IMG/VR virus record: IMGVR_UViG_3300020473_001965 | Location: 62,001 to 126,000 of that record | Strand: one strand, 5' to 3' | Length of the DNA stretch: 64,000 nucleotides | Shown: one piece after another, positions 1 through 64,000 of the stretch | Layout: the number at the start of each line of letters is the position of its first letter | Numbering within the stretch: position 1 is the stretch's first letter | Notes under the pieces: generated by a model | What the model was told of the DNA's origin: nothing | Databases searched by the model: none | What the model saw: the letters and a program-made list of their open reading frames with translations, nothing else | Translations under genes and position numbers: made by a program

Positions 1-300
1 ATACTTTAGAAGTGCATTGATTATGGCTTTCCCTGCGCCGCGGCGCAAACTCCACACTGTATATGGGATACAAATGCGGCCGTCGCTGAGTGTATATGAA
101 CTCAGCGTCATAATATCAACTGGTATGGCATGTGTTCTTGCAACACAGCAGAAAGCGACGTAGTCTCCGGAAAGATCTCTTAGACCAAAGACTTCTCGAC
201 CCGGGTACGTTTTAAAAGCTACTCCTAGCTCTGGTCTTACTGGATCACTATCACGCCATAGCTTGGGTGTATTGCTTACATTCTCAAGCACGTATTCCAT
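1..300 (-). CDS. Conserved phage hypothetical protein (partial, runs off window)
   Basis: ATG at 300, open frame to the window edge: MEYVLENVSNTPKLWRDSDPVRPEL...IPYTVWSLRRGAGKAII; not in the ORF track because truncated. Confidence 0.6.
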   Translation of the reverse strand, partial: MEYVLENVSNTPKLWRDSDPVRPELGVAFKTYPGREVFGLRDLSGDYVAFCCVARTHAIPVDIMTLSSYTLSDGRICIPYTVWSLRRGAGKAIINALLKY

Positions 301-301
301 A

Positions 302-502
302 TCAAAACTCGCTTAACTTCAGTGGTTCAAGTCTATCTAGCTGTGTCCACGAAACTCCTGAATGCCATAACACCTTGGCCACTCGGACCATCACTGATGA
401 GTCGTCAGGGTGATGCATTTTAAAATCGAGCAGAACTCCGGCATTCCGGCCTCGTATGTCGACGTCATTTCTTTTTATTCGTACCAAGTCACCTATTTTC
501 AT
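302..502 (-). CDS. Small SH3/KOW-like beta protein
   Basis: MKIGDLVRIK...G...VLW pattern; tightly packed with neighbours. Confidence 0.6.
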   Translation of the reverse strand: MKIGDLVRIKRNDVDIRGRNAGVLLDFKMHHPDDSSVMVRVAKVLWHSGVSWTQLDRLEPLKLSEF

Positions 503-701
503 CTACAACTACTCTCCCAGGATTATCAATAGCATCTCTCATAGTCAGGCCGAAGTGCTCAGCAACAGCTAAAACTATTCTTTTCATTTGAGACGACTTT
601 CCAGTGATAACAATAAAAGGCACGTCGAAGTCATTACAGCACCTTGATATAATATCGGAAACATCTTTGTGTCTCACCCCATGAAGATCAACTGTTTTCA
701 T
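489..701 (-). CDS. Stand-alone Smr-domain protein
   Basis: VDLHG and VITGKS motifs typical of Smr domains. Confidence 0.65.
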   Translation of the reverse strand: MKTVDLHGVRHKDVSDIISRCCNDFDVPFIVITGKSSQMKRIVLAVAEHFGLTMRDAIDNPGRVVVDENR

Positions 702-873
702 CGATCACCACCCGGAGTCTAATTGACTGATCATGTGTGTAATGCCATTCGCCAGGGATTCCCTCCCAATCGACTACAACATAGTCCTTTGTTATCTTTA
801 TAACTCTTCCCGATGCCACGTTGTGCTTCCACATAGGAGACATCTCAACTCTATCACCTACCTTGAAATTCAT
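688..873 (-). CDS. Small SH3/KOW-like protein
   Basis: MNFKVGDRVEM...GRVIKI...VVVDW; start re-called at 873. Confidence 0.6.
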   Translation of the reverse strand: MNFKVGDRVEMSPMWKHNVASGRVIKITKDYVVVDWEGIPGEWHYTHDQSIRLRVVIDENS

Positions 874-1441
874 CACTCTGCTCTGTTGTTCTGGACCACC
901 ATGGCGGAAGATCTCCCGATCTCCACTTAGCAAATCTTACCTTGTCCTTTAAATAATATTCTCTATAGCAGTCAACAGGATCATCACTTACCTTGTAATC
1001 TTCTAACATACAAATTGAGAACGGTGATAATCCTTTCGACTGTAATCGAGGCGGATGATTATTGTGTAGCCAACGATGCACCCTAGAAGACTTGTGGGTT
1101 TTGCCATATCGCTTTTCATACTCTTCACAAAGTGCTAATCCCAGCTTAGAGTGCCAGACATAATTGTCTAAGCTCTCTCTAGTCCAAACACTGCATGGGT
1201 GATTGATGTGTGTCATCTTCCACTCGGGCTGAAAAACGGTGGGAACTTCTTGATAAAGAAAAGCTTTTGCTTCTTTCTGCGTTCTAAAATCTTTTATATC
1301 CTTCTTAAGGTAGTCAAGCCAGCCCAACCAGTGCGCTGTACACAGCATCTGGCCTGACTCCAGAATCATCTTCAAGACGTGCTTGTCACAGTGGTAACTA
1401 GCTGCAATTTCTGGGTCGTTGTCAAGAATAAAGATGTTCAT
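854..1441 (-). CDS. Pyrimidine-dimer DNA glycosylase / endonuclease V-like phage protein
   Basis: MNIFILD..P..AA..HCDKHVLKMILESGQMLCTAH and THINHPCSVW motifs. Confidence 0.7.
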   Translation of the reverse strand: MNIFILDNDPEIAASYHCDKHVLKMILESGQMLCTAHWLGWLDYLKKDIKDFRTQKEAKAFLYQEVPTVFQPEWKMTHINHPCSVWTRESLDNYVWHSKLGLALCEEYEKRYGKTHKSSRVHRWLHNNHPPRLQSKGLSPFSICMLEDYKVSDDPVDCYREYYLKDKVRFAKWRSGDLPPWWSRTTEQSDEFQGR

Positions 1442-1644
1442 ATTGTTTCTTTTCTCTCTGTCACTATTCTTAGTGTGCTGCAATCAACCCACTGAATTTT
1501 GCCATCCCAAAGCAGTATTTCAGCAGATCGGGTAGTGGCGCCAGTTCGAGACAACCTCAAAACGACGCCAAGATCAACATCAAACTTTTCTCGCACATCA
1601 TCTTTAGCTGAGTACCATTTGACGAGATCACCCTTTCTGATCAT
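1438..1644 (-). CDS. Small SH3/KOW-like protein
   Basis: KGDLVKW...GVVL...ILLWDG. Confidence 0.55.
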   Translation of the reverse strand: MIRKGDLVKWYSAKDDVREKFDVDLGVVLRLSRTGATTRSAEILLWDGKIQWVDCSTLRIVTERKETI

Positions 1645-1653
1645 TGGAGTACC

Positions 1654-2340
1654 TTACTTTAGTTTTAGAGTTGCAACTTCAGTGTCTAGCTCGATTGAAA
1701 AGTTTCCAAAGTTATACGAGGTTTCAAGCAACGCTGCAGCCGTAGTTTCAAGATCGAGCGTGATTGAATAATTGCCTCGCTTAAAATCATATTGTTGCAA
1801 CGAAGTGTCTAGGCCAAACTCATAGTAATCATAGGTTACTGCCTCTGAAATATCGTCTGGGACGAACGTCATTTGAGAAACAACTTCATCCCATACTTCA
1901 TCTTCGTCAAAGTTGTCATCTTCTGGGCTTGTTAGATTGAGGTGCTTTGTTGCTTCGCTGAAGTCGTATTCATTACCTTCATCATCAATAAAGTAACCTT
2001 CTCGTTCAACGTAGTCTGACTCAGAGATTGCTTCGCTTATCTTCCCACCCAGCATATTTTTGTCAACACCTGTGGTCAAAAATTCGATAAACATGTCAGA
2101 AATACCAGAAGAATAAAACACATCTTCTTGATAGTCATCTGTGTAATGAGCGACATCTTCGGAGTACTCGTATGATAGAGTCACCGGAGTGTCTGGATTG
2201 ATTCCCAAGGCTCCTGTCTTGATAAGTTCACGTAACGTTGTAATGCTATTGCCCACTATTACCTCCCATTTATTAATAGATGTAAGCTCTACATTGTATT
2301 CAATAGGATTGAAATGTTCAATGAATCTTAGAAAGAACAT
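1654..2340 (-). CDS. Highly acidic hypothetical protein
   Basis: D/E-rich ORF; true start probably the internal GTG (VGNSIT) after GGAGG. Confidence 0.6.
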   Translation of the reverse strand: MFFLRFIEHFNPIEYNVELTSINKWEVIVGNSITTLRELIKTGALGINPDTPVTLSYEYSEDVAHYTDDYQEDVFYSSGISDMFIEFLTTGVDKNMLGGKISEAISESDYVEREGYFIDDEGNEYDFSEATKHLNLTSPEDDNFDEDEVWDEVVSQMTFVPDDISEAVTYDYYEFGLDTSLQQYDFKRGNYSITLDLETTAAALLETSYNFGNFSIELDTEVATLKLK

Positions 2341-2527
2341 CTACATAAGACTTATGAAATGTCAAGAAAGCACCGTTGGAAAACAATACAGTAATTCTGT
2401 CGCGGCGGCGGCCGCTTATTTCCACGACTAGCCCGTCTCTTCTATTTTCTGGCATCATGGGATCATGCGTACCGTCTTTGATCTGGACATATGCTCCCGG
2501 CTCTAGACGCTTTTTCTTAATTGACAC
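2318..2527 (-). CDS. Small SH3-like protein
   Basis: LEPGAYVQI...GLVVEI...VLFSNG. Confidence 0.55.
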   Translation of the reverse strand: MSIKKKRLEPGAYVQIKDGTHDPMMPENRRDGLVVEISGRRRDRITVLFSNGAFLTFHKSYVDVLSKIH

Positions 2528-3325
2528 TTAGGACACTTCTGATGGTAATCTACTAATTATGTCTTCTATTATCTCGCATGTATTTTCAGGGGATTTCGTA
2601 GCAAATGCACGGCCGTGTCCGCCAAGCGTCTCATAGATGGTATTGTCGTTGCCGCCTGGCATACACTTATCTCCAACAAACCAGCATCGATAATCTTTAA
2701 AGTGATTTAGCGCATACGTTTTGTCCCAACCCGTCGGATAAATATCAATACTTGTTGATCCCCCAAGTGCAGCAGTCACGCTAACACCAGCGTGCTTGAT
2801 CTCCTTAAAGATCTCTTCTAAATAACGCTCTCTTATGCTCTGTTCAGTATCTGCTTTGATCCAGGCTTCCCTTTCTTGCTGATTTGCTAGCCTGCCTACA
2901 GGACACCAATTAAGCATAGATTCTCTATAGTGGAAGAAAGTTCCAGTAAGGGGCAAATTGTTTTGACACGATATGACAATCTGGTGGGCCAACAGTGAAG
3001 TCAAAAGACTGTTGTATGCATCTTGGCCGATTTCTTCTCTCATGTCTCGAGAATGTTTAAGCTGCCACTTTCTATTCTTGACTGCATACTGATACAGCTT
3101 TGTCCCATTGCAAGGCATCAAGCTTATTCTAGACGGAGGGACTGATCCTATCTCGTACCATATCTCTCGGCACTGCTCAAATAAATAATCATAGTCACTA
3201 CCCGTCACTATTCCTACTTCACAGTGCTCAGATAACTTTCGAAGAATGCTTATGATATCTCGGCCGACTTTTTGTCGAGGCTCAGTCAGTGTCCCGTCCA
3301 TATCAAACAGGACTATATCTTTCAC
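2528..3325 (-). CDS. Phosphomannomutase, eukaryote-type HAD-IIB
   Basis: FDMDGTLTEPR, VTGSD, R.SMLNWCPVGR, GGSTSIDIYPTGWDKTYAL, GDKCMPGGND motifs. Confidence 0.85.
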   Translation of the reverse strand: MKDIVLFDMDGTLTEPRQKVGRDIISILRKLSEHCEVGIVTGSDYDYLFEQCREIWYEIGSVPPSRISLMPCNGTKLYQYAVKNRKWQLKHSRDMREEIGQDAYNSLLTSLLAHQIVISCQNNLPLTGTFFHYRESMLNWCPVGRLANQQEREAWIKADTEQSIRERYLEEIFKEIKHAGVSVTAALGGSTSIDIYPTGWDKTYALNHFKDYRCWFVGDKCMPGGNDNTIYETLGGHGRAFATKSPENTCEIIEDIISRLPSEVS

Positions 3326-3579
3326 TGTTCTTCCGGGCTTGGCTCATTAGTTATTTGAAAAGTTCTCTCCAAGAGCGCAAGCTTACCATCAGCATCTGAA
3401 ACTCTAGACAGCAGTTTGTCGCATGTGTCAAGAATGCTGCTGTGATCTCCCGTACCCGTAGGGTTTCTTAAGAAAACCATTAACTCTGCGAGTGCTCCCG
3501 CTCTGTCTGCTTCTAGGCGTGCTTTGAGAGCACCCACCATTTGAATGGTAACTCTTTCTTCAATCATTTCTACCTCCAA
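3322..3579 (-). CDS. Hypothetical helical protein
   Basis: ORF overlapping the start of the PMM gene; GGAGG RBS near its start. Confidence 0.6.
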   Translation of the reverse strand: MEVEMIEERVTIQMVGALKARLEADRAGALAELMVFLRNPTGTGDHSSILDTCDKLLSRVSDADGKLALLERTFQITNEPSPEEQ

Positions 3580-3615
3580 TGATATTAGAAAGTTTACTCA
3601 ATCTTTGCTATTTGT

Positions 3616-6600
3616 TTAACTATTTTTGAGAAGGTCTTGAATCATTTCTCTCACAACCGATTCATCTCTACGATCCGGGTCGTTGCTTCCCTGGAAGTCT
3701 AGGCTCATTTGTCTGTCTAGGTCGATTGTAACTCTGTCATTAGCTTGCTGTAATTCTACCGCTGTTCTACCCAGGGCCCAGCCAATTGTGAATATTCCTG
3801 CCCTGATATGCGTCAAGCCCTGAGATTTGCCTCGATCTTTTCCGTATCTTGCTGCAAGAACAGGACGGAATTCATCATCTTCAGGAACGTCGCCCTTTAC
3901 TTTAATCTGTCCAGAACCCTTTAGAGAAAACGAGTATACTGGCTGAATACCACTGAACATATCTACCTGGGCTTGATTAGATTCTTTGGATAGTTGTATC
4001 ACACCCTTTGTGGCAATACAAAGGTCGCAGCTTTCTGGGCTTGATTCACTATCACTTAAAGCTGGCCCATAAATTGCGCGTGCTTTTAAGCTGTCATCGT
4101 TAATCTCTCTATAGACTGCAGTTGTCAGCCTTCCTTCGGCAGTGTAGTCTATCAGATCCTGAATAAAAGACTGAATCTCAGGATGCGTATCTAGACCGGA
4201 TCTACTAGAAATTCCTGACCATTGTTGTTGCTCTGATCCTTTGCTTGCATACTTTAGAGATATAAATGCTACCTGATTTCCTTCATAGTCTACCAACGCA
4301 GCATCGGCTTTTGGTGTCTTTGGTATTGACACACAAGAAACAACCCCGCGGACTGTCTTGTCCCGCCCTAAGTACAGAGAGATTCCCTTGGTAGGGTCGT
4401 AGTCATCATCATTCGACTCATCGCTTATTGCTTTCTGAATTGCTGCATTAATCTGATCAATTTGTATATCTTCTTTTTCGGTACCTGAATCACTATCTTT
4501 GCCCGTAACAATACTCTTGCTTATCCGCGAGAGGGGTGTTCCCGAATCTTGAAATATTTTAACTAGTTCCTTGTATTCATCAGACGCTACAGGATCCTCA
4601 AGGTCAGACATCTTCTCACAGAGGCTTGATGCTTTCGTTCTTTGAGCGGGTGTCATATCAAGCAGTACTTCTCCACCGTCTTTGATTAATCTTACTTTTA
4701 ACTCTGGGTTCTGCAACATCTCAGCGAACTTCTTTAAATACTTTGGTCGCTTTGCAATTCCCCCTCTTCCTGATGCCCTTGTTTCTGAAAGCATTTTCTT
4801 TTTCCTCGTAGTTATTTCTTTAATAATTGTCTTCAATAAGAGTTTGGCTGACTCTGTCAGAGTTAGCCCAACATCTTGGAGATTTTGTGCTATCATTGCC
4901 CACAGCCACGTCTTTCCTTCTCTTTCATCTTCTACTTCATCTTCTGGAACGTATTCCTTGTAAGTCTGCCAGTTTGAATTAACCCAGCGAAGTATTTCAT
5001 TCCTAGAAACGGGCGGTAAGTCTACACCCTTTTGAACAACAATATTGCTGTCTCTCATAAACTTTTGAATCACTTCGTCTCTAGCGGAAGGAGTCGTACT
5101 AAAATGAGTTGTACTTGGATGTGCAGGCTCTTGAGAGAGTTGACGCTTTACATCAGCTGCAGCAAAAGCTGTAGCTGCTCCATCACTGGAAAAGATGTCT
5201 ATCTCTCTTGTGAGGTCTTTACTATCTTTCCCTAGAAATACCTGGGGTGGTCTATTTCCATCAAAATGCCTAAACTTTACGTATGCTATTTCTTTACCTT
5301 CAAGTGCTTCAGTACCTTGAAGACTGTAGTACACTGAAGGGTTCACGTCATTTCGCAAAGGTAGTTCTACCACTTTCATCTCAGGGATCCCGGGATATAC
5401 TACCGATTCTATTGAGACTAGCTGGCTCACTGAGTTTGCATCGGCACGAGCAGCTTTCGACCACGGTACAGTAAATTTTATATACGCAGTCTTTCTATCG
5501 TTTTCTTCTGCACCCAGCTCTACACCAAAGAGTTTTCTGGTAGCATCTGTTACTATTGCATCAACATATCCCATCTCATCCAGTAGCTTCATAAATTCAT
5601 CGTGATTGTCTCTAAACATTTGGAAGTAAGCTTGTTGAGCCTCTTGAGCTTGAGGATCTTTTCCCGGTGTCTTCATGTTGCCAAAGCCACTCTCCATGTA
5701 GTGTGTGTAAACTACACTAGTCTTCCCAGTCTCAAGCAAATGAGGTGCACCCTTCGGTGTCACTCTAAGGTATGAAGATCCTTGTCCTAAGTCTTTTGGT
5801 GAGACGCCAGATCTGAACTCTACACCGTAGCCTGTCCTTGCTGGATTCTTCGGATGCGGATCTGGCACGTGAACGTGTGGCCCACCTATCTTTGAACGCT
5901 CCCACAGATTGATAAACCTCTGATCAGTGATATCTACGCCGAGGTTTGACATTTCTCGGCTTAGCTCAAAAACAGGAACTTCGAATTCAGGTACACCTTT
6001 CTTGCCAAGCACCGGTTGACCAGATGAGTCTGTCTTAAATGTCAAGGTGGTTGTCCCTAATGTAATATTTGATGAAGCCTCTGGAGAAGTTGTAATAAAC
6101 GTTTTAGTCTTACCACCTGATGTTTGAACATCGACGATTTTGTCACGATATTTCTTGTCAGCTGTCTCTTCATTCAAGATGTGTTTCTCAACAAAGCGCT
6201 CGATTGCTCGATAGTAAATGTCTGTGGATATGTAGCCTGATAGATATTGGCCCTTTGCCAGTTTTCCTCTTCCCAAGCCCCCCACTCTATGATCATCATT
6301 TAACTTTACGTGAATGTCTACATTGGTCAGTTCAACGTCTACCTCATCATTGCCAGGCTTGGGTTCTGAGCCTGTACCTGGCAACAACTCTACTTCTCCA
6401 AAATTTGCAATAGCTTCTGAAGCCAGGGACTTCATAGCGCTCACAATGTTTTTTAGCTTTAATAAATTCGCAGCTGTGTCACCAGACTCACCCTCAGTAC
6501 TGACAGCGCTTTCAGCTCTTTCAAAAGCAGCGCTATATCTTCGATCTTTCTTGCACTCTTCCCATTCACCTTCCGTTAAATCTCCCGGGGATTTCGCTGC

Positions 6601-6765
6601 AAAGTAAACAGCCCACTCAGCGATAAAAGACGCGTGGCCATTCGCTGAGCCGGTAAATGGACTCCCTGAAACAGAAGAACCCAAGCCCGCTAAAGGCTTG
6701 GGTGACTCCGAAAGAATTGATTGTATTCTTTCTCGCAACGTTTTTTCATGATTACGTGACAACAT
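3616..6765 (-). CDS. 1049-aa multi-module protein with a putative PD-(D/E)xK-like C-terminal domain and leader-like helices
   Basis: KTPKADAALVD...FISLK...QQWSG; helices LRERIQSILSE, LTESAKLLLKTIIKE, DESVVREMIQD. Confidence 0.6.
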   Translation of the reverse strand: MLSRNHEKTLRERIQSILSESPKPLAGLGSSVSGSPFTGSANGHASFIAEWAVYFAAKSPGDLTEGEWEECKKDRRYSAAFERAESAVSTEGESGDTAANLLKLKNIVSAMKSLASEAIANFGEVELLPGTGSEPKPGNDEVDVELTNVDIHVKLNDDHRVGGLGRGKLAKGQYLSGYISTDIYYRAIERFVEKHILNEETADKKYRDKIVDVQTSGGKTKTFITTSPEASSNITLGTTTLTFKTDSSGQPVLGKKGVPEFEVPVFELSREMSNLGVDITDQRFINLWERSKIGGPHVHVPDPHPKNPARTGYGVEFRSGVSPKDLGQGSSYLRVTPKGAPHLLETGKTSVVYTHYMESGFGNMKTPGKDPQAQEAQQAYFQMFRDNHDEFMKLLDEMGYVDAIVTDATRKLFGVELGAEENDRKTAYIKFTVPWSKAARADANSVSQLVSIESVVYPGIPEMKVVELPLRNDVNPSVYYSLQGTEALEGKEIAYVKFRHFDGNRPPQVFLGKDSKDLTREIDIFSSDGAATAFAAADVKRQLSQEPAHPSTTHFSTTPSARDEVIQKFMRDSNIVVQKGVDLPPVSRNEILRWVNSNWQTYKEYVPEDEVEDEREGKTWLWAMIAQNLQDVGLTLTESAKLLLKTIIKEITTRKKKMLSETRASGRGGIAKRPKYLKKFAEMLQNPELKVRLIKDGGEVLLDMTPAQRTKASSLCEKMSDLEDPVASDEYKELVKIFQDSGTPLSRISKSIVTGKDSDSGTEKEDIQIDQINAAIQKAISDESNDDDYDPTKGISLYLGRDKTVRGVVSCVSIPKTPKADAALVDYEGNQVAFISLKYASKGSEQQQWSGISSRSGLDTHPEIQSFIQDLIDYTAEGRLTTAVYREINDDSLKARAIYGPALSDSESSPESCDLCIATKGVIQLSKESNQAQVDMFSGIQPVYSFSLKGSGQIKVKGDVPEDDEFRPVLAARYGKDRGKSQGLTHIRAGIFTIGWALGRTAVELQQANDRVTIDLDRQMSLDFQGSNDPDRRDESVVREMIQDLLKNS

Positions 6766-6782
6766 ATCTACCCGATTATAAA

Positions 6783-6795
6783 CATAAATATCACG
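6783..6795 (-). promoter_or_regulatory. Class II (putative late) promoter motif CGTGATATTTATG
   Basis: Matches the recurrent CGTnATAWTTA motif, just upstream of the 1049-aa gene. Confidence 0.5.
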
Positions 6796-6806
6796 ATCGT
6801 ATTAAA

Positions 6807-6986
6807 TTAGCTGCTAGAAAAGAGAGAACATAGCTTTTTAAATTCGGAAGGCGTGCAGTTGACAACCTTATTGCCGTTCTTATTTAGCTGATAAAAAGTA
6901 TGGCCGGCGATTTTCGTTACAGACACGTCGAACGTATGTGTCTTGTTGTAACCCTTTACTTTTACAGACGCTAGTGTTTCAGTCAT
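6807..6986 (-). CDS. 59-aa hypothetical protein (below ORF-track cutoff)
   Basis: MTETLASVKVKGYNKTHTFDV...KLCSLFSSS*; fills the gap after the 6988 ORF. Confidence 0.5.
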   Translation of the reverse strand: MTETLASVKVKGYNKTHTFDVSVTKIAGHTFYQLNKNGNKVVNCTPSEFKKLCSLFSSS

Positions 6987-6987
6987 C

Positions 6988-7203
6988 TTAGATCCCGGGC
7001 ATGAGGCTTCGACTCATCTGAACCTCGTGCGGCTTGCTACTTTTGGCTCTTCGATCTTCAAGGACTTTCTGTGCTCGTGCGTCTGATTCTTTGGCCGATT
7101 CGTTATCTTCGCTGACAACGTACTCGAGATTTAGTTTTACACCATTTCTCTCTTGATAAATTTTGTAGATATACATTATTCTCCTCCCTTGCATTTTGGA
7201 CAT
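6988..7203 (-). CDS. Hypothetical protein
   Basis: ORF in operon; GGAGG RBS before MYIYKIY. Confidence 0.5.
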   Translation of the reverse strand: MSKMQGRRIMYIYKIYQERNGVKLNLEYVVSEDNESAKESDARAQKVLEDRRAKSSKPHEVQMSRSLMPGI

Positions 7204-7409
7204 GTTAACTTTACATTAGAATCCTGATCAATCTCGACATGCCAGTCAAGTTGTGATGTATCTTCGTCAGGTTCTGTAGTTTTCCCACAACTCCCGCAAT
7301 GATCAGGCATTTTGTCAATTGCGTGCTGCAATTTCTTAAGTCGCTTCTTTGCTGCTTTCTTTTCAGCAAGCTGCTTCTTTCTCCTAATTGATCTCGACAT
7401 AGATCCCAT
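7176..7409 (-). CDS. Zn-ribbon protein with basic N-terminus
   Basis: CGSC...CPKC. Confidence 0.6.
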   Translation of the reverse strand: MGSMSRSIRRKKQLAEKKAAKKRLKKLQHAIDKMPDHCGSCGKTTEPDEDTSQLDWHVEIDQDSNVKLTCPKCKGGE

Positions 7410-8170
7410 TAGATCTCAACCTCACAAATAAGTGACCACTGAGTGTCGTCACACGGTACATCGTTCCACTGGCCCAAGTCTGCATCATTTCGATTGATAT
7501 GACCGCAGAATTCTGCCCCTCCGTTTGGTTCTTCGGGCGCCCAATTGGTGTATTCAAACGGGATACCAGAGTCCCACTGGTTCGACCCTACGCTGCTGAT
7601 GTTTACCCATGGTCGCTCTGTGTCATCTTCTCCCGAATCCTGGAGCAGCAGGTTTATAGACGTTTGAATTGATTCATTGTAGATTCCTGCCAAAGAATCA
7701 TATCCACTGTCTACACAAAGATCGTAAGATTCAGACCACGTTAAATCAAAATCAGGGCAGAAAGCGTAGTAAACCCCCTCAAACGTATCTGCTTCGCAAT
7801 CAAGCGAATCACAGTCTTGATCGATGCCGTCACCATAAAAGTCTCCCGCAAATGGGTGGACTAGAACGTTTTCATCATCGCAGTCGCCGTCGTTAGGAGT
7901 GTATCCGTCCATGTCACAATCATCGTCCAGATTGCCGCAGGGTTCATCTTCGGGTGGGTCTTCAGTCTCTTCTTCTTCGGGTTCATCTTGAATGGGTGGA
8001 TCCAAAACTTCCGCTGTATTGATTGTAAACTCTGGGTTTTCGTCTTCTTCATCTACGACTACTACTTCTTCATCAGCGCCACCTGATGTGGGTGACTTTA
8101 CTTTCTCAAGCCCATAATCAGAGCAGCCAGTCATCACAAGCGTCAACGGAATATAAAAAGTCTTCATCAT
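7409..8170 (-). CDS. Lipoprotein with MopE-like putative metal-binding repeat and C-type lectin domain
   Basis: Lipobox MTGC; DCDMDGY...GDCDD...DGIDQDCD; YTNWAPEEPN..EFC...WNDVPC...LICE. Confidence 0.8.
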   Translation of the reverse strand: MMKTFYIPLTLVMTGCSDYGLEKVKSPTSGGADEEVVVVDEEDENPEFTINTAEVLDPPIQDEPEEEETEDPPEDEPCGNLDDDCDMDGYTPNDGDCDDENVLVHPFAGDFYGDGIDQDCDSLDCEADTFEGVYYAFCPDFDLTWSESYDLCVDSGYDSLAGIYNESIQTSINLLLQDSGEDDTERPWVNISSVGSNQWDSGIPFEYTNWAPEEPNGGAEFCGHINRNDADLGQWNDVPCDDTQWSLICEVEI

Positions 8171-8175
8171 CTCTC

Positions 8176-8976
8176 CTATCGCAAATTTTCAAATGTTTGA
8201 GTAAATTTTTTCCAAGTCTTTTCTTTTAGGATAGAGTTAAACTCCATCGCCTTGAAGGCTTCTTGGATTGTGCCTTCATGTAGTCTTCCTTCAGAGATCA
8301 GATGATCACAAGGTCTGAAGTTTTCGATACCTTCGAATCTGATCAGCAGCTTGTTCCGTTCAAAGATCTCTTTCTTTTCACCGTCAGACAGAAAGGTATT
8401 CATCAAGGCTCTGTCACGAACAAGCTTTTCTGCTGTCTTAGCACCTACTCCCTTGATACCAGGGATGTTGTCTGTCTTATCGCCGCAAAGTGCCTTCCAG
8501 TCTAAGTAGTTGTAATCAGGTTTTTCAATATAAGTCTTCTTGATCGGGTGATAAATCTTTACAGCTGGATTGGTATCAAGGAGTTGAATAAAATCTGAGT
8601 CGCCTGAGATCACTACACATTCGTCGCCCATGCTATCATGGTACTGCGCTAAGTTCCCAATCAAGTCATCGCATTCCAGGTCATCATGTTGAACTACCCA
8701 AAAAGGAAAAGACGACTTTATCAAATTGATAATCGTTTTCTTTTGTCTGTGGAAACTGTCACCAGGAGAAACTCTGTCGCCCTTGTAGTCAGGAAGCGCA
8801 GCGATTCGATGTTTGGGCATGCCCTCAAGGACGAAATAAGCACGATCAGGATTGTGCATTTCTACCAATGGTCTCAAACCTCTGAAGAAATTGTAAACAA
8901 TAGCGTTGTCACCTCTTGTGAATCCGCTTCTTGCACGATGTATTAGATTGTAGGCATCAAATAGCGCAACCTTCAT
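8176..8976 (-). CDS. 5'-3' exonuclease / flap endonuclease (Pol I N-terminal, T4 RNase H-like)
   Basis: DAYNLIHR, YKGDR, ECDDLI, SGDSDFIQL, GDKTDNIPGIKGVGAKTA. Confidence 0.9.
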   Translation of the reverse strand: MKVALFDAYNLIHRARSGFTRGDNAIVYNFFRGLRPLVEMHNPDRAYFVLEGMPKHRIAALPDYKGDRVSPGDSFHRQKKTIINLIKSSFPFWVVQHDDLECDDLIGNLAQYHDSMGDECVVISGDSDFIQLLDTNPAVKIYHPIKKTYIEKPDYNYLDWKALCGDKTDNIPGIKGVGAKTAEKLVRDRALMNTFLSDGEKKEIFERNKLLIRFEGIENFRPCDHLISEGRLHEGTIQEAFKAMEFNSILKEKTWKKFTQTFENLR

Positions 8977-9195
8977 TTAACTCTCCTTACTTTTTAATTC
9001 TACCACAACTTGGCTGGCGTTACATAAAATTTCAATATCATCACACCAGGTATTTGATATCACACCATTCGACCATAGAATTGAAACTGATGGTGGTATT
9101 TCTACATCTCGCCTTACTTCTAGTACTATGCCCGTTCCGTCTTCAACACCACAGAAAGTGTCATAAACTAAAACTCCCGGTTCTATTTTATTCAT
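8977..9195 (-). CDS. Small SH3-like protein
   Basis: IEPGVLV...GIVLEV...ILWSNG. Confidence 0.55.
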   Translation of the reverse strand: MNKIEPGVLVYDTFCGVEDGTGIVLEVRRDVEIPPSVSILWSNGVISNTWCDDIEILCNASQVVVELKSKES

Positions 9196-9794
9196 TGTAG
9201 TGCCAAAATCTTCTTCTTAATAGTCTTCTTAATCCCAGGATTAATTTGCTCCACGTGAGGCATCATAACATGACGAATATAGTTTCGACGATATCTCGTA
9301 TCCACGTTGGTTACATCTTCTACAAATGGGACGCCCTTCCTCGTGCACCACTTGATCAAGTCATCCTTATCTGTAGAAAGAAAAGGCCTGATGTACTGAT
9401 CACGCTTGTGTGGTATTAAGAACGGATTGCCATTGAGGCTTGTAAAGATCCAGTTCTCCACTACATCGCCCAGATGGTGTGCGGTGATGATTGGTAGGTT
9501 AGTTGTGGTTTCAAACCAATCATATCTTTTTTTTCTCCACCAGGCTTCAGATGAAACACCTTCGGGCATCAGGTCTGTATTCCACCCAAACTTGCTCTGA
9601 AGGTTATGCTTGTCTGCGTATTCTTTTACTAGCTGTGTTGCTTTGTCTGCGTGCGCACCGGTGCCATGATTAAAATGCAAAACAGTTACTTCTCGTGTTC
9701 TACGAAGAAAGTCAAGAACTGCCATCGAATCGACGCCGCCGCTAACAGCGATCGATACTTTTTGTGGAACAGCGCCTAAAATTCGAATCATCAC
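9192..9794 (-). CDS. tilS: tRNA(Ile)-lysidine synthase-like PP-loop ATPase (N-terminal domain only)
   Basis: SGGVDS, HFNHG, TAHHLGD..E, IRPFL, D.TN....YRRNYIRH. Confidence 0.8.
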   Translation of the reverse strand: MMIRILGAVPQKVSIAVSGGVDSMAVLDFLRRTREVTVLHFNHGTGAHADKATQLVKEYADKHNLQSKFGWNTDLMPEGVSSEAWWRKKRYDWFETTTNLPIITAHHLGDVVENWIFTSLNGNPFLIPHKRDQYIRPFLSTDKDDLIKWCTRKGVPFVEDVTNVDTRYRRNYIRHVMMPHVEQINPGIKKTIKKKILALQ

Positions 9795-9810
9795 TTATCT
9801 CCTAGTTTAT

Positions 9811-9839
9811 ATTCTAACACACTATGCAGTGTTTTACAC
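9811..9839 (-). promoter_or_regulatory. Class I promoter GTGTAA-N17-TAGAAT
   Basis: Read directly from sequence, upstream of tilS. Confidence 0.6.
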
Positions 9840-10029
9840 TAGAAGTTAGTCTGGGTGCACAGGGTTATAGTAGCCGCCGCGGCGCCTACGAGCCATCTGC
9901 TCATATGACAGTATCGTTATTGCGATAATAGAAACACCGAAAGCTAACAAGTCCATGGCATTTTTTTTAATCTTTCGCTTACACATTATATTATTTTATA
10001 CTGCGTAGATTGATAGTGTATAAATCTCA

Positions 10030-10245
10030 CTAGACTGAAGAGATCACATGAATCTGTGACGCTTCGTCATCCAATTGAAGTGTGCAGAAAACGTCATCTG
10101 TAGAGAGTACTGTGACTTTATCACTGTCTATGTCAAGAACTATCCCTTGCTTTGGTTGAACATTCATCTCAATCATGACGCGTTCTTTGAGCGGGTTGTA
10201 CACAGTGTAGCTTCCTGAAAACACTACTAGATCTCCCTTGTTCAC
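10030..10245 (-). CDS. Small SH3-like protein
   Basis: MNKGDLVVF...GIVLDI. Confidence 0.55.
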   Translation of the reverse strand: MNKGDLVVFSGSYTVYNPLKERVMIEMNVQPKQGIVLDIDSDKVTVLSTDDVFCTLQLDDEASQIHVISSV

Positions 10246-10424
10246 TGGTACACCTCAAACTTGTGCCGGTCAGCACTGTCAAAGATTACTTCTCTCACAC
10301 CATTGATATCTCTTTGAGCGCTCACTCTAAACTGGAACCCTTCATCGACAAAACAATAGACTAGCTCACCCAATTCAAACGTGTTTGTTTTAGCTATTAC
10401 CCTAAGAACTTTTCCAGCATACAT
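10242..10424 (-). CDS. Hypothetical protein
   Basis: ORF overlapping the next start by 4 nt. Confidence 0.5.
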   Translation of the reverse strand: MYAGKVLRVIAKTNTFELGELVYCFVDEGFQFRVSAQRDINGVREVIFDSADRHKFEVYQ

Positions 10425-10440
10425 CTTCCACCACTATTAA

Positions 10441-10466
10441 TGTGACGGGCCCGAAGGCCCGTCACA
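10441..10466 (-). terminator. Hairpin terminator after hsp20
   Basis: TGTGACGGGCC-cgaa-GGCCCGTCACA perfect 11-bp stem (TTCG loop on the minus strand), 7 nt after the stop. Confidence 0.75.
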
Positions 10467-10473
10467 AATAACT

Positions 10474-10956
10474 CTAAGCAATCTCAATTTTTCTTGTTTT
10501 CGGTTCCGAGTTGTCAGGTACTACCTTTGGAATCTCCAAGGATAGAATACCGCTTTCAAATCCTGCGGAAATCTTCTTACTATCTAGATTGTCGTTTAGA
10601 GTAAAACTACGTCTAAATGAAGACCTCTTGATCTCTCTCTTTACATATTGAGAATCTGTGACACCTTCATTCTGATTGCTTGTTCCTACAATTGACAACA
10701 CCCCGTCTGTTACTTCAACGTTAATATCTTCTTTAGATAGGCCTGGAATTGCAGCTTCAATTAAAATATGGTCTTCGTGATTTATCACATTTACTTTAGG
10801 GTAGCTCCCCTTGGAAAAGAACTCATCCCCAAACTCCCGATGAAATGCCGGGAACATGTCTGTTAACATATCGTCAAATAGACGATCAAATGGAGTTAAA
10901 AACTCCCTCTTGGTCAGAGAACGTGGATTAACACGTCTACGAATAATTGCACTCAT
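10474..10956 (-). CDS. Small heat-shock protein Hsp20/alpha-crystallin
   Basis: YPKVNV, AIPGLSKEDINVEV.DGVL, F.RSFTL, A.FESGIL.LEIPK. Confidence 0.92.
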   Translation of the reverse strand: MSAIIRRRVNPRSLTKREFLTPFDRLFDDMLTDMFPAFHREFGDEFFSKGSYPKVNVINHEDHILIEAAIPGLSKEDINVEVTDGVLSIVGTSNQNEGVTDSQYVKREIKRSSFRRSFTLNDNLDSKKISAGFESGILSLEIPKVVPDNSEPKTRKIEIA

Positions 10957-11033
10957 GATTTATCTCCTATGTTTATGCTTACCTGAAATCAGTGTAAGTG
11001 CCGGTTGTTCACTAGTGATCCAACCGTAATATT

Positions 11034-11062
11034 AATATAAACACAGGAGTAGGGTTGTACAC
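11034..11062 (-). promoter_or_regulatory. Class I promoter GTGTAC-N17-TATATT
   Basis: Upstream of hsp20. Confidence 0.55.
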
Positions 11063-11071
11063 CCCCTTAAT

Positions 11072-11695
11072 TTAACTTTTTTGATATGGTGCGTTCAATA
11101 AGCTGTCTACAACATCCTGAAGGTGTACTTTGATCGCATCGTAAACAAGTGAGCGTGCTTCATCATGAAAGCTTGCCTCACCAGGCCCGCCTAAATCTTC
11201 AGCTGCAACCTGAAGGACCGGTATCATCGCATCGCGAAGTGCTGCCTTATTCTCTTCACCAAACAGCGGGGCAATTGCATCAGAGAGTGCTTGAGTGTGC
11301 TGCGCTCGCAAGACGCTGAGACCTCCTTCGGGCACAGCCATGTGGCTTATCTCTTCCTTAATAATCTGTCTAAGCTGTCGTCTTGTAATTTTGATTGTTG
11401 ACTCTGTGTATCTTTCAATCCTTTTTCCTGACGGTATGGACTCTGGTTCCATATCAGCCAGCGAGTCTAAACTATAAGGAATGTTTGCTCTGCTTCCTGG
11501 ACCTCCGGTAATCATGTCTAATATGTCGTCAAGCTCATCTTGATTATAGGCAATTTCAGATTGAGCCCTACCGTTTAAATCATATCCCACCACAATGGGA
11601 AATTCAGCATCAGCAATGTTCTTCCCAAGATTATGCCTTGGATGTGCCATTTCTTCTTCAATAATCTTTCTAAGCCGGGATTTTGTAATTTTCAT
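11072..11695 (-). CDS. Leader-tagged protein with two leader copies
   Basis: MKITKSRLRKIIEEE and internal IKITRRQLRQIIKEE. Confidence 0.75.
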   Translation of the reverse strand: MKITKSRLRKIIEEEMAHPRHNLGKNIADAEFPIVVGYDLNGRAQSEIAYNQDELDDILDMITGGPGSRANIPYSLDSLADMEPESIPSGKRIERYTESTIKITRRQLRQIIKEEISHMAVPEGGLSVLRAQHTQALSDAIAPLFGEENKAALRDAMIPVLQVAAEDLGGPGEASFHDEARSLVYDAIKVHLQDVVDSLLNAPYQKS

Positions 11696-11839
11696 TTTAT
11701 TTTCTCGCGGTGGTCTTTACTCATATCTAAAATCTCATGAATCATTATCGATCGTTTAATCATTGTCTCTAAAATTATTTGAACAACCCTTACTTTCAGC
11801 ATCTTCTGCATAGAAATATATATTACCGAGCCCTGAATT

Positions 11840-12550
11840 ATGCAGCACATCAAAGACCTTAATGTAGAAAGAATAAGAGTTATTACAGTTGCGAAGGTCG
11901 CTAGTTCCGCATTCTCTCACTCTCTCAGTGACAAATATAAGACTAGTCATGGACACTCACTAGCGCTTCTTAAAAAGTGTCTAGAAGAAGAAGAAAACAC
12001 TCTTGTCATCTCAGGCATTAGAAATCCTCTTGCGAGAAATCTATCATACTTTTTCCAAACGTATTCAGACGTCGGGCGCAATGATGTAAAATGCAAGTCA
12101 AATAAATACAAGGGTGAAAAGTGCTATGTTATGGAAAAAGATAAAATATTAAGTTTAAGCACAGAAGAGGTCGTCCAAAAATTCTTTGATCAAAAATGGC
12201 ACAACACTTTTAATGATTGGTTTGAAGAGTTTTTTGAAATCACAGATATCGATGTAGTCTCATTTGATAAAGAATCTGGGTATCAGCTCTACTCACTAGA
12301 CAATAACAACTGGATTCTATTCTATACTTTTGAAATGTTTTCAAAGAACAAGTCAAAATTTGAGAGATTCTTTGATATTAAAAGACTCGCGCACACAAAC
12401 AATGCAGACAAGAGAATTTATGGCGAAGTATATAGAAGCGTAAAAGCATCAATTAAATTCCCTAAGTCATACAAACAAAAGTTACTCAACACAGAAATTA
12501 TCAATCGATTCTACAGTAAAAGTGATATTCAGAAGTTCTGGGCCATGTGA
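11840..12550 (+). CDS. Putative capsular-polysaccharide-synthesis (NKWYS-like) / sulfotransferase-fold protein
   Basis: AKVASS..., IRNPLARNLSYFFQ, WFEE; plus-strand gene inside a minus-strand array. Confidence 0.55.
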   Translation: MQHIKDLNVERIRVITVAKVASSAFSHSLSDKYKTSHGHSLALLKKCLEEEENTLVISGIRNPLARNLSYFFQTYSDVGRNDVKCKSNKYKGEKCYVMEKDKILSLSTEEVVQKFFDQKWHNTFNDWFEEFFEITDIDVVSFDKESGYQLYSLDNNNWILFYTFEMFSKNKSKFERFFDIKRLAHTNNADKRIYGEVYRSVKASIKFPKSYKQKLLNTEIINRFYSKSDIQKFWAM

Positions 12551-12753
12551 TGAAATTTAAAATTTCTGATCACGCTCTAGCAGTTCCTGACATGCAAGTA
12601 GGTGATCTTGTCAAGATAGGTCGCATCGGCAAAGAATACGGCTTGATCCTCAGCATTCATGACTCGAAAAGCATTATTCAAGTATACTGGCCAGAAAGCA
12701 ATGAAATAGGCTGGGAGAAATGCGTTAGAATGATTGTTGTATCTAGAGCCTAA
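12547..12753 (+). CDS. Small SH3-like protein
   Basis: QVGDLVKI...YGLIL...VYWP. Confidence 0.5.
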   Translation: MMKFKISDHALAVPDMQVGDLVKIGRIGKEYGLILSIHDSKSIIQVYWPESNEIGWEKCVRMIVVSRA

Positions 12754-14744
12754 ACAGGCTTAAGATCAGCCAGTTCTTTGATTGCTTCAAGAATCACATC
12801 TCGAACGAGGCCTTTTCTCATAACACCCTCGACTTGTGTCTCGCCAGAGGCTTCTACAGCCGTTGACTGCAATTCTTTTACAGCAGATTTCAGGTCTTTT
12901 ATTCTATCATTTATCTGGTCTATCTTGTCTGGGTCTTCTTCTGCATCGATTTGACTGAGCAGGTCTTGTATCTCTTTGTTTGCTGATGCTACATTGTCTG
13001 TTACTACAGCTTCAATGTCCACGGGTGTTTCGTTGATTACATTTGTTAGCAAAGCTGCGAGATCGCTCTTTCTTATCTTAATGTTTTCTCTTACGTCGTT
13101 TGCGACAGGACGACCAAGACTCGGAGAATAAGCACTCAAGGCGTAATCAGAAGCAGTCACTCCTGCGCGCCAGGCATCCCATGGGCCACCGTAATCATCA
13201 CTTGACATGTCAGCAGGCATCTTATCAACAACTTCATAATTCAAAGCTTTTGCAAGGTCCCTACTCCACTGTCCGAACCCAGAGGCTTCAATGTCTGCCA
13301 TTTGGGCGTCAACGTCGTAAGAGCCTTCTTTTAGGTTTTTTGTAAGTTCGGCGACACGTGTCTTTACCGCTGAAAGAAAACCTGACGACGAGCCACCTAT
13401 TTCATCGCTGGGAATCGGTGTTAAGCCAGAGCCTATGTCAGGCCCCCACATTTCGCCAGAAACCCAAGGACTGCCCGTCCACTTAAACTGATACGGCTTC
13501 GACGCTCCTGGGAGCGTTACTATGAACCCGATGTATTTGCCTTCTTCGTACGGGTTGTAAGAAGTCATCTTTCTTTTGTAGCCGCTCTGAGTCACCTTTA
13601 TTCCTGAAAGTGCTTCTCGCACTTCAGTCACCTGATCGTCTGTTACGGACATTAAGCTTGCAGCCGGACCTGACCATTCGAGGCCTCGACCAGAAATACC
13701 CCAACCCTTAGATTGCCAACCGCCCTGGTTGAGAATTTCTTTGGCTTCTCGGGGTGCTGAAGCTCTACTCTGCCTTGCGATGGTTTTGGCGCCATGATAT
13801 CTTTGTGCTCTTCGTCTGTCTGGGTGTAGATTGTCATCCCAGTCTCCTGACATCGCTTCACGAATCATCTGGAGCAATTCACCCTTAGAGACAGTCCGGA
13901 CTGCACCTTCTGTTGTTTTGCTCTTAGATTGAAATGGTCCGCGGAGATCTGTATTAATATCGCGCCATAGATCAACATCATCGTCAAGCCCCTCCCGATG
14001 GCGGACATACCACTCGGAGTCGGGATCTGAATACGGCTCTAACTCTTCAGGTGTAGATCTTCGCCACTTCGGATTGTCTGCAAGCCACATGACAAAGTCG
14101 GCTTCAAAAACATCTTCACCATAGATTTCTCCAGTAAGCGAATCCACGATATCTCTCATCCCATGTTTTTGAGACAAGCGTTCTGCAGACGCTTCTAGGT
14201 CTGTAACTTTCTGGGTCCATGACTCGTAAACACGCTTTACTTGATCGTCATATCCCCAAACAAGCCTGTTATATTCTGGCCCTCGGGTGAGAATCTTTCC
14301 TTCAAACCCGGGTCGTCCATTCTTAATATCGTCTTCTTTAAATTCAACTTCTACGCGGTGGCGTGTGCCGGAGTTGTCGACAAAGAGGATTTCGTCGCCC
14401 ACTTTATAGCTTACGTCTTGGTGCCCGTATCTGGTGAGCGCGCTCTCTCTGATGTGATTCTGTTGCGCCTGCCTTATAAGATTGCCTGCCAGGCCTTGTG
14501 CAAATTCGTGGGCTGACGCGAGCGGCTTAGCGTGGTAGTGTGGTGCGCCGTAGCCGCTGCTTTTATTGTCCGCTACGATCGCTGATGCATCTTCTTTTGT
14601 GTAAAGCCCTGCTACTCCGCTAGGGGTGCTAGGGTCAGGGTCTCCAAAGACAGGGCTACCGTCATTTCTAGAATCTCGCATGCGAGGCCACAGACTCTGC
14701 TGGCCTCGTCCAAAGTTTGCAATAACTACATAAAGGTCGTCCAT
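12750..14744 (-). CDS. Multi-module polyprotein-like protein with internal leader-like helices
   Basis: VSKGELLQMIREAM, ENIKIRKSDLAALLTNVINE, VMRKGLVRDVILEAIKE; internal SH3-like YKVGDEILF module. Confidence 0.65.
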   Translation of the reverse strand: MDDLYVVIANFGRGQQSLWPRMRDSRNDGSPVFGDPDPSTPSGVAGLYTKEDASAIVADNKSSGYGAPHYHAKPLASAHEFAQGLAGNLIRQAQQNHIRESALTRYGHQDVSYKVGDEILFVDNSGTRHRVEVEFKEDDIKNGRPGFEGKILTRGPEYNRLVWGYDDQVKRVYESWTQKVTDLEASAERLSQKHGMRDIVDSLTGEIYGEDVFEADFVMWLADNPKWRRSTPEELEPYSDPDSEWYVRHREGLDDDVDLWRDINTDLRGPFQSKSKTTEGAVRTVSKGELLQMIREAMSGDWDDNLHPDRRRAQRYHGAKTIARQSRASAPREAKEILNQGGWQSKGWGISGRGLEWSGPAASLMSVTDDQVTEVREALSGIKVTQSGYKRKMTSYNPYEEGKYIGFIVTLPGASKPYQFKWTGSPWVSGEMWGPDIGSGLTPIPSDEIGGSSSGFLSAVKTRVAELTKNLKEGSYDVDAQMADIEASGFGQWSRDLAKALNYEVVDKMPADMSSDDYGGPWDAWRAGVTASDYALSAYSPSLGRPVANDVRENIKIRKSDLAALLTNVINETPVDIEAVVTDNVASANKEIQDLLSQIDAEEDPDKIDQINDRIKDLKSAVKELQSTAVEASGETQVEGVMRKGLVRDVILEAIKELADLKPV

Positions 14745-14754
14745 GTCTTACTCC

Positions 14755-15540
14755 CTAATTTGAAAATGGTACGTAGAGGTTTGTGTTTAACTTGTAGCCT
14801 CCGGCTTCCACATCTGCTTTAGCTTCTGCGTACGAAACAGATCGTGTAGCATCTTCAGCACCTCCAGCGCTTTCTGGAATGTAGACGGCTGCGTGTCGAG
14901 CGCCGCTCTTTGGAATGACAATTATTACACCGTTATTTTGATTGTATTGCATGGGCCCGATGTTTCCGTCACGTTCCTGCTTAAGCAGCCACTCAAGATC
15001 GCTCTCTCTTCCCGGAATTGGTATACCAGAAACTGTTACAAATCCGCGCGGGATTCGAAACTCATTGAGAAGTTGAATCTCTTCTTTAATAATCTGTTGT
15101 AGTTTTGCTTTGGTTATCTTCATGGTGTTCTCCATTGGACCGGCAGGAGGTGCTGCAGTTGGTGGAACTTGAATCGTTGCGCCGCTCATGTCAGAATGAG
15201 CTGTTTGGAAGCTTACGAACTGCGGGTGCTGCTTAAACATTCCCTTGATCACGTCCTTGATCAGCTGGCCCTGTTGCATCATCTCATCTTGAGTGTATCC
15301 CAGGCTTGATAACCACTCTAACAATTGAGGCTCACTTCTGCTTTTCTTCATAGCATTAAAGACAATGTAAAGCCCCATGTCGACTTGGCTTGACCATTCA
15401 AGCTCTGCAGCCCCGTATCGAGGTGCTGATTTTCCAGGTACCGGTGATAGTTCGTTGTGTATTTGATGAACCCGTTCAGATAGCACGCGGCTCAACTCTT
15501 CTTTAATAATCTGTCTTAATTTGTTTTTTGTGATTTTCAT
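14755..15540 (-). CDS. Leader-tagged protein, two leader copies
   Basis: MKITKNKLRQIIKEELSRVLSE (start re-called to 15540); internal MKITKAKLQQIIKEEIQLLNE. Confidence 0.75.
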   Translation of the reverse strand: MKITKNKLRQIIKEELSRVLSERVHQIHNELSPVPGKSAPRYGAAELEWSSQVDMGLYIVFNAMKKSRSEPQLLEWLSSLGYTQDEMMQQGQLIKDVIKGMFKQHPQFVSFQTAHSDMSGATIQVPPTAAPPAGPMENTMKITKAKLQQIIKEEIQLLNEFRIPRGFVTVSGIPIPGRESDLEWLLKQERDGNIGPMQYNQNNGVIIVIPKSGARHAAVYIPESAGGAEDATRSVSYAEAKADVEAGGYKLNTNLYVPFSN

Positions 15541-15556
15541 TTTGCTTCCTTTGACC

Positions 15557-16627
15557 TTAATCATACATTGGGGGTGTGTGTCTGACTGGTGCCCGCTTCT
15601 TGCGTGGCTTGGCACCATAAGCATAAAGCACATCTTCAATTTGTTTTAGAGTAAATCCTGCACGTTGTGCTTGATCGGCTGTAATATTACCATAGTCGGT
15701 GCCGCCGTCCTTGTATTCAATATTAATGTTACTTGGCTCGCCACCCTTGCGACGGACCTGATACGTTATCTTCTTGATATCATCCTTAGCTATGTAATCC
15801 ATTGTCAGTGAATTGCCGATAACTTCTCTTTCTCCTGGGTTTGGGTCCGCTTGATGCGCTGCATCCATGTCGGCACCACGCTGGTTCATCCAGGCAGACT
15901 CAAGATCTCTCATGAACTTACGTACTTTGTCAAGATCCCAGTTATCTGGAACGACAGCATCTTGAGAAAAAGACCCGTCGTTCCGACCTACCTTGTTTAC
16001 CCATCCGTTCATTGCGTCAAGGTCTAAGTCAAGATTCTCGTAGTTAACCATTTCATCAGCAAGCGCACCTTGAATGTCATTCGTAAGTGCATAGTTTGCA
16101 ACCCTGTTCATGGTATCCAGATCTTCATAAGGGTTTACCATAATTGGAAGCATTTTGCGCTCGCTGAGTATGGCTTCGCGTATAATTCTTCTAAGCTGTG
16201 ACTTCTTGATTCTCATCTTTCCCTCTGTGGCTGGAGGTAAATCATAGTCTGGTAGACCATGATCACCTGATTCTTGCCACTCACCTTTTCCATTCCAAAA
16301 TCCTGATGGATCTGCATCGGCAGGTGGTGGTCGTTCATGCCAGCCTTCTTGTTTAATGAGTGCTAATAGTTCGCTGTCATGCATCCACTCAGTTTTAGCA
16401 CCAGGATTTGCTCCGAAAACAACAAGAACGTTTGCACCCGGAGGGACTGGATCACCAAGGTCTATTGCGGCACTCACTGTCTCAGGCGAAGCTATGTCAT
16501 TGATATATCGAACTTCTCCGTCACGCGTGAATGTAACATTCCGCCAAGCAAAATGATCTTCAACCCAAGTGGGCACAGATACCACCTCTTGAATTATTCG
16601 CCTGAGCTGTGACCTCTTGATTCTCAC
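15557..16627 (-). CDS. Leader-tagged protein, two leader copies
   Basis: MRIKRSQLRRIIQEV; internal MRIKKSQLRRIIREAILSE. Confidence 0.75.
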   Translation of the reverse strand: MRIKRSQLRRIIQEVVSVPTWVEDHFAWRNVTFTRDGEVRYINDIASPETVSAAIDLGDPVPPGANVLVVFGANPGAKTEWMHDSELLALIKQEGWHERPPPADADPSGFWNGKGEWQESGDHGLPDYDLPPATEGKMRIKKSQLRRIIREAILSERKMLPIMVNPYEDLDTMNRVANYALTNDIQGALADEMVNYENLDLDLDAMNGWVNKVGRNDGSFSQDAVVPDNWDLDKVRKFMRDLESAWMNQRGADMDAAHQADPNPGEREVIGNSLTMDYIAKDDIKKITYQVRRKGGEPSNINIEYKDGGTDYGNITADQAQRAGFTLKQIEDVLYAYGAKPRKKRAPVRHTPPMYD

Positions 16628-16770
16628 TGTGATAAACTCCCTATGAATCCCATTACCATTACTACAACAAATACTGTTAATGGTATCATTGCTGCTGCCA
16701 TCATACCTAAATCTTTTGGTGTGACTCCTCGATGATCCATCCAGTCTTTGAGTTTTTTTATTGGCTTCAT
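16624..16770 (-). CDS. 48-aa membrane protein (below ORF-track cutoff)
   Basis: MKPIKKLKDW...MIPLTVFVVVMVMGFIG; 4-nt overlaps on both sides. Confidence 0.55.
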   Translation of the reverse strand: MKPIKKLKDWMDHRGVTPKDLGMMAAAMIPLTVFVVVMVMGFIGSLSQ

Positions 16771-16892
16771 TTCTTCTTGTCCTTGTTTTTCTTGACAGGG
16801 ACGGGCTGAAGCGCTGGCTGCAATCCCAGCAAAGCTGCTAGATCATCAATAAATTCGCTCACCTTGGCTCGAATGTCATCAAAGATTTTCAT
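16767..16892 (-). CDS. 41-aa hypothetical protein (below ORF-track cutoff)
   Basis: MKIFDDIRAKVSEFIDDLAALLGLQPALQPVPVKKNKDKKK*. Confidence 0.5.
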   Translation of the reverse strand: MKIFDDIRAKVSEFIDDLAALLGLQPALQPVPVKKNKDKKK

Positions 16893-16897
16893 TTTAT

Positions 16898-17296
16898 CTA
16901 GCCTGTTGTTGTTGCGTACACACTGTAAATGTCGTACTGATCTAAATCACCGATTTGCTGTATAAGCGCAGGGTTGCGGCCGCGCTCTATCGCGGATTGG
17001 ACGTTTCCTCTCACTCCTGGATCAGAAAGGTCAAGCAGTGTTACTGCCCTAAACATGTCTTCGGGTGTGATTGATGGTGCACCCTTTGGCACAAATTCCA
17101 ACCAAGCTCTGTCCCGAGGATGAATTCTTCTTCCATCGAATGTGGTAGTACCGCCTGTTCCAACCTTCCCGTGATAAGGGCCTGAGAGAGCGTCATCCAA
17201 ATAAGAATCGGATTCACTGAGGCCTTTTCTTTCACTCAGAAATCTTGAGACTTCCTCTTTTATAATCTGCTGAATTCTTGATTTAGCTATTTTCAT
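16898..17296 (-). CDS. Leader-tagged protein
   Basis: MKIAKSRIQQIIKEEVSRFLSE. Confidence 0.75.
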   Translation of the reverse strand: MKIAKSRIQQIIKEEVSRFLSERKGLSESDSYLDDALSGPYHGKVGTGGTTTFDGRRIHPRDRAWLEFVPKGAPSITPEDMFRAVTLLDLSDPGVRGNVQSAIERGRNPALIQQIGDLDQYDIYSVYATTTG

Positions 17297-17580
17297 TTTA
17301 AGGCCTTGGCGTCGTCGAGCTGACCTCGCTCGACTGTTGCTGTTAGATCCTCAATGAATTCATATGCAGCCGCTCGGCGATCGCCGGGATCGCGTATCGA
17401 CATAAGAGCATTGATCACATCTTTCATAGCAGTACCCAAATCGTCTTCTTCGTACTCATACTCCTTGAGCATTTCTTGACGCTCAGCATTTGAGCCAAAC
17501 TCTTTCTTGCTGGTCTGCCTGTTAAGTTTTGCAGCTTCCTCAGCAACAATTCTTTTAAGTTGTTTCTTGGTAATTTTCAT
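17293..17580 (-). CDS. Leader-tagged protein
   Basis: MKITKKQLKRIVAEE...MLKE. Confidence 0.75.
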   Translation of the reverse strand: MKITKKQLKRIVAEEAAKLNRQTSKKEFGSNAERQEMLKEYEYEEDDLGTAMKDVINALMSIRDPGDRRAAAYEFIEDLTATVERGQLDDAKALK

Positions 17581-17589
17581 TTTTATCCT

Positions 17590-17850
17590 CTACAATCTAA
17601 TGTTTCTTAGTCTTCTGTCCCTGACTATTGCTGCAGGTAGTTCTCCTAGCTCGAGATCTCTCTTTACTTGTGTCAGCTGTTCGGGGAAGAGTCGACCCTT
17701 GTCGACTTCGAACTCTACTTGACGCAGGAGTTCTGCCTTTTGTCGCTCAATCTCAGCGTTTTCACTAAGAGCATTAAGCACTTGCAGCTCTTCTCTTACT
17801 ATTTGACGAAGCTTTTTCTCTGTTAGTTTCACTATCTTCCTCGCTGCCAA
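17590..17850 (-). CDS. Leader-tagged protein
   Basis: VKLTEKKLRQIVREELQVLNALSE. Confidence 0.7.
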   Translation of the reverse strand: MAARKIVKLTEKKLRQIVREELQVLNALSENAEIERQKAELLRQVEFEVDKGRLFPEQLTQVKRDLELGELPAAIVRDRRLRNIRL

Positions 17851-18083
17851 GAATAGGCGAACCCATGCTTGCTAAAAAATGCGTTGAGCACCTCATCCAA
17901 CTCGGTTTCAAAGCCTACCGGAAGCAGACCGTGCTTGAGATCAGATTCAATGTTTACACTCAAGGTGTGCATTCCGCCGGCTGAGGGCCACATTCTAGCA
18001 GATGCTGTGCTGTTCGATTCGTTTAAAATCTTTTTCTGCTCTTCTTGGATGATTCTTCTGAGTTGTGACTTTTTGATTTTCAT
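17832..18083 (-). CDS. Leader-tagged protein
   Basis: MKIKKSQLRRIIQEEQKKILNE. Confidence 0.75.
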   Translation of the reverse strand: MKIKKSQLRRIIQEEQKKILNESNSTASARMWPSAGGMHTLSVNIESDLKHGLLPVGFETELDEVLNAFFSKHGFAYSWQRGR

Positions 18084-18089
18084 GATATC

Positions 18090-18290
18090 CTACTTTGCTG
18101 TTTGCGCTTGAGACAGCATCGCTGCTAGACGGTCTAGCTTTTTTCCTATGTCTGTTTCTTCGCCTACATCGTCAACTAGGCTAAACAGTTCCTGTCTTAC
18201 CTTTTCTATTATTTCATTCTTTTTTGACTCTGCCAACCGATCCTTCTCTTCTTGGATGATTCTTCTGAGTTGTGACTTCTTGATTCTCAT
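18090..18290 (-). CDS. Leader-tagged protein
   Basis: MRIKKSQLRRIIQEEKDRLAE; start re-called to 18290. Confidence 0.75.
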   Translation of the reverse strand: MRIKKSQLRRIIQEEKDRLAESKKNEIIEKVRQELFSLVDDVGEETDIGKKLDRLAAMLSQAQTAK

Positions 18291-18571
18291 TTTCTCTCCC
18301 AAGCTCCTCTTGAAGCTAAGTTTACTAGGGCAGGGATCACTTTGCCCCTCACGTACTCAAGTGCGTCTTGATAAACGTCATCGCCGTACAAGCCCGTGTC
18401 AAAGTTCTTCTGATCACTCTTGACGGCGCCGTCTTCAATCATCACTTCAACAATCTCATCGACGAGCTGTGCTACGCTGTGGTAGTCGGGACCAGCTTCG
18501 ACGCGAGCTTCCTGAAGGTTGGCAGCTTCTTCTTTGATTATCTGTCTAAGTTGTTTCTTTGTAATTTTCAT
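18287..18571 (-). CDS. Leader-tagged protein
   Basis: MKITKKQLRQIIKEEAANLQE. Confidence 0.75.
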   Translation of the reverse strand: MKITKKQLRQIIKEEAANLQEARVEAGPDYHSVAQLVDEIVEVMIEDGAVKSDQKNFDTGLYGDDVYQDALEYVRGKVIPALVNLASRGAWERK

Positions 18572-18572
18572 T

Positions 18573-18845
18573 TTAAGCTCTCGGTACCGACTTTAAGAAA
18601 TTGTGCACTAACTTGAATGCCTTTTTTAATTCTAGAAATTTCTGAGGTGTCAGCTCACCCGCATCGCGTTGCCTCATTGCTAGCGCAGGAAGGACACTGC
18701 TAAGATCTACAGCTACATCGGACGGGTGTTTCTCGTGCGGCAAGTGGTCGTCCTCGATGTCGCCGGGGCGCGTGTACGCATCAGCAATCAATCTAGCCTG
18801 CTCTTCTTGGATGATTCTTCTAAGTTGTGACTTCTTGATCTTCAT
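18573..18845 (-). CDS. Leader-tagged protein
   Basis: MKIKKSQLRRIIQEEQARLI; start re-called to 18845. Confidence 0.75.
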   Translation of the reverse strand: MKIKKSQLRRIIQEEQARLIADAYTRPGDIEDDHLPHEKHPSDVAVDLSSVLPALAMRQRDAGELTPQKFLELKKAFKLVHNFLKSVPRA

Positions 18846-18853
18846 TTTTCTTC

Positions 18854-18982
18854 CTAGCAACAACTACAAGAGTCGCAACTGCACGTGCAGCATTCGCAGC
18901 ACTTTGATTCTTTCTTGGGCGGACATGTTTCACCGCAATCTTCATCGTGGTGATTCGTGATCTTTTGATCTAAATTTCCCAT
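18854..18982 (-). CDS. 42-aa Cys-rich metallothionein-like protein (not in ORF track)
   Basis: MGNLDQKITNHHDEDCGETCPPKKESKCCECCTCSCDSCSCC*; 11 Cys, purine-rich RBS (AGAGGAAGAGAAAG), fills the gap before the next start. Confidence 0.7.
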   Translation of the reverse strand: MGNLDQKITNHHDEDCGETCPPKKESKCCECCTCSCDSCSCC

Positions 18983-19088
18983 CTTTCTCTTCCTCTACAG
19001 TTAATTGACCGGAGCCCGACGAAAATGGGAGATGTTCCGGTCTCATTTTATTTTAGCGTGGGCTCAGACCTACCAATCCCACGTGATT

Positions 19089-19100
19089 ATAAATATGACG
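19089..19100 (-). promoter_or_regulatory. Class II promoter motif CGTCATATTTAT heading the leader array
   Basis: Matches CGTnATAWTTA. Confidence 0.5.
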
Positions 19101-19205
19101 CAGCAATACTATCGTACCACCCGGGAGAGTAAAAAGTTTCGAACCAGCAAAGAATTTTGGAGGAATCGATACGTCGATTCTGAGAAATTCTGTTGCAACT
19201 CTATC

Positions 19206-19397
19206 TTAATCGCTTGCGTTGTCTTCGAGTTCTTCGTCGTCTGATGATTCATGTCGTGACTCCGGGACGTCATCAAATGCATCTTCTTCAAACATTAGTT
19301 CCTCCAACGCTTTCTTTCTTTCCTCGTCTGCACGATCAGGTAAATTAGACTTTGGGCAACCCATCAACACTAAAGACAGTAAAAACAATAACCTCAT
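19206..19397 (-). CDS. Small acidic lipoprotein
   Basis: MRLLFLLSLVLMGC lipobox; GGAG RBS. Confidence 0.6.
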   Translation of the reverse strand: MRLLFLLSLVLMGCPKSNLPDRADEERKKALEELMFEEDAFDDVPESRHESSDDEELEDNASD

Positions 19398-19545
19398 TGT
19401 ATATCTCCTTGACTTTATACATATCATCTTTGTTGAGGTTATTCTAGACGCCCTGTGTGATTCTCTGTTGTTAACTAAATATCGATACCAAGAAGGTATC
19501 ATATGACTTAACAAAGACGTCTGTGATTCATCTGTGTCCCCCTGA

Positions 19546-19785
19546 TTAATCTATCTTCACAAGGTCATCTTCCTCCAAGAATAAAGAATAACCACATGAA
19601 AATCCTACAAGGCACATTCCCGGTGATGACTTCACATCTCCAAATATTTCTAGGACCAATCCTATGTCTTTCGAATTTTGACTAGAGTAATCATGGTTTA
19701 TGTTTGTAAAAACAAGATCGCCCACACTTAGGTAAAAACCTTCGGTGGGCTTTAAGATATTAGATTGATATCGGCGGATTGACAA
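19546..19785 (-). CDS. Small SH3-like protein
   Basis: SVGDLVF...GLVLEI. Confidence 0.5.
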   Translation of the reverse strand: MSIRRYQSNILKPTEGFYLSVGDLVFTNINHDYSSQNSKDIGLVLEIFGDVKSSPGMCLVGFSCGYSLFLEEDDLVKID

Positions 19786-19815
19786 ATCATTTTCCTCCGG
19801 GACTCAATTTAATTA

Positions 19816-20373
19816 TTAAACATTCTCTAATTTTTCAGGATCTAGCAGCTCAACACCTGAGCACTTGTACCGAATATATGGATCAGTTCCCGGTGCCCAT
19901 TCTTCTGGCATTGTTGTTCGATACCTCTTGTCAATAAGAAGAGCCTCATCTCTCGTAATGACAGCTGCGTGGAGATTGTCCTCAAGAATCTCTGAAACTG
20001 CCTCCCACGAACCGCCCCTTACAGCGGCATCTTGAAAAAGAAGATTTCTCAAAAGTGCCAGAGGAACAACATGTTCATGTCGAAGACCTGTAATCTTTCT
20101 TCTGCTTCGCGTGCCCTTGTTTTCAATTAAAGCCCTAGCAGCCCTGCTGTGTTTATGATGTCGTTCTGAGTACTTTACGGCATCGTAACCTTGCTGATCG
20201 GGTGAATCGCAAGTAAACGCCCAAAAATAATGTTTTAGATCTCCACGCTCTCGATCGAGTCTTATGTCATACTTTTCTTCATACTCAACAATAAACTTAA
20301 TTGCATTTGCAATTCGCTTACATCTTTCGATTGCTAAAGGATGGCTAGATAGATAGTTTCCAATTTTCTTCAT
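19816..20373 (-). CDS. Hypothetical protein, possible His-Me (HNH-like) nuclease
   Basis: LRHEHVVP...VITRDE...MPEEW...RY..GV. Confidence 0.45.
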   Translation of the reverse strand: MKKIGNYLSSHPLAIERCKRIANAIKFIVEYEEKYDIRLDRERGDLKHYFWAFTCDSPDQQGYDAVKYSERHHKHSRAARALIENKGTRSRRKITGLRHEHVVPLALLRNLLFQDAAVRGGSWEAVSEILEDNLHAAVITRDEALLIDKRYRTTMPEEWAPGTDPYIRYKCSGVELLDPEKLENV

Positions 20374-20378
20374 AATGT

Positions 20379-20594
20379 TTAAACTCGCTCAATAGATGAC
20401 GAAGACCACTCTGACATAGTATTGTCTGGCCAGCGGACTAGATAACTGTAAGGCACGGCCTTTGAAAGCTTCCCTACTGTCTTCTCCACTTTGACAATAA
20501 TGCCCACGCCTTCGGGTACATCTTTGTCTAGTCGCTTGATCGCTCTCACTAAGTCGCCCTCTAAGTATTTTGGCTGATCTTTAAACATGAACAC
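20379..20594 (-). CDS. Small SH3-like protein
   Basis: EGDLVRA...GIIVKV...YLVRWPD. Confidence 0.55.
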   Translation of the reverse strand: MFMFKDQPKYLEGDLVRAIKRLDKDVPEGVGIIVKVEKTVGKLSKAVPYSYLVRWPDNTMSEWSSSSIERV

Positions 20595-20603
20595 CTCATT
20601 AAT

Positions 20604-20632
20604 ATTATAAACAGTGCAGAGGAACGTTACAC
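20604..20632 (-). promoter_or_regulatory. Class I promoter GTGTAA-N17-TATAAT
   Basis: Read directly from sequence. Confidence 0.65.
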
Positions 20633-20883
20633 TCTATTTGCCTATTAGCAAAAGCAGCGCCCGTCTTTGTCACTGAATCTGAGTGCACATCAAAGATCTC
20701 TTCGGTGTCTACTAGCATGATCTTTATGCCTATAGAAAAAGGCAGCTCGTCGCCTGTTAGCCGAAGTCGCTCTGCGTCCTCTATAGAAATTGGATCCGCA
20801 ACTAGAACGTTCTCTTCCAAAATGTAAGCGATGTGTTCGTCACACCAGACAACGGTGTCGCCGGCTTTGAGTCTATTGGTCAT
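20605..20883 (-). CDS. Small SH3-like protein
   Basis: LKAGDTVVW; GGAG RBS. Confidence 0.5.
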   Translation of the reverse strand: MTNRLKAGDTVVWCDEHIAYILEENVLVADPISIEDAERLRLTGDELPFSIGIKIMLVDTEEIFDVHSDSVTKTGAAFANRQIECNVPLHCL

Positions 20884-21088
20884 TTTTCTCTCCTATTTTT
20901 TTTAAGCTCCAGTAAGGTTCCTCAAACTCTAAAACTTTGCCGTTAGACAGAACTTGATAAACACGATACCATTCGTCGCTGTCGAGTATTTTCTTAACTG
21001 ACAGCAGGATACCCGTAGTGTGATAGTCTACTCTTGGATCTCTAGGGTCATAAACCTCTACAAGCGATCCTATGACAAGTTTTTCAAT
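20873..21088 (-). CDS. 71-aa SH3-like protein with probable ATT start (not in ORF track)
   Basis: GGAGG-5nt-ATT overlapping the previous TGA; (M)EKLVIGSLVEVYD...GILL...YQVL.NG. Confidence 0.5.
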   Translation of the reverse strand: MEKLVIGSLVEVYDPRDPRVDYHTTGILLSVKKILDSDEWYRVYQVLSNGKVLEFEEPYWSLKKIGEKNDQ

Positions 21089-21299
21089 CGCTTCCTCCCG
21101 GGCATCTATTTAATAAAAGTACTGAACGCACGGGACGTGTATAAAACTTTCCATTACGCATGATCACTACGTGATTTCTTTGCTTGGAAACAATTATACC
21201 TGTCAATAAAACGCGATGCTCGAAGCAGTCAACAGACTTTGCGCTAGGTATATTATCAGGCTCCCAAAATCTCACCAAACTACCGATGTTCTTCATCAT
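21084..21299 (-). CDS. Small SH3-like protein
   Basis: NIGSLVRF...GIIVS. Confidence 0.5.
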   Translation of the reverse strand: MMKNIGSLVRFWEPDNIPSAKSVDCFEHRVLLTGIIVSKQRNHVVIMRNGKFYTRPVRSVLLLNRCPGGSD

Positions 21300-21534
21300 C
21301 TCCCCCTACAGGCTGAAAATGTCCTGGCTTTACCCATCTCGTTGTCCAGCTTCCATTTACGCTTAAAACTCTTGCTTGAATCGGAAGCTCTGTACCTGAC
21401 CATGTCACTCTTATTCTATGATGATAATCATCATCGACAGCAGTCTCGTCAACTACGATACCTAACGGTCCGGAAGCACCTGTCTTGCCCCAGCCCTTAT
21501 ACCTTACAAGATCTCCTACGCGTAACTTCTTCAT
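21280..21534 (-). CDS. Small SH3-like protein
   Basis: MKKLRVGDLVRY...GIVV...RVTW; start re-called. Confidence 0.55.
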   Translation of the reverse strand: MKKLRVGDLVRYKGWGKTGASGPLGIVVDETAVDDDYHHRIRVTWSGTELPIQARVLSVNGSWTTRWVKPGHFQPVGGDDEEHR

Positions 21535-21778
21535 AATCAATGTATTCTTCTTTCTTTTTTCTTGACAGTTTTTTAAAAGCTGACTCTGCAATCTGAGCTT
21601 TCGATCTATTTTCATGCGTTTCAAAATAAATCACCGAAACAGGCGTCCTGGGCCTTGTATATTTTGCGCCTGTTCCGCTGTTGTGTTCGCGAGTTCTTCT
21701 AACAATCTCAGTGGTTACACCACAATAGAAAGACCCGTCGGAACATTCCAAAACATACATCTTCCAGGAGTCACTCAT
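21497..21778 (-). CDS. GIY-YIG nuclease (UPF0213-like)
   Basis: MYVLECSDGSFYCG.T....RR..EHNSG.GAKYTR.R.PV. Confidence 0.85.
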   Translation of the reverse strand: MSDSWKMYVLECSDGSFYCGVTTEIVRRTREHNSGTGAKYTRPRTPVSVIYFETHENRSKAQIAESAFKKLSRKKKEEYIDYEEVTRRRSCKV

Positions 21779-23007
21779 CGATCATTCCTAAAACACACGA
21801 ACGTTGGAAATCGTAAAGATCCGTCTGGGGTCACTTCTTGATATCTCACTTCAATCATTCTCCCTACAAATTCTTCTTTATTCGACCAGATCGATGTCCT
21901 CAACTCATCAGAAAAGCCCGACCCTACCTGAACATCGACTCCCTTGTAGTTCACAACAACAGAGCCTAGTTTGCCAGAATGTTTTCCTGTTCCTTCAAGA
22001 AGTGACTGTATTGTCAAATCTACATCGTGGAAAGCTTTTAGCTTCATTACCTCAAAGCCCCTACCAAACTTATAGGGTGCGTCAAGAAACTTTACCATTG
22101 CACCCTCGTAACCCTCTTTCACATAATAATCATGCTGATCTTTTATCTCATCATAAACAGCATCAACAGTGGTTCTCTCCACGGGCTGAACCATTTCGAG
22201 GTCGATAGCGCTCTCTGCCAGACGGTCGAGCAGTGCTTCATATCTAGACTCACTAGGCATTGTTGACTTCTTAGATCTCCATTCTGACAAGGGCAAGAAA
22301 TCAAATAAAGCAAGATAAGTCCCGGACGTATCTTTGTCTTCTTTTCTATACGCTTGACGCATTAGAGAGATGAAGTCAGAACCCATTAGCTCGCCATCAT
22401 AACATCCGTCGCCTAGTTTTAAGAGTTCAGGTGCAATCGTCTGACTGAAGTTTGTGATCAACTTTCCAGATCTTGCGTACATCTTTACATCATTGTTTTC
22501 AACAATACAAAAACATCGAATACCATCTAGCTTGGGTTCAATTGCGACGCTATCCTGATCTTTCAATCTTTTCATGTCAAACTTTTGTGCCAGCGAAACT
22601 TCAAACGTAGAAATAAGCCCAGGATAAACGCTGTTTATTGTCTTGACTGATGCTCCTATTGCCAAATGTTTCTTGAGAATTTTTCTCATCCACACTTCTT
22701 CTTCTTTCGTGACTACACAAAAAGCTGATCTTATGGTTTCAATGGCCGCATTTCCCGTTACTTCTCTAGAAATACATCTGTCTACTGCGGTGAAAAAAGA
22801 GTCCCATCGATCTGCCTCAGACATTGCGATCGTCTTGTCGGACTCTTTGACTCTTGGGACCTTTACAACATTAAACACAATAAAAGGGTCGAAGCTATAG
22901 ACAAAAATCTTCTTGAGCAGATCATTGCTATCATTCTCCAGAAGAATCGACTTCTTAAGATTAGACCCGGAGGAACTTTTAATTTGTTCTAGTATTTCTA
23001 CAATCAT
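21775..23007 (-). CDS. ATP-dependent DNA ligase (T4-like)
   Basis: EPKLDGIRC, DGEL, EGAMVK, KLK, VGSGFSD, SLRFPTF..FR.D. Confidence 0.93.
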   Translation of the reverse strand: MIVEILEQIKSSSGSNLKKSILLENDSNDLLKKIFVYSFDPFIVFNVVKVPRVKESDKTIAMSEADRWDSFFTAVDRCISREVTGNAAIETIRSAFCVVTKEEEVWMRKILKKHLAIGASVKTINSVYPGLISTFEVSLAQKFDMKRLKDQDSVAIEPKLDGIRCFCIVENNDVKMYARSGKLITNFSQTIAPELLKLGDGCYDGELMGSDFISLMRQAYRKEDKDTSGTYLALFDFLPLSEWRSKKSTMPSESRYEALLDRLAESAIDLEMVQPVERTTVDAVYDEIKDQHDYYVKEGYEGAMVKFLDAPYKFGRGFEVMKLKAFHDVDLTIQSLLEGTGKHSGKLGSVVVNYKGVDVQVGSGFSDELRTSIWSNKEEFVGRMIEVRYQEVTPDGSLRFPTFVCFRNDR

Positions 23008-23008
23008 C

Positions 23009-23230
23009 TTATTTTGGTTGAAAGTCAGGCATCGTCAAATCAACTGTCTCTACCTGTTCAAGCGAAGAGATCATGTCTTTTAACCTTAGCTTTAAAACTT
23101 TCAGCTCTTTCAATTGTTGATGCTCTCTAGGGGAGATGTGCCTTATTGATGACAGCTCATCTACCCGCTTGTTTATCTGAGCATGTCGCTCTTTCAAAAT
23201 GTCTATTCTTGTCACTGATTTCTCTCTCAT
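23009..23230 (-). CDS. DUF465/YdcH-like coiled-coil protein
   Basis: LKERHAQI..RVDEL...LKELK.LKLRLKDMI. Confidence 0.6.
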   Translation of the reverse strand: MREKSVTRIDILKERHAQINKRVDELSSIRHISPREHQQLKELKVLKLRLKDMISSLEQVETVDLTMPDFQPK

Positions 23231-23519
23231 TTACTTCCTCTAACCAACGAATGTCCTTTCCTAAAACCTTGCACACTTCACCATTTATCAAGAACTGATA
23301 GTGGGTATGAGTGCCTCCTAGATTCATATCTGTTACCTTTCTACCTAAGTATACACCGCTTTTGTAGCTATTTACATTATCTTTTACAACCCAAGCGATT
23401 GGTATTTCTGTTACCGGGGAGCCAGGAAGAAAGAGCCACGTCTCATAGTTTATAAAAAAATACCTCCCGGGGACTGTCTTTACCAACAAACCGGGCCTTA
23501 GATCAGAAACTAACATCAT
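23157..23519 (-). CDS. SH3-like hypothetical protein
   Basis: DLRPGLLVK...GVYLG...YQFLING. Confidence 0.45.
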   Translation of the reverse strand: MMLVSDLRPGLLVKTVPGRYFFINYETWLFLPGSPVTEIPIAWVVKDNVNSYKSGVYLGRKVTDMNLGGTHTHYQFLINGEVCKVLGKDIRWLEEVNEREISDKNRHFERATCSDKQAGR

Positions 23520-23530
23520 TAATACTACAG

Positions 23531-23752
23531 CTATAGATCTACACGATAAACATCGCAAACGCTTGTATACTTGTCTATATACCCTTTCGATCCGTCGGGC
23601 CATAAAACTATCAAATACGCTTTATCCACACCGTTCAGATCAACACAATTTCTTTCTGCTACAACCAACCCTACTGTATCTTCGACAGCGCCTACGTCGT
23701 CTATTACATCTGGCTTGTAACGTACGAGATCACCTACATTGATTGATTCCAT
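23531..23752 (-). CDS. Small SH3-like protein
   Basis: NVGDLVRY...GLVV...VLWPDG. Confidence 0.55.
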   Translation of the reverse strand: MESINVGDLVRYKPDVIDDVGAVEDTVGLVVAERNCVDLNGVDKAYLIVLWPDGSKGYIDKYTSVCDVYRVDL

Positions 23753-24641
23753 ACATACTATATATGGATGTATATCGTTCGCCTCTATCACACAGCATTG
23801 TTACGACGATACCATCGGGCTGAGATTGCTGCACATATTTCTCAGCAGCCAAAACATTAGCACCTGAAGATATCCCTACTAGCAAGCCGTGCTTACTAGA
23901 CAATTCTATGGATTTCTTTATTGCCAGCTGCGTCTCTATTTTTATTTCTTGATGTATTGCTGATTTGTCTAATAGAAAATCGGCGCCGTCGTTTACACCC
24001 TGAATGCCGTGGGATTTGTTTCCCTCAGCCGGGCTCATCAAAACTATCTTAGTTGTCAATCCTGCATCGCAGAGATATTCTTGAACACCACGTATTGTCC
24101 CACCTGTGCCGGCTCCTGAGACAAATGCGCTCCATGATCCGTGAGGAATGACTTGTTTGTGTATCTCAGGTGCTGTCTGTGTTTTGTGACATTCTACGTT
24201 TAGTAAGTTTTCAAACTGCGACGGCGTCCAAAAATTGGGATTTGAAGAACATATCTCATCTCTTAGCTGAATGGCTGCTGCGAAATCGCTGGGGCCTACT
24301 TCAACTACTTTGGCGCCATACAGGCGCATCATTACTTTTCTCTCTTCACTCATATTTGACGGCATAACAATCAGAACATCTAGACCGAGAGAAGCGCCAA
24401 ACATAGACAGCGCGATGCCAGTGTTTCCAGATGTTGCTTCAACAAGCGTCGATTCAGAGTTTATCTTTCCAGAATTAATCGCTTCGTTTACAAGATATGA
24501 TATCATCCTATCTTTGACTGAACCTGAAGGGTTGTATGTCTCTAGTTTTGCATAGATCTTGTCTGTCAGCTTAACTAAGGGTGTGTTACCTACTAGGCTC
24601 TTTAAGCTCTGGTATTCTTGCGTCGTTTCTGTTGTTTTCAT
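23730..24641 (-). CDS. cysK: Cysteine synthase (PLP-dependent O-acetylserine sulfhydrylase family)
   Basis: GNTPLV, KLE.YNPSGSVKDR, EATSGNTG, GAGTGGT, GISSGAN, CDRGERY. Confidence 0.88.
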   Translation of the reverse strand: MKTTETTQEYQSLKSLVGNTPLVKLTDKIYAKLETYNPSGSVKDRMISYLVNEAINSGKINSESTLVEATSGNTGIALSMFGASLGLDVLIVMPSNMSEERKVMMRLYGAKVVEVGPSDFAAAIQLRDEICSSNPNFWTPSQFENLLNVECHKTQTAPEIHKQVIPHGSWSAFVSGAGTGGTIRGVQEYLCDAGLTTKIVLMSPAEGNKSHGIQGVNDGADFLLDKSAIHQEIKIETQLAIKKSIELSSKHGLLVGISSGANVLAAEKYVQQSQPDGIVVTMLCDRGERYTSIYSMYGINQCR

Positions 24642-24803
24642 TTTCTAAACTATAGTTGTACATGTTTTGACCTATTACATTGTTAGCTTTTTGTATGTGC
24701 CCAGCAGCGCCAGATTTTATTAACACATATATAAACAGCATTGCTGCTGATAGAGCTGAACAAATTGCTACCTCTAACAAGTGAGCGTCTTTAACCATAT
24801 AAA

Positions 24804-26525
24804 CTAATTATCATCTAGAACCTCTTGTTCATAAAACACTGCCAAATCTTTTAGTTCTTTTTCGTAGTTGAAGTTTGATCGAACTTCTGCTTCAAAACAG
24901 AGACTATCAATCTCAACAAGCGTATCGTAACAATCAATTGACGACATAGAAATTGCAGATCTAATCTCATCTGAAAGATCTTCGAGTACTTCGTGAATAG
25001 ATTCTAACGATAAGTTTCGTACTTTTTTTGAGGCTTCTATTATCTTATTTTTCACACCTTGCTTGATGCTTTCTTCACTTGATTCTAATTCAAAATTGTC
25101 ACTAATTTCTATAGTTTGCATGGAAAAAATTTACTCCTGATCCTTTTTTGATTCCAGCTATTTCAAAACATACTATTAATTCTTCGTATGTCTTTAGGCC
25201 GCAAGACTCGATGACGTCATAATTTACATAAGTAAAATCTTCTCCGTCGATACTGAGCCCGCATTTTTTTATCATTTTCTCATATGTCTTTGTACTTCTT
25301 GTCCAAACACAAAAGTACCTAATCGTTTTAAATTCCTTCGTCTTTTCATCTACATCGTCTTCGTGAATATTGAGGGTATCTGAAACAACAGCCCGAACAA
25401 TAAGCTTGTTAAACCATACATCGACGCCAAGTTCATCATCGATGACCAACCTGTTCTTGTTGTTTTTGCGTATAACCGCGCCGGATTTTTTTCTGATAAT
25501 CAGGGACATGTACCATCTTAAATATCTGCTGAACCCGTAATATTTGTACCGTTGTCTAAATTATAACCATCTAAAAGTTCTCTATGCGTGAGCTGAAACA
25601 TGTTCCCCGCGCTGAAGATTGCATTCCCCATCATCACAGCGTTCTGAGCTAATGTCATCAGCATTGTCATTCTCTGAACTCTTTCAGTCATCTCTAGACA
25701 AAGTGTTTCAGTTTTAAAATTTTCCAAACCCGTCTCTGGATTTTCTCCCATGGGCATCAACCTGTTGACAATTTCATCATATATGAGGTCTGTACTAGCA
25801 TGATAAATAGCGTTTGCCTCCATTATGTCTTTAGCTGTCATGTTCTCTTTGCCTTCAGGCAGATTCAACTGTTTGATTTGTGCTATTGACATGATTACTC
25901 CTTAGCCTTGTCACTGTCGTCAGCCTTAGATTTATCCTCAGCCTTAGCCTTCTCTTTCTTTTCTTCTTCAATTGCTTCGACTTTTGTCTTTATCTTGTCT
26001 GAAACAATTGAAAGTATTTCTGATTTGTGTGCATGTTGAAGCGCATCGACAAACTCCAACTGATCTTCGTCTAATTCTCTTAGATTGTCAAGCCACTTAT
26101 TAGAGAGCGCAATATTTTGCTGCGCAGCTTCAGAGTTTTCATATGTTTCAAAAAAATCAAAGTCTTTATGCTCTTCGCTTTCTCTATAGGCGAGGACTTC
26201 TTTTAGCGGCACTGGCTTATAACTGAACCCAAGCGAATCATCTCTTACATTCTTCAAGTTTTCGAGCACATAACCAGCGACATCTTGCGACTTTAGCATA
26301 GAAACATTGTGCAAAAACTCTGAGAGCCCTAATTTATAATTTGAATCTGGCATTATCAAACTTTAGCAGGTAGAGAATCTCTGGAACACAAAATAAGTTC
26401 AACAGCAAAAAGAGTGAAAACCATCCGGTGTCTCTATTTCTCGCTGACCTCCACATTGCGTACCCTTTAACAGGTATGGTTAGCCACATTGTCCACTCAG
26501 GCAGTTGAGCTATATCAAAAACCAT
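24804..26525 (-). other. Run of five hypothetical ORFs (24804-25121, 25102-25509, 25518-25892, 25895-26359, 26334-26525)
   Basis: Tightly packed co-oriented ORFs with no recognisable motifs; the last is a small membrane protein. Confidence 0.55.
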
Positions 26526-26526
26526 G

Positions 26527-26994
26527 CTAAATTTTTATCCTATTTAAAACAGGTGTATAATCAAAATAAATCTCGCGATGAAATTTCTTTAGAACTTTTT
26601 TTGTTACATCTAGAATGATATCCTGATTTACTTTTCCCTTCAAAAGTTTTTCAACTTCTTTGGTCACCTTTGGTTCTATCTCATCTTTATAGTATCTTCC
26701 CATCTCAGATCTTGCGAGTCTTCTAACCTCTTCTTTGTCTGTTTTTGTCAGAGCCTCAACAAGGGTGTACTCCTTGACGTAAGTGCGCAAGATCACTTCA
26801 GATTCTATTAGCTTCATCGCTTTTAGATAGTCAGAGATTTGAACATTGACTGGGATTTCTTTTCCGTTCTTTTTAAAACTTAAGTTTGACAGCGCTTTTA
26901 TTTCTCTATCTAAAAATAGATTCTTGTCATTGCCCGGCATATACGACTCGTCTGGATGACTGCCAGCTACTTTTGATTTTTTTGACTTAGGCAT
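26527..26994 (-). CDS. Hypothetical protein with internal leader-like helix
   Basis: LIESEVILRTYVKEYTLVE; ATAATTA 5 nt before the ATG. Confidence 0.6.
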   Translation of the reverse strand: MPKSKKSKVAGSHPDESYMPGNDKNLFLDREIKALSNLSFKKNGKEIPVNVQISDYLKAMKLIESEVILRTYVKEYTLVEALTKTDKEEVRRLARSEMGRYYKDEIEPKVTKEVEKLLKGKVNQDIILDVTKKVLKKFHREIYFDYTPVLNRIKI

Positions 26995-27002
26995 AATGGT
27001 AA

Positions 27003-27407
27003 TTATTCTTTAGTATTATATTTATCTCTCACTTTGTCAGAAACAGGAATTGCTTCACCATCGCCATCGATTCTAACAAACGTCATCTCTGTAGTCAGGA
27101 CTGTCTTTTGAGAGCCATTATAAACGCTATGTCTCCTCGCCTCTAATTTAATCGTAATAGACCTTGTTCCTACGCGGTCGACTTCACCGTAGATTTTGAT
27201 GATCTGACCTGGTCTTACGGGCTTATTAAAGACAACCTCTGATATCTTTTTTGTTACCATTCTGGGTGTGTCACAAGCCTGGCATGCGAATGCTGCTCCA
27301 GCTTCATCAAGCCAAGCGAGCATCGTCCCGCCGAATAGATTACCGTGATAACCTACATTAGCAGCTTTGCAAAAATGTGTAGAAATTAATTCCATTTCTA
27401 AGAGCAC
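27003..27407 (-). CDS. Acyl-CoA thioesterase (hotdog fold)
   Basis: GNLFGG.ML.WLDEAG, F.KPV.PG, VG.RS, TFV.ID.DG. Confidence 0.85.
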   Translation of the reverse strand: MLLEMELISTHFCKAANVGYHGNLFGGTMLAWLDEAGAAFACQACDTPRMVTKKISEVVFNKPVRPGQIIKIYGEVDRVGTRSITIKLEARRHSVYNGSQKTVLTTEMTFVRIDGDGEAIPVSDKVRDKYNTKE

Positions 27408-27433
27408 CCTTTTCCAAGATACGTATAAAAGTT

Positions 27434-27784
27434 ATGCGCGTAAATCACAAACTTAAGGAAGGTGACTTAGTCAAGTTGAAAATATATAGAAAGTCATTTA
27501 CAAGTGATGGATTTTCTACGCTAGGTTATCACCCCAACCCGATGTACGGTGCTCTTTACGAGTATATCAATATTCAAACCTACCCTAGTTGTAGAGACTT
27601 CTTAGGCAGAAGCGTTGCAGTCAAGCATAATCAAGAAGCGATGGTTCTAAAATATATTGGAAGACCCTTAACGCTACAGAACCCTGCATATTCAGACTAC
27701 GACATTTACGAGGTGTTAGTCAATGGCTATACTTGCTATGTTTTTAATTACAACATTGAGCCAGTATGCATCAAATCGGAATAA
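27434..27784 (+). CDS. SH3-like hypothetical protein
   Basis: LKEGDLVKL...YEVLVNG. Confidence 0.5.
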   Translation: MRVNHKLKEGDLVKLKIYRKSFTSDGFSTLGYHPNPMYGALYEYINIQTYPSCRDFLGRSVAVKHNQEAMVLKYIGRPLTLQNPAYSDYDIYEVLVNGYTCYVFNYNIEPVCIKSE

Positions 27785-28272
27785 GCGACAAACTAGAAAT
27801 CAAGACATCTTCAATACAGGGTGCGGGTTTAGGTGTATTTGCAAAAGCCGATATTCCGGCGGGGACTATTATTGAGACTTGCCCTGTAAAGCTTCTAAGC
27901 ACCTTCATTCTTGATGACGATGATATGCACAAGACATGGTTGATAGATTACACGTTTTCATGGAATGAAAAATTTGCAGCCGTTTGCTTTGGATGGGGTA
28001 GTTTTTACAACCACAGCGAAGAATACAACACGCACTATTCATGTCAGGAAGAGCCCATGGGAATTAGTTTTAAAACTGTCAAGCGTGTAAAGAAGGGTGA
28101 AGAACTATTTATTCGCTATCGTCACCCAAGCAGGTATCATGAGCTTGATTTTATCGAAATACAAGAGCATCAAAGCTCACCTGACAAATCGTATACAGAT
28201 CGTACCAAAAGCAACATACAAAGAAGGCGTCTAAATAGAGATGGTTCTCTCAAAGACTACCTCAAGCGCTAG
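27766..28272 (+). CDS. SET-domain protein-lysine methyltransferase
   Basis: GAGLGVFA..DI..G, FYNHS, KKGEELFIRY. Confidence 0.85.
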   Translation: MHQIGISDKLEIKTSSIQGAGLGVFAKADIPAGTIIETCPVKLLSTFILDDDDMHKTWLIDYTFSWNEKFAAVCFGWGSFYNHSEEYNTHYSCQEEPMGISFKTVKRVKKGEELFIRYRHPSRYHELDFIEIQEHQSSPDKSYTDRTKSNIQRRRLNRDGSLKDYLKR

Positions 28273-29930
28273 CTTTTCGACAAACAGCGCTTAAAATCTT
28301 TAGGGAAGAAGCTGGAATTCATTCTGTAGAACCTGTCAAAATCTGCATCTAGTATGTATGAAACTGCGTGGTCATCAGATGATCTCACGCTTCTGCCTAC
28401 AGACTGAACTATTGATTTAGCTGTTTGAAGCGGGTACCACTTCTTCCACTTGTTCATTCGCTTCTTGACTAATTTGTCTCCCAAGTAAGGATAGGGCACC
28501 TTGCATATTATTTGAAATCTGCTTGCATCACCTTTAAGATCCACCCCTTCAGTCATCGAAGGTGAAAGCAAAACAGTGTCCTTGTCACCATGTATATGCT
28601 TATAAAGAATTTCGTCTCGATTCTCACTATTGTGAGTTAAAATTCTCGAACTTCTAATATTGCGTTTGAGATGGTTTACCACCTTGTAAGAGTGGCAGTG
28701 AATAATTCCCTTTTCATTCTTGTGAGCAGCCATTATCATCTTGACTGCTTGAACAATGTTCGGCAAAGATTTGTCAATCACTTTCGATGACATACTCCCG
28801 ATAGGATTAAAAAGGATGGGTCGATTTTCTACAGGGAAAGGTGACGGTATACTGATGAAAGCTGTCTCTTCTTTCGGGATGCCCAAAGACTGGCAAAAGA
28901 CTTCGTGATCAAGTATTGTTGCTGACATCAGCAAAACACGCTCGCCCAACCGAAACAAATACTCGGTCGCGTATCCTGAAACGTCGATTGATTTAAAGAC
29001 AAACTTTCTAGACTTCCGTTCCCAGCTCACCTCTTCATCAAACACCCAGTTATCTTTGTTATAATATCTCAAAAAGTTTTCAAGCTTTGTGACATGACCT
29101 CGGAGCATGTCGTAATGTCGAGCAATAGTTTTTAATTCTTTCATTTTTTGAGTAAGATCAATCTTCTCTATTTGCTTTTCCATGTGTGAAAGCTGCGCTT
29201 TTGCTTTTGGAAAGTATACATCTTTCACCCAACGGAAAGCCTGAAATTGAGTTTGGTGCTTTGGCAAAGAAGTCTTCAAGACTGACTTGACAAACCTGTC
29301 AGTAATTGTCACTTCAACGAATCTACTTAATTCCGTTTCGACGTTGTGAGCCTCGTCGATTACTAAAAAACGTCGAGGAGAAATCTTTCCTGAGTATGCT
29401 GCTTCCGTCATGAAATATGGGAAATTACTCACGCTTTCACTAGATTCAAGGTACTTCTTTTTCTCTTCTTTGTAATTGCAGTTGAACGTGCATGCTTTAA
29501 AAAACCTTGAATCTCTTTCAGCAGTCTTTAGTAGCTGCTGACTCTGATTGCATGTATTGCGCTTATGAAAGCCACACGTGTAATTGGTTGAAGACTTGAT
29601 GGATCTCATCTTTCCGGAAGGTGCCCCGAAATCAGAAACATACTGATGTTGCAGGATCTTTTGGGTAGTTACGAACCACGATCCCAAATCATAATCATCA
29701 GACTTTTTTAGGCCACTATTTATCTGTCGCCCTAGCGTCAAACCTATTGCAGACTTGCCAACGCCCGTTCCTGCCTCGAGGACCACAAATCTCTTACCAG
29801 AATTATAAGCTTCAATCGCCAAGTCAATTGCTTGAACTTGTTCATCTCTTATCTTTTCGTAAGGAAAGAACTGCAAATAGTTATCACCACTGATCATCTT
29901 GTCCCACCCAGTCCTTAAATTTTTCGTCAC
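28269..29930 (-). CDS. DinG/XPD-family Fe-S helicase
   Basis: EAGTGVGKS, four Cys, IDEAH, MSAT, EGVD, KVPYP, QSVGRSVRS.DD. Confidence 0.9.
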   Translation of the reverse strand: MTKNLRTGWDKMISGDNYLQFFPYEKIRDEQVQAIDLAIEAYNSGKRFVVLEAGTGVGKSAIGLTLGRQINSGLKKSDDYDLGSWFVTTQKILQHQYVSDFGAPSGKMRSIKSSTNYTCGFHKRNTCNQSQQLLKTAERDSRFFKACTFNCNYKEEKKKYLESSESVSNFPYFMTEAAYSGKISPRRFLVIDEAHNVETELSRFVEVTITDRFVKSVLKTSLPKHQTQFQAFRWVKDVYFPKAKAQLSHMEKQIEKIDLTQKMKELKTIARHYDMLRGHVTKLENFLRYYNKDNWVFDEEVSWERKSRKFVFKSIDVSGYATEYLFRLGERVLLMSATILDHEVFCQSLGIPKEETAFISIPSPFPVENRPILFNPIGSMSSKVIDKSLPNIVQAVKMIMAAHKNEKGIIHCHSYKVVNHLKRNIRSSRILTHNSENRDEILYKHIHGDKDTVLLSPSMTEGVDLKGDASRFQIICKVPYPYLGDKLVKKRMNKWKKWYPLQTAKSIVQSVGRSVRSSDDHAVSYILDADFDRFYRMNSSFFPKDFKRCLSKS

Positions 29931-30315
29931 CGCCCCGGATAGTCCAGTCAGAATCTATCGTTAACTTAGACGATATTCCGCCGCGAGGGTTGAACAACAT
30001 TGTCAATCTAAGTCTGTTTGGTTCATAAGCCTTCATAATATCATCGTAAACAACATTAATCAAGCGCTCATAAGAAATAATTGAATTTCGAAACTGATAA
30101 AAATATTGTTTTAAAGATTTTAGCTCGATCACTTTTTCATTGGGATAGAACGTCATATAAACTTGTGCATAGTCTGGTTGATTTTTCACACCTAAAAAAG
30201 TCAACTCAGGATTTTTTATTTTTATTTCGTACCCTTGCCTTGTTGGATTTACTATTGTTGTTAGGATCGACGGATCGCTCCACCTTCTTTTTCCTGAGTC
30301 TTGTTGTTTTGCCAC
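29884..30315 (-). CDS. queF: QueF-like T-fold protein lacking the catalytic Cys
   Basis: PELTFLGVKNQPDYA, ELKSLKQYF..FRN, PRGGIS. Confidence 0.75.
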   Translation of the reverse strand: MAKQQDSGKRRWSDPSILTTIVNPTRQGYEIKIKNPELTFLGVKNQPDYAQVYMTFYPNEKVIELKSLKQYFYQFRNSIISYERLINVVYDDIMKAYEPNRLRLTMLFNPRGGISSKLTIDSDWTIRGGDEKFKDWVGQDDQW

Positions 30316-30643
30316 CGTGAGTTTTCCTCCTAGATTCTTTCTTAATAATACAGCTGTCATATACAAATGTACTATCTCCTGGGCCTTTAAAGGGGATTGA
30401 CCATTTCTTTCTCAGCAGGTCTGCTTCATGCTGATACACAACTTCTGACTCCCAACCAGAATATCCTGGCCAGCCCATTGACATTTTAAACCCCACACGC
30501 TTCGGAGGTGTTGGTTTGACAACGACTCTCTTTACAAGCCTTACGTGAATATGAGGAATTGCGTCTCCAGCGATGGACTTTACTAAGACTATATCGCCTT
30601 CTTTGTATCTACGTGTTTTCTTATCTTTCATCTGGTTTGCCAC
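30206..30643 (-). CDS. SH3-like hypothetical protein
   Basis: YKEGDIVLV. Confidence 0.45.
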   Translation of the reverse strand: MANQMKDKKTRRYKEGDIVLVKSIAGDAIPHIHVRLVKRVVVKPTPPKRVGFKMSMGWPGYSGWESEVVYQHEADLLRKKWSIPFKGPGDSTFVYDSCIIKKESRRKTHGGKTTRLRKKKVERSVDPNNNSKSNKARVRNKNKKS

Positions 30644-30698
30644 AAAACAAACAATTTTCGTATTGGTCTTGTGCTATCTCAAATTATTTTATTTGTCT

Positions 30699-30727
30699 AT
30701 TATAAACACAATTAGAAGAATTTACAA
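30699..30727 (-). promoter_or_regulatory. Class I promoter TTGTAA-N17-TATAAT
   Basis: Read directly from sequence. Confidence 0.6.
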
Positions 30728-31154
30728 TGTATTTTGCTGATTCGCCAAAGGAATGATCGAATCATGATTCTTTCTAAAGGGCTTTGCGTTATGAATGCTC
30801 GTTACTTTTCCATCAGCAAAAACTCGATAAGTAACAGTGTCTGGGTCGGGTGTTGATCTCACTTCACATATCAAGTACAGTGTTTCGGACTTGTCGGGAT
30901 TTATTACTTTTATGATATCACCAGGCTCTGCACAGGGGTGACTCTTGATTTGAGAATTCATTGGCAAACAACTCTTGGGGGACAGAGATAAGTATCCCTC
31001 CAGGAGACAATGCTACCCAAACTATATTTCTACCTTCTTCAAAGGGGCCGTCAATTAGAGTCAAGACAGCACCTCGAGAAACTTTTATACTCATTCTAGT
31101 ATCAAAAAAATCTTGTTCTAAATCAATTCTATCGCCGACTTCGTACTCTTCCAT
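30722..31154 (-). other. Two small SH3-like ORFs (30722-30967, 30918-31154)
   Basis: EPGDIIKV; YEVGDRIDL. Confidence 0.45.
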
Positions 31155-31953
31155 TAATAGATTCCCTCACAAACTTACGAACAAGATCAACTTGAGAAAC
31201 CTCAGTATGAATTTCATTTTCAACTGAGAGACTCTTGTCAAATTCTTTTACTGCTCGATCATAAAGTCGCTCGATATATCCAGTGTTTCTCAAAACTTTA
31301 AAAGCGAGATTTTCAGCTGAATACTCCCCCGATCTTTCAAGCCCAGACTGTCGCATATTCTTTATTTTTTTCTTTAATGCGTCTATCTTTTTTATGCTAG
31401 GATCATCTTTTTCTAAAAGATTGTCGATCATCTTCATTAATGCGCTAGCTTTTCTTTGGACCGCGGGTAAATCTAATTTGGCGGATTCTCTCTTCGGGAC
31501 AGTCAACCATTTGTCTGACATTATACTGTATACACCCGTAGAGTGATGTTCTTCATTTACGTCTTGACCGTAAAGTTCAACATCGTGACCTTTTATTTTA
31601 ATGTTATGCTTTTCGTTCCAGATGGATTTTTTAGCATTCATATAATTTTTTACTAGGTCGAGGTTTTCATCTATTTCACTAAAGTCAAAAAGAACGTGCA
31701 AGTCCACATCGCTGACTTTTGTATAGTTGTAATTTGCAAGCGAGCCCGTAATTATTATGTCTTTGATTGGCGCGCTAATGTCTAAAGAAAGATAAAATTC
31801 GAGAGCAATCTTATACAAGATGTTTCGAAGCCCTTGCTTTAACTCATTCTCTTCCCACAAAACTGTGCTTAGATTTTGACTAGGTTCAAAATCAGAGAAG
31901 TCGTCAGGAACTGACTTCTGAATTGCTGACTGTATTTCATCTTCAGATAGCAT
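31129..31953 (-). CDS. Pol-beta-superfamily nucleotidyltransferase
   Basis: TGSLANYNY...SDVDLHV, DVELY; C-terminal DLVRKFVRES helix. Confidence 0.75.
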   Translation of the reverse strand: MLSEDEIQSAIQKSVPDDFSDFEPSQNLSTVLWEENELKQGLRNILYKIALEFYLSLDISAPIKDIIITGSLANYNYTKVSDVDLHVLFDFSEIDENLDLVKNYMNAKKSIWNEKHNIKIKGHDVELYGQDVNEEHHSTGVYSIMSDKWLTVPKRESAKLDLPAVQRKASALMKMIDNLLEKDDPSIKKIDALKKKIKNMRQSGLERSGEYSAENLAFKVLRNTGYIERLYDRAVKEFDKSLSVENEIHTEVSQVDLVRKFVRESINGRVRSRR

Positions 31954-32094
31954 ACTAGTAATTATTACTCACTTACAATAGAATCATGGCTTTTATTATC
32001 TACCGCCTTGTCTTCCATTATTTCCTTTTTTACATGATACCACAACGTGAAACTCAAAGACAGGCTTACAATTAATGCAATCAACTTGTAAATA

Positions 32095-33726
32095 TCAAGT
32101 CTTGGTTGCTTCATCTTCTTGATATTCTGTTAGCTCACGAGCAGACGGATCGTTCACATCTGACCAGTTGGGCATCCAAAATTTTGGTATCGTTAACGTT
32201 GCAGGTTTTCCAAAGAATTTCTCAAAGACCTTCCTATAATAATAGCTTTCTTTCAACACGGGTGTGCACGGGTGAAGTCGACTCCCATGTTTTGCAAACT
32301 CACCGTCTGAGACTACAGTGTTTACATGTTGCTGAATTATTTTGTGCCAAGAGTTTTCCCTTGTGGATACTGCATCAGAAAAAGCGCACTTAGTTCTATT
32401 AAGCACATCAAGTGGCAAGAGGCCTGTCTCAGAAAAAGCAGATCGAAGCAAGTTCTTTTCAGGGACTTCTCCGCCAAATCGCTTTAAGCCCACTGGAAGG
32501 CTCATATAATAGTCTACGAAATCTCGATCAAGAAAGGGTGTTCTTGCTTCGAGGCCGTGCGACGATACAGATCTGTCTGATCGGAGGACATCATAGATAT
32601 GGATTTCTCGCAATAGCTTTAAGTTTTCTTCAAAAAACGCTGCGTTGCTCGGTGCATTTATATTATAAAGATAGCCCATAGCAACTTCATCAGACCCATC
32701 TCCGTTGAACACCACCTTGACGTCAGTGTTCTCCTTAATATATTTCCCTACAAGATAATTCCCCACCGATGCTCTCACTGTTGTCGTGTCATACGATTCA
32801 ATGCTGTAGATTACCGCTTCTATTGCATCAACAAACTCTTGAGCGGTCGCTTCAACAACATGATGGTCAGAGCCTATCCAGTCTGCAACCTTTTGTGCAT
32901 AGACGACATCAGGACTGCCCGGCATTCCAATTGAAAACGTTTTTATTCTTTCGCTTGTCATAGAGTTGGCAAGGCTCGCTATCAGACTAGAGTCTAGGCC
33001 GCCTGATAGAAGACAGCCTATTTCTCTGTCAGACATCATTCTCTTTTCTACAGCTGATGTTAAAAGATTTTGTATCTGTGTCGTTGCTTCTTCAAAGCTT
33101 GCATTGTTATCGGGTTTATAGTCACAATCAAAATAACTGTAAAACGACTGGGGCGTTTCAGACGACCACCAAGAGCCCGGTGGAAAGTGTTGTATCTTTT
33201 CTGCGATATCAGACATTGCCTTGATCTCAGAAGCTACAAAATATTCACCAGAAGATGCTCCAAAGAAGCTTGGTCGTACTCCGTAACGATCTCTAGCTGA
33301 GTAAAGTATTCCTTCCTTTTTGTCGTATAAGGACAGTGCGAATACTCCGTCGAGCTCTCTACATGTTCTGTTCATTCCAAACTTAGCAAACATGTGTATT
33401 ATAATTTCGCAATCAGAGTTTGTCTCTGTCTTGAAATTGTACTTCTCGCTGAGCGTTTTGTGATTGTAAATCTCTCCGTTGCAAATCAACCAGTACCTTT
33501 GAAGGTTGGCTTTTCTTAAGTTCATTGGCTGGCCGGACTTTTCGTCTAACCCATTAATTGCAAGACGATGGAACCAGAGCACAGCCCTTGCCTTTGATTT
33601 TAAAGTGAGCTTGTTTTTAAATTCTTCAAATTCTGTCTTGTCGGGTCCACGGTGCTGAATTTTTGTAAAATGCTTGTCCAGCTCCCGCAAACTTCTATTC
33701 CCTAGATAACCTACAAACCCACACAT
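32095..33726 (-). CDS. asnB: Asparagine synthase (glutamine-hydrolysing)
   Basis: N-terminal MCG, HRGPD, NGEIYN, RD.YGVRP, LLSGGLDSS, GDGSDE, EARTPFLD. Confidence 0.92.
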   Translation of the reverse strand: MCGFVGYLGNRSLRELDKHFTKIQHRGPDKTEFEEFKNKLTLKSKARAVLWFHRLAINGLDEKSGQPMNLRKANLQRYWLICNGEIYNHKTLSEKYNFKTETNSDCEIIIHMFAKFGMNRTCRELDGVFALSLYDKKEGILYSARDRYGVRPSFFGASSGEYFVASEIKAMSDIAEKIQHFPPGSWWSSETPQSFYSYFDCDYKPDNNASFEEATTQIQNLLTSAVEKRMMSDREIGCLLSGGLDSSLIASLANSMTSERIKTFSIGMPGSPDVVYAQKVADWIGSDHHVVEATAQEFVDAIEAVIYSIESYDTTTVRASVGNYLVGKYIKENTDVKVVFNGDGSDEVAMGYLYNINAPSNAAFFEENLKLLREIHIYDVLRSDRSVSSHGLEARTPFLDRDFVDYYMSLPVGLKRFGGEVPEKNLLRSAFSETGLLPLDVLNRTKCAFSDAVSTRENSWHKIIQQHVNTVVSDGEFAKHGSRLHPCTPVLKESYYYRKVFEKFFGKPATLTIPKFWMPNWSDVNDPSARELTEYQEDEATKT

Positions 33727-33789
33727 AAAAACTCCAAACTCCGTATTTATTATTACGCGAGCGCAAAAAAAGATTTAACCTATTATTTA

Positions 33790-34035
33790 TTGTTTATGCG
33801 ACTAAAAGACATAGCTGAAAATATTCGTCGCGATCTGGTTGATCTAACAGACGGAGCATTTCACGTTGAAATATCTAGTGACGACGGTGGCCACCACTTG
33901 ACCATTTCAATAGAATTCCACAACGACGCTCAAAAGGTTAGAAAGTTACTGGATGAAAAGTATAGAAATACAAGGACAGTTATCCTTAAAGTACCAGTAG
34001 GGACACTGCACTTTATCAGAATCCCTATCGTCTAA
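33790..34035 (+). CDS. Hypothetical protein
   Basis: Plus-strand ORF filling the gap between divergent and convergent genes. Confidence 0.5.
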   Translation: MFMRLKDIAENIRRDLVDLTDGAFHVEISSDDGGHHLTISIEFHNDAQKVRKLLDEKYRNTRTVILKVPVGTLHFIRIPIV

Positions 34036-34037
34036 AG

Positions 34038-34337
34038 TCAATCGTACTTTATCCATTCAATTACATTGCCACTAAGATCTCTGTCATAGTAATACCAAGA
34101 GCCGTCTCTGTGCTGCTTTATCTCGCAACCTTCTGGAAATTCTGAAAAGTCGCTTACTTGAAAAGCTACGTGAGGCGGGTGGTCGCCCTCTATTGTCAGA
34201 GCTATTTTTGTTTCACCTATCTTAAGCATCGCCCACGTTTGGTCTTCGTATTCGACAGTTGCTTTCATGTTTTCTCTATACCACTGAACAGATGTGTGAA
34301 TACTTTTTACATTCAATGCGATGTGATCAAATTTCAC
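34038..34337 (-). CDS. VOC/glyoxalase family protein
   Basis: FDHIALNV......WY, HVAFQV, YDRDLSGNVIE. Confidence 0.85.
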   Translation of the reverse strand: MKFDHIALNVKSIHTSVQWYRENMKATVEYEDQTWAMLKIGETKIALTIEGDHPPHVAFQVSDFSEFPEGCEIKQHRDGSWYYYDRDLSGNVIEWIKYD

Positions 34338-34350
34338 TTCTACCTCATGA

Positions 34351-34551
34351 TTATGTTGGGTCGATCATCTCTATAGGGCATTCATCTCTCATTAAACGCT
34401 TGCCCTCATAATAGCTATCTTTCTTCTTGACTTGCAGCATCCCTTCAGGTGTTTCTATAATACAAACATCCCGCTCACACTGGTCAACAGTACAAACGGG
34501 CAACTCAGGTTGCTGATATGTGAAAGCTAAAAGCATTATTATCCAAAACAT
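34351..34551 (-). CDS. Small secreted Cys-containing protein
   Basis: Hydrophobic N-terminus, four Cys, AGAGG RBS. Confidence 0.5.
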   Translation of the reverse strand: MFWIIMLLAFTYQQPELPVCTVDQCERDVCIIETPEGMLQVKKKDSYYEGKRLMRDECPIEMIDPT

Positions 34552-34616
34552 GTTGTTCCTCTTTGTAAAAGATAATAACTATATCTGTTCTATTTTATTT
34601 GTATACTAAAATAATA

Positions 34617-34692
34617 TGGAGCGGGTGATGGGACTCGAACCCACAACGTACAGCTTGGAAGGCTGTCACTCTACCAGTTGAGTTACACCCGC
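34617..34692 (-). tRNA. tRNA-Gly (TCC)
   Basis: GCGGGTGTAACTCAACTGGTAGAGTGACAGCCTTCCAAGCTGTACGTTGTGGGTTCGAGTCCCATCACCCGCTCCA; cloverleaf with CCA. Confidence 0.95.
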
Positions 34693-34701
34693 AATTCGTC
34701 G

Positions 34702-35130
34702 CTATTCTTGAATATCTACAAGCTCTATTTCAAAATTTAAAGTTTTCCCTGCAAGCGGGTGATTAAAGTCGATAACAGCTTCTTCGTCTGTGAAAGAGCT
34801 GATTACTCCTCGGAACGTTCCCGTCTCATTTTGTGCCTGAACTACTCCGCCTACAGCAAATTCCATCTCTTCAGGAAACTGGGTCCTGGGAACAGTTGCA
34901 ACTGCTTGTTCGTCAATGGGTCCGTAAGCATTGTCAGGTTCGATTGTAACATTTTTCACTTCTCCTACTTGCATTCCTAAAAGCGCAGAATCAAATCCTC
35001 CAATAACTCTACCCTCGCCTACCTGAAATTCTAGAGGCATTTCTCTATCATAAGAGTTATCAAACTCCATTCCATCATCGAGTGTTCCTCGATAGTGAAC
35101 GCTAACTGTATTTCCGTTTTCTACTTTCAT
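34702..35130 (-). CDS. FKBP-type peptidyl-prolyl isomerase (SlyD/SlpA-like)
   Basis: VSVHYRGTLDDG.EFDNS, AYG, DFNHPLAGKTLNFEIEL. Confidence 0.92.
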   Translation of the reverse strand: MKVENGNTVSVHYRGTLDDGMEFDNSYDREMPLEFQVGEGRVIGGFDSALLGMQVGEVKNVTIEPDNAYGPIDEQAVATVPRTQFPEEMEFAVGGVVQAQNETGTFRGVISSFTDEEAVIDFNHPLAGKTLNFEIELVDIQE

Positions 35131-35172
35131 TTTTCCTTCTTTCTTTTGTGCATTTTGCACGGTTATTAGTGC

Positions 35173-35415
35173 TTAACGCACAACTTTTAGTTTTTCTACC
35201 CAGACTGGCAAAGATAACTCGGACCGACCAGATCCGTAAATTGCACTCTCTGGTACTTTGAATGGTACTAGTTCGTCTGAACCGCCTACCCAGTGCAATC
35301 TATCTGCAACTACATCGAACAAGAGTGTTTCTTGATCTTCAGTGGGATAATAGAACCCGTTGTAGCCGCGCTTGCTCATTCGAACTGTGTCACCTTTTTT
35401 GATTGTAATTTTCAT
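35173..35415 (-). CDS. Small SH3-like protein
   Basis: IKKGDTVRM. Confidence 0.5.
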   Translation of the reverse strand: MKITIKKGDTVRMSKRGYNGFYYPTEDQETLLFDVVADRLHWVGGSDELVPFKVPESAIYGSGRSELSLPVWVEKLKVVR

Positions 35416-35425
35416 TTGATGCTCC

Positions 35426-35794
35426 TCAGCAACCTTTTAAAACGTCTATTTCTTCCCAGGCACCCTGCCAGTTTGTGTACCTGACTTTAGCTATCCCAGC
35501 CTTTTTCATCTCTTGCATGCAGAGATAACATGGGCGTGCCATTGTCCATCGATGATCATGCTTTGTAAATCTAATAACTTCAATTTCATCTCCCGGTTTT
35601 GCAAATCTCAATACATTCATTTCTGCGTGCATGTGCGAAGCCCATGTACCATCCTCATATTGTCGCTTAAACCTTGGGTGAGTCTTATCAGTATTTTCAC
35701 CTATCTTCACGACCTTGCCTTTTCTTCGTAAGATAGCAGCCAAATGATAGGTTCTACCATTGCTGATCGCTTTTTCTTTAGCTCGATAGTACAC
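35426..35794 (-). CDS. Zn-dependent deaminase (cytidine/dCMP deaminase fold)
   Basis: HAE and ARPCxxC motifs. Confidence 0.75.
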   Translation of the reverse strand: MYYRAKEKAISNGRTYHLAAILRRKGKVVKIGENTDKTHPRFKRQYEDGTWASHMHAEMNVLRFAKPGDEIEVIRFTKHDHRWTMARPCYLCMQEMKKAGIAKVRYTNWQGAWEEIDVLKGC

Positions 35795-35815
35795 TTGGCA
35801 TGATGCCCTCCTTAG

Positions 35816-35903
35816 TGGCGGAAGCGGTGAGATTCGAACTCACGATACGTTTCCGTATGCCGGTTTTCAAGACCGGTGCCTTAAGCCGCTCGGCCACGCT
35901 TCC
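35816..35903 (-). tRNA. tRNA-Ser (TGA)
   Basis: GGAAGCGTGGCCGAGCGG...CTTGAAA...GTTCGAATC...CTTCCGCCA; long variable arm. Confidence 0.95.
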
Positions 35904-35905
35904 AG

Positions 35906-36505
35906 TTAAACTTTCCATAATCCTGACTGATTTCCAATACCAGTCCATCTTGGCCGGACGGTTCGTGAATAGAGATCCAAGTATGGACCTTTGCTTCTTT
36001 CCTCAACAAAAGAGTAAAATTCTTCAGGCTTTCGAGAATGCTGTCGCCTCTGAGCGAAAATATAATCCTTAGAACCGCACAGACCCTTTCCGTTGGGAAC
36101 TGACTCTTTCTCATTTGTCCCTGAATACCTTGTTCTTTTTCCCATTCCCTTTCGATATCTTACAGCAAAAATACACATCTCAGTGTATCTCATTCCGTAC
36201 GGGGTAGGGCTTCCCACATTTGACTTTACCCATGGGATCAAGCTGATTGGTTTGAAACCTAGCGCATCACAAACTTCAAGCGCAGGTAAAATCCCTTGAT
36301 CTTTCCCAGCTGTAAATGAATTAACTGTCCACATGTACATATGGGCTTCAGGAGCGACAGGATGCTTCTTAAACCACTCTGATATCGTGCAAATTATCTC
36401 GCCCTTAGACTGAACATTGTAATGAGTCGAAGGTTGTAAAGTTGCATGACCCACACCCCCTGTGGTCTTTCTCCAAGGTGGGTCTATTACGATAGTTTTA
36501 TACAT
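35906..36505 (-). CDS. MT-A70-family N6-adenine methyltransferase
   Basis: IVIDPPW, HSRKPEEFY, LDLYSR..R..W...GNQ. Confidence 0.85.
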   Translation of the reverse strand: MYKTIVIDPPWRKTTGGVGHATLQPSTHYNVQSKGEIICTISEWFKKHPVAPEAHMYMWTVNSFTAGKDQGILPALEVCDALGFKPISLIPWVKSNVGSPTPYGMRYTEMCIFAVRYRKGMGKRTRYSGTNEKESVPNGKGLCGSKDYIFAQRRQHSRKPEEFYSFVEERSKGPYLDLYSRTVRPRWTGIGNQSGLWKV

Positions 36506-36520
36506 AGCTTATCCATAAAA

Positions 36521-36596
36521 TGGCTCCCCGAGCAGGACTTGAACCTACGACCCGCTGATTAACAGTCAGCTGCTCTACCAACTGAGCTATCGGGGA
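36521..36596 (-). tRNA. tRNA-Asn (GTT)
   Basis: TCCCCGATAGCTCAGTTGGTAGAGCAGCTGACTGTTAATCAGCGGGTCGTAGGTTCAAGTCCTGCTCGGGGAGCCA. Confidence 0.95.
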
Positions 36597-37081
36597 TTAT
36601 ATTTTTTCAAACATTAGTTCGTCTAAATCTTTATATACTACACCGTCTATCAAAACTTTATAAAGAAAAAAGTCTTCATCTCCAACAACGTCTAATGTAT
36701 CTTTAGTATATGACTCAGTAAACATCTTCTTTTCTAATATGATGCCTACTTTATCTGGGCTTAGCTCTAGCTCACCATCTTGTTCACTTGTCACCCACCA
36801 CGAACCAAAAGGTGCAGCTGAATGAACTGTCTTAATTGCTGTGCCTATGTCATAAGGAGATTTCATTTCTTATTCATCGCCAAAAGCTCTGGATTATCGC
36901 CGATATACGTGTCATAAAAGAAATCATCGACTGTAGCTAGATTATTGGCCAGCGCTCTTTCTTGCCAATGCTGGCTTGTGTTTTGTAAAGCATTGCGCAA
37001 AATGCTATGAATTTTTTCAACAGAGTTTTCATTCAAAGCGTCTAATACGCGTAGCTTCAATATAGTATATTCGGCGCCCAT
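36597..37081 (-). other. Two hypothetical ORFs (36597-36866 SH3-like; 36863-37081)
   Basis: ATGA overlap; GIILE...YKVLIDG in the first. Confidence 0.5.
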
Positions 37082-37096
37082 ACCGTCCTCTCAGAG

Positions 37097-37834
37097 TTAC
37101 TCTAATATTCGAATGCCTGTTTTTACACAATTTGCTGAAGAGTACAACCAGGATTCACCCTGTTTACCGCAACAGTAATATCTTACACCCTTGTAATCCC
37201 AATGTTCATGCTCATGATGATGACCAAAAAACCAAGTATTGGGGTGCTTCGTCGCACCTTCGACAACTGCCTTAAAATATTGTGGGACGCCATTCTTCGA
37301 CCATTTTTTATGATACTTTTGATGCTTTAATAGAAAGCTAGGGCAATCATGTGTCACCACGATGTCAGCTTTCTCGTAGTTCTTTTTAAACATCTCAAGC
37401 TCATTATGTGAAGGCATCTCTCTTGGCCACCAATTTTTTCCAAATATAAACGGAGAATCTTTCTTGCCTAAGTAGCTTTGAGCACCACCCATAAAAAGAA
37501 TATTGTTGCCATTGAGGTTCATGAGTGTGCCGCGGCGAACATGATAACAGTTCTTTGCGACCTGTACTACATCGGGTGTGGGATTGCTTACCTTCTGATT
37601 TTCGTACATCTCATCAAGTACTGTGTGGTTTTCGTGATTGCCATCACAAAAAAAGAAGGGTATCTCTGATTTGTTATTTTCGAAAAAACTGCTCAAGCCA
37701 TTCTCAGGATCTGGCCAGTAAATTCCAAAATCGCCCACCTGAATTATTGCTTGAACTTTTTTGTCTATTGCATCTTTATAGACCTGTTCTAAAGCGCTTA
37801 CTCTGCCGTGGATATCTCCTGCAAATAGAATCAC
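37097..37834 (-). CDS. Calcineurin-like metallophosphoesterase
   Basis: GDIHG, GDFG, GNHE, THDCP, GHHH. Confidence 0.9.
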   Translation of the reverse strand: MILFAGDIHGRVSALEQVYKDAIDKKVQAIIQVGDFGIYWPDPENGLSSFFENNKSEIPFFFCDGNHENHTVLDEMYENQKVSNPTPDVVQVAKNCYHVRRGTLMNLNGNNILFMGGAQSYLGKKDSPFIFGKNWWPREMPSHNELEMFKKNYEKADIVVTHDCPSFLLKHQKYHKKWSKNGVPQYFKAVVEGATKHPNTWFFGHHHEHEHWDYKGVRYYCCGKQGESWLYSSANCVKTGIRILE

Positions 37835-37990
37835 TTAAAATCGTCTCTCGTAAATAAGGATATTCCACAGGCTGCAAAAGATCCCAAGCTGATTAGCATT
37901 AGAGGCTTATCTTGTAGATACATGCCTACTCCGAATACCCCTAGATTTACGCAAAGCAATGCGTACCACACGCCAGCTGGAATTAGATTA

Positions 37991-38242
37991 TTAATTTTCA
38001 TGTTCATCATCTGGCGGCATGTATTCAACTTCATCTTCGACATTACTGCACGTTGTGCAATGATACTCTAAGATTGATGTGTGAAAATCCATGATCATCT
38101 TAAGATCTTCAATGATTCCACAAAAAGAATAAAAATCTTTGATGTGCAGCTTTAGGACAACCTGATCACCTACGGGTAATCGCAACATCTGTGTTTCTAA
38201 ATCAATTGTTGCGCCGTGAGGAAGATCATGAAGTTTTGACAT
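37991..38242 (-). CDS. Hypothetical protein
   Basis: MSKLHDLPHG...HCTTCS; start re-called. Confidence 0.5.
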   Translation of the reverse strand: MSKLHDLPHGATIDLETQMLRLPVGDQVVLKLHIKDFYSFCGIIEDLKMIMDFHTSILEYHCTTCSNVEDEVEYMPPDDEHEN

Positions 38243-38669
38243 TTTTTCTAGATCTTGTTTTTCGCGTCGCGGGCTTCTTCTTAACGCTGTCAATGATTGA
38301 CGATGTACCAGATCCCGCCTCGGACGATGTCTTTGGCTTGCGTGGTGCTCTTTTTCGTGTCGCCTTTTTCTTCGGTGGCGGCTTTTCTTCCGGAGCAGGC
38401 TCTGGGGCACGTTCGCGTCTAGGCTCAACTGGCTCAGGCTCAGGCTTAGGTTCGGGCTTAAGCTCTTTTGGTGGCTGGGGTGGCGGAGCTGGTGGCTTAG
38501 GCGGCGCAAAGAATTCATTGTATTCTTCTAGCGTCGGTGCCACCAGACACTTCTTATTGATTAGCTTGACACATTTTTCATATGAGTCGATTTCATTGAA
38601 TTCAGCCCATCGTCGTGGGTCGCGGCGTTTTCTTATAAAGAAACCTTTCCAAGAAAGAATAAATCCCAT
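38226..38669 (-). CDS. Pro/Glu-rich linker protein with Lys/Arg-rich tail
   Basis: PKPEPKPEPEP repeats and KKKATRKR tail; GAGG RBS. Confidence 0.6.
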   Translation of the reverse strand: MGFILSWKGFFIRKRRDPRRWAEFNEIDSYEKCVKLINKKCLVAPTLEEYNEFFAPPKPPAPPPQPPKELKPEPKPEPEPVEPRRERAPEPAPEEKPPPKKKATRKRAPRKPKTSSEAGSGTSSIIDSVKKKPATRKTRSRKNVKTS

Positions 38670-38705
38670 AGTTACCTCTTAAATATATATGCAGATCTAA
38701 GAGAC

Positions 38706-38984
38706 TTAGTCAATTTCTGTAATCATTTCTGCAACAGCACTCTGAAACGCTGGGTGAATTGCCACGCTCTTAAGATTATCTGGTGAGCAGTCCTGACCGT
38801 AGAGTACACATACTTCTCTTGCGATCTTTGTCAAGCCCTTGACAAAAACATTTCTCGCTGTTGCATGATTCATCTTGTGACCTTCTTCTGTCATCTTTTC
38901 AGCAATAGACCGATAATCCATTCCAGACAAATCATTTACAGTTGCATAGCCTCGCTCAATCTTAGTTCCTTTAGGCATTGACAT
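38706..38984 (-). CDS. HTH protein resembling a detached sigma region 4.2
   Basis: MDYRSIAEKM...MNHATARNVFVKGLTKIA aligns by eye to TLEEVG...VTRERIRQIEAKALRKL. Confidence 0.6.
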   Translation of the reverse strand: MSMPKGTKIERGYATVNDLSGMDYRSIAEKMTEEGHKMNHATARNVFVKGLTKIAREVCVLYGQDCSPDNLKSVAIHPAFQSAVAEMITEID

Positions 38985-39746
38985 TTATTTTCCCTCCATG
39001 AGTTTCATATATTTTTCTTTAGAGATTGGATAATCAGAATGATTTGTGCTGTCCTCAGTAATTCCGAATCTAAGCCTGATTATCTTTTCTTCCCTAGAAG
39101 TCAAGCATCGCAAACCTTTGCGAACAGCTCCGGTAATTTTTTCCTTGTCCAGAATATCATCTAAGTGTGTAGCATCACTATCAGGGACGATATCTTCAAG
39201 GGTCCCGGATTCATCTTTCCCAATCGGCCGGCTAAGTGACGTTGTATTGGTCGGCGCTTGCAAAGCATCTTCAATCAACGAAGTTGTCACGCCTAAGATA
39301 TCAGCAAGTTCTTCTTTAGTTGGGGCTGAACCGAATTCATCCTCATACTCTTCAGAGACATTTTTGATCTTAGATAGTAGACCTCGAGCGTGAGATGGAA
39401 TTCTAATAGTCGACGTGTTTGCTGTAACATGTCGGCGAACTGACTGACGAATCCACCAAGTTGCATACGTAGAAAAACGAAAGCCTCGACGCCAATCGAA
39501 TTTCTCAACAGCTTTCATCAAGCCAATGTTAGATTCTTGAATCAGATCAGAAAGATCACATCCAAAATGCTGATATTTCTTAGCGATGCTCACAGCTAGT
39601 CGCAAGTTTGACTCGATCAACTTCCTTCTAGCTTCGGGGTCACCTGCCTCGATTCTCTTTGAGAGTTCTACTTCTTCATCTTTGGTAAGAAGTTTAGACT
39701 TCCCAGCTTCTTTAAAGTAAACGTTAAGTAAGTTAGACACAAACAC
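38985..39746 (-). CDS. RpoD/RpoS-like sigma-70 factor, truncated after region 4.1
   Basis: [57 protein letters not shown] then ends. Confidence 0.9.
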
Positions 39747-39781
39747 CTTCTCGTCAATGTACGCTGAATTGCGTTATATAT

Positions 39782-39811
39782 ATTTTACCACAAAAAATCT
39801 AGCTCTTACAC
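39782..39811 (-). promoter_or_regulatory. Class I promoter GTGTAA-N18-TAAAAT upstream of the sigma gene
   Basis: Read directly from sequence; extended -10 TG. Confidence 0.55.
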
Positions 39812-39815
39812 TAAA

Positions 39816-40073
39816 CTAACGAGTATTTTTATATCTACGGGACGTCTGCTTTAGATACTCTGCATGGCGGATCTTTCTGATCTTTCGCCACTCAGACTCT
39901 CGTTGAGCGTAGCAAAGCTCCACCTGGGCGCCCATACCATCGCGGCGCCGAGCGGCTGTTCTAAGCGCGTCGATCTTTCGATCGATTTGCTCATCACTCA
40001 TATCATTCAAAACTTCACGTGTCAAAGCTCTATGCATCAAGCATCTCCTCTTTAAGCTTTTATATAATACCAT
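39816..40073 (-). CDS. Basic hypothetical protein
   Basis: ORF with AGAGG RBS before internal LMHRAL; promoter GTGTAC-N17-TATTAT at 40064-40092. Confidence 0.5.
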   Translation of the reverse strand: MVLYKSLKRRCLMHRALTREVLNDMSDEQIDRKIDALRTAARRRDGMGAQVELCYAQRESEWRKIRKIRHAEYLKQTSRRYKNTR

Positions 40074-40091
40074 AAGGGAGCGAGATGTACA

Positions 40092-40457
40092 CTAAATTGT
40101 CATCATATCAAACAAAGTTTTGATGACAAGGCCGACGACCACTGATGACGTCATCCATAGGAACTTTTGATAAGATCTGGACCTTGCTTTTATCAGAGTA
40201 AAATCTTCAACGAGGTTCTCAGGAATCATTTGAGAACAGTTCTCTAGTTTTGCTTCAAGTAAGGCTAGTCGCGTTTCCTGAGAGTTTGTAACAGACTTTA
40301 GCTCTTCAAAGCCTGCTTCAAGCTTTTGAACACTTAATGACAGTGAGTCTAACTTGGTGTCTACACCAGCAGCAAGGATCTTTATTTCAGTTAAAGAATC
40401 TTGTAGTTTTGCAACCCACGCTTCATCAGCAGACATCGTGTTATCTCCCATTAACAA
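40092..40457 (-). CDS. Coiled-coil protein with C-terminal transmembrane segment
   Basis: Heptad pattern followed by FLWMTSSVVVGLVI. Confidence 0.55.
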   Translation of the reverse strand: MLMGDNTMSADEAWVAKLQDSLTEIKILAAGVDTKLDSLSLSVQKLEAGFEELKSVTNSQETRLALLEAKLENCSQMIPENLVEDFTLIKARSRSYQKFLWMTSSVVVGLVIKTLFDMMTI

Positions 40458-40531
40458 TAACCAACCCGGCAGTTATATGTATTATAGAATTGTGGATTAA
40501 GCTATTTTAGCTAAAGTCTCACCAGTGAGTA

Positions 40532-40906
40532 TTAGATTACCAAAGGCTTACCATTTACCATGTAGGGTTTGTCATTTAATTTGACAATTTTTACGATCCT
40601 TACATTTGCTGCTTTTTTGATAGCATTGCCTAGCTTTTCAAGAGAGACTGTAATATTTCCCTTTGCTGGTAAGAACTTCACAGAAATAGGCAAAACGGTC
40701 CTTCCCAACTTTGATCTTAAAGAATGATCTGTTTGCCCTACAACTGCAACGCCTTGAAGTACTCTTATTATTGTCATTGTGTCTGTTACACTAGCATCTC
40801 TATCAAGAAACAACTTCATATCACAATCAGCTAATCTTGATGTGGGCCCTTCCTTTTTCTCAAGAATTAGGGCTTTTACAGTATTTTTTAAATCGTCTCT
40901 ATTCAT
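40532..40906 (-). CDS. Hypothetical protein with leader-like N-terminus
   Basis: MNRDDLKNTVKALILE; CGTAATAATTAT at 40929-40940. Confidence 0.6.
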   Translation of the reverse strand: MNRDDLKNTVKALILEKKEGPTSRLADCDMKLFLDRDASVTDTMTIIRVLQGVAVVGQTDHSLRSKLGRTVLPISVKFLPAKGNITVSLEKLGNAIKKAANVRIVKIVKLNDKPYMVNGKPLVI

Positions 40907-40969
40907 CGAAGCAACTCTAAACCTGCGTATAATTATTACGAGAAAAGAGAAAGATTGGTCATTTAAAAA

Positions 40970-43367
<2,398 letters not shown>

Positions 43368-43370
43368 AAA

Positions 43371-43410
43371 ATAATACCTCGTAGTTAAAATGTGTTCTAC
43401 GAGGTATTAT
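43371..43410. promoter_or_regulatory. 14-bp perfect inverted repeat overlapping a -10 box and the downstream RBS
   Basis: ATAATACCTCGTAG-N12-CTACGAGGTATTAT. Confidence 0.7.
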
Positions 43411-43442
43411 ACAGAATTAGAAATGTTTGTTAATGACAGTAG

Positions 43443-43847
43443 TTATTTCTTCCAGTTTGCGAAACCTACACCTACGCCGCCCATATTCACTTGGCGACCA
43501 GTACGTTTTACCCTAGAGTAACCAGAAACTCCAAAGAACTCATCGTCTTCTTCGGTTTCATCTGACTCAGCCAACATTGCTTTCAACTCTTGACGAATCG
43601 CATCTCTGAGTCGTGACTCTACTAAAGCTGTCTTGGACTCTTTAATTGCGTATTCAACATCAATTTCATTGATGTCTTCATCTTCATTATCTTCAGAATG
43701 AAACTTCGACTCAACGGTCTGTTCGCTCTGATATGGCTGGTGTGTTTGAACTGGTTCTTCTGCAAGGCCTTCGTTCAAAGGTTGTGTCTCTTCACCTTCG
43801 CCTAAGCCTGCAAGTCTTAAAATTCTCTCTGAAAGGAATTCCATCAC
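43443..43847 (-). CDS. Acidic protein with RxxxLAGL and leader-like motifs
   Basis: ERILRLAGL; LVESRLRDAIRQELKAMLAE; CGTTATATTTAA at 43863-43874. Confidence 0.65.
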   Translation of the reverse strand: MMEFLSERILRLAGLGEGEETQPLNEGLAEEPVQTHQPYQSEQTVESKFHSEDNEDEDINEIDVEYAIKESKTALVESRLRDAIRQELKAMLAESDETEEDDEFFGVSGYSRVKRTGRQVNMGGVGVGFANWKK

Positions 43848-43893
43848 TGTCTCCTTGTAGTATTAAATATAACGCACAGACAGTTTTTTCTAC

Positions 43894-44658
43894 CTAAACT
43901 CCTGCAAGAATGAACTTATATTTCTTATCTGCGTCTTGCCAGTATTCAGTTTTGTCGATAATTGTCTGCATTTTTTTAGAATGTCTTGACATCCTAGTCT
44001 CAAGACCTTTGGTGAGACGCTCTCTCTTCTTCACAGCGTTTTCACTGCAGCCCCAAATCTTTTTGTTTGTGCTAGCGACGTCCTGATATGCTGCATAGGC
44101 TGCATTAAAAAATCTTGCGGCTTGCTTGTTAATTTCGATCTCATTCATTACCTGAACGTCACCATGTAGTACTACAGATTTTTTCATTCCAACGTGTTTC
44201 TTCATCTTAACTTTTCCTCGGGCTCCTGGCGCCTCATCAGAAAAGTCATTTATTGTCAGACCCTCGAAAAACAAAACATTAAAAGATTGAAAATCGGGTG
44301 CAGCAAGAACATACAAATAATCAAGCGATCCTTTTTTCTTTAAAGTACTGTAATCTGTCTGGAAGCTATAACCTCCCTTTGGGCGCCGAGTGGTTATTTT
44401 ACACTCAAGCTCTTTGCCTAGTGAAGGTATGACAATGTCAGGCTGGCCGGTTGCTCCGTCTGAAATCGCATCTTTAAAATAACTTGCTATCTCGTCTGCA
44501 AAAAACTTCTCTTGAGCAGCTGACATGATTATGTTTCTTCGTCCGGTGTTTTGAACAAAATCGAGTCCGTACTCCTCATGAAGAGACAACTGCTTATCGT
44601 GAAAGCTTTTCATTTTAGCCAACGCTTTTACGACCATTTCTTTAGTAATATAACTCAT
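43894..44658 (-). CDS. Putative PD-(D/E)xK endonuclease
   Basis: QE...GQPDIVI...ELECK; promoter TTGTAA-N17-TATAAT at 44683-44711. Confidence 0.55.
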   Translation of the reverse strand: MSYITKEMVVKALAKMKSFHDKQLSLHEEYGLDFVQNTGRRNIIMSAAQEKFFADEIASYFKDAISDGATGQPDIVIPSLGKELECKITTRRPKGGYSFQTDYSTLKKKGSLDYLYVLAAPDFQSFNVLFFEGLTINDFSDEAPGARGKVKMKKHVGMKKSVVLHGDVQVMNEIEINKQAARFFNAAYAAYQDVASTNKKIWGCSENAVKKRERLTKGLETRMSRHSKKMQTIIDKTEYWQDADKKYKFILAGV

Positions 44659-44717
44659 ATGACACTCCTAGCATACAACTATATTATACACAAAGAGTTT
44701 CAATTTTACAATTATTA

Positions 44718-45107
44718 TTATTCTTCTGTGCTGTCTAGAGTATTTGTTGTGGTGTCATCTTCAGACACGGCAACTCTTACGTTGCTTGTAATCTTCTGTC
44801 CTTTCATAGCTGCAGTCTTATAAGCTTCCAAGCCCAAAGCAAAACGAACGTTGTCATATTCCGCCCAATTTAGCTTTTCTTTTAAGACAGCCATGCTTGC
44901 ATATTGATGAAGATCTAACTCCGTCACCGGTACTTCTTCGCCGTCCAGACCTGGCTCGAACTCCCCAGTGTCTCTAGACTCAAACATAAAGAGTATCTTT
45001 GGCATCTCTTGATCATCGGGAACATGAATAAAGGGTATCTTTGAAGTAATGCCGTCTTCGGCTTCTTCATACATAATTTCTGGTATCCAATTGGTAGACA
45101 TCTGCAC
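44718..45107 (-). CDS. Hypothetical protein
   Basis: ORF with GAGG RBS. Confidence 0.6.
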   Translation of the reverse strand: MQMSTNWIPEIMYEEAEDGITSKIPFIHVPDDQEMPKILFMFESRDTGEFEPGLDGEEVPVTELDLHQYASMAVLKEKLNWAEYDNVRFALGLEAYKTAAMKGQKITSNVRVAVSEDDTTTNTLDSTEE

Positions 45108-45169
45108 CTCTTAAAACTTATAAATCATACATCGAGGTTTTTAGAAGTTAATATATTATAGCGTTTAAT

Positions 45170-46936
45170 TTAAGTCGCTAGATCTAGGTCGACATCTTCT
45201 TCTTCAGCTTGCTCCTCTTCAGCTTCCTCTTTCTTTTTCTCCATTATTTCGACCATTTCATTTTTTGCTTTTTCTCTCTCGGACTCTAAAACATCAAGGC
45301 CAGATTCTAATCCCTTGACTACTGTTTCATATCCGTCTTCAAATAAAATTGTAACCATCTGTTCCCACATCGGATCTTTGCTCGAATCATAACCTGATTT
45401 TTTTACTAAGCTTTCGTAAGCATCAAAATTGGGCGAAATCATGTCTTTAAAAGACTTTTCATCAAGTGAGTCCACAAAAGATTCTACATAGCTAGGTCTA
45501 AACTGTGCTATTATACGTGACATTATTTCATCATCTTGTTCTTCAATGGCTAGCTCATATGCTTCTTTGATATCATCTTGCTGAGAAAACACTTCAAAGC
45601 CCTTCTTGAACAAGGGTTGTGCAGCATTTAAATCAGACGTCTTTGCAGGCTTCAGCCCCTCAGCCATCTCCTCTCCCAAATAAGCTTGAATATCAGCGAT
45701 TATGGCTTTCAAAGACTTTGCAGCGCCTGATGATTCTTTTTGTGCTACTAGGTTTAGCCATTCTAGGGACGTCAAAATATCTAAAAATAATTCATCATCT
45801 GTCGATGTTATGTTCAATTTTGACCTTAGATCTTCGGGCTCATCGCTGAAATCGCCCATTCCGCCGGCGCCTTTTAAAAATTCTGCAAACGCTTCAATAT
45901 CGTCAAGATCAGCATCAGCTTTTCTATGACCTCGTTCCCAATTCTTCAAGGCGTCTTGCGACTGGTCCCAAAGTTTAGTTAGAGTCCCTGTCAGTCTCCC
46001 AGGGAAAACATCATTGATTCCGTCTTTTGCAGGGACGTATGCATCTTCTCTAGATAGAAGCAAAGCATGCATTGCAACAATTCTTGGTAGATATTTTCTC
46101 TCAATTGCTTTACTTAAATCTTGTTGATTCTTTTTCTGATTCTCTCCCGGATCTTCTTCGTAAATCGTTTTTAAGAGATCTTCTGGATCTATTCTTTCAT
46201 TGTCAGAAAGAATTACTGAAATTGTTAGCTTGGACAGCCAGTCATCGTCAGCGAGATCACCTGCTACGGTCGCATCTGTTATTGCATTTTTAACTGTGGG
46301 ATTTCCTCTCGCGCGTTTGACAGCATTACTTACCCATCGAGGTATTTCCTTGCCGTTGTAGTCATCTACAGCTGCTTCTGTCAAAAGGGCGCGCTCCCAC
46401 TTCTCAATTATTAGAGCTGCGTCTCTGGTGTGAGATTCTCCTATAATTGATTTGTGAAGAATATCGTAAAAGTTTTTATTGTCTTCAGAGAATTGGTTGC
46501 TTTCCGCAGAATACTTGTCAAGTAGAGCCATGTATTCTCTTCGCTTATGCTCTCTCTCGAACACCTCGAGGCACCAGAATGAAGCTGGTGCGCCGACCAA
46601 TATTTCTGGCACACCTATCTTTTTAGCACGAATAATAGAAGACTTCTCTCTATCTAAGTTGGCGAAGTGTTTCTCCAGGTCGCCTCGGGTGTAGTCAGCC
46701 ACTTCTTTCCAAAAGTTTTTCCATCCGCCTTTTATCGCGCCTCCGACTGCTGATGCTATTGCTTGCCAGTTAGGTGCAAACCCCTTGACAATTCCTATAA
46801 GATCAGAAAGACCTGCTATGTCCTCATTGACAGCATCATCGTGATACATTGATCTCACATCCTGCGACTCTTTAATAGAGTTTCTGGCCCGAACAAGAGA
46901 ATTTTTGAAATCTGGCTTTTTCATATTTCTTTGCAC
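45170..46936 (-). CDS. Large acidic helical protein, possible virion internal protein
   Basis: Several (I/L)xE sites; CGTAATATTTAT at 46943-46954. Confidence 0.55.
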   Translation of the reverse strand: MQRNMKKPDFKNSLVRARNSIKESQDVRSMYHDDAVNEDIAGLSDLIGIVKGFAPNWQAIASAVGGAIKGGWKNFWKEVADYTRGDLEKHFANLDREKSSIIRAKKIGVPEILVGAPASFWCLEVFEREHKRREYMALLDKYSAESNQFSEDNKNFYDILHKSIIGESHTRDAALIIEKWERALLTEAAVDDYNGKEIPRWVSNAVKRARGNPTVKNAITDATVAGDLADDDWLSKLTISVILSDNERIDPEDLLKTIYEEDPGENQKKNQQDLSKAIERKYLPRIVAMHALLLSREDAYVPAKDGINDVFPGRLTGTLTKLWDQSQDALKNWERGHRKADADLDDIEAFAEFLKGAGGMGDFSDEPEDLRSKLNITSTDDELFLDILTSLEWLNLVAQKESSGAAKSLKAIIADIQAYLGEEMAEGLKPAKTSDLNAAQPLFKKGFEVFSQQDDIKEAYELAIEEQDDEIMSRIIAQFRPSYVESFVDSLDEKSFKDMISPNFDAYESLVKKSGYDSSKDPMWEQMVTILFEDGYETVVKGLESGLDVLESEREKAKNEMVEIMEKKKEEAEEEQAEEEDVDLDLAT

Positions 46937-47030
46937 TCAACAATAAATATTACGCACTGCTAACAATTACACAGAATATAGATTTGTACATTAAACAATT
47001 TTTTTGTATAATTCATCAAAAGAGGTTTGT

Positions 47031-47780
47031 ATGAAAATCGGTCTTGTTCCTATGTCAGCAAAACCCTATCATATCGGTCATCATAAGTTAATCGATATTG
47101 CTGCTAAAGAAAATGATGTTACTTTTGTATTCGTTTCTTTTTCTAGCAGGGGTGTCAAAAAGATAAAGGACCCAACCGATAAGAGGACAATCAAGCAAGG
47201 CGCAAGAAAAATTGAAGTGCCTAAAGACGGAGAGTTACCTATTTTTGGGTCTGATATGCGGTATATCTGGCTTAATATCCTCAAAGAAGAGCTTGAGTTC
47301 TCAGGACGTGTTGAACTCGTCTTTCCAAAAGAAGGCAAAAGTTTGATTCCTGTACTGTCAGTCCACGAAGCATGTGCAAGCCTAATTGAGTCGATCGACA
47401 ATAATGCATGGTTTGAAATCGATGGTCAAAAATTTGAAAGCAGTTCATCGACTATTCAAATCTACTCAGATAAGCAAGATATTGCTACGAACTACGATAA
47501 TCAAACAATGACAAAGTACTACAAGGATGATTGGTTTAGACACATCACTCTTGTGGGTGTCGATCGAAATGACACTGTCAATATCAGCGGTACAAAAATG
47601 AGGGCTCTGTTAAGCGAGAGAAAAAACATTGATGAATTCAAATCTCTGCTGCCCCCAATTAGAAATAATTCAAAAAATATTGTTGCTGAAATACTGTTTG
47701 ACAGTGCTGGATCAGGTACAACTTTTAATTCTAGGTGTGTGCGTGCAATCCAAACCCCTTTGCCGATTTACGCTGGCTGA
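47031..47780 (+). CDS. HIGH-family nucleotidyltransferase (cytidylyltransferase-like)
   Basis: KPYHIGH and ISGTKMR; promoter TTGTAC-N17-TATAAT at 46984-47012. Confidence 0.75.
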   Translation: MKIGLVPMSAKPYHIGHHKLIDIAAKENDVTFVFVSFSSRGVKKIKDPTDKRTIKQGARKIEVPKDGELPIFGSDMRYIWLNILKEELEFSGRVELVFPKEGKSLIPVLSVHEACASLIESIDNNAWFEIDGQKFESSSSTIQIYSDKQDIATNYDNQTMTKYYKDDWFRHITLVGVDRNDTVNISGTKMRALLSERKNIDEFKSLLPPIRNNSKNIVAEILFDSAGSGTTFNSRCVRAIQTPLPIYAG

Positions 47781-47828
47781 CAAAAAATAGTTCTAAAGTC
47801 GCATACTTATAAAAAGAGGTATGCGCTC

Positions 47829-48554
47829 TTGAGACAGATTAAAATCATAGTGGTAACACTATTAGCCGGTGTGGCGATATACACTGGCTACGCCTTCTTT
47901 AATCATGGACATCAAGATGAATCTCAAGAAAAACAACAACAAAGCTATGTAACTGAAGAAGCTGTTGTTGATTTAGAGTTTATTGATCATCAGGCGTCTT
48001 ACGCAGAAATAGCGTCTAGAAAGTCATCGGTACAAGTACACAACCCGGATTTTCGAGGTTTTGGCTCTGGTACATATTTTGTACAAAAGGGCCGCCATTT
48101 TATACTGACAGCTGCACACGTCGTAGACGATAAAGAGCACATGATGATCTCAGGCAGAGATGAGATTGTGCCCGGGCGCGTGGTTTATACAAATCCGGCT
48201 ACTGATATTGCCGTCATAGAAGTCGATAAAATGAATACACGTGATCCTGTGCGTCTTCGTGTCAATGGTAACCCACACGTGGGTGATGCGGTTGCATACA
48301 CTGGCTTTCCGAACGGTACAGATCTATTAACCATCACGGGAAGAATTAGCGGCTATAGGGGCAGCTGGGTTGTTATTCAAAGTTATACATGGATGGGTGC
48401 ATCAGGAAGCGGCGTTTTTGACTCCAGAGGAAGGCTTGTTGGCGTTGTCTCAATGGTAGAAATTGGCCATTACAGAGCGCCCCAAGTTATTGAAGATGTT
48501 GGTTATGTTGCTAAAATATCTGAAGCTGATGTGCGAGGAATTAGAGGGTTGTGA
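47829..48554 (+). CDS. Membrane-anchored trypsin-like serine protease
   Basis: N-terminal TM, LTAAHVV, DIAVI, GASGSGVFD. Confidence 0.88.
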   Translation: MRQIKIIVVTLLAGVAIYTGYAFFNHGHQDESQEKQQQSYVTEEAVVDLEFIDHQASYAEIASRKSSVQVHNPDFRGFGSGTYFVQKGRHFILTAAHVVDDKEHMMISGRDEIVPGRVVYTNPATDIAVIEVDKMNTRDPVRLRVNGNPHVGDAVAYTGFPNGTDLLTITGRISGYRGSWVVIQSYTWMGASGSGVFDSRGRLVGVVSMVEIGHYRAPQVIEDVGYVAKISEADVRGIRGL

Positions 48555-48582
48555 GCGTTGACATAAAATAGGAGGGTCTAAA

Positions 48583-49467
48583 ATGTCTTCGGGTGTTAAA
48601 TTGCTGTTGTTGTTAGCCAGTCTTGGAATTGTTGGCTGCACATCTGACTACGCAGTTTCAGAAACAAAAGAAGTAAGAGTGGTCGTTGACTCTTACGTTC
48701 AAGCAGATCAGCTTGAAGAACTTGACGTTCTTGTTGTTTTAGACACATCTGGATCAATGCACGACAATTATGAAGATGTCGCTGACGGTATGGAAATACT
48801 AAGAACAGATATTGAGTCTTTGACTCTTGATTATCAGTTCGGTTACATTACCATGGATCCCACTCGATTGTCTTACGTGGGACCGTATGACTCTTCTTCT
48901 ACAGCAATTGACATGCTTATGGCTCCAAGCCTTCTTCCTTCTACAATATTAGAGGAGGGGTTCGGAGCCACATACACTTTTTTGGAGTCAGAGGAAGGAT
49001 TAGCCTTCAGGCGACCCGAAGCGGATTTTCTTTTGTTCTTGATTTCTGATGAAGACGAGCAGAGTGCGATATCCTCTGATCTATTCTATGACTGGTTGCA
49101 TGATGAGTTTAAAGACGTAAATCATGATGTTGTGTCTATAGTAAACCCTGATGATGAAAACGCATCTTGGGCACATGAAATAGGTTATAAGTACATTGAC
49201 CTCGCAAACCTTTATGGTAAAGATGTTCTTGACATAAAAGCAGAAGACTGGTCAATATGGCTATCAGACTCTTCATATTTAACACAGCTGCAAGACACTA
49301 TTGCACTAACTGAGACCTATCCCATTGTTGAATCAATTGTCGTCTATGTTGATCAAGTAGCTATCTATAATTGGAACTACATTGAAGAAACGAATGTCAT
49401 CAAGCTAGGTGACGTTCCCGATTACGGGTCTGTAGTAGAGGTGGGGTACAATGTATATGTGGACTAG
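48583..49467 (+). CDS. vWA-domain lipoprotein
   Basis: Lipobox IVGC; VLDTSGSM MIDAS; ISDEDEQS. Confidence 0.8.
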   Translation: MSSGVKLLLLLASLGIVGCTSDYAVSETKEVRVVVDSYVQADQLEELDVLVVLDTSGSMHDNYEDVADGMEILRTDIESLTLDYQFGYITMDPTRLSYVGPYDSSSTAIDMLMAPSLLPSTILEEGFGATYTFLESEEGLAFRRPEADFLLFLISDEDEQSAISSDLFYDWLHDEFKDVNHDVVSIVNPDDENASWAHEIGYKYIDLANLYGKDVLDIKAEDWSIWLSDSSYLTQLQDTIALTETYPIVESIVVYVDQVAIYNWNYIEETNVIKLGDVPDYGSVVEVGYNVYVD

Positions 49468-51073
49468 ATTACTGCTTTCTTCTTTTGTTGTGCTATCGAT
49501 AGGTTGCAGCAGTGATTATGAGATAAGCAAATATGTTGAGCCGCCAGAGCCGGGCGTCACTGCACCTGAAATAGAAGTTGACCCTACACATCATAGTTAT
49601 GGTGCACTAAGCGCTGGCAGTGAGACCCAAGACATTGTCATCAATATTGAAAACATCGGCAATGACGATCTAGACGTTTCAAACATTTACTTGCATAACG
49701 GTGATTCCAACTTCACATTATCTACAATGCCGATTGGTATCGTAGAATCGCTAGGATCTGTAGAACTTATTGTCACGTATGCGCCTGGAACATACGAAAC
49801 TAATCACGAAACTATTAGTATTATTTCTAACGATGAAGACGAACCGGTTGTAAATGTAACACTAGATGGTTCCGGCGACGCACCTGTCATCACTATCACA
49901 CCAGACTACCACGATTTTGGAGATGTCTATATAGGCTGTGACGATACACTTCCAATAGAGGTAGGAAATATTGGAAATTCAAATCTTATAATTGATGATA
50001 TTGAGTTTTTTGCTAGTCTCCCTGTTGATTTTTCTATGCAAGACTATGAACCAGACTGGGGAGTTCTTCCTATTACTATTTCGCCTGGTGACACTATCAA
50101 TCTTAACGTAGACTATATGCCGCTAGATGTTTTAGACGATGCTGCTTACCTCGAAATCTCGTCAAATGATCCGGCGACGCCTACTGCTCATGCTGATCAA
50201 GACGGTCTCGGAGAAGTGGAAGCTTGGATTACTGATTCTTTTAATCAAGACGGAACCGTTGATGTTGATATACTATTTGTCATTGACAACTCTGGTTCAA
50301 TGGGGTCTAACCAGACTAACATTAAAAACAACTTTGACGCCTTTATGAATGCTTTTAACGCAGCTGGTGTGTCCTATCAAATGGCACTTATCACTACGGA
50401 TAGTGCTGATTTTGTAGGTGATGTTATTACAAACGCAACAGTTGATCCCGTCACTGAATTCAACAATCAGATTGACTCTATTGGTACACGCGGAAGTGCT
50501 TATGAGAAAGGCCTGTGGTTTGCATACGAGTCAACAACAACAGGTGACGCATCTTCAAGCAGCCCCACTGGATTTTTTAGATCAGACGCAAGACTAGTAG
50601 TTGTATACGTTTCTGATGAGCCTGACTTTTCACACCAGACTTACGGAAGCGGTGGGTCTACAACCATGGTTCCCGCTGATTATTCAGCATCTCTTTTGTC
50701 TCTTAAGAGCTCTTCTGATCTAGTCACAGCGCATGCAATCGCAGGCGATTACCCGTCTGGCTGCACTTCTAATGGAGGCGCTCAGTTTGGTGACGGATAT
50801 TATGATGTTGTAACTGATCTTGGTGGAACGTTTATGTCAATATGTGCTGCTGACTGGAGTGTAACAATGGATACACTCGCAAGAGAATCACTGGCTCAAC
50901 TAGGATTTGCACTTTCAGACACACCGATTGAAGACACTATAACAGTTACAGTCGACGGTGTTCTGTCATCAGACTGGTCATACGAAGCCTCATCAAATAC
51001 TGTTATTTTCACAACAGCACCTGCCGACGGCAGCACCATTGATATTAATTACGGTGTATGGGGTTGCGACTAA
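49451..51073 (+). CDS. Lipoprotein with two Ig-like (ASH / choice-of-anchor D-like) repeats and a vWA domain
   Basis: Lipobox SIGC; two (E/G)NIGN..L..I repeats ending SND; ILFVIDNSGSM; VSDEPD. Confidence 0.8.
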   Translation: MYMWTRLLLSSFVVLSIGCSSDYEISKYVEPPEPGVTAPEIEVDPTHHSYGALSAGSETQDIVINIENIGNDDLDVSNIYLHNGDSNFTLSTMPIGIVESLGSVELIVTYAPGTYETNHETISIISNDEDEPVVNVTLDGSGDAPVITITPDYHDFGDVYIGCDDTLPIEVGNIGNSNLIIDDIEFFASLPVDFSMQDYEPDWGVLPITISPGDTINLNVDYMPLDVLDDAAYLEISSNDPATPTAHADQDGLGEVEAWITDSFNQDGTVDVDILFVIDNSGSMGSNQTNIKNNFDAFMNAFNAAGVSYQMALITTDSADFVGDVITNATVDPVTEFNNQIDSIGTRGSAYEKGLWFAYESTTTGDASSSSPTGFFRSDARLVVVYVSDEPDFSHQTYGSGGSTTMVPADYSASLLSLKSSSDLVTAHAIAGDYPSGCTSNGGAQFGDGYYDVVTDLGGTFMSICAADWSVTMDTLARESLAQLGFALSDTPIEDTITVTVDGVLSSDWSYEASSNTVIFTTAPADGSTIDINYGVWGCD

Positions 51074-52347
51074 CCCACGTAAAGAGGCACTGGTAGCGGC
51101 TTTTCTTTTCCTCTAGACTTAGAAAAAGCTGGATTTACCATACCTAAAATCTGATTTACTGGTGCAAACGCTCCCGTAATCTTATAAGACATTCGTTTAT
51201 TTGGTAACGTAAAAACCACACCCTCGACAGTTGATGTTATAGTAAACACATCATTAGATAACTTCTCATAATTCATTGCCAAGGTATTAAGAGTTTTCTC
51301 TGACTCATTTTCTTTTCTTACTTTTTCTACAGCCGTCGCGACCTTCGTCCTCAATGCCTTAACCTGATCTTCTCCGTTGTCGACAAAAATGGAATGAGAG
51401 TTTTCAAGCAATCCTATGCCAAACTTATTGATAATCATCTCTAGCGGCATGATAATTTTTCGGACAATTGAAGATCTAGACCTAGCGATATCAGACAAAG
51501 CACTTCTGACTGCAGGATTTAGTGTTTTAACGATTGAAGGTGTGGGCCTTGTTCGAGGCACATCAAGCATTCTATTTAGAAACTCATTTTCAATTTCAGA
51601 TGGCAACGTGTACTGCTTTAGATAATCTAAAGTAATCTGGTTTTCTAAGTACACGCTGATTGTATCTTCATCTTCTAAGTGATTCTTTACCATAAAATCT
51701 TTTAGAAGAAACAATGCTTCGTTCATTTTTTCTTTGTTTGCTGTCTTTGCCAAACTTATAGGGGTAGGCCCCTTAATTGTCCAAAACTTATCAGTAAAGG
51801 GTGATTTGACAACAGCACCAGACATTGCCTTTACAACTTTGTCAAACGTCTCAGGACATGCAGTCCCTAGTGAAGTGCCTTCTTGATATCTTGTAACACC
51901 GTGCATAACAAGATAGTTTCTATTGTATGTGATAACATTTGGATTATCAGTAGACATCACCTCAAGATTGACAAATGGAATGCCCCCTTGATCTTTATCA
52001 AAGATCTGGAATCGGTTGTAGTACACCAAATCAGACACAGATAGATTGAAAGCTGAGAGTGCGTCAGTAAATGCTTCTTTTACAAGCGTCTTTGTAGCGT
52101 ATCGCTTTTCAAGTTGTTTTCTATCAACACCTGACTTTTTGATGTCAGTCTTGTTTCGTGCCGCGTAAGATGCATGCCCTCTTGGGTCATGAGTTAACGA
52201 AAGATTTTGTCCGTCGACTTTCTCGTATAGGGTTATTTTATTCTGAATAATTGATTCTAGAACTGATCTTAGTTCTCCAAAAGTTAGGTTATAATCTTCA
52301 TAAAGATGATTGAGGTGACCACTATCGTTTCCACCAAGTCCACCCAT
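51070..52347 (-). CDS. Phage protein with ligase-like KxDG motif
   Basis: HLNHLYED, EKVDGQN, EGVVF, YKITGAFAPVNQILG. Confidence 0.55.
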   Translation of the reverse strand: MGGLGGNDSGHLNHLYEDYNLTFGELRSVLESIIQNKITLYEKVDGQNLSLTHDPRGHASYAARNKTDIKKSGVDRKQLEKRYATKTLVKEAFTDALSAFNLSVSDLVYYNRFQIFDKDQGGIPFVNLEVMSTDNPNVITYNRNYLVMHGVTRYQEGTSLGTACPETFDKVVKAMSGAVVKSPFTDKFWTIKGPTPISLAKTANKEKMNEALFLLKDFMVKNHLEDEDTISVYLENQITLDYLKQYTLPSEIENEFLNRMLDVPRTRPTPSIVKTLNPAVRSALSDIARSRSSIVRKIIMPLEMIINKFGIGLLENSHSIFVDNGEDQVKALRTKVATAVEKVRKENESEKTLNTLAMNYEKLSNDVFTITSTVEGVVFTLPNKRMSYKITGAFAPVNQILGMVNPAFSKSRGKEKPLPVPLYVG

Positions 52348-52656
52348 TTAATCCTCCGATTCTTCAATTAACTCTATTTGACCTGTGCTTAAACCGTACC
52401 TGTGAGCTTTTTTCTTAAGTTCTCGCAGGGACTCCATACATCTTGTAATTCGATCTCTTTCTTTCCTATCTGTTCTTGAAAGTTGCTTTCTAACATTGTT
52501 CAACTCAGACAGCAAAGTATCATATACATTCACATGCGATGAAGAGCCAAAAGAAAGCTCTTCATTTTCAGTTGTTAGAAAAGTCTTGTTCTCATTTAAA
52601 GATAAGAAACTTTCTCTAAGAAAAGTTCTCAATAACTTGTTTTTCTGGTCAGACAT
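52348..52656 (-). CDS. Leader-like hypothetical protein
   Basis: KLLRTFLRESFLSLNE. Confidence 0.55.
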   Translation of the reverse strand: MSDQKNKLLRTFLRESFLSLNENKTFLTTENEELSFGSSSHVNVYDTLLSELNNVRKQLSRTDRKERDRITRCMESLRELKKKAHRYGLSTGQIELIEESED

Positions 52657-52675
52657 TCGTCACCTCCAGATATAA

Positions 52676-52867
52676 CTATAGCTTAAAAGTCTCTTCTTTA
52701 TTAATAGCTGTATTTAACGATCCATAAAAGAACATTCGTATATGATCATCACTAACGGGTTGATCTGTCTTTAGATCAAATGCTTCGCGGATCTTATCAA
52801 GAAAACCCTTTTTGAATTCAACTTCTAAAATCTTCCCATTTGGAAGCTCAATATTTCTTTGTTCCAT
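52676..52867 (-). CDS. Hypothetical protein
   Basis: Promoter ATGTAA-N17-TATAAT at 52874-52902. Confidence 0.55.
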   Translation of the reverse strand: MEQRNIELPNGKILEVEFKKGFLDKIREAFDLKTDQPVSDDHIRMFFYGSLNTAINKEETFKL

Positions 52868-52918
52868 AATCGTATTATACCCTATTCTTTGACGGTTTAC
52901 ATAAAAAAATATATTTTT

Positions 52919-54225
52919 TTATTTTATAATCTCAGTGATGACGTCTCGTTTGTCCTGAGATTCTCCCACTTTAATTGGTGGGCTAAACTCTCTCTCAGGA
53001 GCAGACTTGTCAACTGATTTTTTCTTCACTGACTTCTTTATTTTTTGTTTGATGCTCTTTTTGTTAGGATCGGGTGCCTTGACCTTAGATTTAGTCTTAA
53101 CGTCAACTTTCCCTTTTCCTTGATCGGGCTCCTGAACATCAGATCCCTCTACATCTTTTGTCAAAATAACAGAAATGGCTGCGAGAAATTTATAGAGCGC
53201 TATTCTGTCAGGCTCATCTAAATCATCGTAGTAATCAACTAGCTCCATCTTTGTTTCTGGGTCTTTTAGAGATTTTCCAGACCTTAGCTGATCGATCATT
53301 TTTCTGATATCTTGAAACTTTATCTCTGGTGGCACATCTAACTTGACGAACTTTTCGTCCTGTTCTGGCTCTTTTTTCGCCTCTTCTTCCCCTTGCGCCT
53401 CTTCAGATTCTTCCTCATCAACAAGCATGGGTCTTTCTGCATCGTAAGTCTTGCCTCGAAGGTCTCTTGCCAGTGATTTTTGGCGTTCTTCTTCTTCGGG
53501 ATTCTCAGACAATGCTGTTTGAACTGCCTCTTTTGTTAGCTTTTTTAAGAGACTCTGAAGTTGCTCCGGGTAACTTATCACAATTACCTCACTTCTTGGT
53601 TGTTTTAGGTCTGTAGACTACGCGATTCTGTGGGAGTTCTCTGTAAAGCCTGTTGTACTTACGCTGGGGTAGCTCAGCATGTCCTTCAGCATACTCTTTT
53701 ATCTTCTCTTTTGCAGCCTCTTCCCTCTTGACAATGTCATTCATAAACTTATCAAAGTGGAATTCTGGGATGTACTCTTCATCATGATTGTTGTTGTTGT
53801 TGGACATGTTTACCTCTTTAATTAAATATTATCTTTACCTGGTAATTTTCAGAATCATTGGGCTTTATAAGATTAATTTTGTACTTATTGACACCCACCT
53901 CTCCAAAATCGAACTTGGCCGTTTCAAACCCGTTGTCATCTAATAGATTTACGCCTAAGATTGGATTCTGATTACTTAAAATGTCAACTAGTGTCCCCAG
54001 CTGAGAATCGGCTTCTAGAACAATTTCTTCTAAGTTTGAGCCAAACAGTAACGACCGAGTGGGCATTACAAGCTGAATGTCTTTGAACAAGATCACAGAT
54101 TCGAGGAGATCTGCTTCTCCATCTTCATACTCAAAATCACTGTATTCTTCACTTTGAGAAGAAAGAGACGATTCTGTCAATCGTCCTGTCAAAGAATTGC
54201 TAACAAAAAAAGTACTGTCGGACAT
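52919..54225 (-). other. Three hypothetical ORFs (52919-53581, 53589-53807, 53818-54225)
   Basis: Co-oriented; GAGG RBSs; the first begins QLQSLLKKLTKEAVQTALSE. Confidence 0.55.
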
Positions 54226-54226
54226 T

Positions 54227-54619
54227 TTATCCTCTCACGTGTCGAGCGTCTTTGTAGATTAAATCTACTTCTTTAGCGTATTTTATATCTAAGCCTGTCA
54301 CTTCGTTTAAATCATGTGTGTAAATTTCTATCTCAACGTCTTTTGGATTTATCGTTATCGTCCCATGGTGATTCATCTCTTCCTGAAATACAAGTACTTC
54401 TGCAACGAAAAAGAGACGCTGTTCAGGTGAATCAAAATCGAAGCGCCTATGGAGCTTATTGGGACTATCTGTCTGTGTCCAGGTTTGCTTTGGTGCTTCA
54501 ATAGGTAGTTTTCTAGGCAATCCTATAGCTTCGTTAAGAGATTCAACCAGAGCTAATTCTGATTCATTCTCGTCAAGGTGGCCGTTAGACTTCATTATCT
54601 CTAGAATTGATCGACCCAT
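54227..54619 (-). CDS. Pterin-4-alpha-carbinolamine dehydratase-like protein with N-terminal extension
   Basis: W......KL.R.F.F, EMNHHG.I, IYTHD...VT.LD..YA..VD. Confidence 0.75.
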   Translation of the reverse strand: MGRSILEIMKSNGHLDENESELALVESLNEAIGLPRKLPIEAPKQTWTQTDSPNKLHRRFDFDSPEQRLFFVAEVLVFQEEMNHHGTITINPKDVEIEIYTHDLNEVTGLDIKYAKEVDLIYKDARHVRG

Positions 54620-55749
54620 TAGCTTCTCTTAGCAAGTTCTTTGTCTGCTTTCTGAGCTGCCTTCTTGAGCATTTTACCATATTCTTCGGGTGTGTAAGCC
54701 TGGATTAGCTCTTTGAGATCATCTAGGATGAATTTGTGCAAAGAATTGTTTTCACTGTGCGGCTTCCCGTTTCCATATTCTCTGCCGGTTCCTAATGTAT
54801 GCCACTGGGAAACTAGATCCACAGAAGACTTTATTCCACCCGAGTAGTAGTCTGACAGTAGTTGATGTACGAAGAATCTAAAGACTTCACGAGGTGCTTC
54901 TAATTCTTTTGAATTTGTAAATCTGTCATACACAGGTAGTTGAGCGGCATCCGGATTTAGCTGCTCAGTCATATCTTGAAAAACAAGATAGAGAATTTTT
55001 TCAATCTCAGTGGCAGTGCCCATTACTTCGGGGTCAAGTCTTGTTGGAATTGCTGACCTACGAGATGGTCGCTTGCTAACCTGAGCATGGTCTCCTGCCT
55101 TTTTCATAAAGTCATATAAGACGTTAGTTACAGCTGAGCGACCTACGCCCATTTGAGCTGCAATGGCATCTATTATTTCTCCAATAGTTAAAGCGTTGGG
55201 ACCCATTCTCAATTCTGGATCGAACAGGTCGACCGTCTTTAGCTCTTCGGGAGTAAGCTTAGCTCTCTTTTGAAAAGCTTGTACTATTGCTTCTTCATCA
55301 GGTTCTTCTTCAGAGTACTCGCCTGCTTCGTCATCACCTGAATCGATTGCTTCGAGATCAGCGGCTGTTGGGCCTTCGAGATCTTTCATCCACTCGGGCT
55401 CATCATCCATTTCGTTAACCACACTCTCTATGATTTTTACGAGAACCATCTCATCGTTTGACTGCTCTCTAATCTTCTTCACTGATTTTCTAAGCTTCTT
55501 ATAAATAGTTGTCTGTTGGTCCTCTGTGAGTTTTGAAAGCAGCCTTCCTAGCTTTCGCATTGTTGGGTTTGACTCAAAAGCTGGTACTGATTTTAAGTTT
55601 CCCACTTCTGCACCGCTCACAGAAGGTTGAGGGCGGACAGGGACGACAGGAGGTTCGTTCACTACTACTGGATCGTTACCTGATGACGCCAGGCCCAACG
55701 TCTCTTTTATTAAAGCTTGTAGCTTGTTTCTTTCAATCTTAGTGGGCAT
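54619..55749 (-). CDS. Leader-like hypothetical protein with possible HTH
   Basis: KIERNKLQALIKETL; TIGEIIDAIAAQMGVGRSAV; GATGATATTTAT upstream. Confidence 0.55.
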   Translation of the reverse strand: MPTKIERNKLQALIKETLGLASSGNDPVVVNEPPVVPVRPQPSVSGAEVGNLKSVPAFESNPTMRKLGRLLSKLTEDQQTTIYKKLRKSVKKIREQSNDEMVLVKIIESVVNEMDDEPEWMKDLEGPTAADLEAIDSGDDEAGEYSEEEPDEEAIVQAFQKRAKLTPEELKTVDLFDPELRMGPNALTIGEIIDAIAAQMGVGRSAVTNVLYDFMKKAGDHAQVSKRPSRRSAIPTRLDPEVMGTATEIEKILYLVFQDMTEQLNPDAAQLPVYDRFTNSKELEAPREVFRFFVHQLLSDYYSGGIKSSVDLVSQWHTLGTGREYGNGKPHSENNSLHKFILDDLKELIQAYTPEEYGKMLKKAAQKADKELAKRS

Positions 55750-55811
55750 TTATATCTCCTCGAAAAATCACACATATAAATATCATCTTAACATAGAAGA
55801 TTATTAACTTA

Positions 55812-57290
55812 TTAAGGATTTGCTGCCTGATTTAAACTCCATGCTGCGGCGCCCGTTATTACTATCCCACCGACGACCCCTAGCGCAAACCAAAGTTCAT
55901 TCTTGGGCTTTGATGCTTTTTCAAGCCGGGTGTCGAGAAAATCAATTTGACCATTTTTAATGGCTAGCATTTCATTATAATTGGTCTCTAGACGCAAGGT
56001 TTTTGCACTTAAGTTATCGATCTCAAGTTGATATTCAGCCCTTACCAAATTTACTCTTCTGTCAACTTCAAGCTGGCAGCTCTCTTCAGTTAGCTCTATT
56101 TGAGCTAGAAGACTTGCGGCCGCGGCTGTACTGAACAGTGTGCCTGAATATGGTGCTATTTCACCTTTTTCCAGCGTTGTCACAAGCTTTGCTTGTTCAC
56201 TTATATCATCAGCCTCGTCACCATAAACTGGTAACGGTGCTACTAAAAGTGCTATCGAAGTAATCCAAGCTGCAATTTGTCTCATCATATTAATCTATAT
56301 CAACAACAGTAAAACCAGTTAAATCAGCAATCTGCTTGGTTATCTCATCCGGGTCTTCACTATTATCTTGTATTAACTTTTTAATTCTTTTCTTTTTTTC
56401 TGCATCTAGCTTTTTTGACTCAGACTCATATTTTTCTTCGATCTGCTTGATTGCAACCTGATATCTTTTGTTTGCAGCATCACGATCTTCCAGCTCTTTT
56501 TCATGAGAGCTCTTTAGAGCATTGATCTCATCTTCGTAAGCCTTCTTGCGCTCGTTCAGTATTTTAGAAAAGTCTACTGGTTTTCGGCTAATTATCAAAA
56601 CTATAATTCCTGCCCCTACCAGGAAAACAACGTGACCGTTGACTTTAATCCAAGCCCAGGCTTTTTTTGCCCAATGCTTTAGCTTTGAAGCCAAGGTCAG
56701 CGCTGTATTAGCAATGCTTAACGCTTGAATCATTTTCCATGCTTCCAGGAGATCGCAGCATCAATAACAGTCTGGCCTCCAATGTAAATCATAGCAATCA
56801 TTCCCCACGTATCTGCATCTAGGTAGTTATAGCCTAGCAATGCTGTAGCTGTCAAGAACACAAAGAATTTTCTAGAAATCAATCTTCCCATGATCTGGTC
56901 GATTAACCCTAGCTTTTCTCCTTCAATAGCAGCCTGTACCTGCTTAACATCAATATCATTGTCAGCCATAAACATACCTTATTTCTCCTACTCTTCAGTA
57001 GCTTCAGCTTCAGCAGGCTCAGCCGCACCAGTAGTATCAGTTCCCTCTACTGTTGTTGCAGCAGGGGCTGTTGCTTCTGTTGCTTCAGCTGTCTCTGTAG
57101 TTCCTGTAGTTTCTGTATTGCCTGTAGCTTCTGTGGTCGTCTCTTCTGACGATTCTTCGACTGCAGGTTCTTCAGCAGCTGGGGGTTCGTACGAGCACGT
57201 ACCATAAGCAGAAGCGACTACTAGTACACCTCCTACTACACTTATTTGAACCTTCCATCTGTTCCATAGTTCTTTTGCTTTATCTAACAT
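55812..57290 (-). other. Membrane-protein cluster (55812-56288, 56290-56733, 56730-56975 two-TM holin-like, 56988-57290 A/E/T-rich)
   Basis: Hydrophobic segments and coiled coils. Confidence 0.5.
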
Positions 57291-57301
57291 AATTACCTCT
57301 T

Positions 57302-57646
57302 TTAGTTTATTAGATCATCGTCGTCATCGTTTGAAAATAATGATGGTAAACCGACTCCTATATTCTTTCTGCCAGAAGAAGATTGTAAACCCTCATAAGA
57401 CATTGCAACTTCCAATGCCAATTCAGCGAATGACTTTACTAAATTATCTAGCAACTCTTTATTTTTCTTCTCAGCCAACCTATTTTGGCTGGACGCATAT
57501 ACCAAATCAGAAATTGTTTTTGTATTAGAGCCTATTATGTTTGATATCTTTCTCATCTGCTGAGTTAGACCATAAACTTGCGCTCTCAAATCATCTACTT
57601 CTTTTTTTGTAGTAAGACCAAATATTCTAGCAAGATAGCGTGTCAT
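57302..57646 (-). CDS. Coiled-coil hypothetical protein
   Basis: ORF in operon. Confidence 0.5.
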   Translation of the reverse strand: MTRYLARIFGLTTKKEVDDLRAQVYGLTQQMRKISNIIGSNTKTISDLVYASSQNRLAEKKNKELLDNLVKSFAELALEVAMSYEGLQSSSGRKNIGVGLPSLFSNDDDDDLIN

Positions 57647-57648
57647 GA

Positions 57649-57927
57649 TTAAAACGGACTCTCATTTTCAAGTAGATCATATATCTTATCAGCTTCTGTG
57701 CTAGAAATTTTCTCAACTGTTTTGTTTTCTTTGTCGCGCTTAATTTCATTAAGAAAGTTCATAAAATAATTTTCTTCAGATGCTAAGGCAGTTGCACATG
57801 CAGAAAAGAAATCTTGCATAGTTAAGTCCTTTTTAAATAGTATACTCCGCATATCAGCATGCGTTTCTTTTTCTATATTAACATGGACACTTTTCTTGCT
57901 TGCTATTACTCTTTTTGTTTTAGACAT
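57649..57927 (-). CDS. Possible ribbon-helix-helix DNA-binding protein
   Basis: KKSVHVNIEKETHADMR......LTMQDFF. Confidence 0.5.
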   Translation of the reverse strand: MSKTKRVIASKKSVHVNIEKETHADMRSILFKKDLTMQDFFSACATALASEENYFMNFLNEIKRDKENKTVEKISSTEADKIYDLLENESPF

Positions 57928-57931
57928 AGTC

Positions 57932-58549
57932 CTACGCTAGTTTTGATGCACCCGCTCCTACGGCAATTGGTGTTTCAAGATCATCATTCATAGTACCGCT
58001 AGGACGAGTAAGTGTATCAAGTTTTTCATCAACTTCATCGGCGGACGCTTTGTCATATCGATCTAGCATAAATTGTCGAGCTCTATTTTTAATTGTCGTC
58101 TCAACATTAATCAAGTTGTTAAAGTTATTAATTAACCGTGAGATTCTCTCAGCAAAAGCATCAGCGTTAAGGGGCTGCTGAACTTCTTCTCCTGGGTCAT
58201 CAACGGCTACTGAAGAGTTGTCCACAGTTAGGCGCACATCATAGCCTGCTTGCTTTAATTTCTCAATCATGTTTTTAATGTCATCATCGGAGGCTGCGTC
58301 CGGGTCTTCTTCAGGCGTCGGTTCAGCATCTTCAGCTTCTTCGCCTTCTTCTTCTTCAAAGAGGTAACCTAGTGCTGATCTAAGTGTTTTAGATTCATCA
58401 GCTCTTTCCATCGCTGAATCTGCTTCATACTGTAACAATAATGCATCAATCTGACGATCTATCGAATCTTGCTCTTCAGCAGCACCCTCAGAAATCAGTT
58501 TTAGCTCTTCTCTTATAATTCTTCTCAGTATTGCTGCTTCCTTTTTCAT
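57932..58549 (-). CDS. Leader-tagged acidic protein
   Basis: MKKEAAILRRIIREELKLISE; start re-called. Confidence 0.65.
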   Translation of the reverse strand: MKKEAAILRRIIREELKLISEGAAEEQDSIDRQIDALLLQYEADSAMERADESKTLRSALGYLFEEEEGEEAEDAEPTPEEDPDAASDDDIKNMIEKLKQAGYDVRLTVDNSSVAVDDPGEEVQQPLNADAFAERISRLINNFNNLINVETTIKNRARQFMLDRYDKASADEVDEKLDTLTRPSGTMNDDLETPIAVGAGASKLA

Positions 58550-58550
58550 T

Positions 58551-58949
58551 TTAGCTATCCTGTATTCCAGCTCTTTGCTTGCCCAGTTCAGCACCCTTAC
58601 CTAACTTCTTGGCTTTTGAAGTGGTTACATTTTGCTCTACAAATGTAGTTAACATATCATCAAAAAACTGAATTAAGGCCGGGATTTCTGTTGAAGTTAT
58701 GTTCTGTGCGCCTCGAAGTGCCTTCATCATATAGTTTCCTGCTTCTGTTTTATTTGTAGGCATCTTTGCACCTTGCAACTTCGGCTGGTATTCTTTTCCG
58801 GCGGCACCTAGTTCAGCTTGGTCTCCTTCGGGGGCATCTTCTTGACCAGGTTGATTCTCAGATATAACTCTCTTGGACAGCTCATTGAGCTTCTTAATCT
58901 GCAATTGGTTTCTAACAATCTTTCTAAGTTTTGATTCTGTAATTTTCAT
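58551..58949 (-). CDS. Leader-tagged protein
   Basis: MKITESKLRKIVRNQLQIKKLNE. Confidence 0.7.
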   Translation of the reverse strand: MKITESKLRKIVRNQLQIKKLNELSKRVISENQPGQEDAPEGDQAELGAAGKEYQPKLQGAKMPTNKTEAGNYMMKALRGAQNITSTEIPALIQFFDDMLTTFVEQNVTTSKAKKLGKGAELGKQRAGIQDS

Positions 58950-58956
58950 TGTGTTC

Positions 58957-59640
58957 TCACTTAAGTGCTTTTGCGATCTTCTCAGCTCGCTTAAATCGGT
59001 CCTCGATGACTTGCCAGTTTAGTTCCTTCATCATCGCGTATACATAAGACTTTCTCTTTGAAAGATAGTCCCTGTAATATGAGTGCTCCCACACGTCGAC
59101 GACAATCACGGGATAGAATCCGACCGGAACATTAAGGCTGTGTAAGTCGATTACTGTGTTCATGTATCGTTGCGTGTATGTGTTGTAGCCTGTGACTACC
59201 CAACCATTTCTGGCAGACTTTGCACATGCTATAAAGTCTTCTTGCCATGCATCGAAAGATCCGAAGTCTCTCTCAAGACGCATAAAAGAGAGTGTGTCCA
59301 TAGAAACTTCGCTTTGGACATCGCTAATGTTGTTAAAGAAGAGCTCGTGTAGATAAGCAGCGTTCATGTTGTACGTTTCATCCACTTTCAAGCTTCGGAA
59401 GTAAGAATGATTTAAGCCCGCCTCATCTCGATTTGCGGCGTCGAGCTCAGCTGAGACTCTATTAAATGTTTTTACATAGTTCTCATACAAGCCCTCATGT
59501 GCGTGCTTGTTCTTTTGGGTTAAAAGCTCAGTGGGCAAATCAAATTGCTTCTTTTGCAACACGAGTGCTTCATTAACTTCTTCTTCTTCGATTCCCAAGG
59601 AATCTCTGATTATTTCTCTTACACCATCTTTAGTAATCAT
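58957..59640 (-). CDS. Fe/Mn superoxide dismutase-family protein with leader-like N-terminus
   Basis: H..LY..YV, LHELFF, FGSFDAW, DVWEHSYY.DY; MITKDGVREIIRDSL...VNE. Confidence 0.85.
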   Translation of the reverse strand: MITKDGVREIIRDSLGIEEEEVNEALVLQKKQFDLPTELLTQKNKHAHEGLYENYVKTFNRVSAELDAANRDEAGLNHSYFRSLKVDETYNMNAAYLHELFFNNISDVQSEVSMDTLSFMRLERDFGSFDAWQEDFIACAKSARNGWVVTGYNTYTQRYMNTVIDLHSLNVPVGFYPVIVVDVWEHSYYRDYLSKRKSYVYAMMKELNWQVIEDRFKRAEKIAKALK

Positions 59641-60011
59641 TAGTCCACCACATATTCTTTTTCTAAATCTTTCTTGCTAACTTCTAGAGATTCCACTTCG
59701 CCCGTATCCGGATTCACATACTCTAGATTGACTGAGTCGGGGCCGATATGACTAACTGTGTACTCATACCCGCGTGGCCCGCCATTGGGTAAATGTGTTA
59801 CTCGGGTATCGAGGCCAAGATTGTCCACCTTTACTCGAGGTTCTTGGTCTTTCGGCTTTTCATCTTTCTTTGTGTCACCCGGGTCTTCAACAGACTTGTC
59901 AGCCTTCATACCATCAGCCGGCTTTTCAGAAAGCTCCTTGATTACGTCACGAAGATGCTGATCATACTGATCACGCATCATTCGAATTATTTGTTTCTCT
60001 GTTAATCTCAC
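59640..60011 (-). CDS. Leader-like hypothetical protein
   Basis: GTG start after GGAAGG: MRLTEKQIIRMMRD...IKELSE. Confidence 0.55.
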   Translation of the reverse strand: MRLTEKQIIRMMRDQYDQHLRDVIKELSEKPADGMKADKSVEDPGDTKKDEKPKDQEPRVKVDNLGLDTRVTHLPNGGPRGYEYTVSHIGPDSVNLEYVNPDTGEVESLEVSKKDLEKEYVVD

Positions 60012-62746
60012 TTTCCTTCCCCTAAACCTGCTAGTGTCATCCATCTTTCGTCAACCTGAGACTGCTCATGAGCTCTTGACTCTGTTATTACATCTGTTGA
60101 CTCGGGCCCCTCTTTAACAAGGCCGTATGTGACGAGCACATCGACGATTTTGTCTCTAGTTGCCTTGTCCTGGAATGATTGTCGGCGTTTGTCACCAAAA
60201 GCATTGCTTACTGCCTTGTTTGCTGCTGCTCGAGAGACCTTTGACTTGTTTGATACAAACTGATTAAAGATTTTTTGAACCAGTCTTTGTGTAGCTGCTT
60301 TGTTCTTGGCGCCTAATTTTGGATATTCAAACGACCCGCCTTTTGAAGTCTTTGATTTTTTATCTTTCTTCAAGTAGATATCAGAAGTAACAGATTTGTC
60401 GACTGTAAAGTAAGGTTCTACCTCGACACCTTTTCTGCGGAGATCGGGTGAACCCATGTCTTTCACCATTTGATCGTATGTTCTGTCTTTAACTGGTTTG
60501 TTTCTACCTAAGTGGGTCACACCTTTTCGTCGATCATCTAGATCACTTGAGGATGGCGTTGTATCTTTTCCAGTAATGCCTTGATCTTGTGCCGCTTGGA
60601 ATCTTTCTTTTTCAGTTTCGTATCGCTTGAGTGTAATTCCTCCTCGAGTCCGGTGGGCGTGAACGCCGTCGTCGTCAAGACGAAGAATTGCTAGTCTTGG
60701 TTTATCATCACCTGGTTTTGGTGGTACGGGAGGTACGGGAGGGTCGTCTTTTCCGCCAGTTCGTTTGTCATTAAGCGTGAACTGGCCGTCTCCGACGGCA
60801 CCATCGAGCATCTCTTTGGTAATCGGCCCAAATTCTGGGTGCTTTACTTTTAATAGCGCGTTCACCCACTTGAGAAGTGTCGGATAGTCGTCAAAGTTTT
60901 TGAAAGACGCACCAAACGTTCCCTCATCTTCTGGGTAGTTTTTAGGTTCACCCTGCCTGTTCTTGAATATGAACTCACCTTCGTGAGCTTCTGAAAGCAG
61001 ATCGATTATGGCATCAGGCGTTGTTATTCCTAATTCTACTAATGCAGGCAGGTTGGGCACATACCCAGAAAGATCTAGATCTACTTCCTCTTCTTCACCG
61101 GTTTCTGGATCTTTGACTGTTATTGTCATACGATTGGCAAAAAGGTCTATCACGATTTGCTCGTCTTCACCAGGCGGTGGAAGTGGAGGATCGTCTTCTC
61201 CACCTTCTTTACCTACATCCTCAAATCCGTCAACCATGACCTTGAGGATGGACATGCGAGAGCCGCGGATCTTGCCCGAACCTTTTTTACCACCCTTGCC
61301 TTTCCATCGAAGGAATCCACTAGCAGCACCTGCAGCTAGAAACCCTAACCCGAAGCCTTTGAGCAAGGGGCCGGCCCACTTCATAAGGCCGTTCAACACA
61401 TCATTCCTGAACGTATCATCTTCAACTATTCTAGTCTGATCTGGCATTGACTGGGAAAGCGTCTGAGATACATTCTCTGAGAACTGACCTGGGTCTATTC
61501 CGAAAAGTTCTGATCCTGCTTTTCCCATACCAGATGTTGCGTCGCCCGCGCCGCCGACAAAAGCTGTTACAGGGTCTGCGTTTGATGAAATAAGGTTGTC
61601 CACAGCTGCTGGACCCTTAGAGTCCATCATCGATGCTTTGATCAACTTAAGCAACTGTGCATTCTTCCCGCCGCCGAAGACAGTTCCCATGGAGGGTCCG
61701 CCTGCTTTACCAAATGTGCCGTCTCCCGTTATTCTTCGAACAACACGGATGATACCTTCTTCAGGCTTGACTTCACCCAAACCTACTGATTTCGAAATTG
61801 TTTGGGTTACTGTTTTTCCTGGAACTGTAGTTGTAGTTACATCCTTCATTGACTGCATCAAATCTTGAGCAAAAGGTGTGTCAGCTGCCCACCCGAGTGT
61901 CATCATAGCTGCGCCCGTTCCGATAAGAACGAGAGGTAACTTATACCCATAAGCAGCTTCAAAGTTTGCGGCGACATCGCCCTCTTTCCGACCAATTGAC
62001 TTTTCTTCTTGGCCTTCAACCTCTTCGAAGAGTAGGTCAGCAAGTGACTCTTCTTTACTCTCCCTATAGTAGTACTGGTCGTTCATCGCAAAGTCTTGGA
62101 AGTAAATTACTACCCCTCGAAGAACAGCGATAATGGTGTTGGCCGTTTTTGTATCAAGCTGCTCGGCGTCATGAGCAGAAACTACATCATCATAGATTTT
62201 TTGAAACTTAGCTGCTTCAGTCTTGAAACCGGATTTGTTTGCCTTGTTAGGGAATTCTGCTTGAACAAGCTCATCATACAAGTCTGAAAGCGGTTTATAT
62301 TCTATTGCTTTTAGCCAAGATTCTGCTTCTCTCTTTGCATTATCTTTAAGTTCTTGTCGCTTCTTGATATCAAACGTCTCATTTCCCCCTAGAAGTGTTC
62401 CGGCTTTGTTTCCGAACATTCCAATGTCTTTGATCCCTTTGATTCGATCAACTGTCTTAGCAAAAAAGCCGCGGGTGTCTTCGCCGGCTTCTTCTTGCTT
62501 GGCTTTCAGCATTTTCTTCAATGCAGATTTTGACAAAGCTTTAAGTTCGGCCTCGTCTGCTTGTGGATCACGATCCATTATCTTTTTGATCAAAGTTTTC
62601 TTTCGAGTGAAACCCAGTAACTCATTCAGCTCATCGTCTGAAAGCCCATTATTTGATGCTAAGATTGCTATGTGCTCTTCTGTCAAGTTGGCAAAATCTT
62701 CGTCGTCGAGCTCAAAAAGCAAAGATTCTAAGTCGTGTTGATTCAT
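60008..62746 (-). CDS. 912-aa protein with Gly-rich hydrophobic segments; possible ejected/internal virion protein
   Basis: Two TM-like stretches, Pro-rich linkers, C-terminal ITES...ERWMTLAGL; CGTAATAATTAG at 62778-62789. Confidence 0.55.
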   Translation of the reverse strand: MNQHDLESLLFELDDEDFANLTEEHIAILASNNGLSDDELNELLGFTRKKTLIKKIMDRDPQADEAELKALSKSALKKMLKAKQEEAGEDTRGFFAKTVDRIKGIKDIGMFGNKAGTLLGGNETFDIKKRQELKDNAKREAESWLKAIEYKPLSDLYDELVQAEFPNKANKSGFKTEAAKFQKIYDDVVSAHDAEQLDTKTANTIIAVLRGVVIYFQDFAMNDQYYYRESKEESLADLLFEEVEGQEEKSIGRKEGDVAANFEAAYGYKLPLVLIGTGAAMMTLGWAADTPFAQDLMQSMKDVTTTTVPGKTVTQTISKSVGLGEVKPEEGIIRVVRRITGDGTFGKAGGPSMGTVFGGGKNAQLLKLIKASMMDSKGPAAVDNLISSNADPVTAFVGGAGDATSGMGKAGSELFGIDPGQFSENVSQTLSQSMPDQTRIVEDDTFRNDVLNGLMKWAGPLLKGFGLGFLAAGAASGFLRWKGKGGKKGSGKIRGSRMSILKVMVDGFEDVGKEGGEDDPPLPPPGEDEQIVIDLFANRMTITVKDPETGEEEEVDLDLSGYVPNLPALVELGITTPDAIIDLLSEAHEGEFIFKNRQGEPKNYPEDEGTFGASFKNFDDYPTLLKWVNALLKVKHPEFGPITKEMLDGAVGDGQFTLNDKRTGGKDDPPVPPVPPKPGDDKPRLAILRLDDDGVHAHRTRGGITLKRYETEKERFQAAQDQGITGKDTTPSSSDLDDRRKGVTHLGRNKPVKDRTYDQMVKDMGSPDLRRKGVEVEPYFTVDKSVTSDIYLKKDKKSKTSKGGSFEYPKLGAKNKAATQRLVQKIFNQFVSNKSKVSRAAANKAVSNAFGDKRRQSFQDKATRDKIVDVLVTYGLVKEGPESTDVITESRAHEQSQVDERWMTLAGLGEGK

Positions 62747-62821
62747 TATATAACTCCGCGTGCCTGCAGCCTACAATCTAATTATTACGCAAAGAGACAA
62801 AATAATGACACACGCAGCTGT

Positions 62822-63226
62822 TTATTGGTAACTTTTAACAGACACACCTGAAGAGAGAAGCAAATCTATCCCAGACCTATCACGATACTCTTCGTCATAG
62901 ATCACTTCATCAATTCCGGCGTTTATCATCGCTTTGGCACACATTCTACAAGGTGAGAGCGTCACATACATTATCTTCTTCTTAGGATTGTTATAATCCA
63001 TTTTTAGAAGTGCGTTAATTTCTGCATGAATCATTCCCGACGCGCCTGGTTCTACTGACTCTACTTCATTAGGCCCGCCTTGATGGTTTCCGTTATACCC
63101 AACGGAAAGAACTTGTGTATTATCGTCAGTGACTACTATAGCTCCCACTTGATATCTTGGATCGTATGACCTTCTAGAAATGTTTCTGGCAAAGCTCATC
63201 CATATTTCATCCCACTCTGGACGCAT
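62822..63226 (-). CDS. dCMP deaminase
   Basis: RP.WDEIWM..A...S.RS, QVGA, GYNG, HAEINAL, SPCRMCAK. Confidence 0.9.
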   Translation of the reverse strand: MRPEWDEIWMSFARNISRRSYDPRYQVGAIVVTDDNTQVLSVGYNGNHQGGPNEVESVEPGASGMIHAEINALLKMDYNNPKKKIMYVTLSPCRMCAKAMINAGIDEVIYDEEYRDRSGIDLLLSSGVSVKSYQ

Positions 63227-63309
63227 CTGATTACCTCCTGTTGCAATTATATTATTGTCTATAGGATTGTATTAAAAAACACATAAGTGACAACCAGGAT
63301 CATTCTAGA

Positions 63310-63999
63310 TTACTTGTCAGTACTTTCTTTTGTTGATTCGCCAGCATTCTTATCAGCGCCAACATTTTTAGCAGCTGTCTTCTTGACAAGCTTCTTTCTT
63401 GTAGATCTAGTTCTTTTGGGCTTATCAAATAAATCTTCCACATGCTTGTTTTTGGGAAGCTGAAAACCTGACGCTTTTTTATGTCCGCCGCCGCCGTATT
63501 TCTTTGCAATCTCTGAAACGTCTACAGTGTCATGAAATGCCCTTAAACTTACTTTTGTTTCTTTAGACTCATGGTCCCAAAACCATATCATCGCAAAATC
63601 ACAGTCAGGAGCTAGACGAGCGCCAATCTCAGACATCCAGTGTGATGCATTAACAACAAGGACATCCATTCCTCCTAGCTTTCTCTTTGATGCTTTCTCG
63701 CAGACTTTTTTCACAACTGTCTTGCTATACGCAAGTATGTAGGATCCTCGCTTGCACGCATCATCGAAAACTGAGTCGTCTTCAAATTTCTCAAATTCCT
63801 CAAATTCAAAGGGCACCATATCGAAAGCCGCACTGAATTCTTTAGAGTATTCAAGCTCCCACTTCCACAAGTCTCTATCCTGGATATATCGTATAAACTT
63901 TGGTGGCTCTTTTCCAGGGTGGAAAAACTCCCATGCAAGCATTGCGCCGGATTTTGTCATGTCAAAATGTGTATGAGACACGTCGTGCAACTCTACCAT
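63310..63999 (-). CDS. DHH/DHHA1 phosphoesterase (probably 5'-partial)
   Basis: SGA.LAW, DRDLWKW, SLR....DVSEIAKKYGGGGHKKASGF. Confidence 0.8.
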   Translation of the reverse strand: MVELHDVSHTHFDMTKSGAMLAWEFFHPGKEPPKFIRYIQDRDLWKWELEYSKEFSAAFDMVPFEFEEFEKFEDDSVFDDACKRGSYILAYSKTVVKKVCEKASKRKLGGMDVLVVNASHWMSEIGARLAPDCDFAMIWFWDHESKETKVSLRAFHDTVDVSEIAKKYGGGGHKKASGFQLPKNKHVEDLFDKPKRTRSTRKKLVKKTAAKNVGADKNAGESTKESTDK

Positions 64000-64000
64000 A

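What the first reader, a model, noticed from the sequence alone, without database searches (positions are those of the whole stretch)
29884..30315. QueF homologue with the catalytic cysteine replaced
Seen: PELTFLGVKNQPDYA where canonical QueF has PEFTSLCPxTGQPDFA (Cys to Gly plus a 1-aa deletion), and SYE where FHE is typical. The E-x-K-S-L-K motif and PRGGI are kept, and the protein has no Cys at all. Established: that Cys forms the thioimide needed for preQ0 reduction. Inference: a pseudo-enzyme that binds preQ0/preQ1, a dominant-negative subunit that diverts 7-deazaguanine flux, or new chemistry.
Basis: partly seen in the sequence, partly recalled or inferred. Interest (0 to 1): 0.6.

Follow-up and report, generated by a model that had tools for sequence, protein, structure and literature searches.

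The report
QueF look-alike likely replacing MetF
This phage gene belongs to a large, conserved, cysteine-less branch of the QueF enzyme family that has nothing to do with queuosine. Gene-neighbourhood and presence/absence patterns point to the folate step normally done by MetF, which makes 5-methyl-tetrahydrofolate for methionine and SAM synthesis.

Summary
Window 29884-30315 (minus strand) encodes a 143-aa, cysteine-free QueF-family protein. Catalytic Cys55 is Gly and the loop is one residue shorter. The QueF NADPH motif, Asp62, Glu97 and PRGG are kept.

It is neither decay nor a one-off. The Gly form is a single clade in the tree, with thousands of members in phages and bacteria (Bacteroidota, Myxococcota, Syntrophorhabdus, SAR202).

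It is not tied to 7-deazaguanines:
- This phage has no TGT/DpdA, QueC, FolE or QueD.
- None of 33 large carrier phage contigs has TGT.
- 31 of 46 carrier bacteria lack QueC.

It is tied to methionine and folate genes:
- In Cytophagales and Flavobacteriales it sits between the two halves of a split MetH, behind a SAM riboswitch.
- Elsewhere it lies next to MetK, AhcY, Cys/Met PLP enzymes or ThyX.
- In three genome samples from two phyla, 47 of 49 carriers lack MetF, against 21 of 363 non-carriers.

Best explanation (confidence about 0.6): a flavin-free, NAD(P)H-dependent T-fold 5,10-methylene-THF reductase. It would keep only the imine-reduction half of QueF chemistry and serve here as a phage auxiliary methyl-cycle gene. 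No biochemistry exists. I found no paper describing this.

The parts
29884..30315 (-). Gene for the 143-aa Cys-less QueF-like T-fold protein (GTG start, stop included); proposed 5,10-methylene-THF reductase
30326..30331 (-). Shine-Dalgarno AGGAGG, 10 nt upstream of the GTG start
30172..30207 (-). Active-site loop ELTFLGVKNQPD. Gly42 (30190-30192) replaces catalytic Cys55 and the loop is one residue shorter. Asp48 = QueF Asp62 (proton donor) is kept. F40, G42 and QPD are invariant or nearly so in the clade.
30103..30126 (-). ELKSLKQY = the QueF motif E(S/L)K(S/A)hK(L/Y)(Y/F/W), the family's NADPH-associated signature, fully kept
30064..30075 (-). SYER: Glu83 = QueF Glu97, the anchor for the 2-amino-4-oxo-pyrimidine edge, is kept. 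The stacking Phe95 is replaced by Ser81, and Asp98 by the clade-specific Arg84.
29977..29988 (-). PRGG motif, shared with canonical QueF and invariant in the clade (R111 G112 G113)

Best explanation
The gene encodes a member of a distinct Cys-less subfamily of QueF-like T-fold proteins. The subfamily no longer acts on preQ0. It most likely works as a flavin-independent, NAD(P)H-dependent 5,10-methylenetetrahydrofolate reductase, a non-homologous substitute for MetF that supplies 5-methyl-THF to methionine synthase.

Inferred mechanism:
- The conserved Glu83 anchors the 2-amino-4-oxo-pyrimidine edge of the pterin, as Glu97 anchors preQ0.
- Asp48 (QueF Asp62) protonates the substrate to open the imidazolidine ring, giving the N5-iminium.
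- NAD(P)H, bound through the retained QueF motif, delivers a hydride to the exocyclic carbon.

This is the same chemistry as the last QueF step, hydride transfer to a non-covalently bound imine. N5 of a pterin corresponds to position 7 of a 7-deazaguanine. The cysteine is needed only to activate a nitrile, so it is dispensable. Cys -> Gly, the one-residue loop deletion and Phe95 -> Ser would enlarge the pocket for the six-membered ring and the pABA-Glu tail. Arg84 could bind a folate carboxylate.

In the phage it would be an auxiliary metabolic gene that pushes one-carbon units into the Met/SAM cycle, or, run in reverse, rebalances the folate pool for the phage's ThyX.

Shown here: family membership, residue pattern, clade conservation, independence from the preQ0 pathway, the genomic link to Met/SAM/folate genes, and complementarity with MetF. 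Inferred: substrate, cofactor, direction and mechanism.
For: 1. Conserved single clade, not decay.
- G42, QPD, S67, K69, P99 and RGG are invariant; E37, T39, F40, E64-K66, Y71, R76 and S81-Y82-E83-R84 are nearly invariant in 30 diverse members.
- The Cys/Gly state changes once on a 184-row tree: 151 Gly rows against 33 Cys rows, SH-aLRT 89.9.

2. Not a deazaguanine gene.

3. Gene neighbourhood.
- In 16 of 62 bacterial loci the gene lies between the homocysteine-binding half (PF02574) and the pterin/B12/activation half of a split MetH; a 17th (L104) has the upstream half and MetH_C only as a tblastn hit. The upstream gap is 0 nt and the downstream gap about 26 nt.
- A SAM riboswitch sits directly upstream of the operon in 6 of 6 loci tested.
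- Other loci put it next to a full-length MetH, MetK, Cys/Met PLP enzymes or ThyX.
- About 24 of 81 phage loci have MetK, AhcY or a PNP_UDP_1-family enzyme adjacent.
- None of 14 canonical QueF loci checked has Met/SAM genes.

4. Complementarity with MetF (PF02219).
- Cyclobacteriaceae, 151 genomes: carrier/no MetF 9, carrier/MetF 2, non-carrier/no MetF 5, non-carrier/MetF 135.
- A Myxococcota order, 110 genomes: 27, 0, 4, 79.
- A second Bacteroidota order, 151 genomes: 11, 0, 12, 128.
- Pooled Fisher p = 1e-42, not corrected for phylogeny.
- In the two genomes with both genes, MetF lies within 2-3 kb of the variant (directly after MetH_C in G063).

5. Controls. FolD is present in 108 of 110 Myxococcota, including all 27 carriers. 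MetH is present in 5 of 5 carriers tested that lack MetF, so they need methyl-THF.

6. Chemistry. The NADPH-associated motif, Asp and Glu are kept. The final QueF step is hydride transfer to a free imine (PMC13740343).

7. The phage uses folate: it has two ThyX genes.
Against: - No biochemical or genetic data exist. Substrate, cofactor and direction are inferred.
- The co-occurrence tests are not phylogenetically corrected. Carriers may form a few clades, although they are spread over at least four phyla and look interleaved with MetF-bearing genomes in the sample order.
- The exclusion is not universal. 22 of 46 carrier genomes found by the pattern scan do have MetF, notably Marinilabiliaceae. 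There the gene lies next to rhodanese, TusA-DsrE, aminotransferase class V and AIRS genes rather than Met genes.
- Two Cyclobacteriaceae keep MetF within 2-3 kb of the variant.
- 21 genomes have neither gene, and 7 of the 8 tested with a MetH-specific model (or showing a MetH-sized pterin-binding frame) do have MetH. That fits incomplete assemblies or yet another route.
- This phage carries no MetK, AhcY or MetH, so here the link rests on homology to the clade (about 70% identity).
- The active site lies at a subunit interface and was not modelled with a ligand.
Confidence: 0.6

Rival explanations
1. It catalyses or assists a different pterin or folate step needed by methionine synthase. Examples: reduction of another folate or pterin species (dihydrofolate, 5,10-methenyl-THF), making a non-folate methyl-pterin donor, or delivering methyl-THF to the split MetH as a binding protein.
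For: The same neighbourhood evidence applies. In G063 and G167 MetF lies within 2-3 kb of the variant, and 22 of 46 carriers have MetF, which a role distinct from MetF would explain. T-fold proteins generally bind pterins and purines (one search lists FolE as the next-best fold).
Against: The presence/absence complementarity is specific to MetF in three samples. FolD is not displaced. DHFR was not tested. A pure binding role would not explain the strict conservation of the NADPH-associated motif and the proton-donor Asp.
Confidence: 0.2
2. One reading: a catalytically dead QueF that binds preQ0 or preQ1, or poisons host QueF oligomers, to divert 7-deazaguanine or queuosine flux during infection.
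For: The preQ0-contacting Glu97, Glu78 and Asp62 equivalents are kept. The phage carries a tRNA-Asn(GUU), a tRNA type that is a queuosine substrate.
Against: The same clade is chromosomal in at least 62 bacterial species genomes. 31 of 46 lack QueC, and most have no other QueF to poison. No carrier phage contig has TGT/DpdA. The stacking Phe95 is lost in the whole clade. The gene's neighbours are Met/SAM/folate genes, never que genes.
Confidence: 0.05
3. It is still a preQ0 reductase that uses another nucleophile or a non-covalent route.
For: It passes NCBIfam's equivalog cut-off for preQ(1) synthase. G034 and G036-G038 (L088, L090-L092; Syntrophorhabdus or close relatives by record title) have QueC but only this QueF-family gene.
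Against: C55A and C55S abolish activity in B. subtilis QueF (PMC13740343). Most carriers cannot make preQ0. Of the 15 carriers with QueC, 11 show a further QueF-family hit.
Confidence: 0.03
4. It is a decaying gene or an assembly error in this contig.
For: None beyond the missing cysteine. The 5' end overlaps an upstream ORF by about 110 nt.
Against: The frame is intact, with a consensus ribosome-binding site. A 99% identical protein is seen on 7 other contigs. The loop motif was found in 116 of the 121 proteins scanned, namely the query and the top 120 of the 3305 word-search hits; the lower-ranked hits include canonical QueFs. Clade-specific invariant residues are all present.
Confidence: 0.01

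Closest known systems
Unimodular QueF (YkvM type; B. subtilis QueF, PDB 4F8B/4FGC), NADPH-dependent preQ0 reductase
   Same: Same fold (TM 0.72, rmsd 1.4 A, 34% identity) and same Pfam and NCBIfam hits. The QueF motif, Asp62, Glu97, Glu78, FR and PRGG are kept.
   Different: Catalytic Cys55 is Gly and the loop is one residue shorter. Ser53 -> Phe, Phe95 -> Ser, Asp98 -> Arg, Cys99 -> Leu. There is no genomic link to queC/D/E or tgt; the link is to Met/SAM/folate genes instead. It forms one side of a single branch against canonical QueFs.
QueF-L (crenarchaeal archaeosine synthase; also in some phages)
   Same: A QueF homologue recruited to a new reaction, showing that the scaffold can change chemistry.
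   Different: QueF-L keeps the cysteine (Cys21), forms the thioimide, acts on preQ0-tRNA and uses ammonia rather than NADPH (PMC5485725). The present clade lacks the Cys and keeps the NADPH-associated motif.
MetF / MTHFR (PF02219), flavin-dependent TIM-barrel 5,10-methylene-THF reductase
   Same: Proposed to carry out the same reaction. The two show a mutually exclusive genome distribution and the same operon context with MetH under a SAM riboswitch.
   Different: No sequence or fold relationship. The present protein is a 143-aa T-fold with no flavin-binding family hit. Function is inferred, not shown.
Mfr, the flavin-independent MTHFR of mycobacteria (MSMEG_6649 type)
   Same: A precedent for direct NAD(P)H-to-methylene-THF hydride transfer without flavin (abstracts of PMC11094777 and PMC10586308).
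   Different: Mfr is a (beta-alpha)8 barrel distantly related to MetF and restricted mainly to Actinobacteria (PMC7857596). This protein is a T-fold.
GTP cyclohydrolase I (FolE)
   Same: The T-fold relative that binds purine or pterin at the same kind of site, and the next-best structural match. PHROGs files the phage homologues under 'GTP cyclohydrolase'.
   Different: No Pfam PF01227 hit. The protein has no cysteine at all, so FolE's zinc-ligand cysteines cannot be present (FolE's zinc site is stated from general knowledge). It has the QueF-specific motif.

Membership tests
QueF, preQ0 reductase (EC 1.7.1.13; TIGR03139 / PF14489) | QueF-type T-fold domain | tested here: met
   PF14489 E 1.6e-21; TIGR03139 93.7 bits against an 86.9 cut-off; Foldseek to 4F8B/4FGC TM 0.72
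QueF, preQ0 reductase (EC 1.7.1.13; TIGR03139 / PF14489) | Invariant catalytic cysteine (Cys55 in B. subtilis) that forms the thioimide | tested here: not met
   Gly42 aligns to Cys55. The protein has no Cys. Gly is invariant in the clade. C55A and C55S are inactive (PMC13740343).
QueF, preQ0 reductase (EC 1.7.1.13; TIGR03139 / PF14489) | QueF motif E(S/L)K(S/A)hK(L/Y)(Y/F/W), plus invariant Asp62 and Glu97 | tested here: met
   ELKSLKQY, D48 and E83
QueF, preQ0 reductase (EC 1.7.1.13; TIGR03139 / PF14489) | preQ0-stacking Phe95 and redox partner Cys99 | tested here: not met
   Ser81 and Leu85; 'SYE' is found throughout the clade
QueF, preQ0 reductase (EC 1.7.1.13; TIGR03139 / PF14489) | Occurs with the preQ0/queuosine or Dpd pathway (queC/D/E, folE, tgt/dpdA) | tested here: not met
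   None in this phage. 0 of 33 phage contigs have TGT. 31 of 46 carrier bacteria lack QueC.
QueF, preQ0 reductase (EC 1.7.1.13; TIGR03139 / PF14489) | NADPH-dependent reduction of preQ0 to preQ1 | not testable with these tools
   Needs an enzyme assay
QueF-L (archaeosine synthase) | Conserved thioimide-forming Cys; acts on preQ0-tRNA with ammonia | tested here: not met
   No Cys. QueF-L's requirement is taken from PMC5485725.
MetF / MTHFR (PF02219) | Homology to the flavin-binding TIM-barrel MTHFR domain | tested here: not met
   QueF is the only Pfam hit. The claim is 'works like', not 'is a member'.
MetF / MTHFR (functional role) | Present where folate-dependent methionine synthase needs 5-methyl-THF, and dispensable where another MTHFR exists | tested here: met
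   47 of 49 carriers lack MetF against 21 of 363 non-carriers. MetH is present in 5 of 5 carriers tested. The gene sits in a SAM-riboswitch MetH operon.
MetF / MTHFR (functional role) | Catalyses 5,10-CH2-THF + NAD(P)H -> 5-CH3-THF | not testable with these tools
   Needs complementation of a metF deletion and an in vitro assay
GTP cyclohydrolase I (FolE, PF01227) | Match to the FolE domain | tested here: not met
   No PF01227 hit at E <= 0.01; FolE is only a weaker structural neighbour. The protein has no cysteine, so FolE's Cys zinc ligands (general knowledge) cannot be present.

The most novel reading that the evidence does not exclude
A third, structurally unrelated class of 5,10-methylene-THF reductase exists: a 130-145-aa, flavin-free, cysteine-less T-fold enzyme that evolved once from the nitrile reductase QueF by keeping only its imine-reduction half-reaction. 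It would fill the 'missing MetF' gap in many Bacteroidota, Myxococcota and other bacteria. Marine and freshwater phages, including this roughly 236-kb phage, would carry it as a methyl-cycle auxiliary gene. It is currently annotated as preQ(1) synthase.
Probability: 0.6. Interest if true: 0.87.

Novelty: new variant of a known kind. Interest (0 to 1): 0.8.

Why it matters
If the prediction holds:
1. It identifies a non-homologous replacement for MetF, an enzyme described as the only known route to 5-methyl-THF in most bacteria (PMC7857596). That would close a pathway hole in many genomes that have MetH but no MetF.
2. It gives a clean example of enzyme evolution by subtraction. Losing the nitrile-activating cysteine turns a four-electron nitrile reductase into a two-electron iminium reductase on a pterin.
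3. It adds one-carbon supply to the methyl cycle, alongside phage MetK and AhcY, to the list of phage auxiliary functions.
4. It exposes a systematic misannotation. The clade passes the NCBIfam equivalog cut-off for preQ(1) synthase, which distorts queuosine-pathway reconstructions and virome counts of 'que' genes.
5. A small flavin-free MTHFR could be useful in one-carbon pathway engineering.

Tried and rejected
- Phage DNA modification or queuosine role. Searches for TGT/DpdA, QueC, FolE and QueD in the phage found only the PP-loop of the neighbouring asparagine synthase as a weak QueC-like hit. TGT and QueC in 33 large carrier contigs gave 0 and 1 true hit. Rejected. QueE was not searched, and PF01702 may miss very divergent DpdA.
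- Cultured-phage relatives. tblastn against 50,697 phage records gave hits of at most 39% identity, all annotated QueF or GTP cyclohydrolase; I did not check the catalytic position in them. No nucleotide match for the region.
- Conserved partner upstream. The ORF overlapping the 5' end (30206-30643) is not similar to the ORF in the same position in L003.
- Fixed neighbour in phages. None was found. The neighbours form a shuffled island of MetK, AhcY, PNP_UDP_1, DUF2452, PhoH, GDP-mannose dehydratase, PD-(D/E)XK, glycosyltransferases and cytidylyltransferase/4HBT genes.
- This phage's own genome. No MetK, AhcY, PNP, DUF2452, MetH or PhoH by tblastn.
- Riboswitch link in Myxococcota and Chitinophagales loci. 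Only cobalamin riboswitches 2-3 kb away in two loci, not upstream of the gene. Uninformative.
- First genome-contig scan with the 30-sequence alignment failed for lack of a conserved stretch. It was repeated with a closer 14-sequence alignment.
- Literature. No paper in the held library links QueF or T-fold proteins to MTHFR or methionine synthesis. The MMBR 2024 review of 7-deazaguanines is not held.
- Tools not used. Complex prediction (no binding claim is made), read laying and the look-up of sequencing runs (not needed). No alternative genetic code was used.
- The large representative search was used once because the family scans left the function open.
- One Pfam call failed on a wrong frame and was re-sent without that entry.
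Full report
THE OBJECT. The finding is a minus-strand ORF at window 29884-30315. Its GTG start at 30315 has a consensus AGGAGG 10 nt upstream. The product has 143 aa and no cysteine. It hits Pfam QueF (PF14489, E 1.6e-21). It also passes NCBIfam's equivalog cut-off for 'preQ(1) synthase' (TIGR03139, 93.7 against 86.9 bits). PHROGs files its phage relatives under 'GTP cyclohydrolase'. An AlphaFold2 model built on 30 homologues (pLDDT 90.9) superposes on B. subtilis QueF at rmsd 1.4-1.5 A.

Cys55 is Gly42 and the loop lacks one residue. Asp62 (D48), the QueF motif (E64-Y71), Glu97 (E83) and PRGG are kept. One refinement: Tyr at the His96 position is also common in canonical QueFs, which often read FYE. 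The clade-specific changes are Ser53 -> Phe, Cys55 -> Gly, Phe95 -> Ser, Asp98 -> Arg and Cys99 -> Leu.

THE GENOME. The window is bases 62001-126000 of a 235,672-bp IMG/VR virus record. CheckV estimates 87% completeness and GC is 42.6%. ARAGORN predicts a tmRNA and eight tRNAs, including tRNA-Asn(GUU). Genes near the finding are a DinG/XPD-like helicase, a nucleotidyltransferase, an asparagine synthase, a SET-domain protein and a 4HBT thioesterase. Further off are a GroEL-type chaperonin and an ATP-dependent ligase. It is a jumbo tailed-phage-like genome. No TGT/DpdA, QueC, FolE or QueD was found in it.

NOT A ONE-OFF. The word search returned 3305 relatives. The 120 listed are 61-100% identical, and the loop motif E-x-T-F-x-G-x3-QPD was found in 116 of the 121 proteins scanned (query plus those 120); the other 5 did not match the pattern and were not examined. 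The exhaustive search of 50%-identity representatives found 1672 relatives. The first ~65 rows whose sequence covers the motif are almost all the Gly form; two Cys-bearing sequences stand out higher up (P0154, 37% identity, E 2e-28; P0197, 42%, E 3e-17), and canonical C-x4-QPD sequences become common from about E 1e-16 and at most 44% identity. I used this costly search once because the family scans left the function open.

In an alignment of 30 diverse members, G42, Q46-P47-D48, S67, K69, P99 and R111-G112-G113 are invariant. E37, T39, F40, E64-L65-K66, Y71, R76 and S81-Y82-E83-R84 are nearly so. On a 184-row maximum-likelihood tree the Cys/Gly state changes once: 151 Gly rows lie on one side of a branch against 33 Cys rows (SH-aLRT 89.9). 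Phage and bacterial members interleave, with about 10 changes of that label.

NOT A 7-DEAZAGUANINE GENE. Among 33 large viral contigs that carry the variant (four of them at least 90% complete), none has a TGT-family gene and only one has a real QueC. The clade is also chromosomal in at least 62 bacterial species genomes. These include Cyclobacteriaceae, Marinilabiliaceae, Chitinophagales, Crocinitomicaceae, Flavobacteriales, Syntrophorhabdus, Myxococcota, SAR202 and Pleionea, among them isolates and closed chromosomes. Of 46 such genomes, 31 have no QueC, and in about 30 the variant is the only QueF-family gene. Of the 15 carriers that have QueC, 11 also show a further QueF-family hit, and where positions can be compared it lies beside QueC, as in G050 and G065. 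In G034 and G036-G038 (L088, L090-L092; Syntrophorhabdus or close relatives by record title) the variant is the only QueF-family hit. This removes most of the support for a preQ0/preQ1 sponge, a dominant-negative subunit or a cryptic preQ0 reductase.

WHAT IT TRAVELS WITH. I called ORFs in all fetched loci and clustered the neighbours.

Bacteria:
- 16 of 62 loci (Cytophagales and Flavobacteriales) have the order homocysteine S-methyltransferase domain (PF02574, about 333 aa), then the variant, then Pterin_bind + B12-binding + Met_synt_B12 (about 897 aa); L104 has the upstream half, with MetH_C seen only by tblastn. The gene therefore sits between the two halves of a split MetH. The upstream gap is 0 nt and the downstream gap about 26 nt.
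- In 6 of 6 such loci tested, a SAM (S-box) riboswitch lies immediately upstream of the first gene.
- L134 reads MetK, variant, DUF6580, HcyMT, MetH. L129, L136 and L143 carry parts of the same array.
- The remaining loci place the variant next to a full-length MetH, Cys/Met PLP enzymes, or, in Syntrophorhabdus, ThyX.
- In all, 20 of 62 variant loci have MetH, MetK or AhcY within 6 kb. None of the 14 canonical QueF loci checked does.

Phages:
- About 24 of 81 loci have MetK, AhcY or a PNP_UDP_1-family enzyme next to the gene, in several different arrangements.
- The rest show a shuffled auxiliary-gene island with PhoH, GDP-mannose dehydratase, DUF2452, cytidylyltransferase/4HBT and others.
- This particular phage has none of MetK, AhcY or MetH. 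It does have two ThyX homologues and no ThyA, so it consumes 5,10-methylene-THF.

COMPLEMENTARITY WITH MetF. Genomes that use MetH need 5-methyl-THF, and MetF (PF02219) is described as the only known route in most bacteria (PMC7857596). I cross-tabulated the variant (profile A2, hits at E <= 1e-57) against PF02219 in three samples.

| Sample | Genomes | Carrier, no MetF | Carrier, MetF | Non-carrier, no MetF | Non-carrier, MetF | Fisher p |
|---|---|---|---|---|---|---|
| Cyclobacteriaceae | 151 | 9 | 2 | 5 | 135 | 1e-9 |
| A Myxococcota order | 110 | 27 | 0 | 4 | 79 | 9e-22 |
| A second Bacteroidota order | 151 | 11 | 0 | 12 | 128 | 8e-11 |
| Pooled | 412 | 47 | 2 | 21 | 342 | 1e-42 |

In the two genomes with both genes, MetF lies within 2-3 kb of the variant; in G063 it directly follows MetH_C. 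As controls, FolD is present in 108 of 110 Myxococcota including all 27 carriers, and MetH is present in all 5 carriers tested that lack MetF.

Caveats:
- The tests are not phylogenetically corrected.
- In the initial set of 46 carriers, 22 do have MetF. These include Marinilabiliaceae, where the neighbours are rhodanese, TusA-DsrE, aminotransferase class V and AIRS genes.
- 21 sampled genomes have neither gene. Nine of them were tested: the five Cyclobacteriaceae with Pterin_bind, which is not MetH-specific but found a MetH-sized frame (652-1232 aa) in each, and the four Myxococcota with the MetH activation domain, which hit three (one with an internal TGA). None was found in G280. This is compatible with assembly gaps or a further route.
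- One genome in the Cyclobacteriaceae tally (G175; MetF present, variant not found) is flagged as unpublished.

MECHANISM (INFERENCE). According to the QueF review (PMC13740343), QueF chemistry runs as follows. Cys55 attacks the nitrile to give a thioimide. NADPH reduces it. The C-S bond breaks to release a non-covalently bound imine. A second NADPH then reduces that imine, with Asp62 as proton donor and Glu97, Glu78 and backbone atoms holding the 2-amino-4-oxo-pyrimidine edge.

The Cys-less clade keeps everything needed for that last step and has lost what is needed only for nitrile activation (Cys55 and its redox partner Cys99). From general chemistry, N5 of a pterin corresponds to position 7 of guanine or 7-deazaguanine. 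The N5-iminium formed when 5,10-methylene-THF ring-opens would therefore present its CH2 carbon where QueF presents the imine carbon.

Cys -> Gly, the loop deletion and Phe95 -> Ser would make room for the larger pterin and its tail. The clade-specific Arg84 could bind a carboxylate. Direct flavin-free hydride transfer to methylene-THF has a precedent in the mycobacterial Mfr, which has an unrelated barrel fold (PMC11094777). I therefore propose a T-fold NAD(P)H:5,10-methylene-THF reductase.

For the phage, the most likely use is to push one-carbon units into Met/SAM, consistent with MetK and AhcY neighbours in related phages. A reverse role feeding ThyX cannot be excluded.

COMPARISON WITH KNOWN FAMILIES. 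It belongs to the QueF-like Pfam domain family. It fails the defining catalytic feature and the pathway context of QueF proper, and also of QueF-L, which keeps the cysteine (PMC5485725). It is not homologous to MetF or Mfr, so the claim is 'works like MetF', not 'is a MetF'. I found no paper in the held library that links QueF-like or T-fold proteins to MTHFR or methionine synthesis. The main 7-deazaguanine review could not be read, so prior mention elsewhere cannot be excluded.

VERDICT. The best explanation is a MetF-replacing T-fold reductase (confidence about 0.6). I put about 0.85 on the broader statement that the clade serves folate/methionine metabolism rather than 7-deazaguanine metabolism.

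Noticed in passing
window 30206-30643 (-): The upstream 145-aa ORF has no Pfam or PHROG hit. It runs about 110 nt into the QueF-like gene in another frame and ends in a Lys/Arg-rich tail. An ORF at the same position in L003 also overlaps (41 nt) but is unrelated in sequence. This could be a real overlap or an over-extended ORF.
   Followed up: partly
window 32095-33726 (-) and 34617-36596 (-): A glutamine-dependent asparagine synthase (AsnB type) lies about 3 kb from a cluster of tRNA-Gly(UCC), tRNA-Ser(UGA) and tRNA-Asn(GUU) genes. ARAGORN also predicts a tmRNA elsewhere in the genome (G000:5354-5720).
   Followed up: no
window 27766-28272 (+), 27003-27407 (-), 40970-42556 (-), 21775-23007 (-): The phage encodes a SET-domain protein, a 4HBT thioesterase, a GroEL/Cpn60-type chaperonin and an ATP-dependent DNA ligase. 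The thioesterase belongs to a neighbour family that recurs next to the variant in other phages.
   Followed up: no
window 28269-29930 (-): A DinG/XPD-like helicase (phrog_2488, E 1e-110). Its longest ORF start overlaps the 3' end of the QueF-like gene by 47 nt, so the true start is probably further downstream.
   Followed up: no
G000:C1:57140-57757 (-) and 139266-139850 (-), outside the window: Two ThyX (PF02511) homologues and no ThyA. The second is divergent (65 bits, in a 351-aa frame) and might have a different pyrimidine-modifying role.
   Followed up: partly
L018:6399-6899, and 16 phage loci plus L134, L143, L157: A DUF2452 (PF10504) protein is often the gene immediately downstream of the variant in phages. 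In some bacterial or MAG contigs it sits in an array DUF2452, AhcY, MetK, variant. Its function is unknown, and it could be another methyl-cycle auxiliary gene.
   Followed up: partly
L108, L113, L119, L128, L131 (Marinilabiliaceae): Here the variant heads a block of rhodanese-domain protein (about 350 aa), TusA-DsrE fusion, class-V aminotransferase and AIRS-family protein. This looks like a sulfur or selenium trafficking set rather than Met genes. These genomes keep MetF and a canonical bimodular QueF. The proposed function does not explain this.
   Followed up: partly
L090-L092 (L090, L092 Syntrophorhabdus; L091 a related MAG), for example L092:5219-5944: ThyX lies immediately upstream of the variant. 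G034 and G036-G038 have QueC but no other QueF-family gene. G036-G038 (L090-L092) do have MetF hits; G034 (S. aromaticivorans UI) has none.
   Followed up: partly
G008 (IMGVR_UViG_3300021964_009390, 222 kb, 100% complete): 171145-171777: The only carrier phage with a genuine QueC (E 2e-60). It has no TGT-family hit, and the QueC lies about 120 kb from the variant.
   Followed up: no
L127, L130, L132-L141 (mostly Myxococcota or 'Deltaproteobacteria' MAGs; L135 and L141 carry other record titles): These members are 190-220 aa long because of an N-terminal extension of about 50-70 residues of unknown role. Representatives with long extensions, or of about 290-390 aa (for example P0138, P0145 and the L145 ORF), suggest fusions.
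   Followed up: no
NCBIfam TIGR03139 against P0001: The Cys-less clade scores above the equivalog cut-off for 'preQ(1) synthase'. JGI names several members '7-cyano-7-deazaguanine reductase'. This is probably a systematic misannotation in genome and virome annotation.
   Followed up: yes

What the first reader, a model, noticed from the sequence alone, without database searches (positions are those of the whole stretch)
58957..59640. Superoxide dismutase with a leader-like extension among putative late genes
Seen: MITKDGVREIIRDSLGIEEEEVNE precedes an Fe/Mn-SOD fold that keeps His/His/Asp/His ligand-like motifs but has HEGLYENYV instead of HHxKHHxxYV. It is flanked by leader-tagged genes downstream of a class II motif. 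Inference: the SOD is packaged in the head to protect DNA or is injected at infection.
Basis: partly seen in the sequence, partly recalled or inferred. Interest (0 to 1): 0.6.

Follow-up and report, generated by a model that had tools for sequence, protein, structure and literature searches.

The report
Leader-tagged superoxide dismutase in jumbo phage
A marine T4-like jumbo phage encodes an iron/manganese superoxide dismutase with a 24-residue N-terminal tag ending in a site typical of T4 head-protease cleavage, so the enzyme is probably loaded into the phage head, though this has not been shown directly.

Summary
Window 58957..59640 (-) encodes a 227-aa Fe/Mn-SOD-fold protein with about 24 extra N-terminal residues and an altered first-helix motif.

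The window is part of a 235,672-bp uncultured marine phage record that has T4-type capsid, portal and prohead protease genes.

More than 200 homologues on phage contigs carry the same N-terminal layout: an amphipathic helix, a variable linker, an invariant [L/I/V]-x-E followed by S or A, then the SOD. The closest cellular SODs start at the canonical N-terminus and have no such extension.

About 20 other genes in this genome begin with a related tag (MKITKxQLRxIIKEE...L[S/N]E). The same tag occurs in many large viral contigs. Five sampled contigs all had the T4-type protease and a SOD homologue.

In 26 of 239 family members the metal ligands are lost, in at least about 13 changes on a tree. His48 is lost together with the three undisputed ligands, so it behaves as the fourth ligand. 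The tag and Glu24 are kept in all 26.

Best reading, confidence about 0.5: a propeptide like the T4 capsid-targeting sequence loads the SOD into the prohead and is then cleaved off. Packaging, cleavage, enzyme activity and late expression are all untested.

The parts
58957..59640 (-). Fe/Mn superoxide dismutase-fold gene, 227 aa. Candidate metal ligands are His48 (codon 59497-59499), His98 (59347-59349), Asp182 (59095-59097) and His186 (59083-59085).
   Evidence: Ligand conservation and co-loss.
59569..59640 (-). Predicted propeptide, residues 1-24. It has an amphipathic helix (residues 4-15 in the model), an acidic linker and V-N-E24, with Ala25 as the predicted new N-terminus.
   Evidence: AF2 secondary structure. 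[LIV]xE followed by S/A in 99/99 anchored homologues and in 26/26 ligand-lost homologues. E24 is 100% conserved. Cleavage itself is inferred.
59640..60011 (-). Upstream neighbour, translationally coupled to the SOD. It probably starts at a GTG overlapping the stop of the 912-aa ORF (GTGA), preceded by GGAAGGA, giving about 123 aa that begin (M)RLTEKQIIRMMRD. The longest ORF runs to 60044.
   Evidence: Orthologues of 122-156 aa sit in the same position in L015 and L151-L155. The tag score is weak in the window (0.8 bits) and 12.3 bits in L015.
60008..62746 (-). 912-aa ORF of unknown function that heads the gene string. It is variable or absent in relatives.
62779..62788 (-).
   Evidence: of 10 genome copies, 8 are intergenic on the coding strand and 7 of those lie 15-42 nt before a start codon. 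P is about 4e-9 for 8 of 10 being intergenic. Its timing class is unknown.
58551..58949 (-). Downstream neighbour, 132 aa, with a clear N-terminal tag (MKITESKLRKIV...LNE).
   Evidence: 20.2 bits against the tag model built without it.
57932..58549 (-). Second downstream gene, an acidic protein. Its tag starts at the internal Met (MKKEAAILRRIIREEL..ISE). Orthologues directly follow the SOD in relatives.
   Evidence: 13.5 bits. Synteny.
54619..55749 (-). 376-aa protein with a weak tag-like N-terminus. It is preceded by a GATATTTAT motif at 55776-55784.
   Evidence: Tag score 4.6 bits.

Best explanation
The gene encodes a genuine Fe/Mn-type superoxide dismutase whose metal site is His48, His98, Asp182 and His186. 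The first ligand is displaced by one position on a remodelled first helix.

Its first 24 residues are a propeptide of the kind T4 calls a capsid-targeting sequence. An amphipathic helix binds the assembling prohead core, so the protein is enclosed in the head. The phage's gp21-type prohead protease then cuts after Glu24 in V-N-E, ahead of Ala25, and releases a canonical-length SOD of about 203 aa inside the capsid. From there it could act inside the particle or enter the host with the DNA.

Shown here:
- the SOD fold and the conservation pattern of the ligands
- the family-wide tag and E24 site
- the absence of the tag in cellular relatives
- T4-type head genes, including the protease, in this genome
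- a family of similarly tagged genes

Inferred only: binding to the core, cleavage, packaging, ejection, enzyme activity and expression timing.
For: Fold and ligands:
- establish the SOD fold.
- When family members are sorted only by H98/D182/H186, the positions that lose conservation in the 26 ligand-lost members are H186, H48, H98, W184, D182 and L166. About 45 other conserved positions stay at 0.9-1.0. His48 therefore behaves as a ligand.

Tag architecture:
- In 99/99 anchored homologues the extension ends in [L/I/V]-x-E followed by S or A (93 of 99). The propeptide is 22-49 residues long and the linker is variable.
- E24, L15 and V27 are kept in all 26 ligand-lost members.
- Cellular relatives have no extension.

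Head-maturation machinery:
- Peptidase_S77 matches at 3.4e-27, with 35% identity to T4 gp21.
- Gp23-type capsid and T4-type portal genes are present.
- T4 propeptides end the same way: gp24 ...LRE then S, gp23 ...LTE then A.
- In T4, 10-19-residue N-terminal propeptides target internal proteins to the core and are removed by gp21 (PMC9026906; PMC3012670). These proteases cut after Glu (PMC5694885).

Tag family:
- 17 frames score above every hit in a tenfold shuffled proteome.
- [LI][SN]E occurs at residues 15-32 in 11/23 tagged proteins against 5/286 others, p = 1e-10.
- One tagged gene lies between the protease and scaffold genes.
- 23 of 120 SOD orthologues (the MNDKTLKQIIREELG clade) match the tag model above all 2400 shuffles.
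- The tag recurs in more than 120 viral stretches. Five of five sampled large contigs have both the protease and a SOD homologue.

Precedent: PA5oct has Peptidase_S77. Its SOD-like protein has an extension ending I-A-E then A before the canonical start and carries the ESI-MS/MS note.
Against: - No proteomic, cleavage or activity data exist for this lineage.
- The window's own SOD N-terminus scores only 2.1 bits against a tag model built from other genes. Its link to the tag family rests on orthologues.
- [LIV]xE is common: 29% of all ORFs have one at residues 17-32. The list of 23 tagged genes was partly chosen with a model that included the L-S-E columns.
- The gene lies about 80 kb from the head module, after thymidine kinase, DHH-family and dCMP deaminase genes. 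Its upstream motif is shared with asparagine synthase.
- His48 aligns to canonical position 27, not 26, and His30 is Leu. Activity is therefore not certain.
- The PA5oct virion list includes 'virion-unrelated enzymes', and its table could not be read.
- The complex prediction of tag with scaffold could not be run.
Confidence: 0.5

Rival explanations
1. The SOD is a cytoplasmic auxiliary enzyme that lowers superoxide in the infected cell. The N-terminal extension is a lineage-specific structural, oligomerisation or regulatory element. It is neither cleaved nor used for packaging.
For: - The gene sits beside nucleotide-metabolism genes and far from the head module.
- Its promoter-like motif is shared with asparagine synthase.
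- The window's own N-terminus does not significantly match the tag model.
- The metal site is intact in 213 of 239 members.
Against: - It does not explain an invariant [LIV]-x-E followed by S/A at the end of a linker that is otherwise free to vary in length and sequence.
- It does not explain why the tag outlasts the metal site in 26 members.
- It does not explain the resemblance of orthologous N-termini to a tag that heads about 20 unrelated genes.
- T4 internal-protein genes also lie outside the head cluster (my own knowledge of the T4 map).
Confidence: 0.3
2. The protein is mainly a non-catalytic building block that uses the SOD fold, for example a prohead-core or internal head component. 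Any dismutase activity in the window's clade is a dispensable remnant.
For: - 26 of 239 members have lost one to four ligands in 17 different patterns, with at least 13 state changes on a tree. They keep full length, synteny, the tag and about 45 conserved positions.
- Neighbouring genes encode very acidic tagged proteins, reminiscent in composition of T4 core protein gp67.
- SOD folds serve as structural subunits elsewhere: PAP4 and PAP9 of the plastid RNA polymerase appear among the PDB matches.
Against: In the window's own clade all four ligands plus W184 are invariant over 213 sequences down to about 60% identity. That argues for continued selection on the metal site there.
Confidence: 0.12
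3. The extension is an export or membrane-targeting signal.
For: Several downstream genes encode membrane proteins.
Against: The extension is acidic and amphipathic. It has no hydrophobic core and no twin-arginine motif.
Confidence: 0.03

Closest known systems
T4 internal proteins IPI-IPIII and Alt, with their capsid-targeting sequences (CTS), processed by prohead protease gp21
   Same: - A short N-terminal propeptide on otherwise unrelated proteins, ending in [L/I]-x-E.
- A gp21-family protease, a gp23-type capsid and a gp20-type portal in the same genome.
- Cargo genes scattered outside the head cluster.
   Different: - The tag here is about 22-24 residues (MKITKxQLRxIIKEE...L[S/N]E) and shows no sequence similarity to the T4 CTS.
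- The cargo is a recognisable redox enzyme.
- Targeting and cleavage have not been tested.
SOD-like protein EST35_0261 of Pseudomonas jumbo phage PA5oct
   Same: - Fe/Mn-SOD fold (24% identity) with Leu-Tyr at canonical positions 30-31.
- An N-terminal extension ending I-A-E then A before the canonical start.
- A phage with a Peptidase_S77 protease.
- The record note marks the protein as detected by virion mass spectrometry.
   Different: - A different phage lineage.
- The first His is at the canonical position.
- The extension is shorter and unrelated in sequence.
- The published paper does not discuss the protein.
Chlorovirus PBCV-1 A245R, a Cu/Zn superoxide dismutase
   Same: A virus-encoded SOD that is expressed late and packaged in the virion. 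It is proposed to lower superoxide early in infection (PMC7019647).
   Different: An unrelated Cu/Zn fold, a eukaryotic virus with an internal membrane, and no protease-processed targeting peptide.
Aquifex pyrophilus Fe-SOD (1coj) and archaeal-type Fe/Mn SODs
   Same: These are the closest solved folds: TM 0.79/0.85 and 32% identity. They share the His at the position of the second-sphere Gln, in the D-x-H motif.
   Different: Cellular enzymes have the canonical N-terminus, the HHxxHH helix motif and no tag. The phage family is about 10 residues shorter between the LP motif and the first helix.

Membership tests
Fe/Mn superoxide dismutase | C-terminal alpha/beta domain (Pfam Sod_Fe_C) | tested here: met
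   E = 3.1e-20, 72.6 bits against a cut-off of 20.9.
Fe/Mn superoxide dismutase | N-terminal helical hairpin domain | tested here: met
   Pfam Sod_Fe_N was not reported at E <= 0.01. However, the model superposes on the whole 211-residue 1coj chain, TM 0.79/0.85, and phmmer aligns from residue 48.
Fe/Mn superoxide dismutase | Metal ligands 2-4 (His on helix 2; Asp and His in D-x-W-x-H) | tested here: met
   H98, D182 and H186 are present in the window protein and in 213 of 239 homologues.
Fe/Mn superoxide dismutase | First metal ligand (His26 of the canonical H-x3-H-x3-Y helix) | tested here: inconclusive
   The canonical column holds A/N/E/S. Invariant His48 lies one column later. His48 is lost together with the three sure ligands, kept in only 15% of ligand-lost members, which argues that it is the ligand. 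The geometry could not be inspected.
Fe/Mn superoxide dismutase | Second-sphere Tyr34 and His30 | tested here: inconclusive
   The Tyr34 equivalent, Y55, is present in 114 of 115 members. The His30 column is Leu51 in 114 of 115.
Fe/Mn superoxide dismutase | Dismutase activity and bound Fe or Mn | not testable with these tools
   Needs the purified protein.
T4-type capsid-targeting propeptide | gp21-family prohead protease with T4-type capsid and portal in the same genome | tested here: met
   Peptidase_S77 3.4e-27, Gp23 7.7e-77, Portal_T4 6.4e-76. 35% identity to T4 gp21.
T4-type capsid-targeting propeptide | Short N-terminal extension, absent from non-viral homologues, ending in [L/I]-x-E | tested here: met
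   V-N-E24 in the window. L/I/V-x-E in 99 of 99 anchored homologues. No extension in L017-L019 or 1coj.
T4-type capsid-targeting propeptide | The same tag shared by several unrelated proteins of the phage | tested here: inconclusive
   About 20 genes share a tag. The window SOD scores only 2.1 bits against it, but 23 of 120 orthologues score 7.9-13.9 bits against a shuffle maximum of 6.9.
T4-type capsid-targeting propeptide | Removal by the prohead protease and presence of the mature protein in heads | not testable with these tools
   No cultured member and no virion proteome.

The most novel reading that the evidence does not exclude
A cosmopolitan lineage of marine T4-like jumbo phages uses a roughly 23-residue N-terminal cargo tag (MKITKxQLRxIIKEE...L[S/N]E), read by the prohead core and cut by a gp21-type protease, to load about 20 different proteins per genome into the head. 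One core cargo is a SOD-fold protein that is injected with the DNA. It is enzymatically active in most members and has been repeatedly converted to a non-catalytic internal head protein in others.
Probability: 0.35. Interest if true: 0.8.

Novelty: new variant of a known kind. Interest (0 to 1): 0.62.

Why it matters
If the tag is a cargo-loading signal, reading N-termini alone would give a way to list the internal, probably ejected, proteins of an abundant uncultured group of ocean phages. These are the proteins that meet the host first.

It would also be the first case known to me of a phage that packages an Fe/Mn superoxide dismutase. The repeated loss of the metal site with retention of the tag would then be a natural experiment on how an enzyme becomes a structural virion component.

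Practically, a 24-residue tag plus a defined cleavage site is the kind of module that has been used in T4 to load foreign proteins into capsids.

Tried and rejected
- **Megablast to the phage collection:** window 50000-64000 gave no match, so there is no close cultured relative.
- **tblastn with a 26-aa tag:** no match in the phage collection. This is uninformative because the query is short and a low-complexity filter applies.
- **Family scans on neighbours and tagged proteins:** Pfam and PHROGs on the neighbours, and Pfam on ten further proteins, mostly tagged, gave no family.
- **Intergenic 8-mer enrichment:** weak on its own. Motifs were then read from upstream regions.
- **Sigma-70 and terminator scan:** at or below chance, with no minus-strand terminator inside the gene string.
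- **RNA evidence:** no run holds the SOD as RNA.
- **Capsid propeptide site:** pairwise alignment with T4 gp23 does not place a Glu at the T4 cleavage column, so no capsid cleavage site is claimed.
- **PA5oct supplement:** the supplementary table is not held, and the preprint does not mention the protein.
- **MW462191.1:** the 'phage' SOD hit has bacterial-type neighbours and was set aside.
- one script in which I had typed short peptide strings came back unrun. I repeated it from references only.
- **Export-signal reading:** rejected on composition.

Full report
**1. What is there**

Window 58957..59640 (minus strand) is an intact 227-codon ORF. Its ATG overlaps the stop codon of the preceding gene as TAATG.

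The protein matches Pfam Sod_Fe_C over residues 121-215 (E = 3.1e-20). Among solved structures it is closest to Aquifex pyrophilus Fe-SOD 1coj (E = 6.3e-33), with query residues 48-227 aligned to chain residues 28-208. An AlphaFold2 model built on 50 homologues has mean pLDDT 87.6. It shows a short helix at residues 4-15, a coil at 16-41 and then the SOD fold. Foldseek superposes the model on the whole 1coj chain with TM 0.79/0.85.

**2. Whose gene it is**

The window is bases 62001-126000 of a 235,672-bp IMG/VR virus record, estimated 87% complete.

- The genome has a Gp23-type major capsid protein (7.7e-77), a T4-type portal (6.4e-76) and a Peptidase_S77 prohead protease (3.4e-27). The three genes lie at genome coordinates 201-211 kb.
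- The protease is 35% identical to T4 gp21 across the regions GE(L/C)xHP and SSRG(L/V)GS.
- The capsid protein's nearest cultured relatives are distant: Flavobacterium phage immuto, Microcystis phage Mel-JY01 and Rhodothermus phage RM378. No close record exists in the phage collection.
- The DNA occurs in marine metagenomes of five studies.

This is therefore an uncultured marine jumbo phage with T4-type head assembly.

**3. Is it still a superoxide dismutase?**

Three ligands are unambiguous: H98, D182 and H186. The first helix is remodelled. In 115 homologues the only invariant His is His48. The column before it, which is the canonical ligand column in ungapped alignments with cellular SODs and with the PA5oct protein, holds A, N, E or S. 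Canonical His30 is Leu51, and the Tyr34 equivalent Y55 is kept in 114 of 115. Alignment alone therefore leaves the first ligand open.

The family supplies a natural experiment. Among 239 members gathered with two word searches and five genome loci, 213 have H-H-D-H at positions 48, 98, 182 and 186. The other 26 have lost one to four of these residues in 17 different patterns. On a FastTree tree this needs at least 13 changes of state.

I then sorted members only by the three sure ligands and listed every position that is at least 95% conserved in the intact class. The positions that collapse in the ligand-lost class, with the fraction of lost members still keeping the residue, are:

| Position | Kept in ligand-lost members |
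|---|---|
| H186 | 0.12 |
| H48 | 0.15 |
| H98 | 0.19 |
| W184 | 0.19 |
| D182 | 0.23 |
| L166 | 0.27 |

About 45 other positions stay at 0.9-1.0. His48 therefore behaves exactly like a metal ligand.

My reading is that His48 serves as the first ligand, shifted by one position on a helix that is also about ten residues shorter on its N-terminal side. The spacing His48 to Tyr55 (i to i+7) keeps both residues on one helix face; that geometric point is inference, because I could not inspect the model coordinates. The window's protein belongs to the intact class, so it is probably active. Activity itself is untested.

**4. The N-terminal extension**

Every full-length homologue has the same layout: an amphipathic helix (consensus ..K..L+.II+[DE]SLG), then a linker that varies in sequence and in length, then [L/I/V]-x-E followed by S or A, then the conserved start of the SOD (YVAQxKxFDLPTELL).

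- In 99 of 99 anchored sequences the residue two before the Glu is L (70), I (22) or V (7).
- The residue after the Glu is S (54) or A (39).
- The predicted propeptide is 22-49 residues long, median 25.
- Cutting after Glu24 would leave a protein of canonical SOD length.

The nearest cellular homologues are a bacterial MAG at 34% identity, haloarchaeal and Thermoplasmata sequences, and 1coj. All start directly at the canonical LPxLPY segment, carry WHHDTHH-type motifs and have no extension.

Two 'bacterial' MAG contigs carry the tagged form: a 305,838-bp contig labelled Methylococcaceae TMED69 and a contig of a Bdellovibrionota MAG. Both have the phage gene order, so they are binned phage DNA.

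**5. A family of tagged genes**

A profile built from N-termini in this genome finds about 20 to 23 genes that begin MKITKxQLRxIIKEE and, near residue 21-24, L-[S/N]-E. All are on the coding strand and nearly all match exactly at a start codon.

With a model that excludes the SOD and its four neighbours, 17 frames score above the best hit in a tenfold shuffled six-frame proteome (11.4 bits). The tagged genes cluster at genome 26-28 kb, 73-81 kb and 116-122 kb. One lies between the protease and scaffold genes (206407..206880).

[LI][SN]E occurs at residues 15-32 in 11 of 23 tagged proteins against 5 of 286 others, Fisher p = 1e-10. Part of the list was chosen with a model that included those columns, so this figure is somewhat circular.

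The window's own SOD N-terminus scores only 2.1 bits against the independent model, and the upstream neighbour scores 0.8. The two downstream genes score 20.2 and 13.5. The link between the SOD tag and the family is transitive. In 23 of 120 orthologues (the MNDKTLKQIIREELG clade) the N-terminus scores 7.9-13.9 bits, above all 2400 composition-matched shuffles, whose maximum is 6.9.

The hits often form tandem arrays and are mostly on contigs of 100-293 kb. I picked five large contigs only because they carry the tag. All five have a Peptidase_S77 gene and all five have a SOD homologue. In each, the SOD homologue sits in the same three-gene module: a 122-156-aa protein, the SOD, then an acidic tagged protein.

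**6. Why a capsid-targeting propeptide is the best reading**

In T4, internal proteins carry 10-19-residue N-terminal propeptides that give affinity for the prohead core and are removed by gp21. These tags load even foreign proteins into the head (PMC9026906; PMC3012670). The gp21-type proteases cut after Glu within a short motif (PMC5694885). The T4 record itself shows gp24 starting MAKINELLRE followed by S, gp23 with ...LTE followed by A, and gp67 with a strongly acidic tail.

The phage studied here has the protease. It also has a tag on many unrelated proteins that ends in L/I-x-E, and acidic tagged neighbours next to the SOD.

The tag, Glu24 and neighbouring residues are kept in all 26 members that have lost the metal site. 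The N-terminal module therefore serves a role that does not depend on catalysis.

A precedent from another lineage points the same way. Pseudomonas jumbo phage PA5oct has a Peptidase_S77 gene. Its SOD-like protein EST35_0261 has an extension ending I-A-E followed by A before the canonical start. That list includes seven 'virion-unrelated enzymes', and I could not read the table.

Virion-packaged SOD is also known for chlorovirus PBCV-1, with an unrelated Cu/Zn enzyme (PMC7019647).

**7. Expression**

The SOD lies third in a tight minus-strand string: the 912-aa ORF, then the neighbour, then the SOD. The neighbour most likely starts at a GTG that overlaps the upstream stop as GTGA, behind GGAAGGA. 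No minus-strand terminator-like site lies inside the string.

Forty-two nucleotides before the 912-aa ORF lies GTAATAATTA. Of ten copies of this motif in the genome, eight are intergenic on the coding strand. The motif also precedes asparagine synthase and small unknown genes. A different motif, GATATTTAT, precedes many structural genes and the tagged gene at window 54619..55749. 'Late' is therefore not established for the SOD. RNA libraries gave nothing usable.

**8. Verdict**

| Reading | Confidence |
|---|---|
| Best explanation: an intact Fe/Mn SOD carrying a T4-CTS-like propeptide that loads it into the prohead and is removed after Glu24 | 0.5 |
| Rival 1: a cytoplasmic antioxidant enzyme with a lineage-specific N-terminal element | 0.3 |
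| Rival 2: a mainly structural SOD-fold head protein | 0.12 |
| Rival 3: an export signal | 0.03 |

I found no description of a tagged phage Fe/Mn SOD, or of this tag, in five literature searches. The library is incomplete, so this is weak evidence of novelty.

I class the finding as a new variant of a known kind: the T4-type capsid-targeting principle, with a new tag and a new cargo.

Noticed in passing
window 14758..15645, 11075..11716 and 15560..16837 (minus strand): Three open frames each contain two copies of the MKITK...IIKEE tag in the same frame with no stop between them, about 100-140 codons apart. The second copy mostly begins at its own Met. They could be internally initiated genes, fused duplicates or polyproteins cut at the internal L-x-E.
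   Followed up: partly
window 55812..56288, 56290..56733, 56730..56975 and 56988..57290 (minus strand): A string of small membrane proteins downstream of the SOD module: a signal-peptide plus coiled-coil protein, an N-terminal TM plus coiled-coil protein, and an 81-aa TM protein. This resembles a holin/spanin lysis cassette and is conserved in L011, L013, L015, L016 and L153-L155.
   Followed up: no
genome-wide, e.g. upstream of genome 37596, 39699, 43017, 44186, 61614 and 100985 (window 38985..39746 for the last): A third promoter-like class: TTTAGTGTAA, then about 17 nt, then TGGTATTAT followed by TAGATAGTAAGGA. It looks like an extended -10 host-type promoter and is probably early.
   Followed up: no
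L015 (NHDW01000006.1, 305,838 bp, labelled Methylococcaceae bacterium TMED69) and L016 (JBBAUR010000009.1, Bdellovibrionota MAG): Contigs deposited as parts of bacterial MAGs carry the phage SOD module in phage gene order. They are most likely phage contigs binned with bacteria, or a hint at hosts.
   Followed up: partly
L028 (MW462191.1, 'Bacteriophage sp.', freshwater): The SOD on this record is flanked by L,D-transpeptidase, aminotransferase, efflux and transcription-regulator genes. The 'phage' record looks bacterial around that gene.
   Followed up: no
window 40970..42556, 32095..33726 and 34617..36596: The phage encodes a GroEL-type chaperonin and an asparagine synthase. It also encodes three tRNAs, Gly-tcc, Ser-tga and Asn-gtt.
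   Followed up: no
window 62686..62851: A 169-nt contig from a metatranscriptome library of the sample that may be the source of this DNA covers the start of the 912-aa ORF, the GTAATAATTA motif and the end of the dCMP deaminase gene. It may be transcript or carried-over DNA.
   Followed up: partly
L151-L155 and the neighbours of the SOD in L015 and L016: The gene after the SOD encodes a roughly 200-250-aa protein that is extremely rich in Asp and Glu and has a clear tag (e.g. MRLTRNILRRLIKEEL..LSE in L151). Its composition recalls the T4 prohead core protein gp67.
   Followed up: partly
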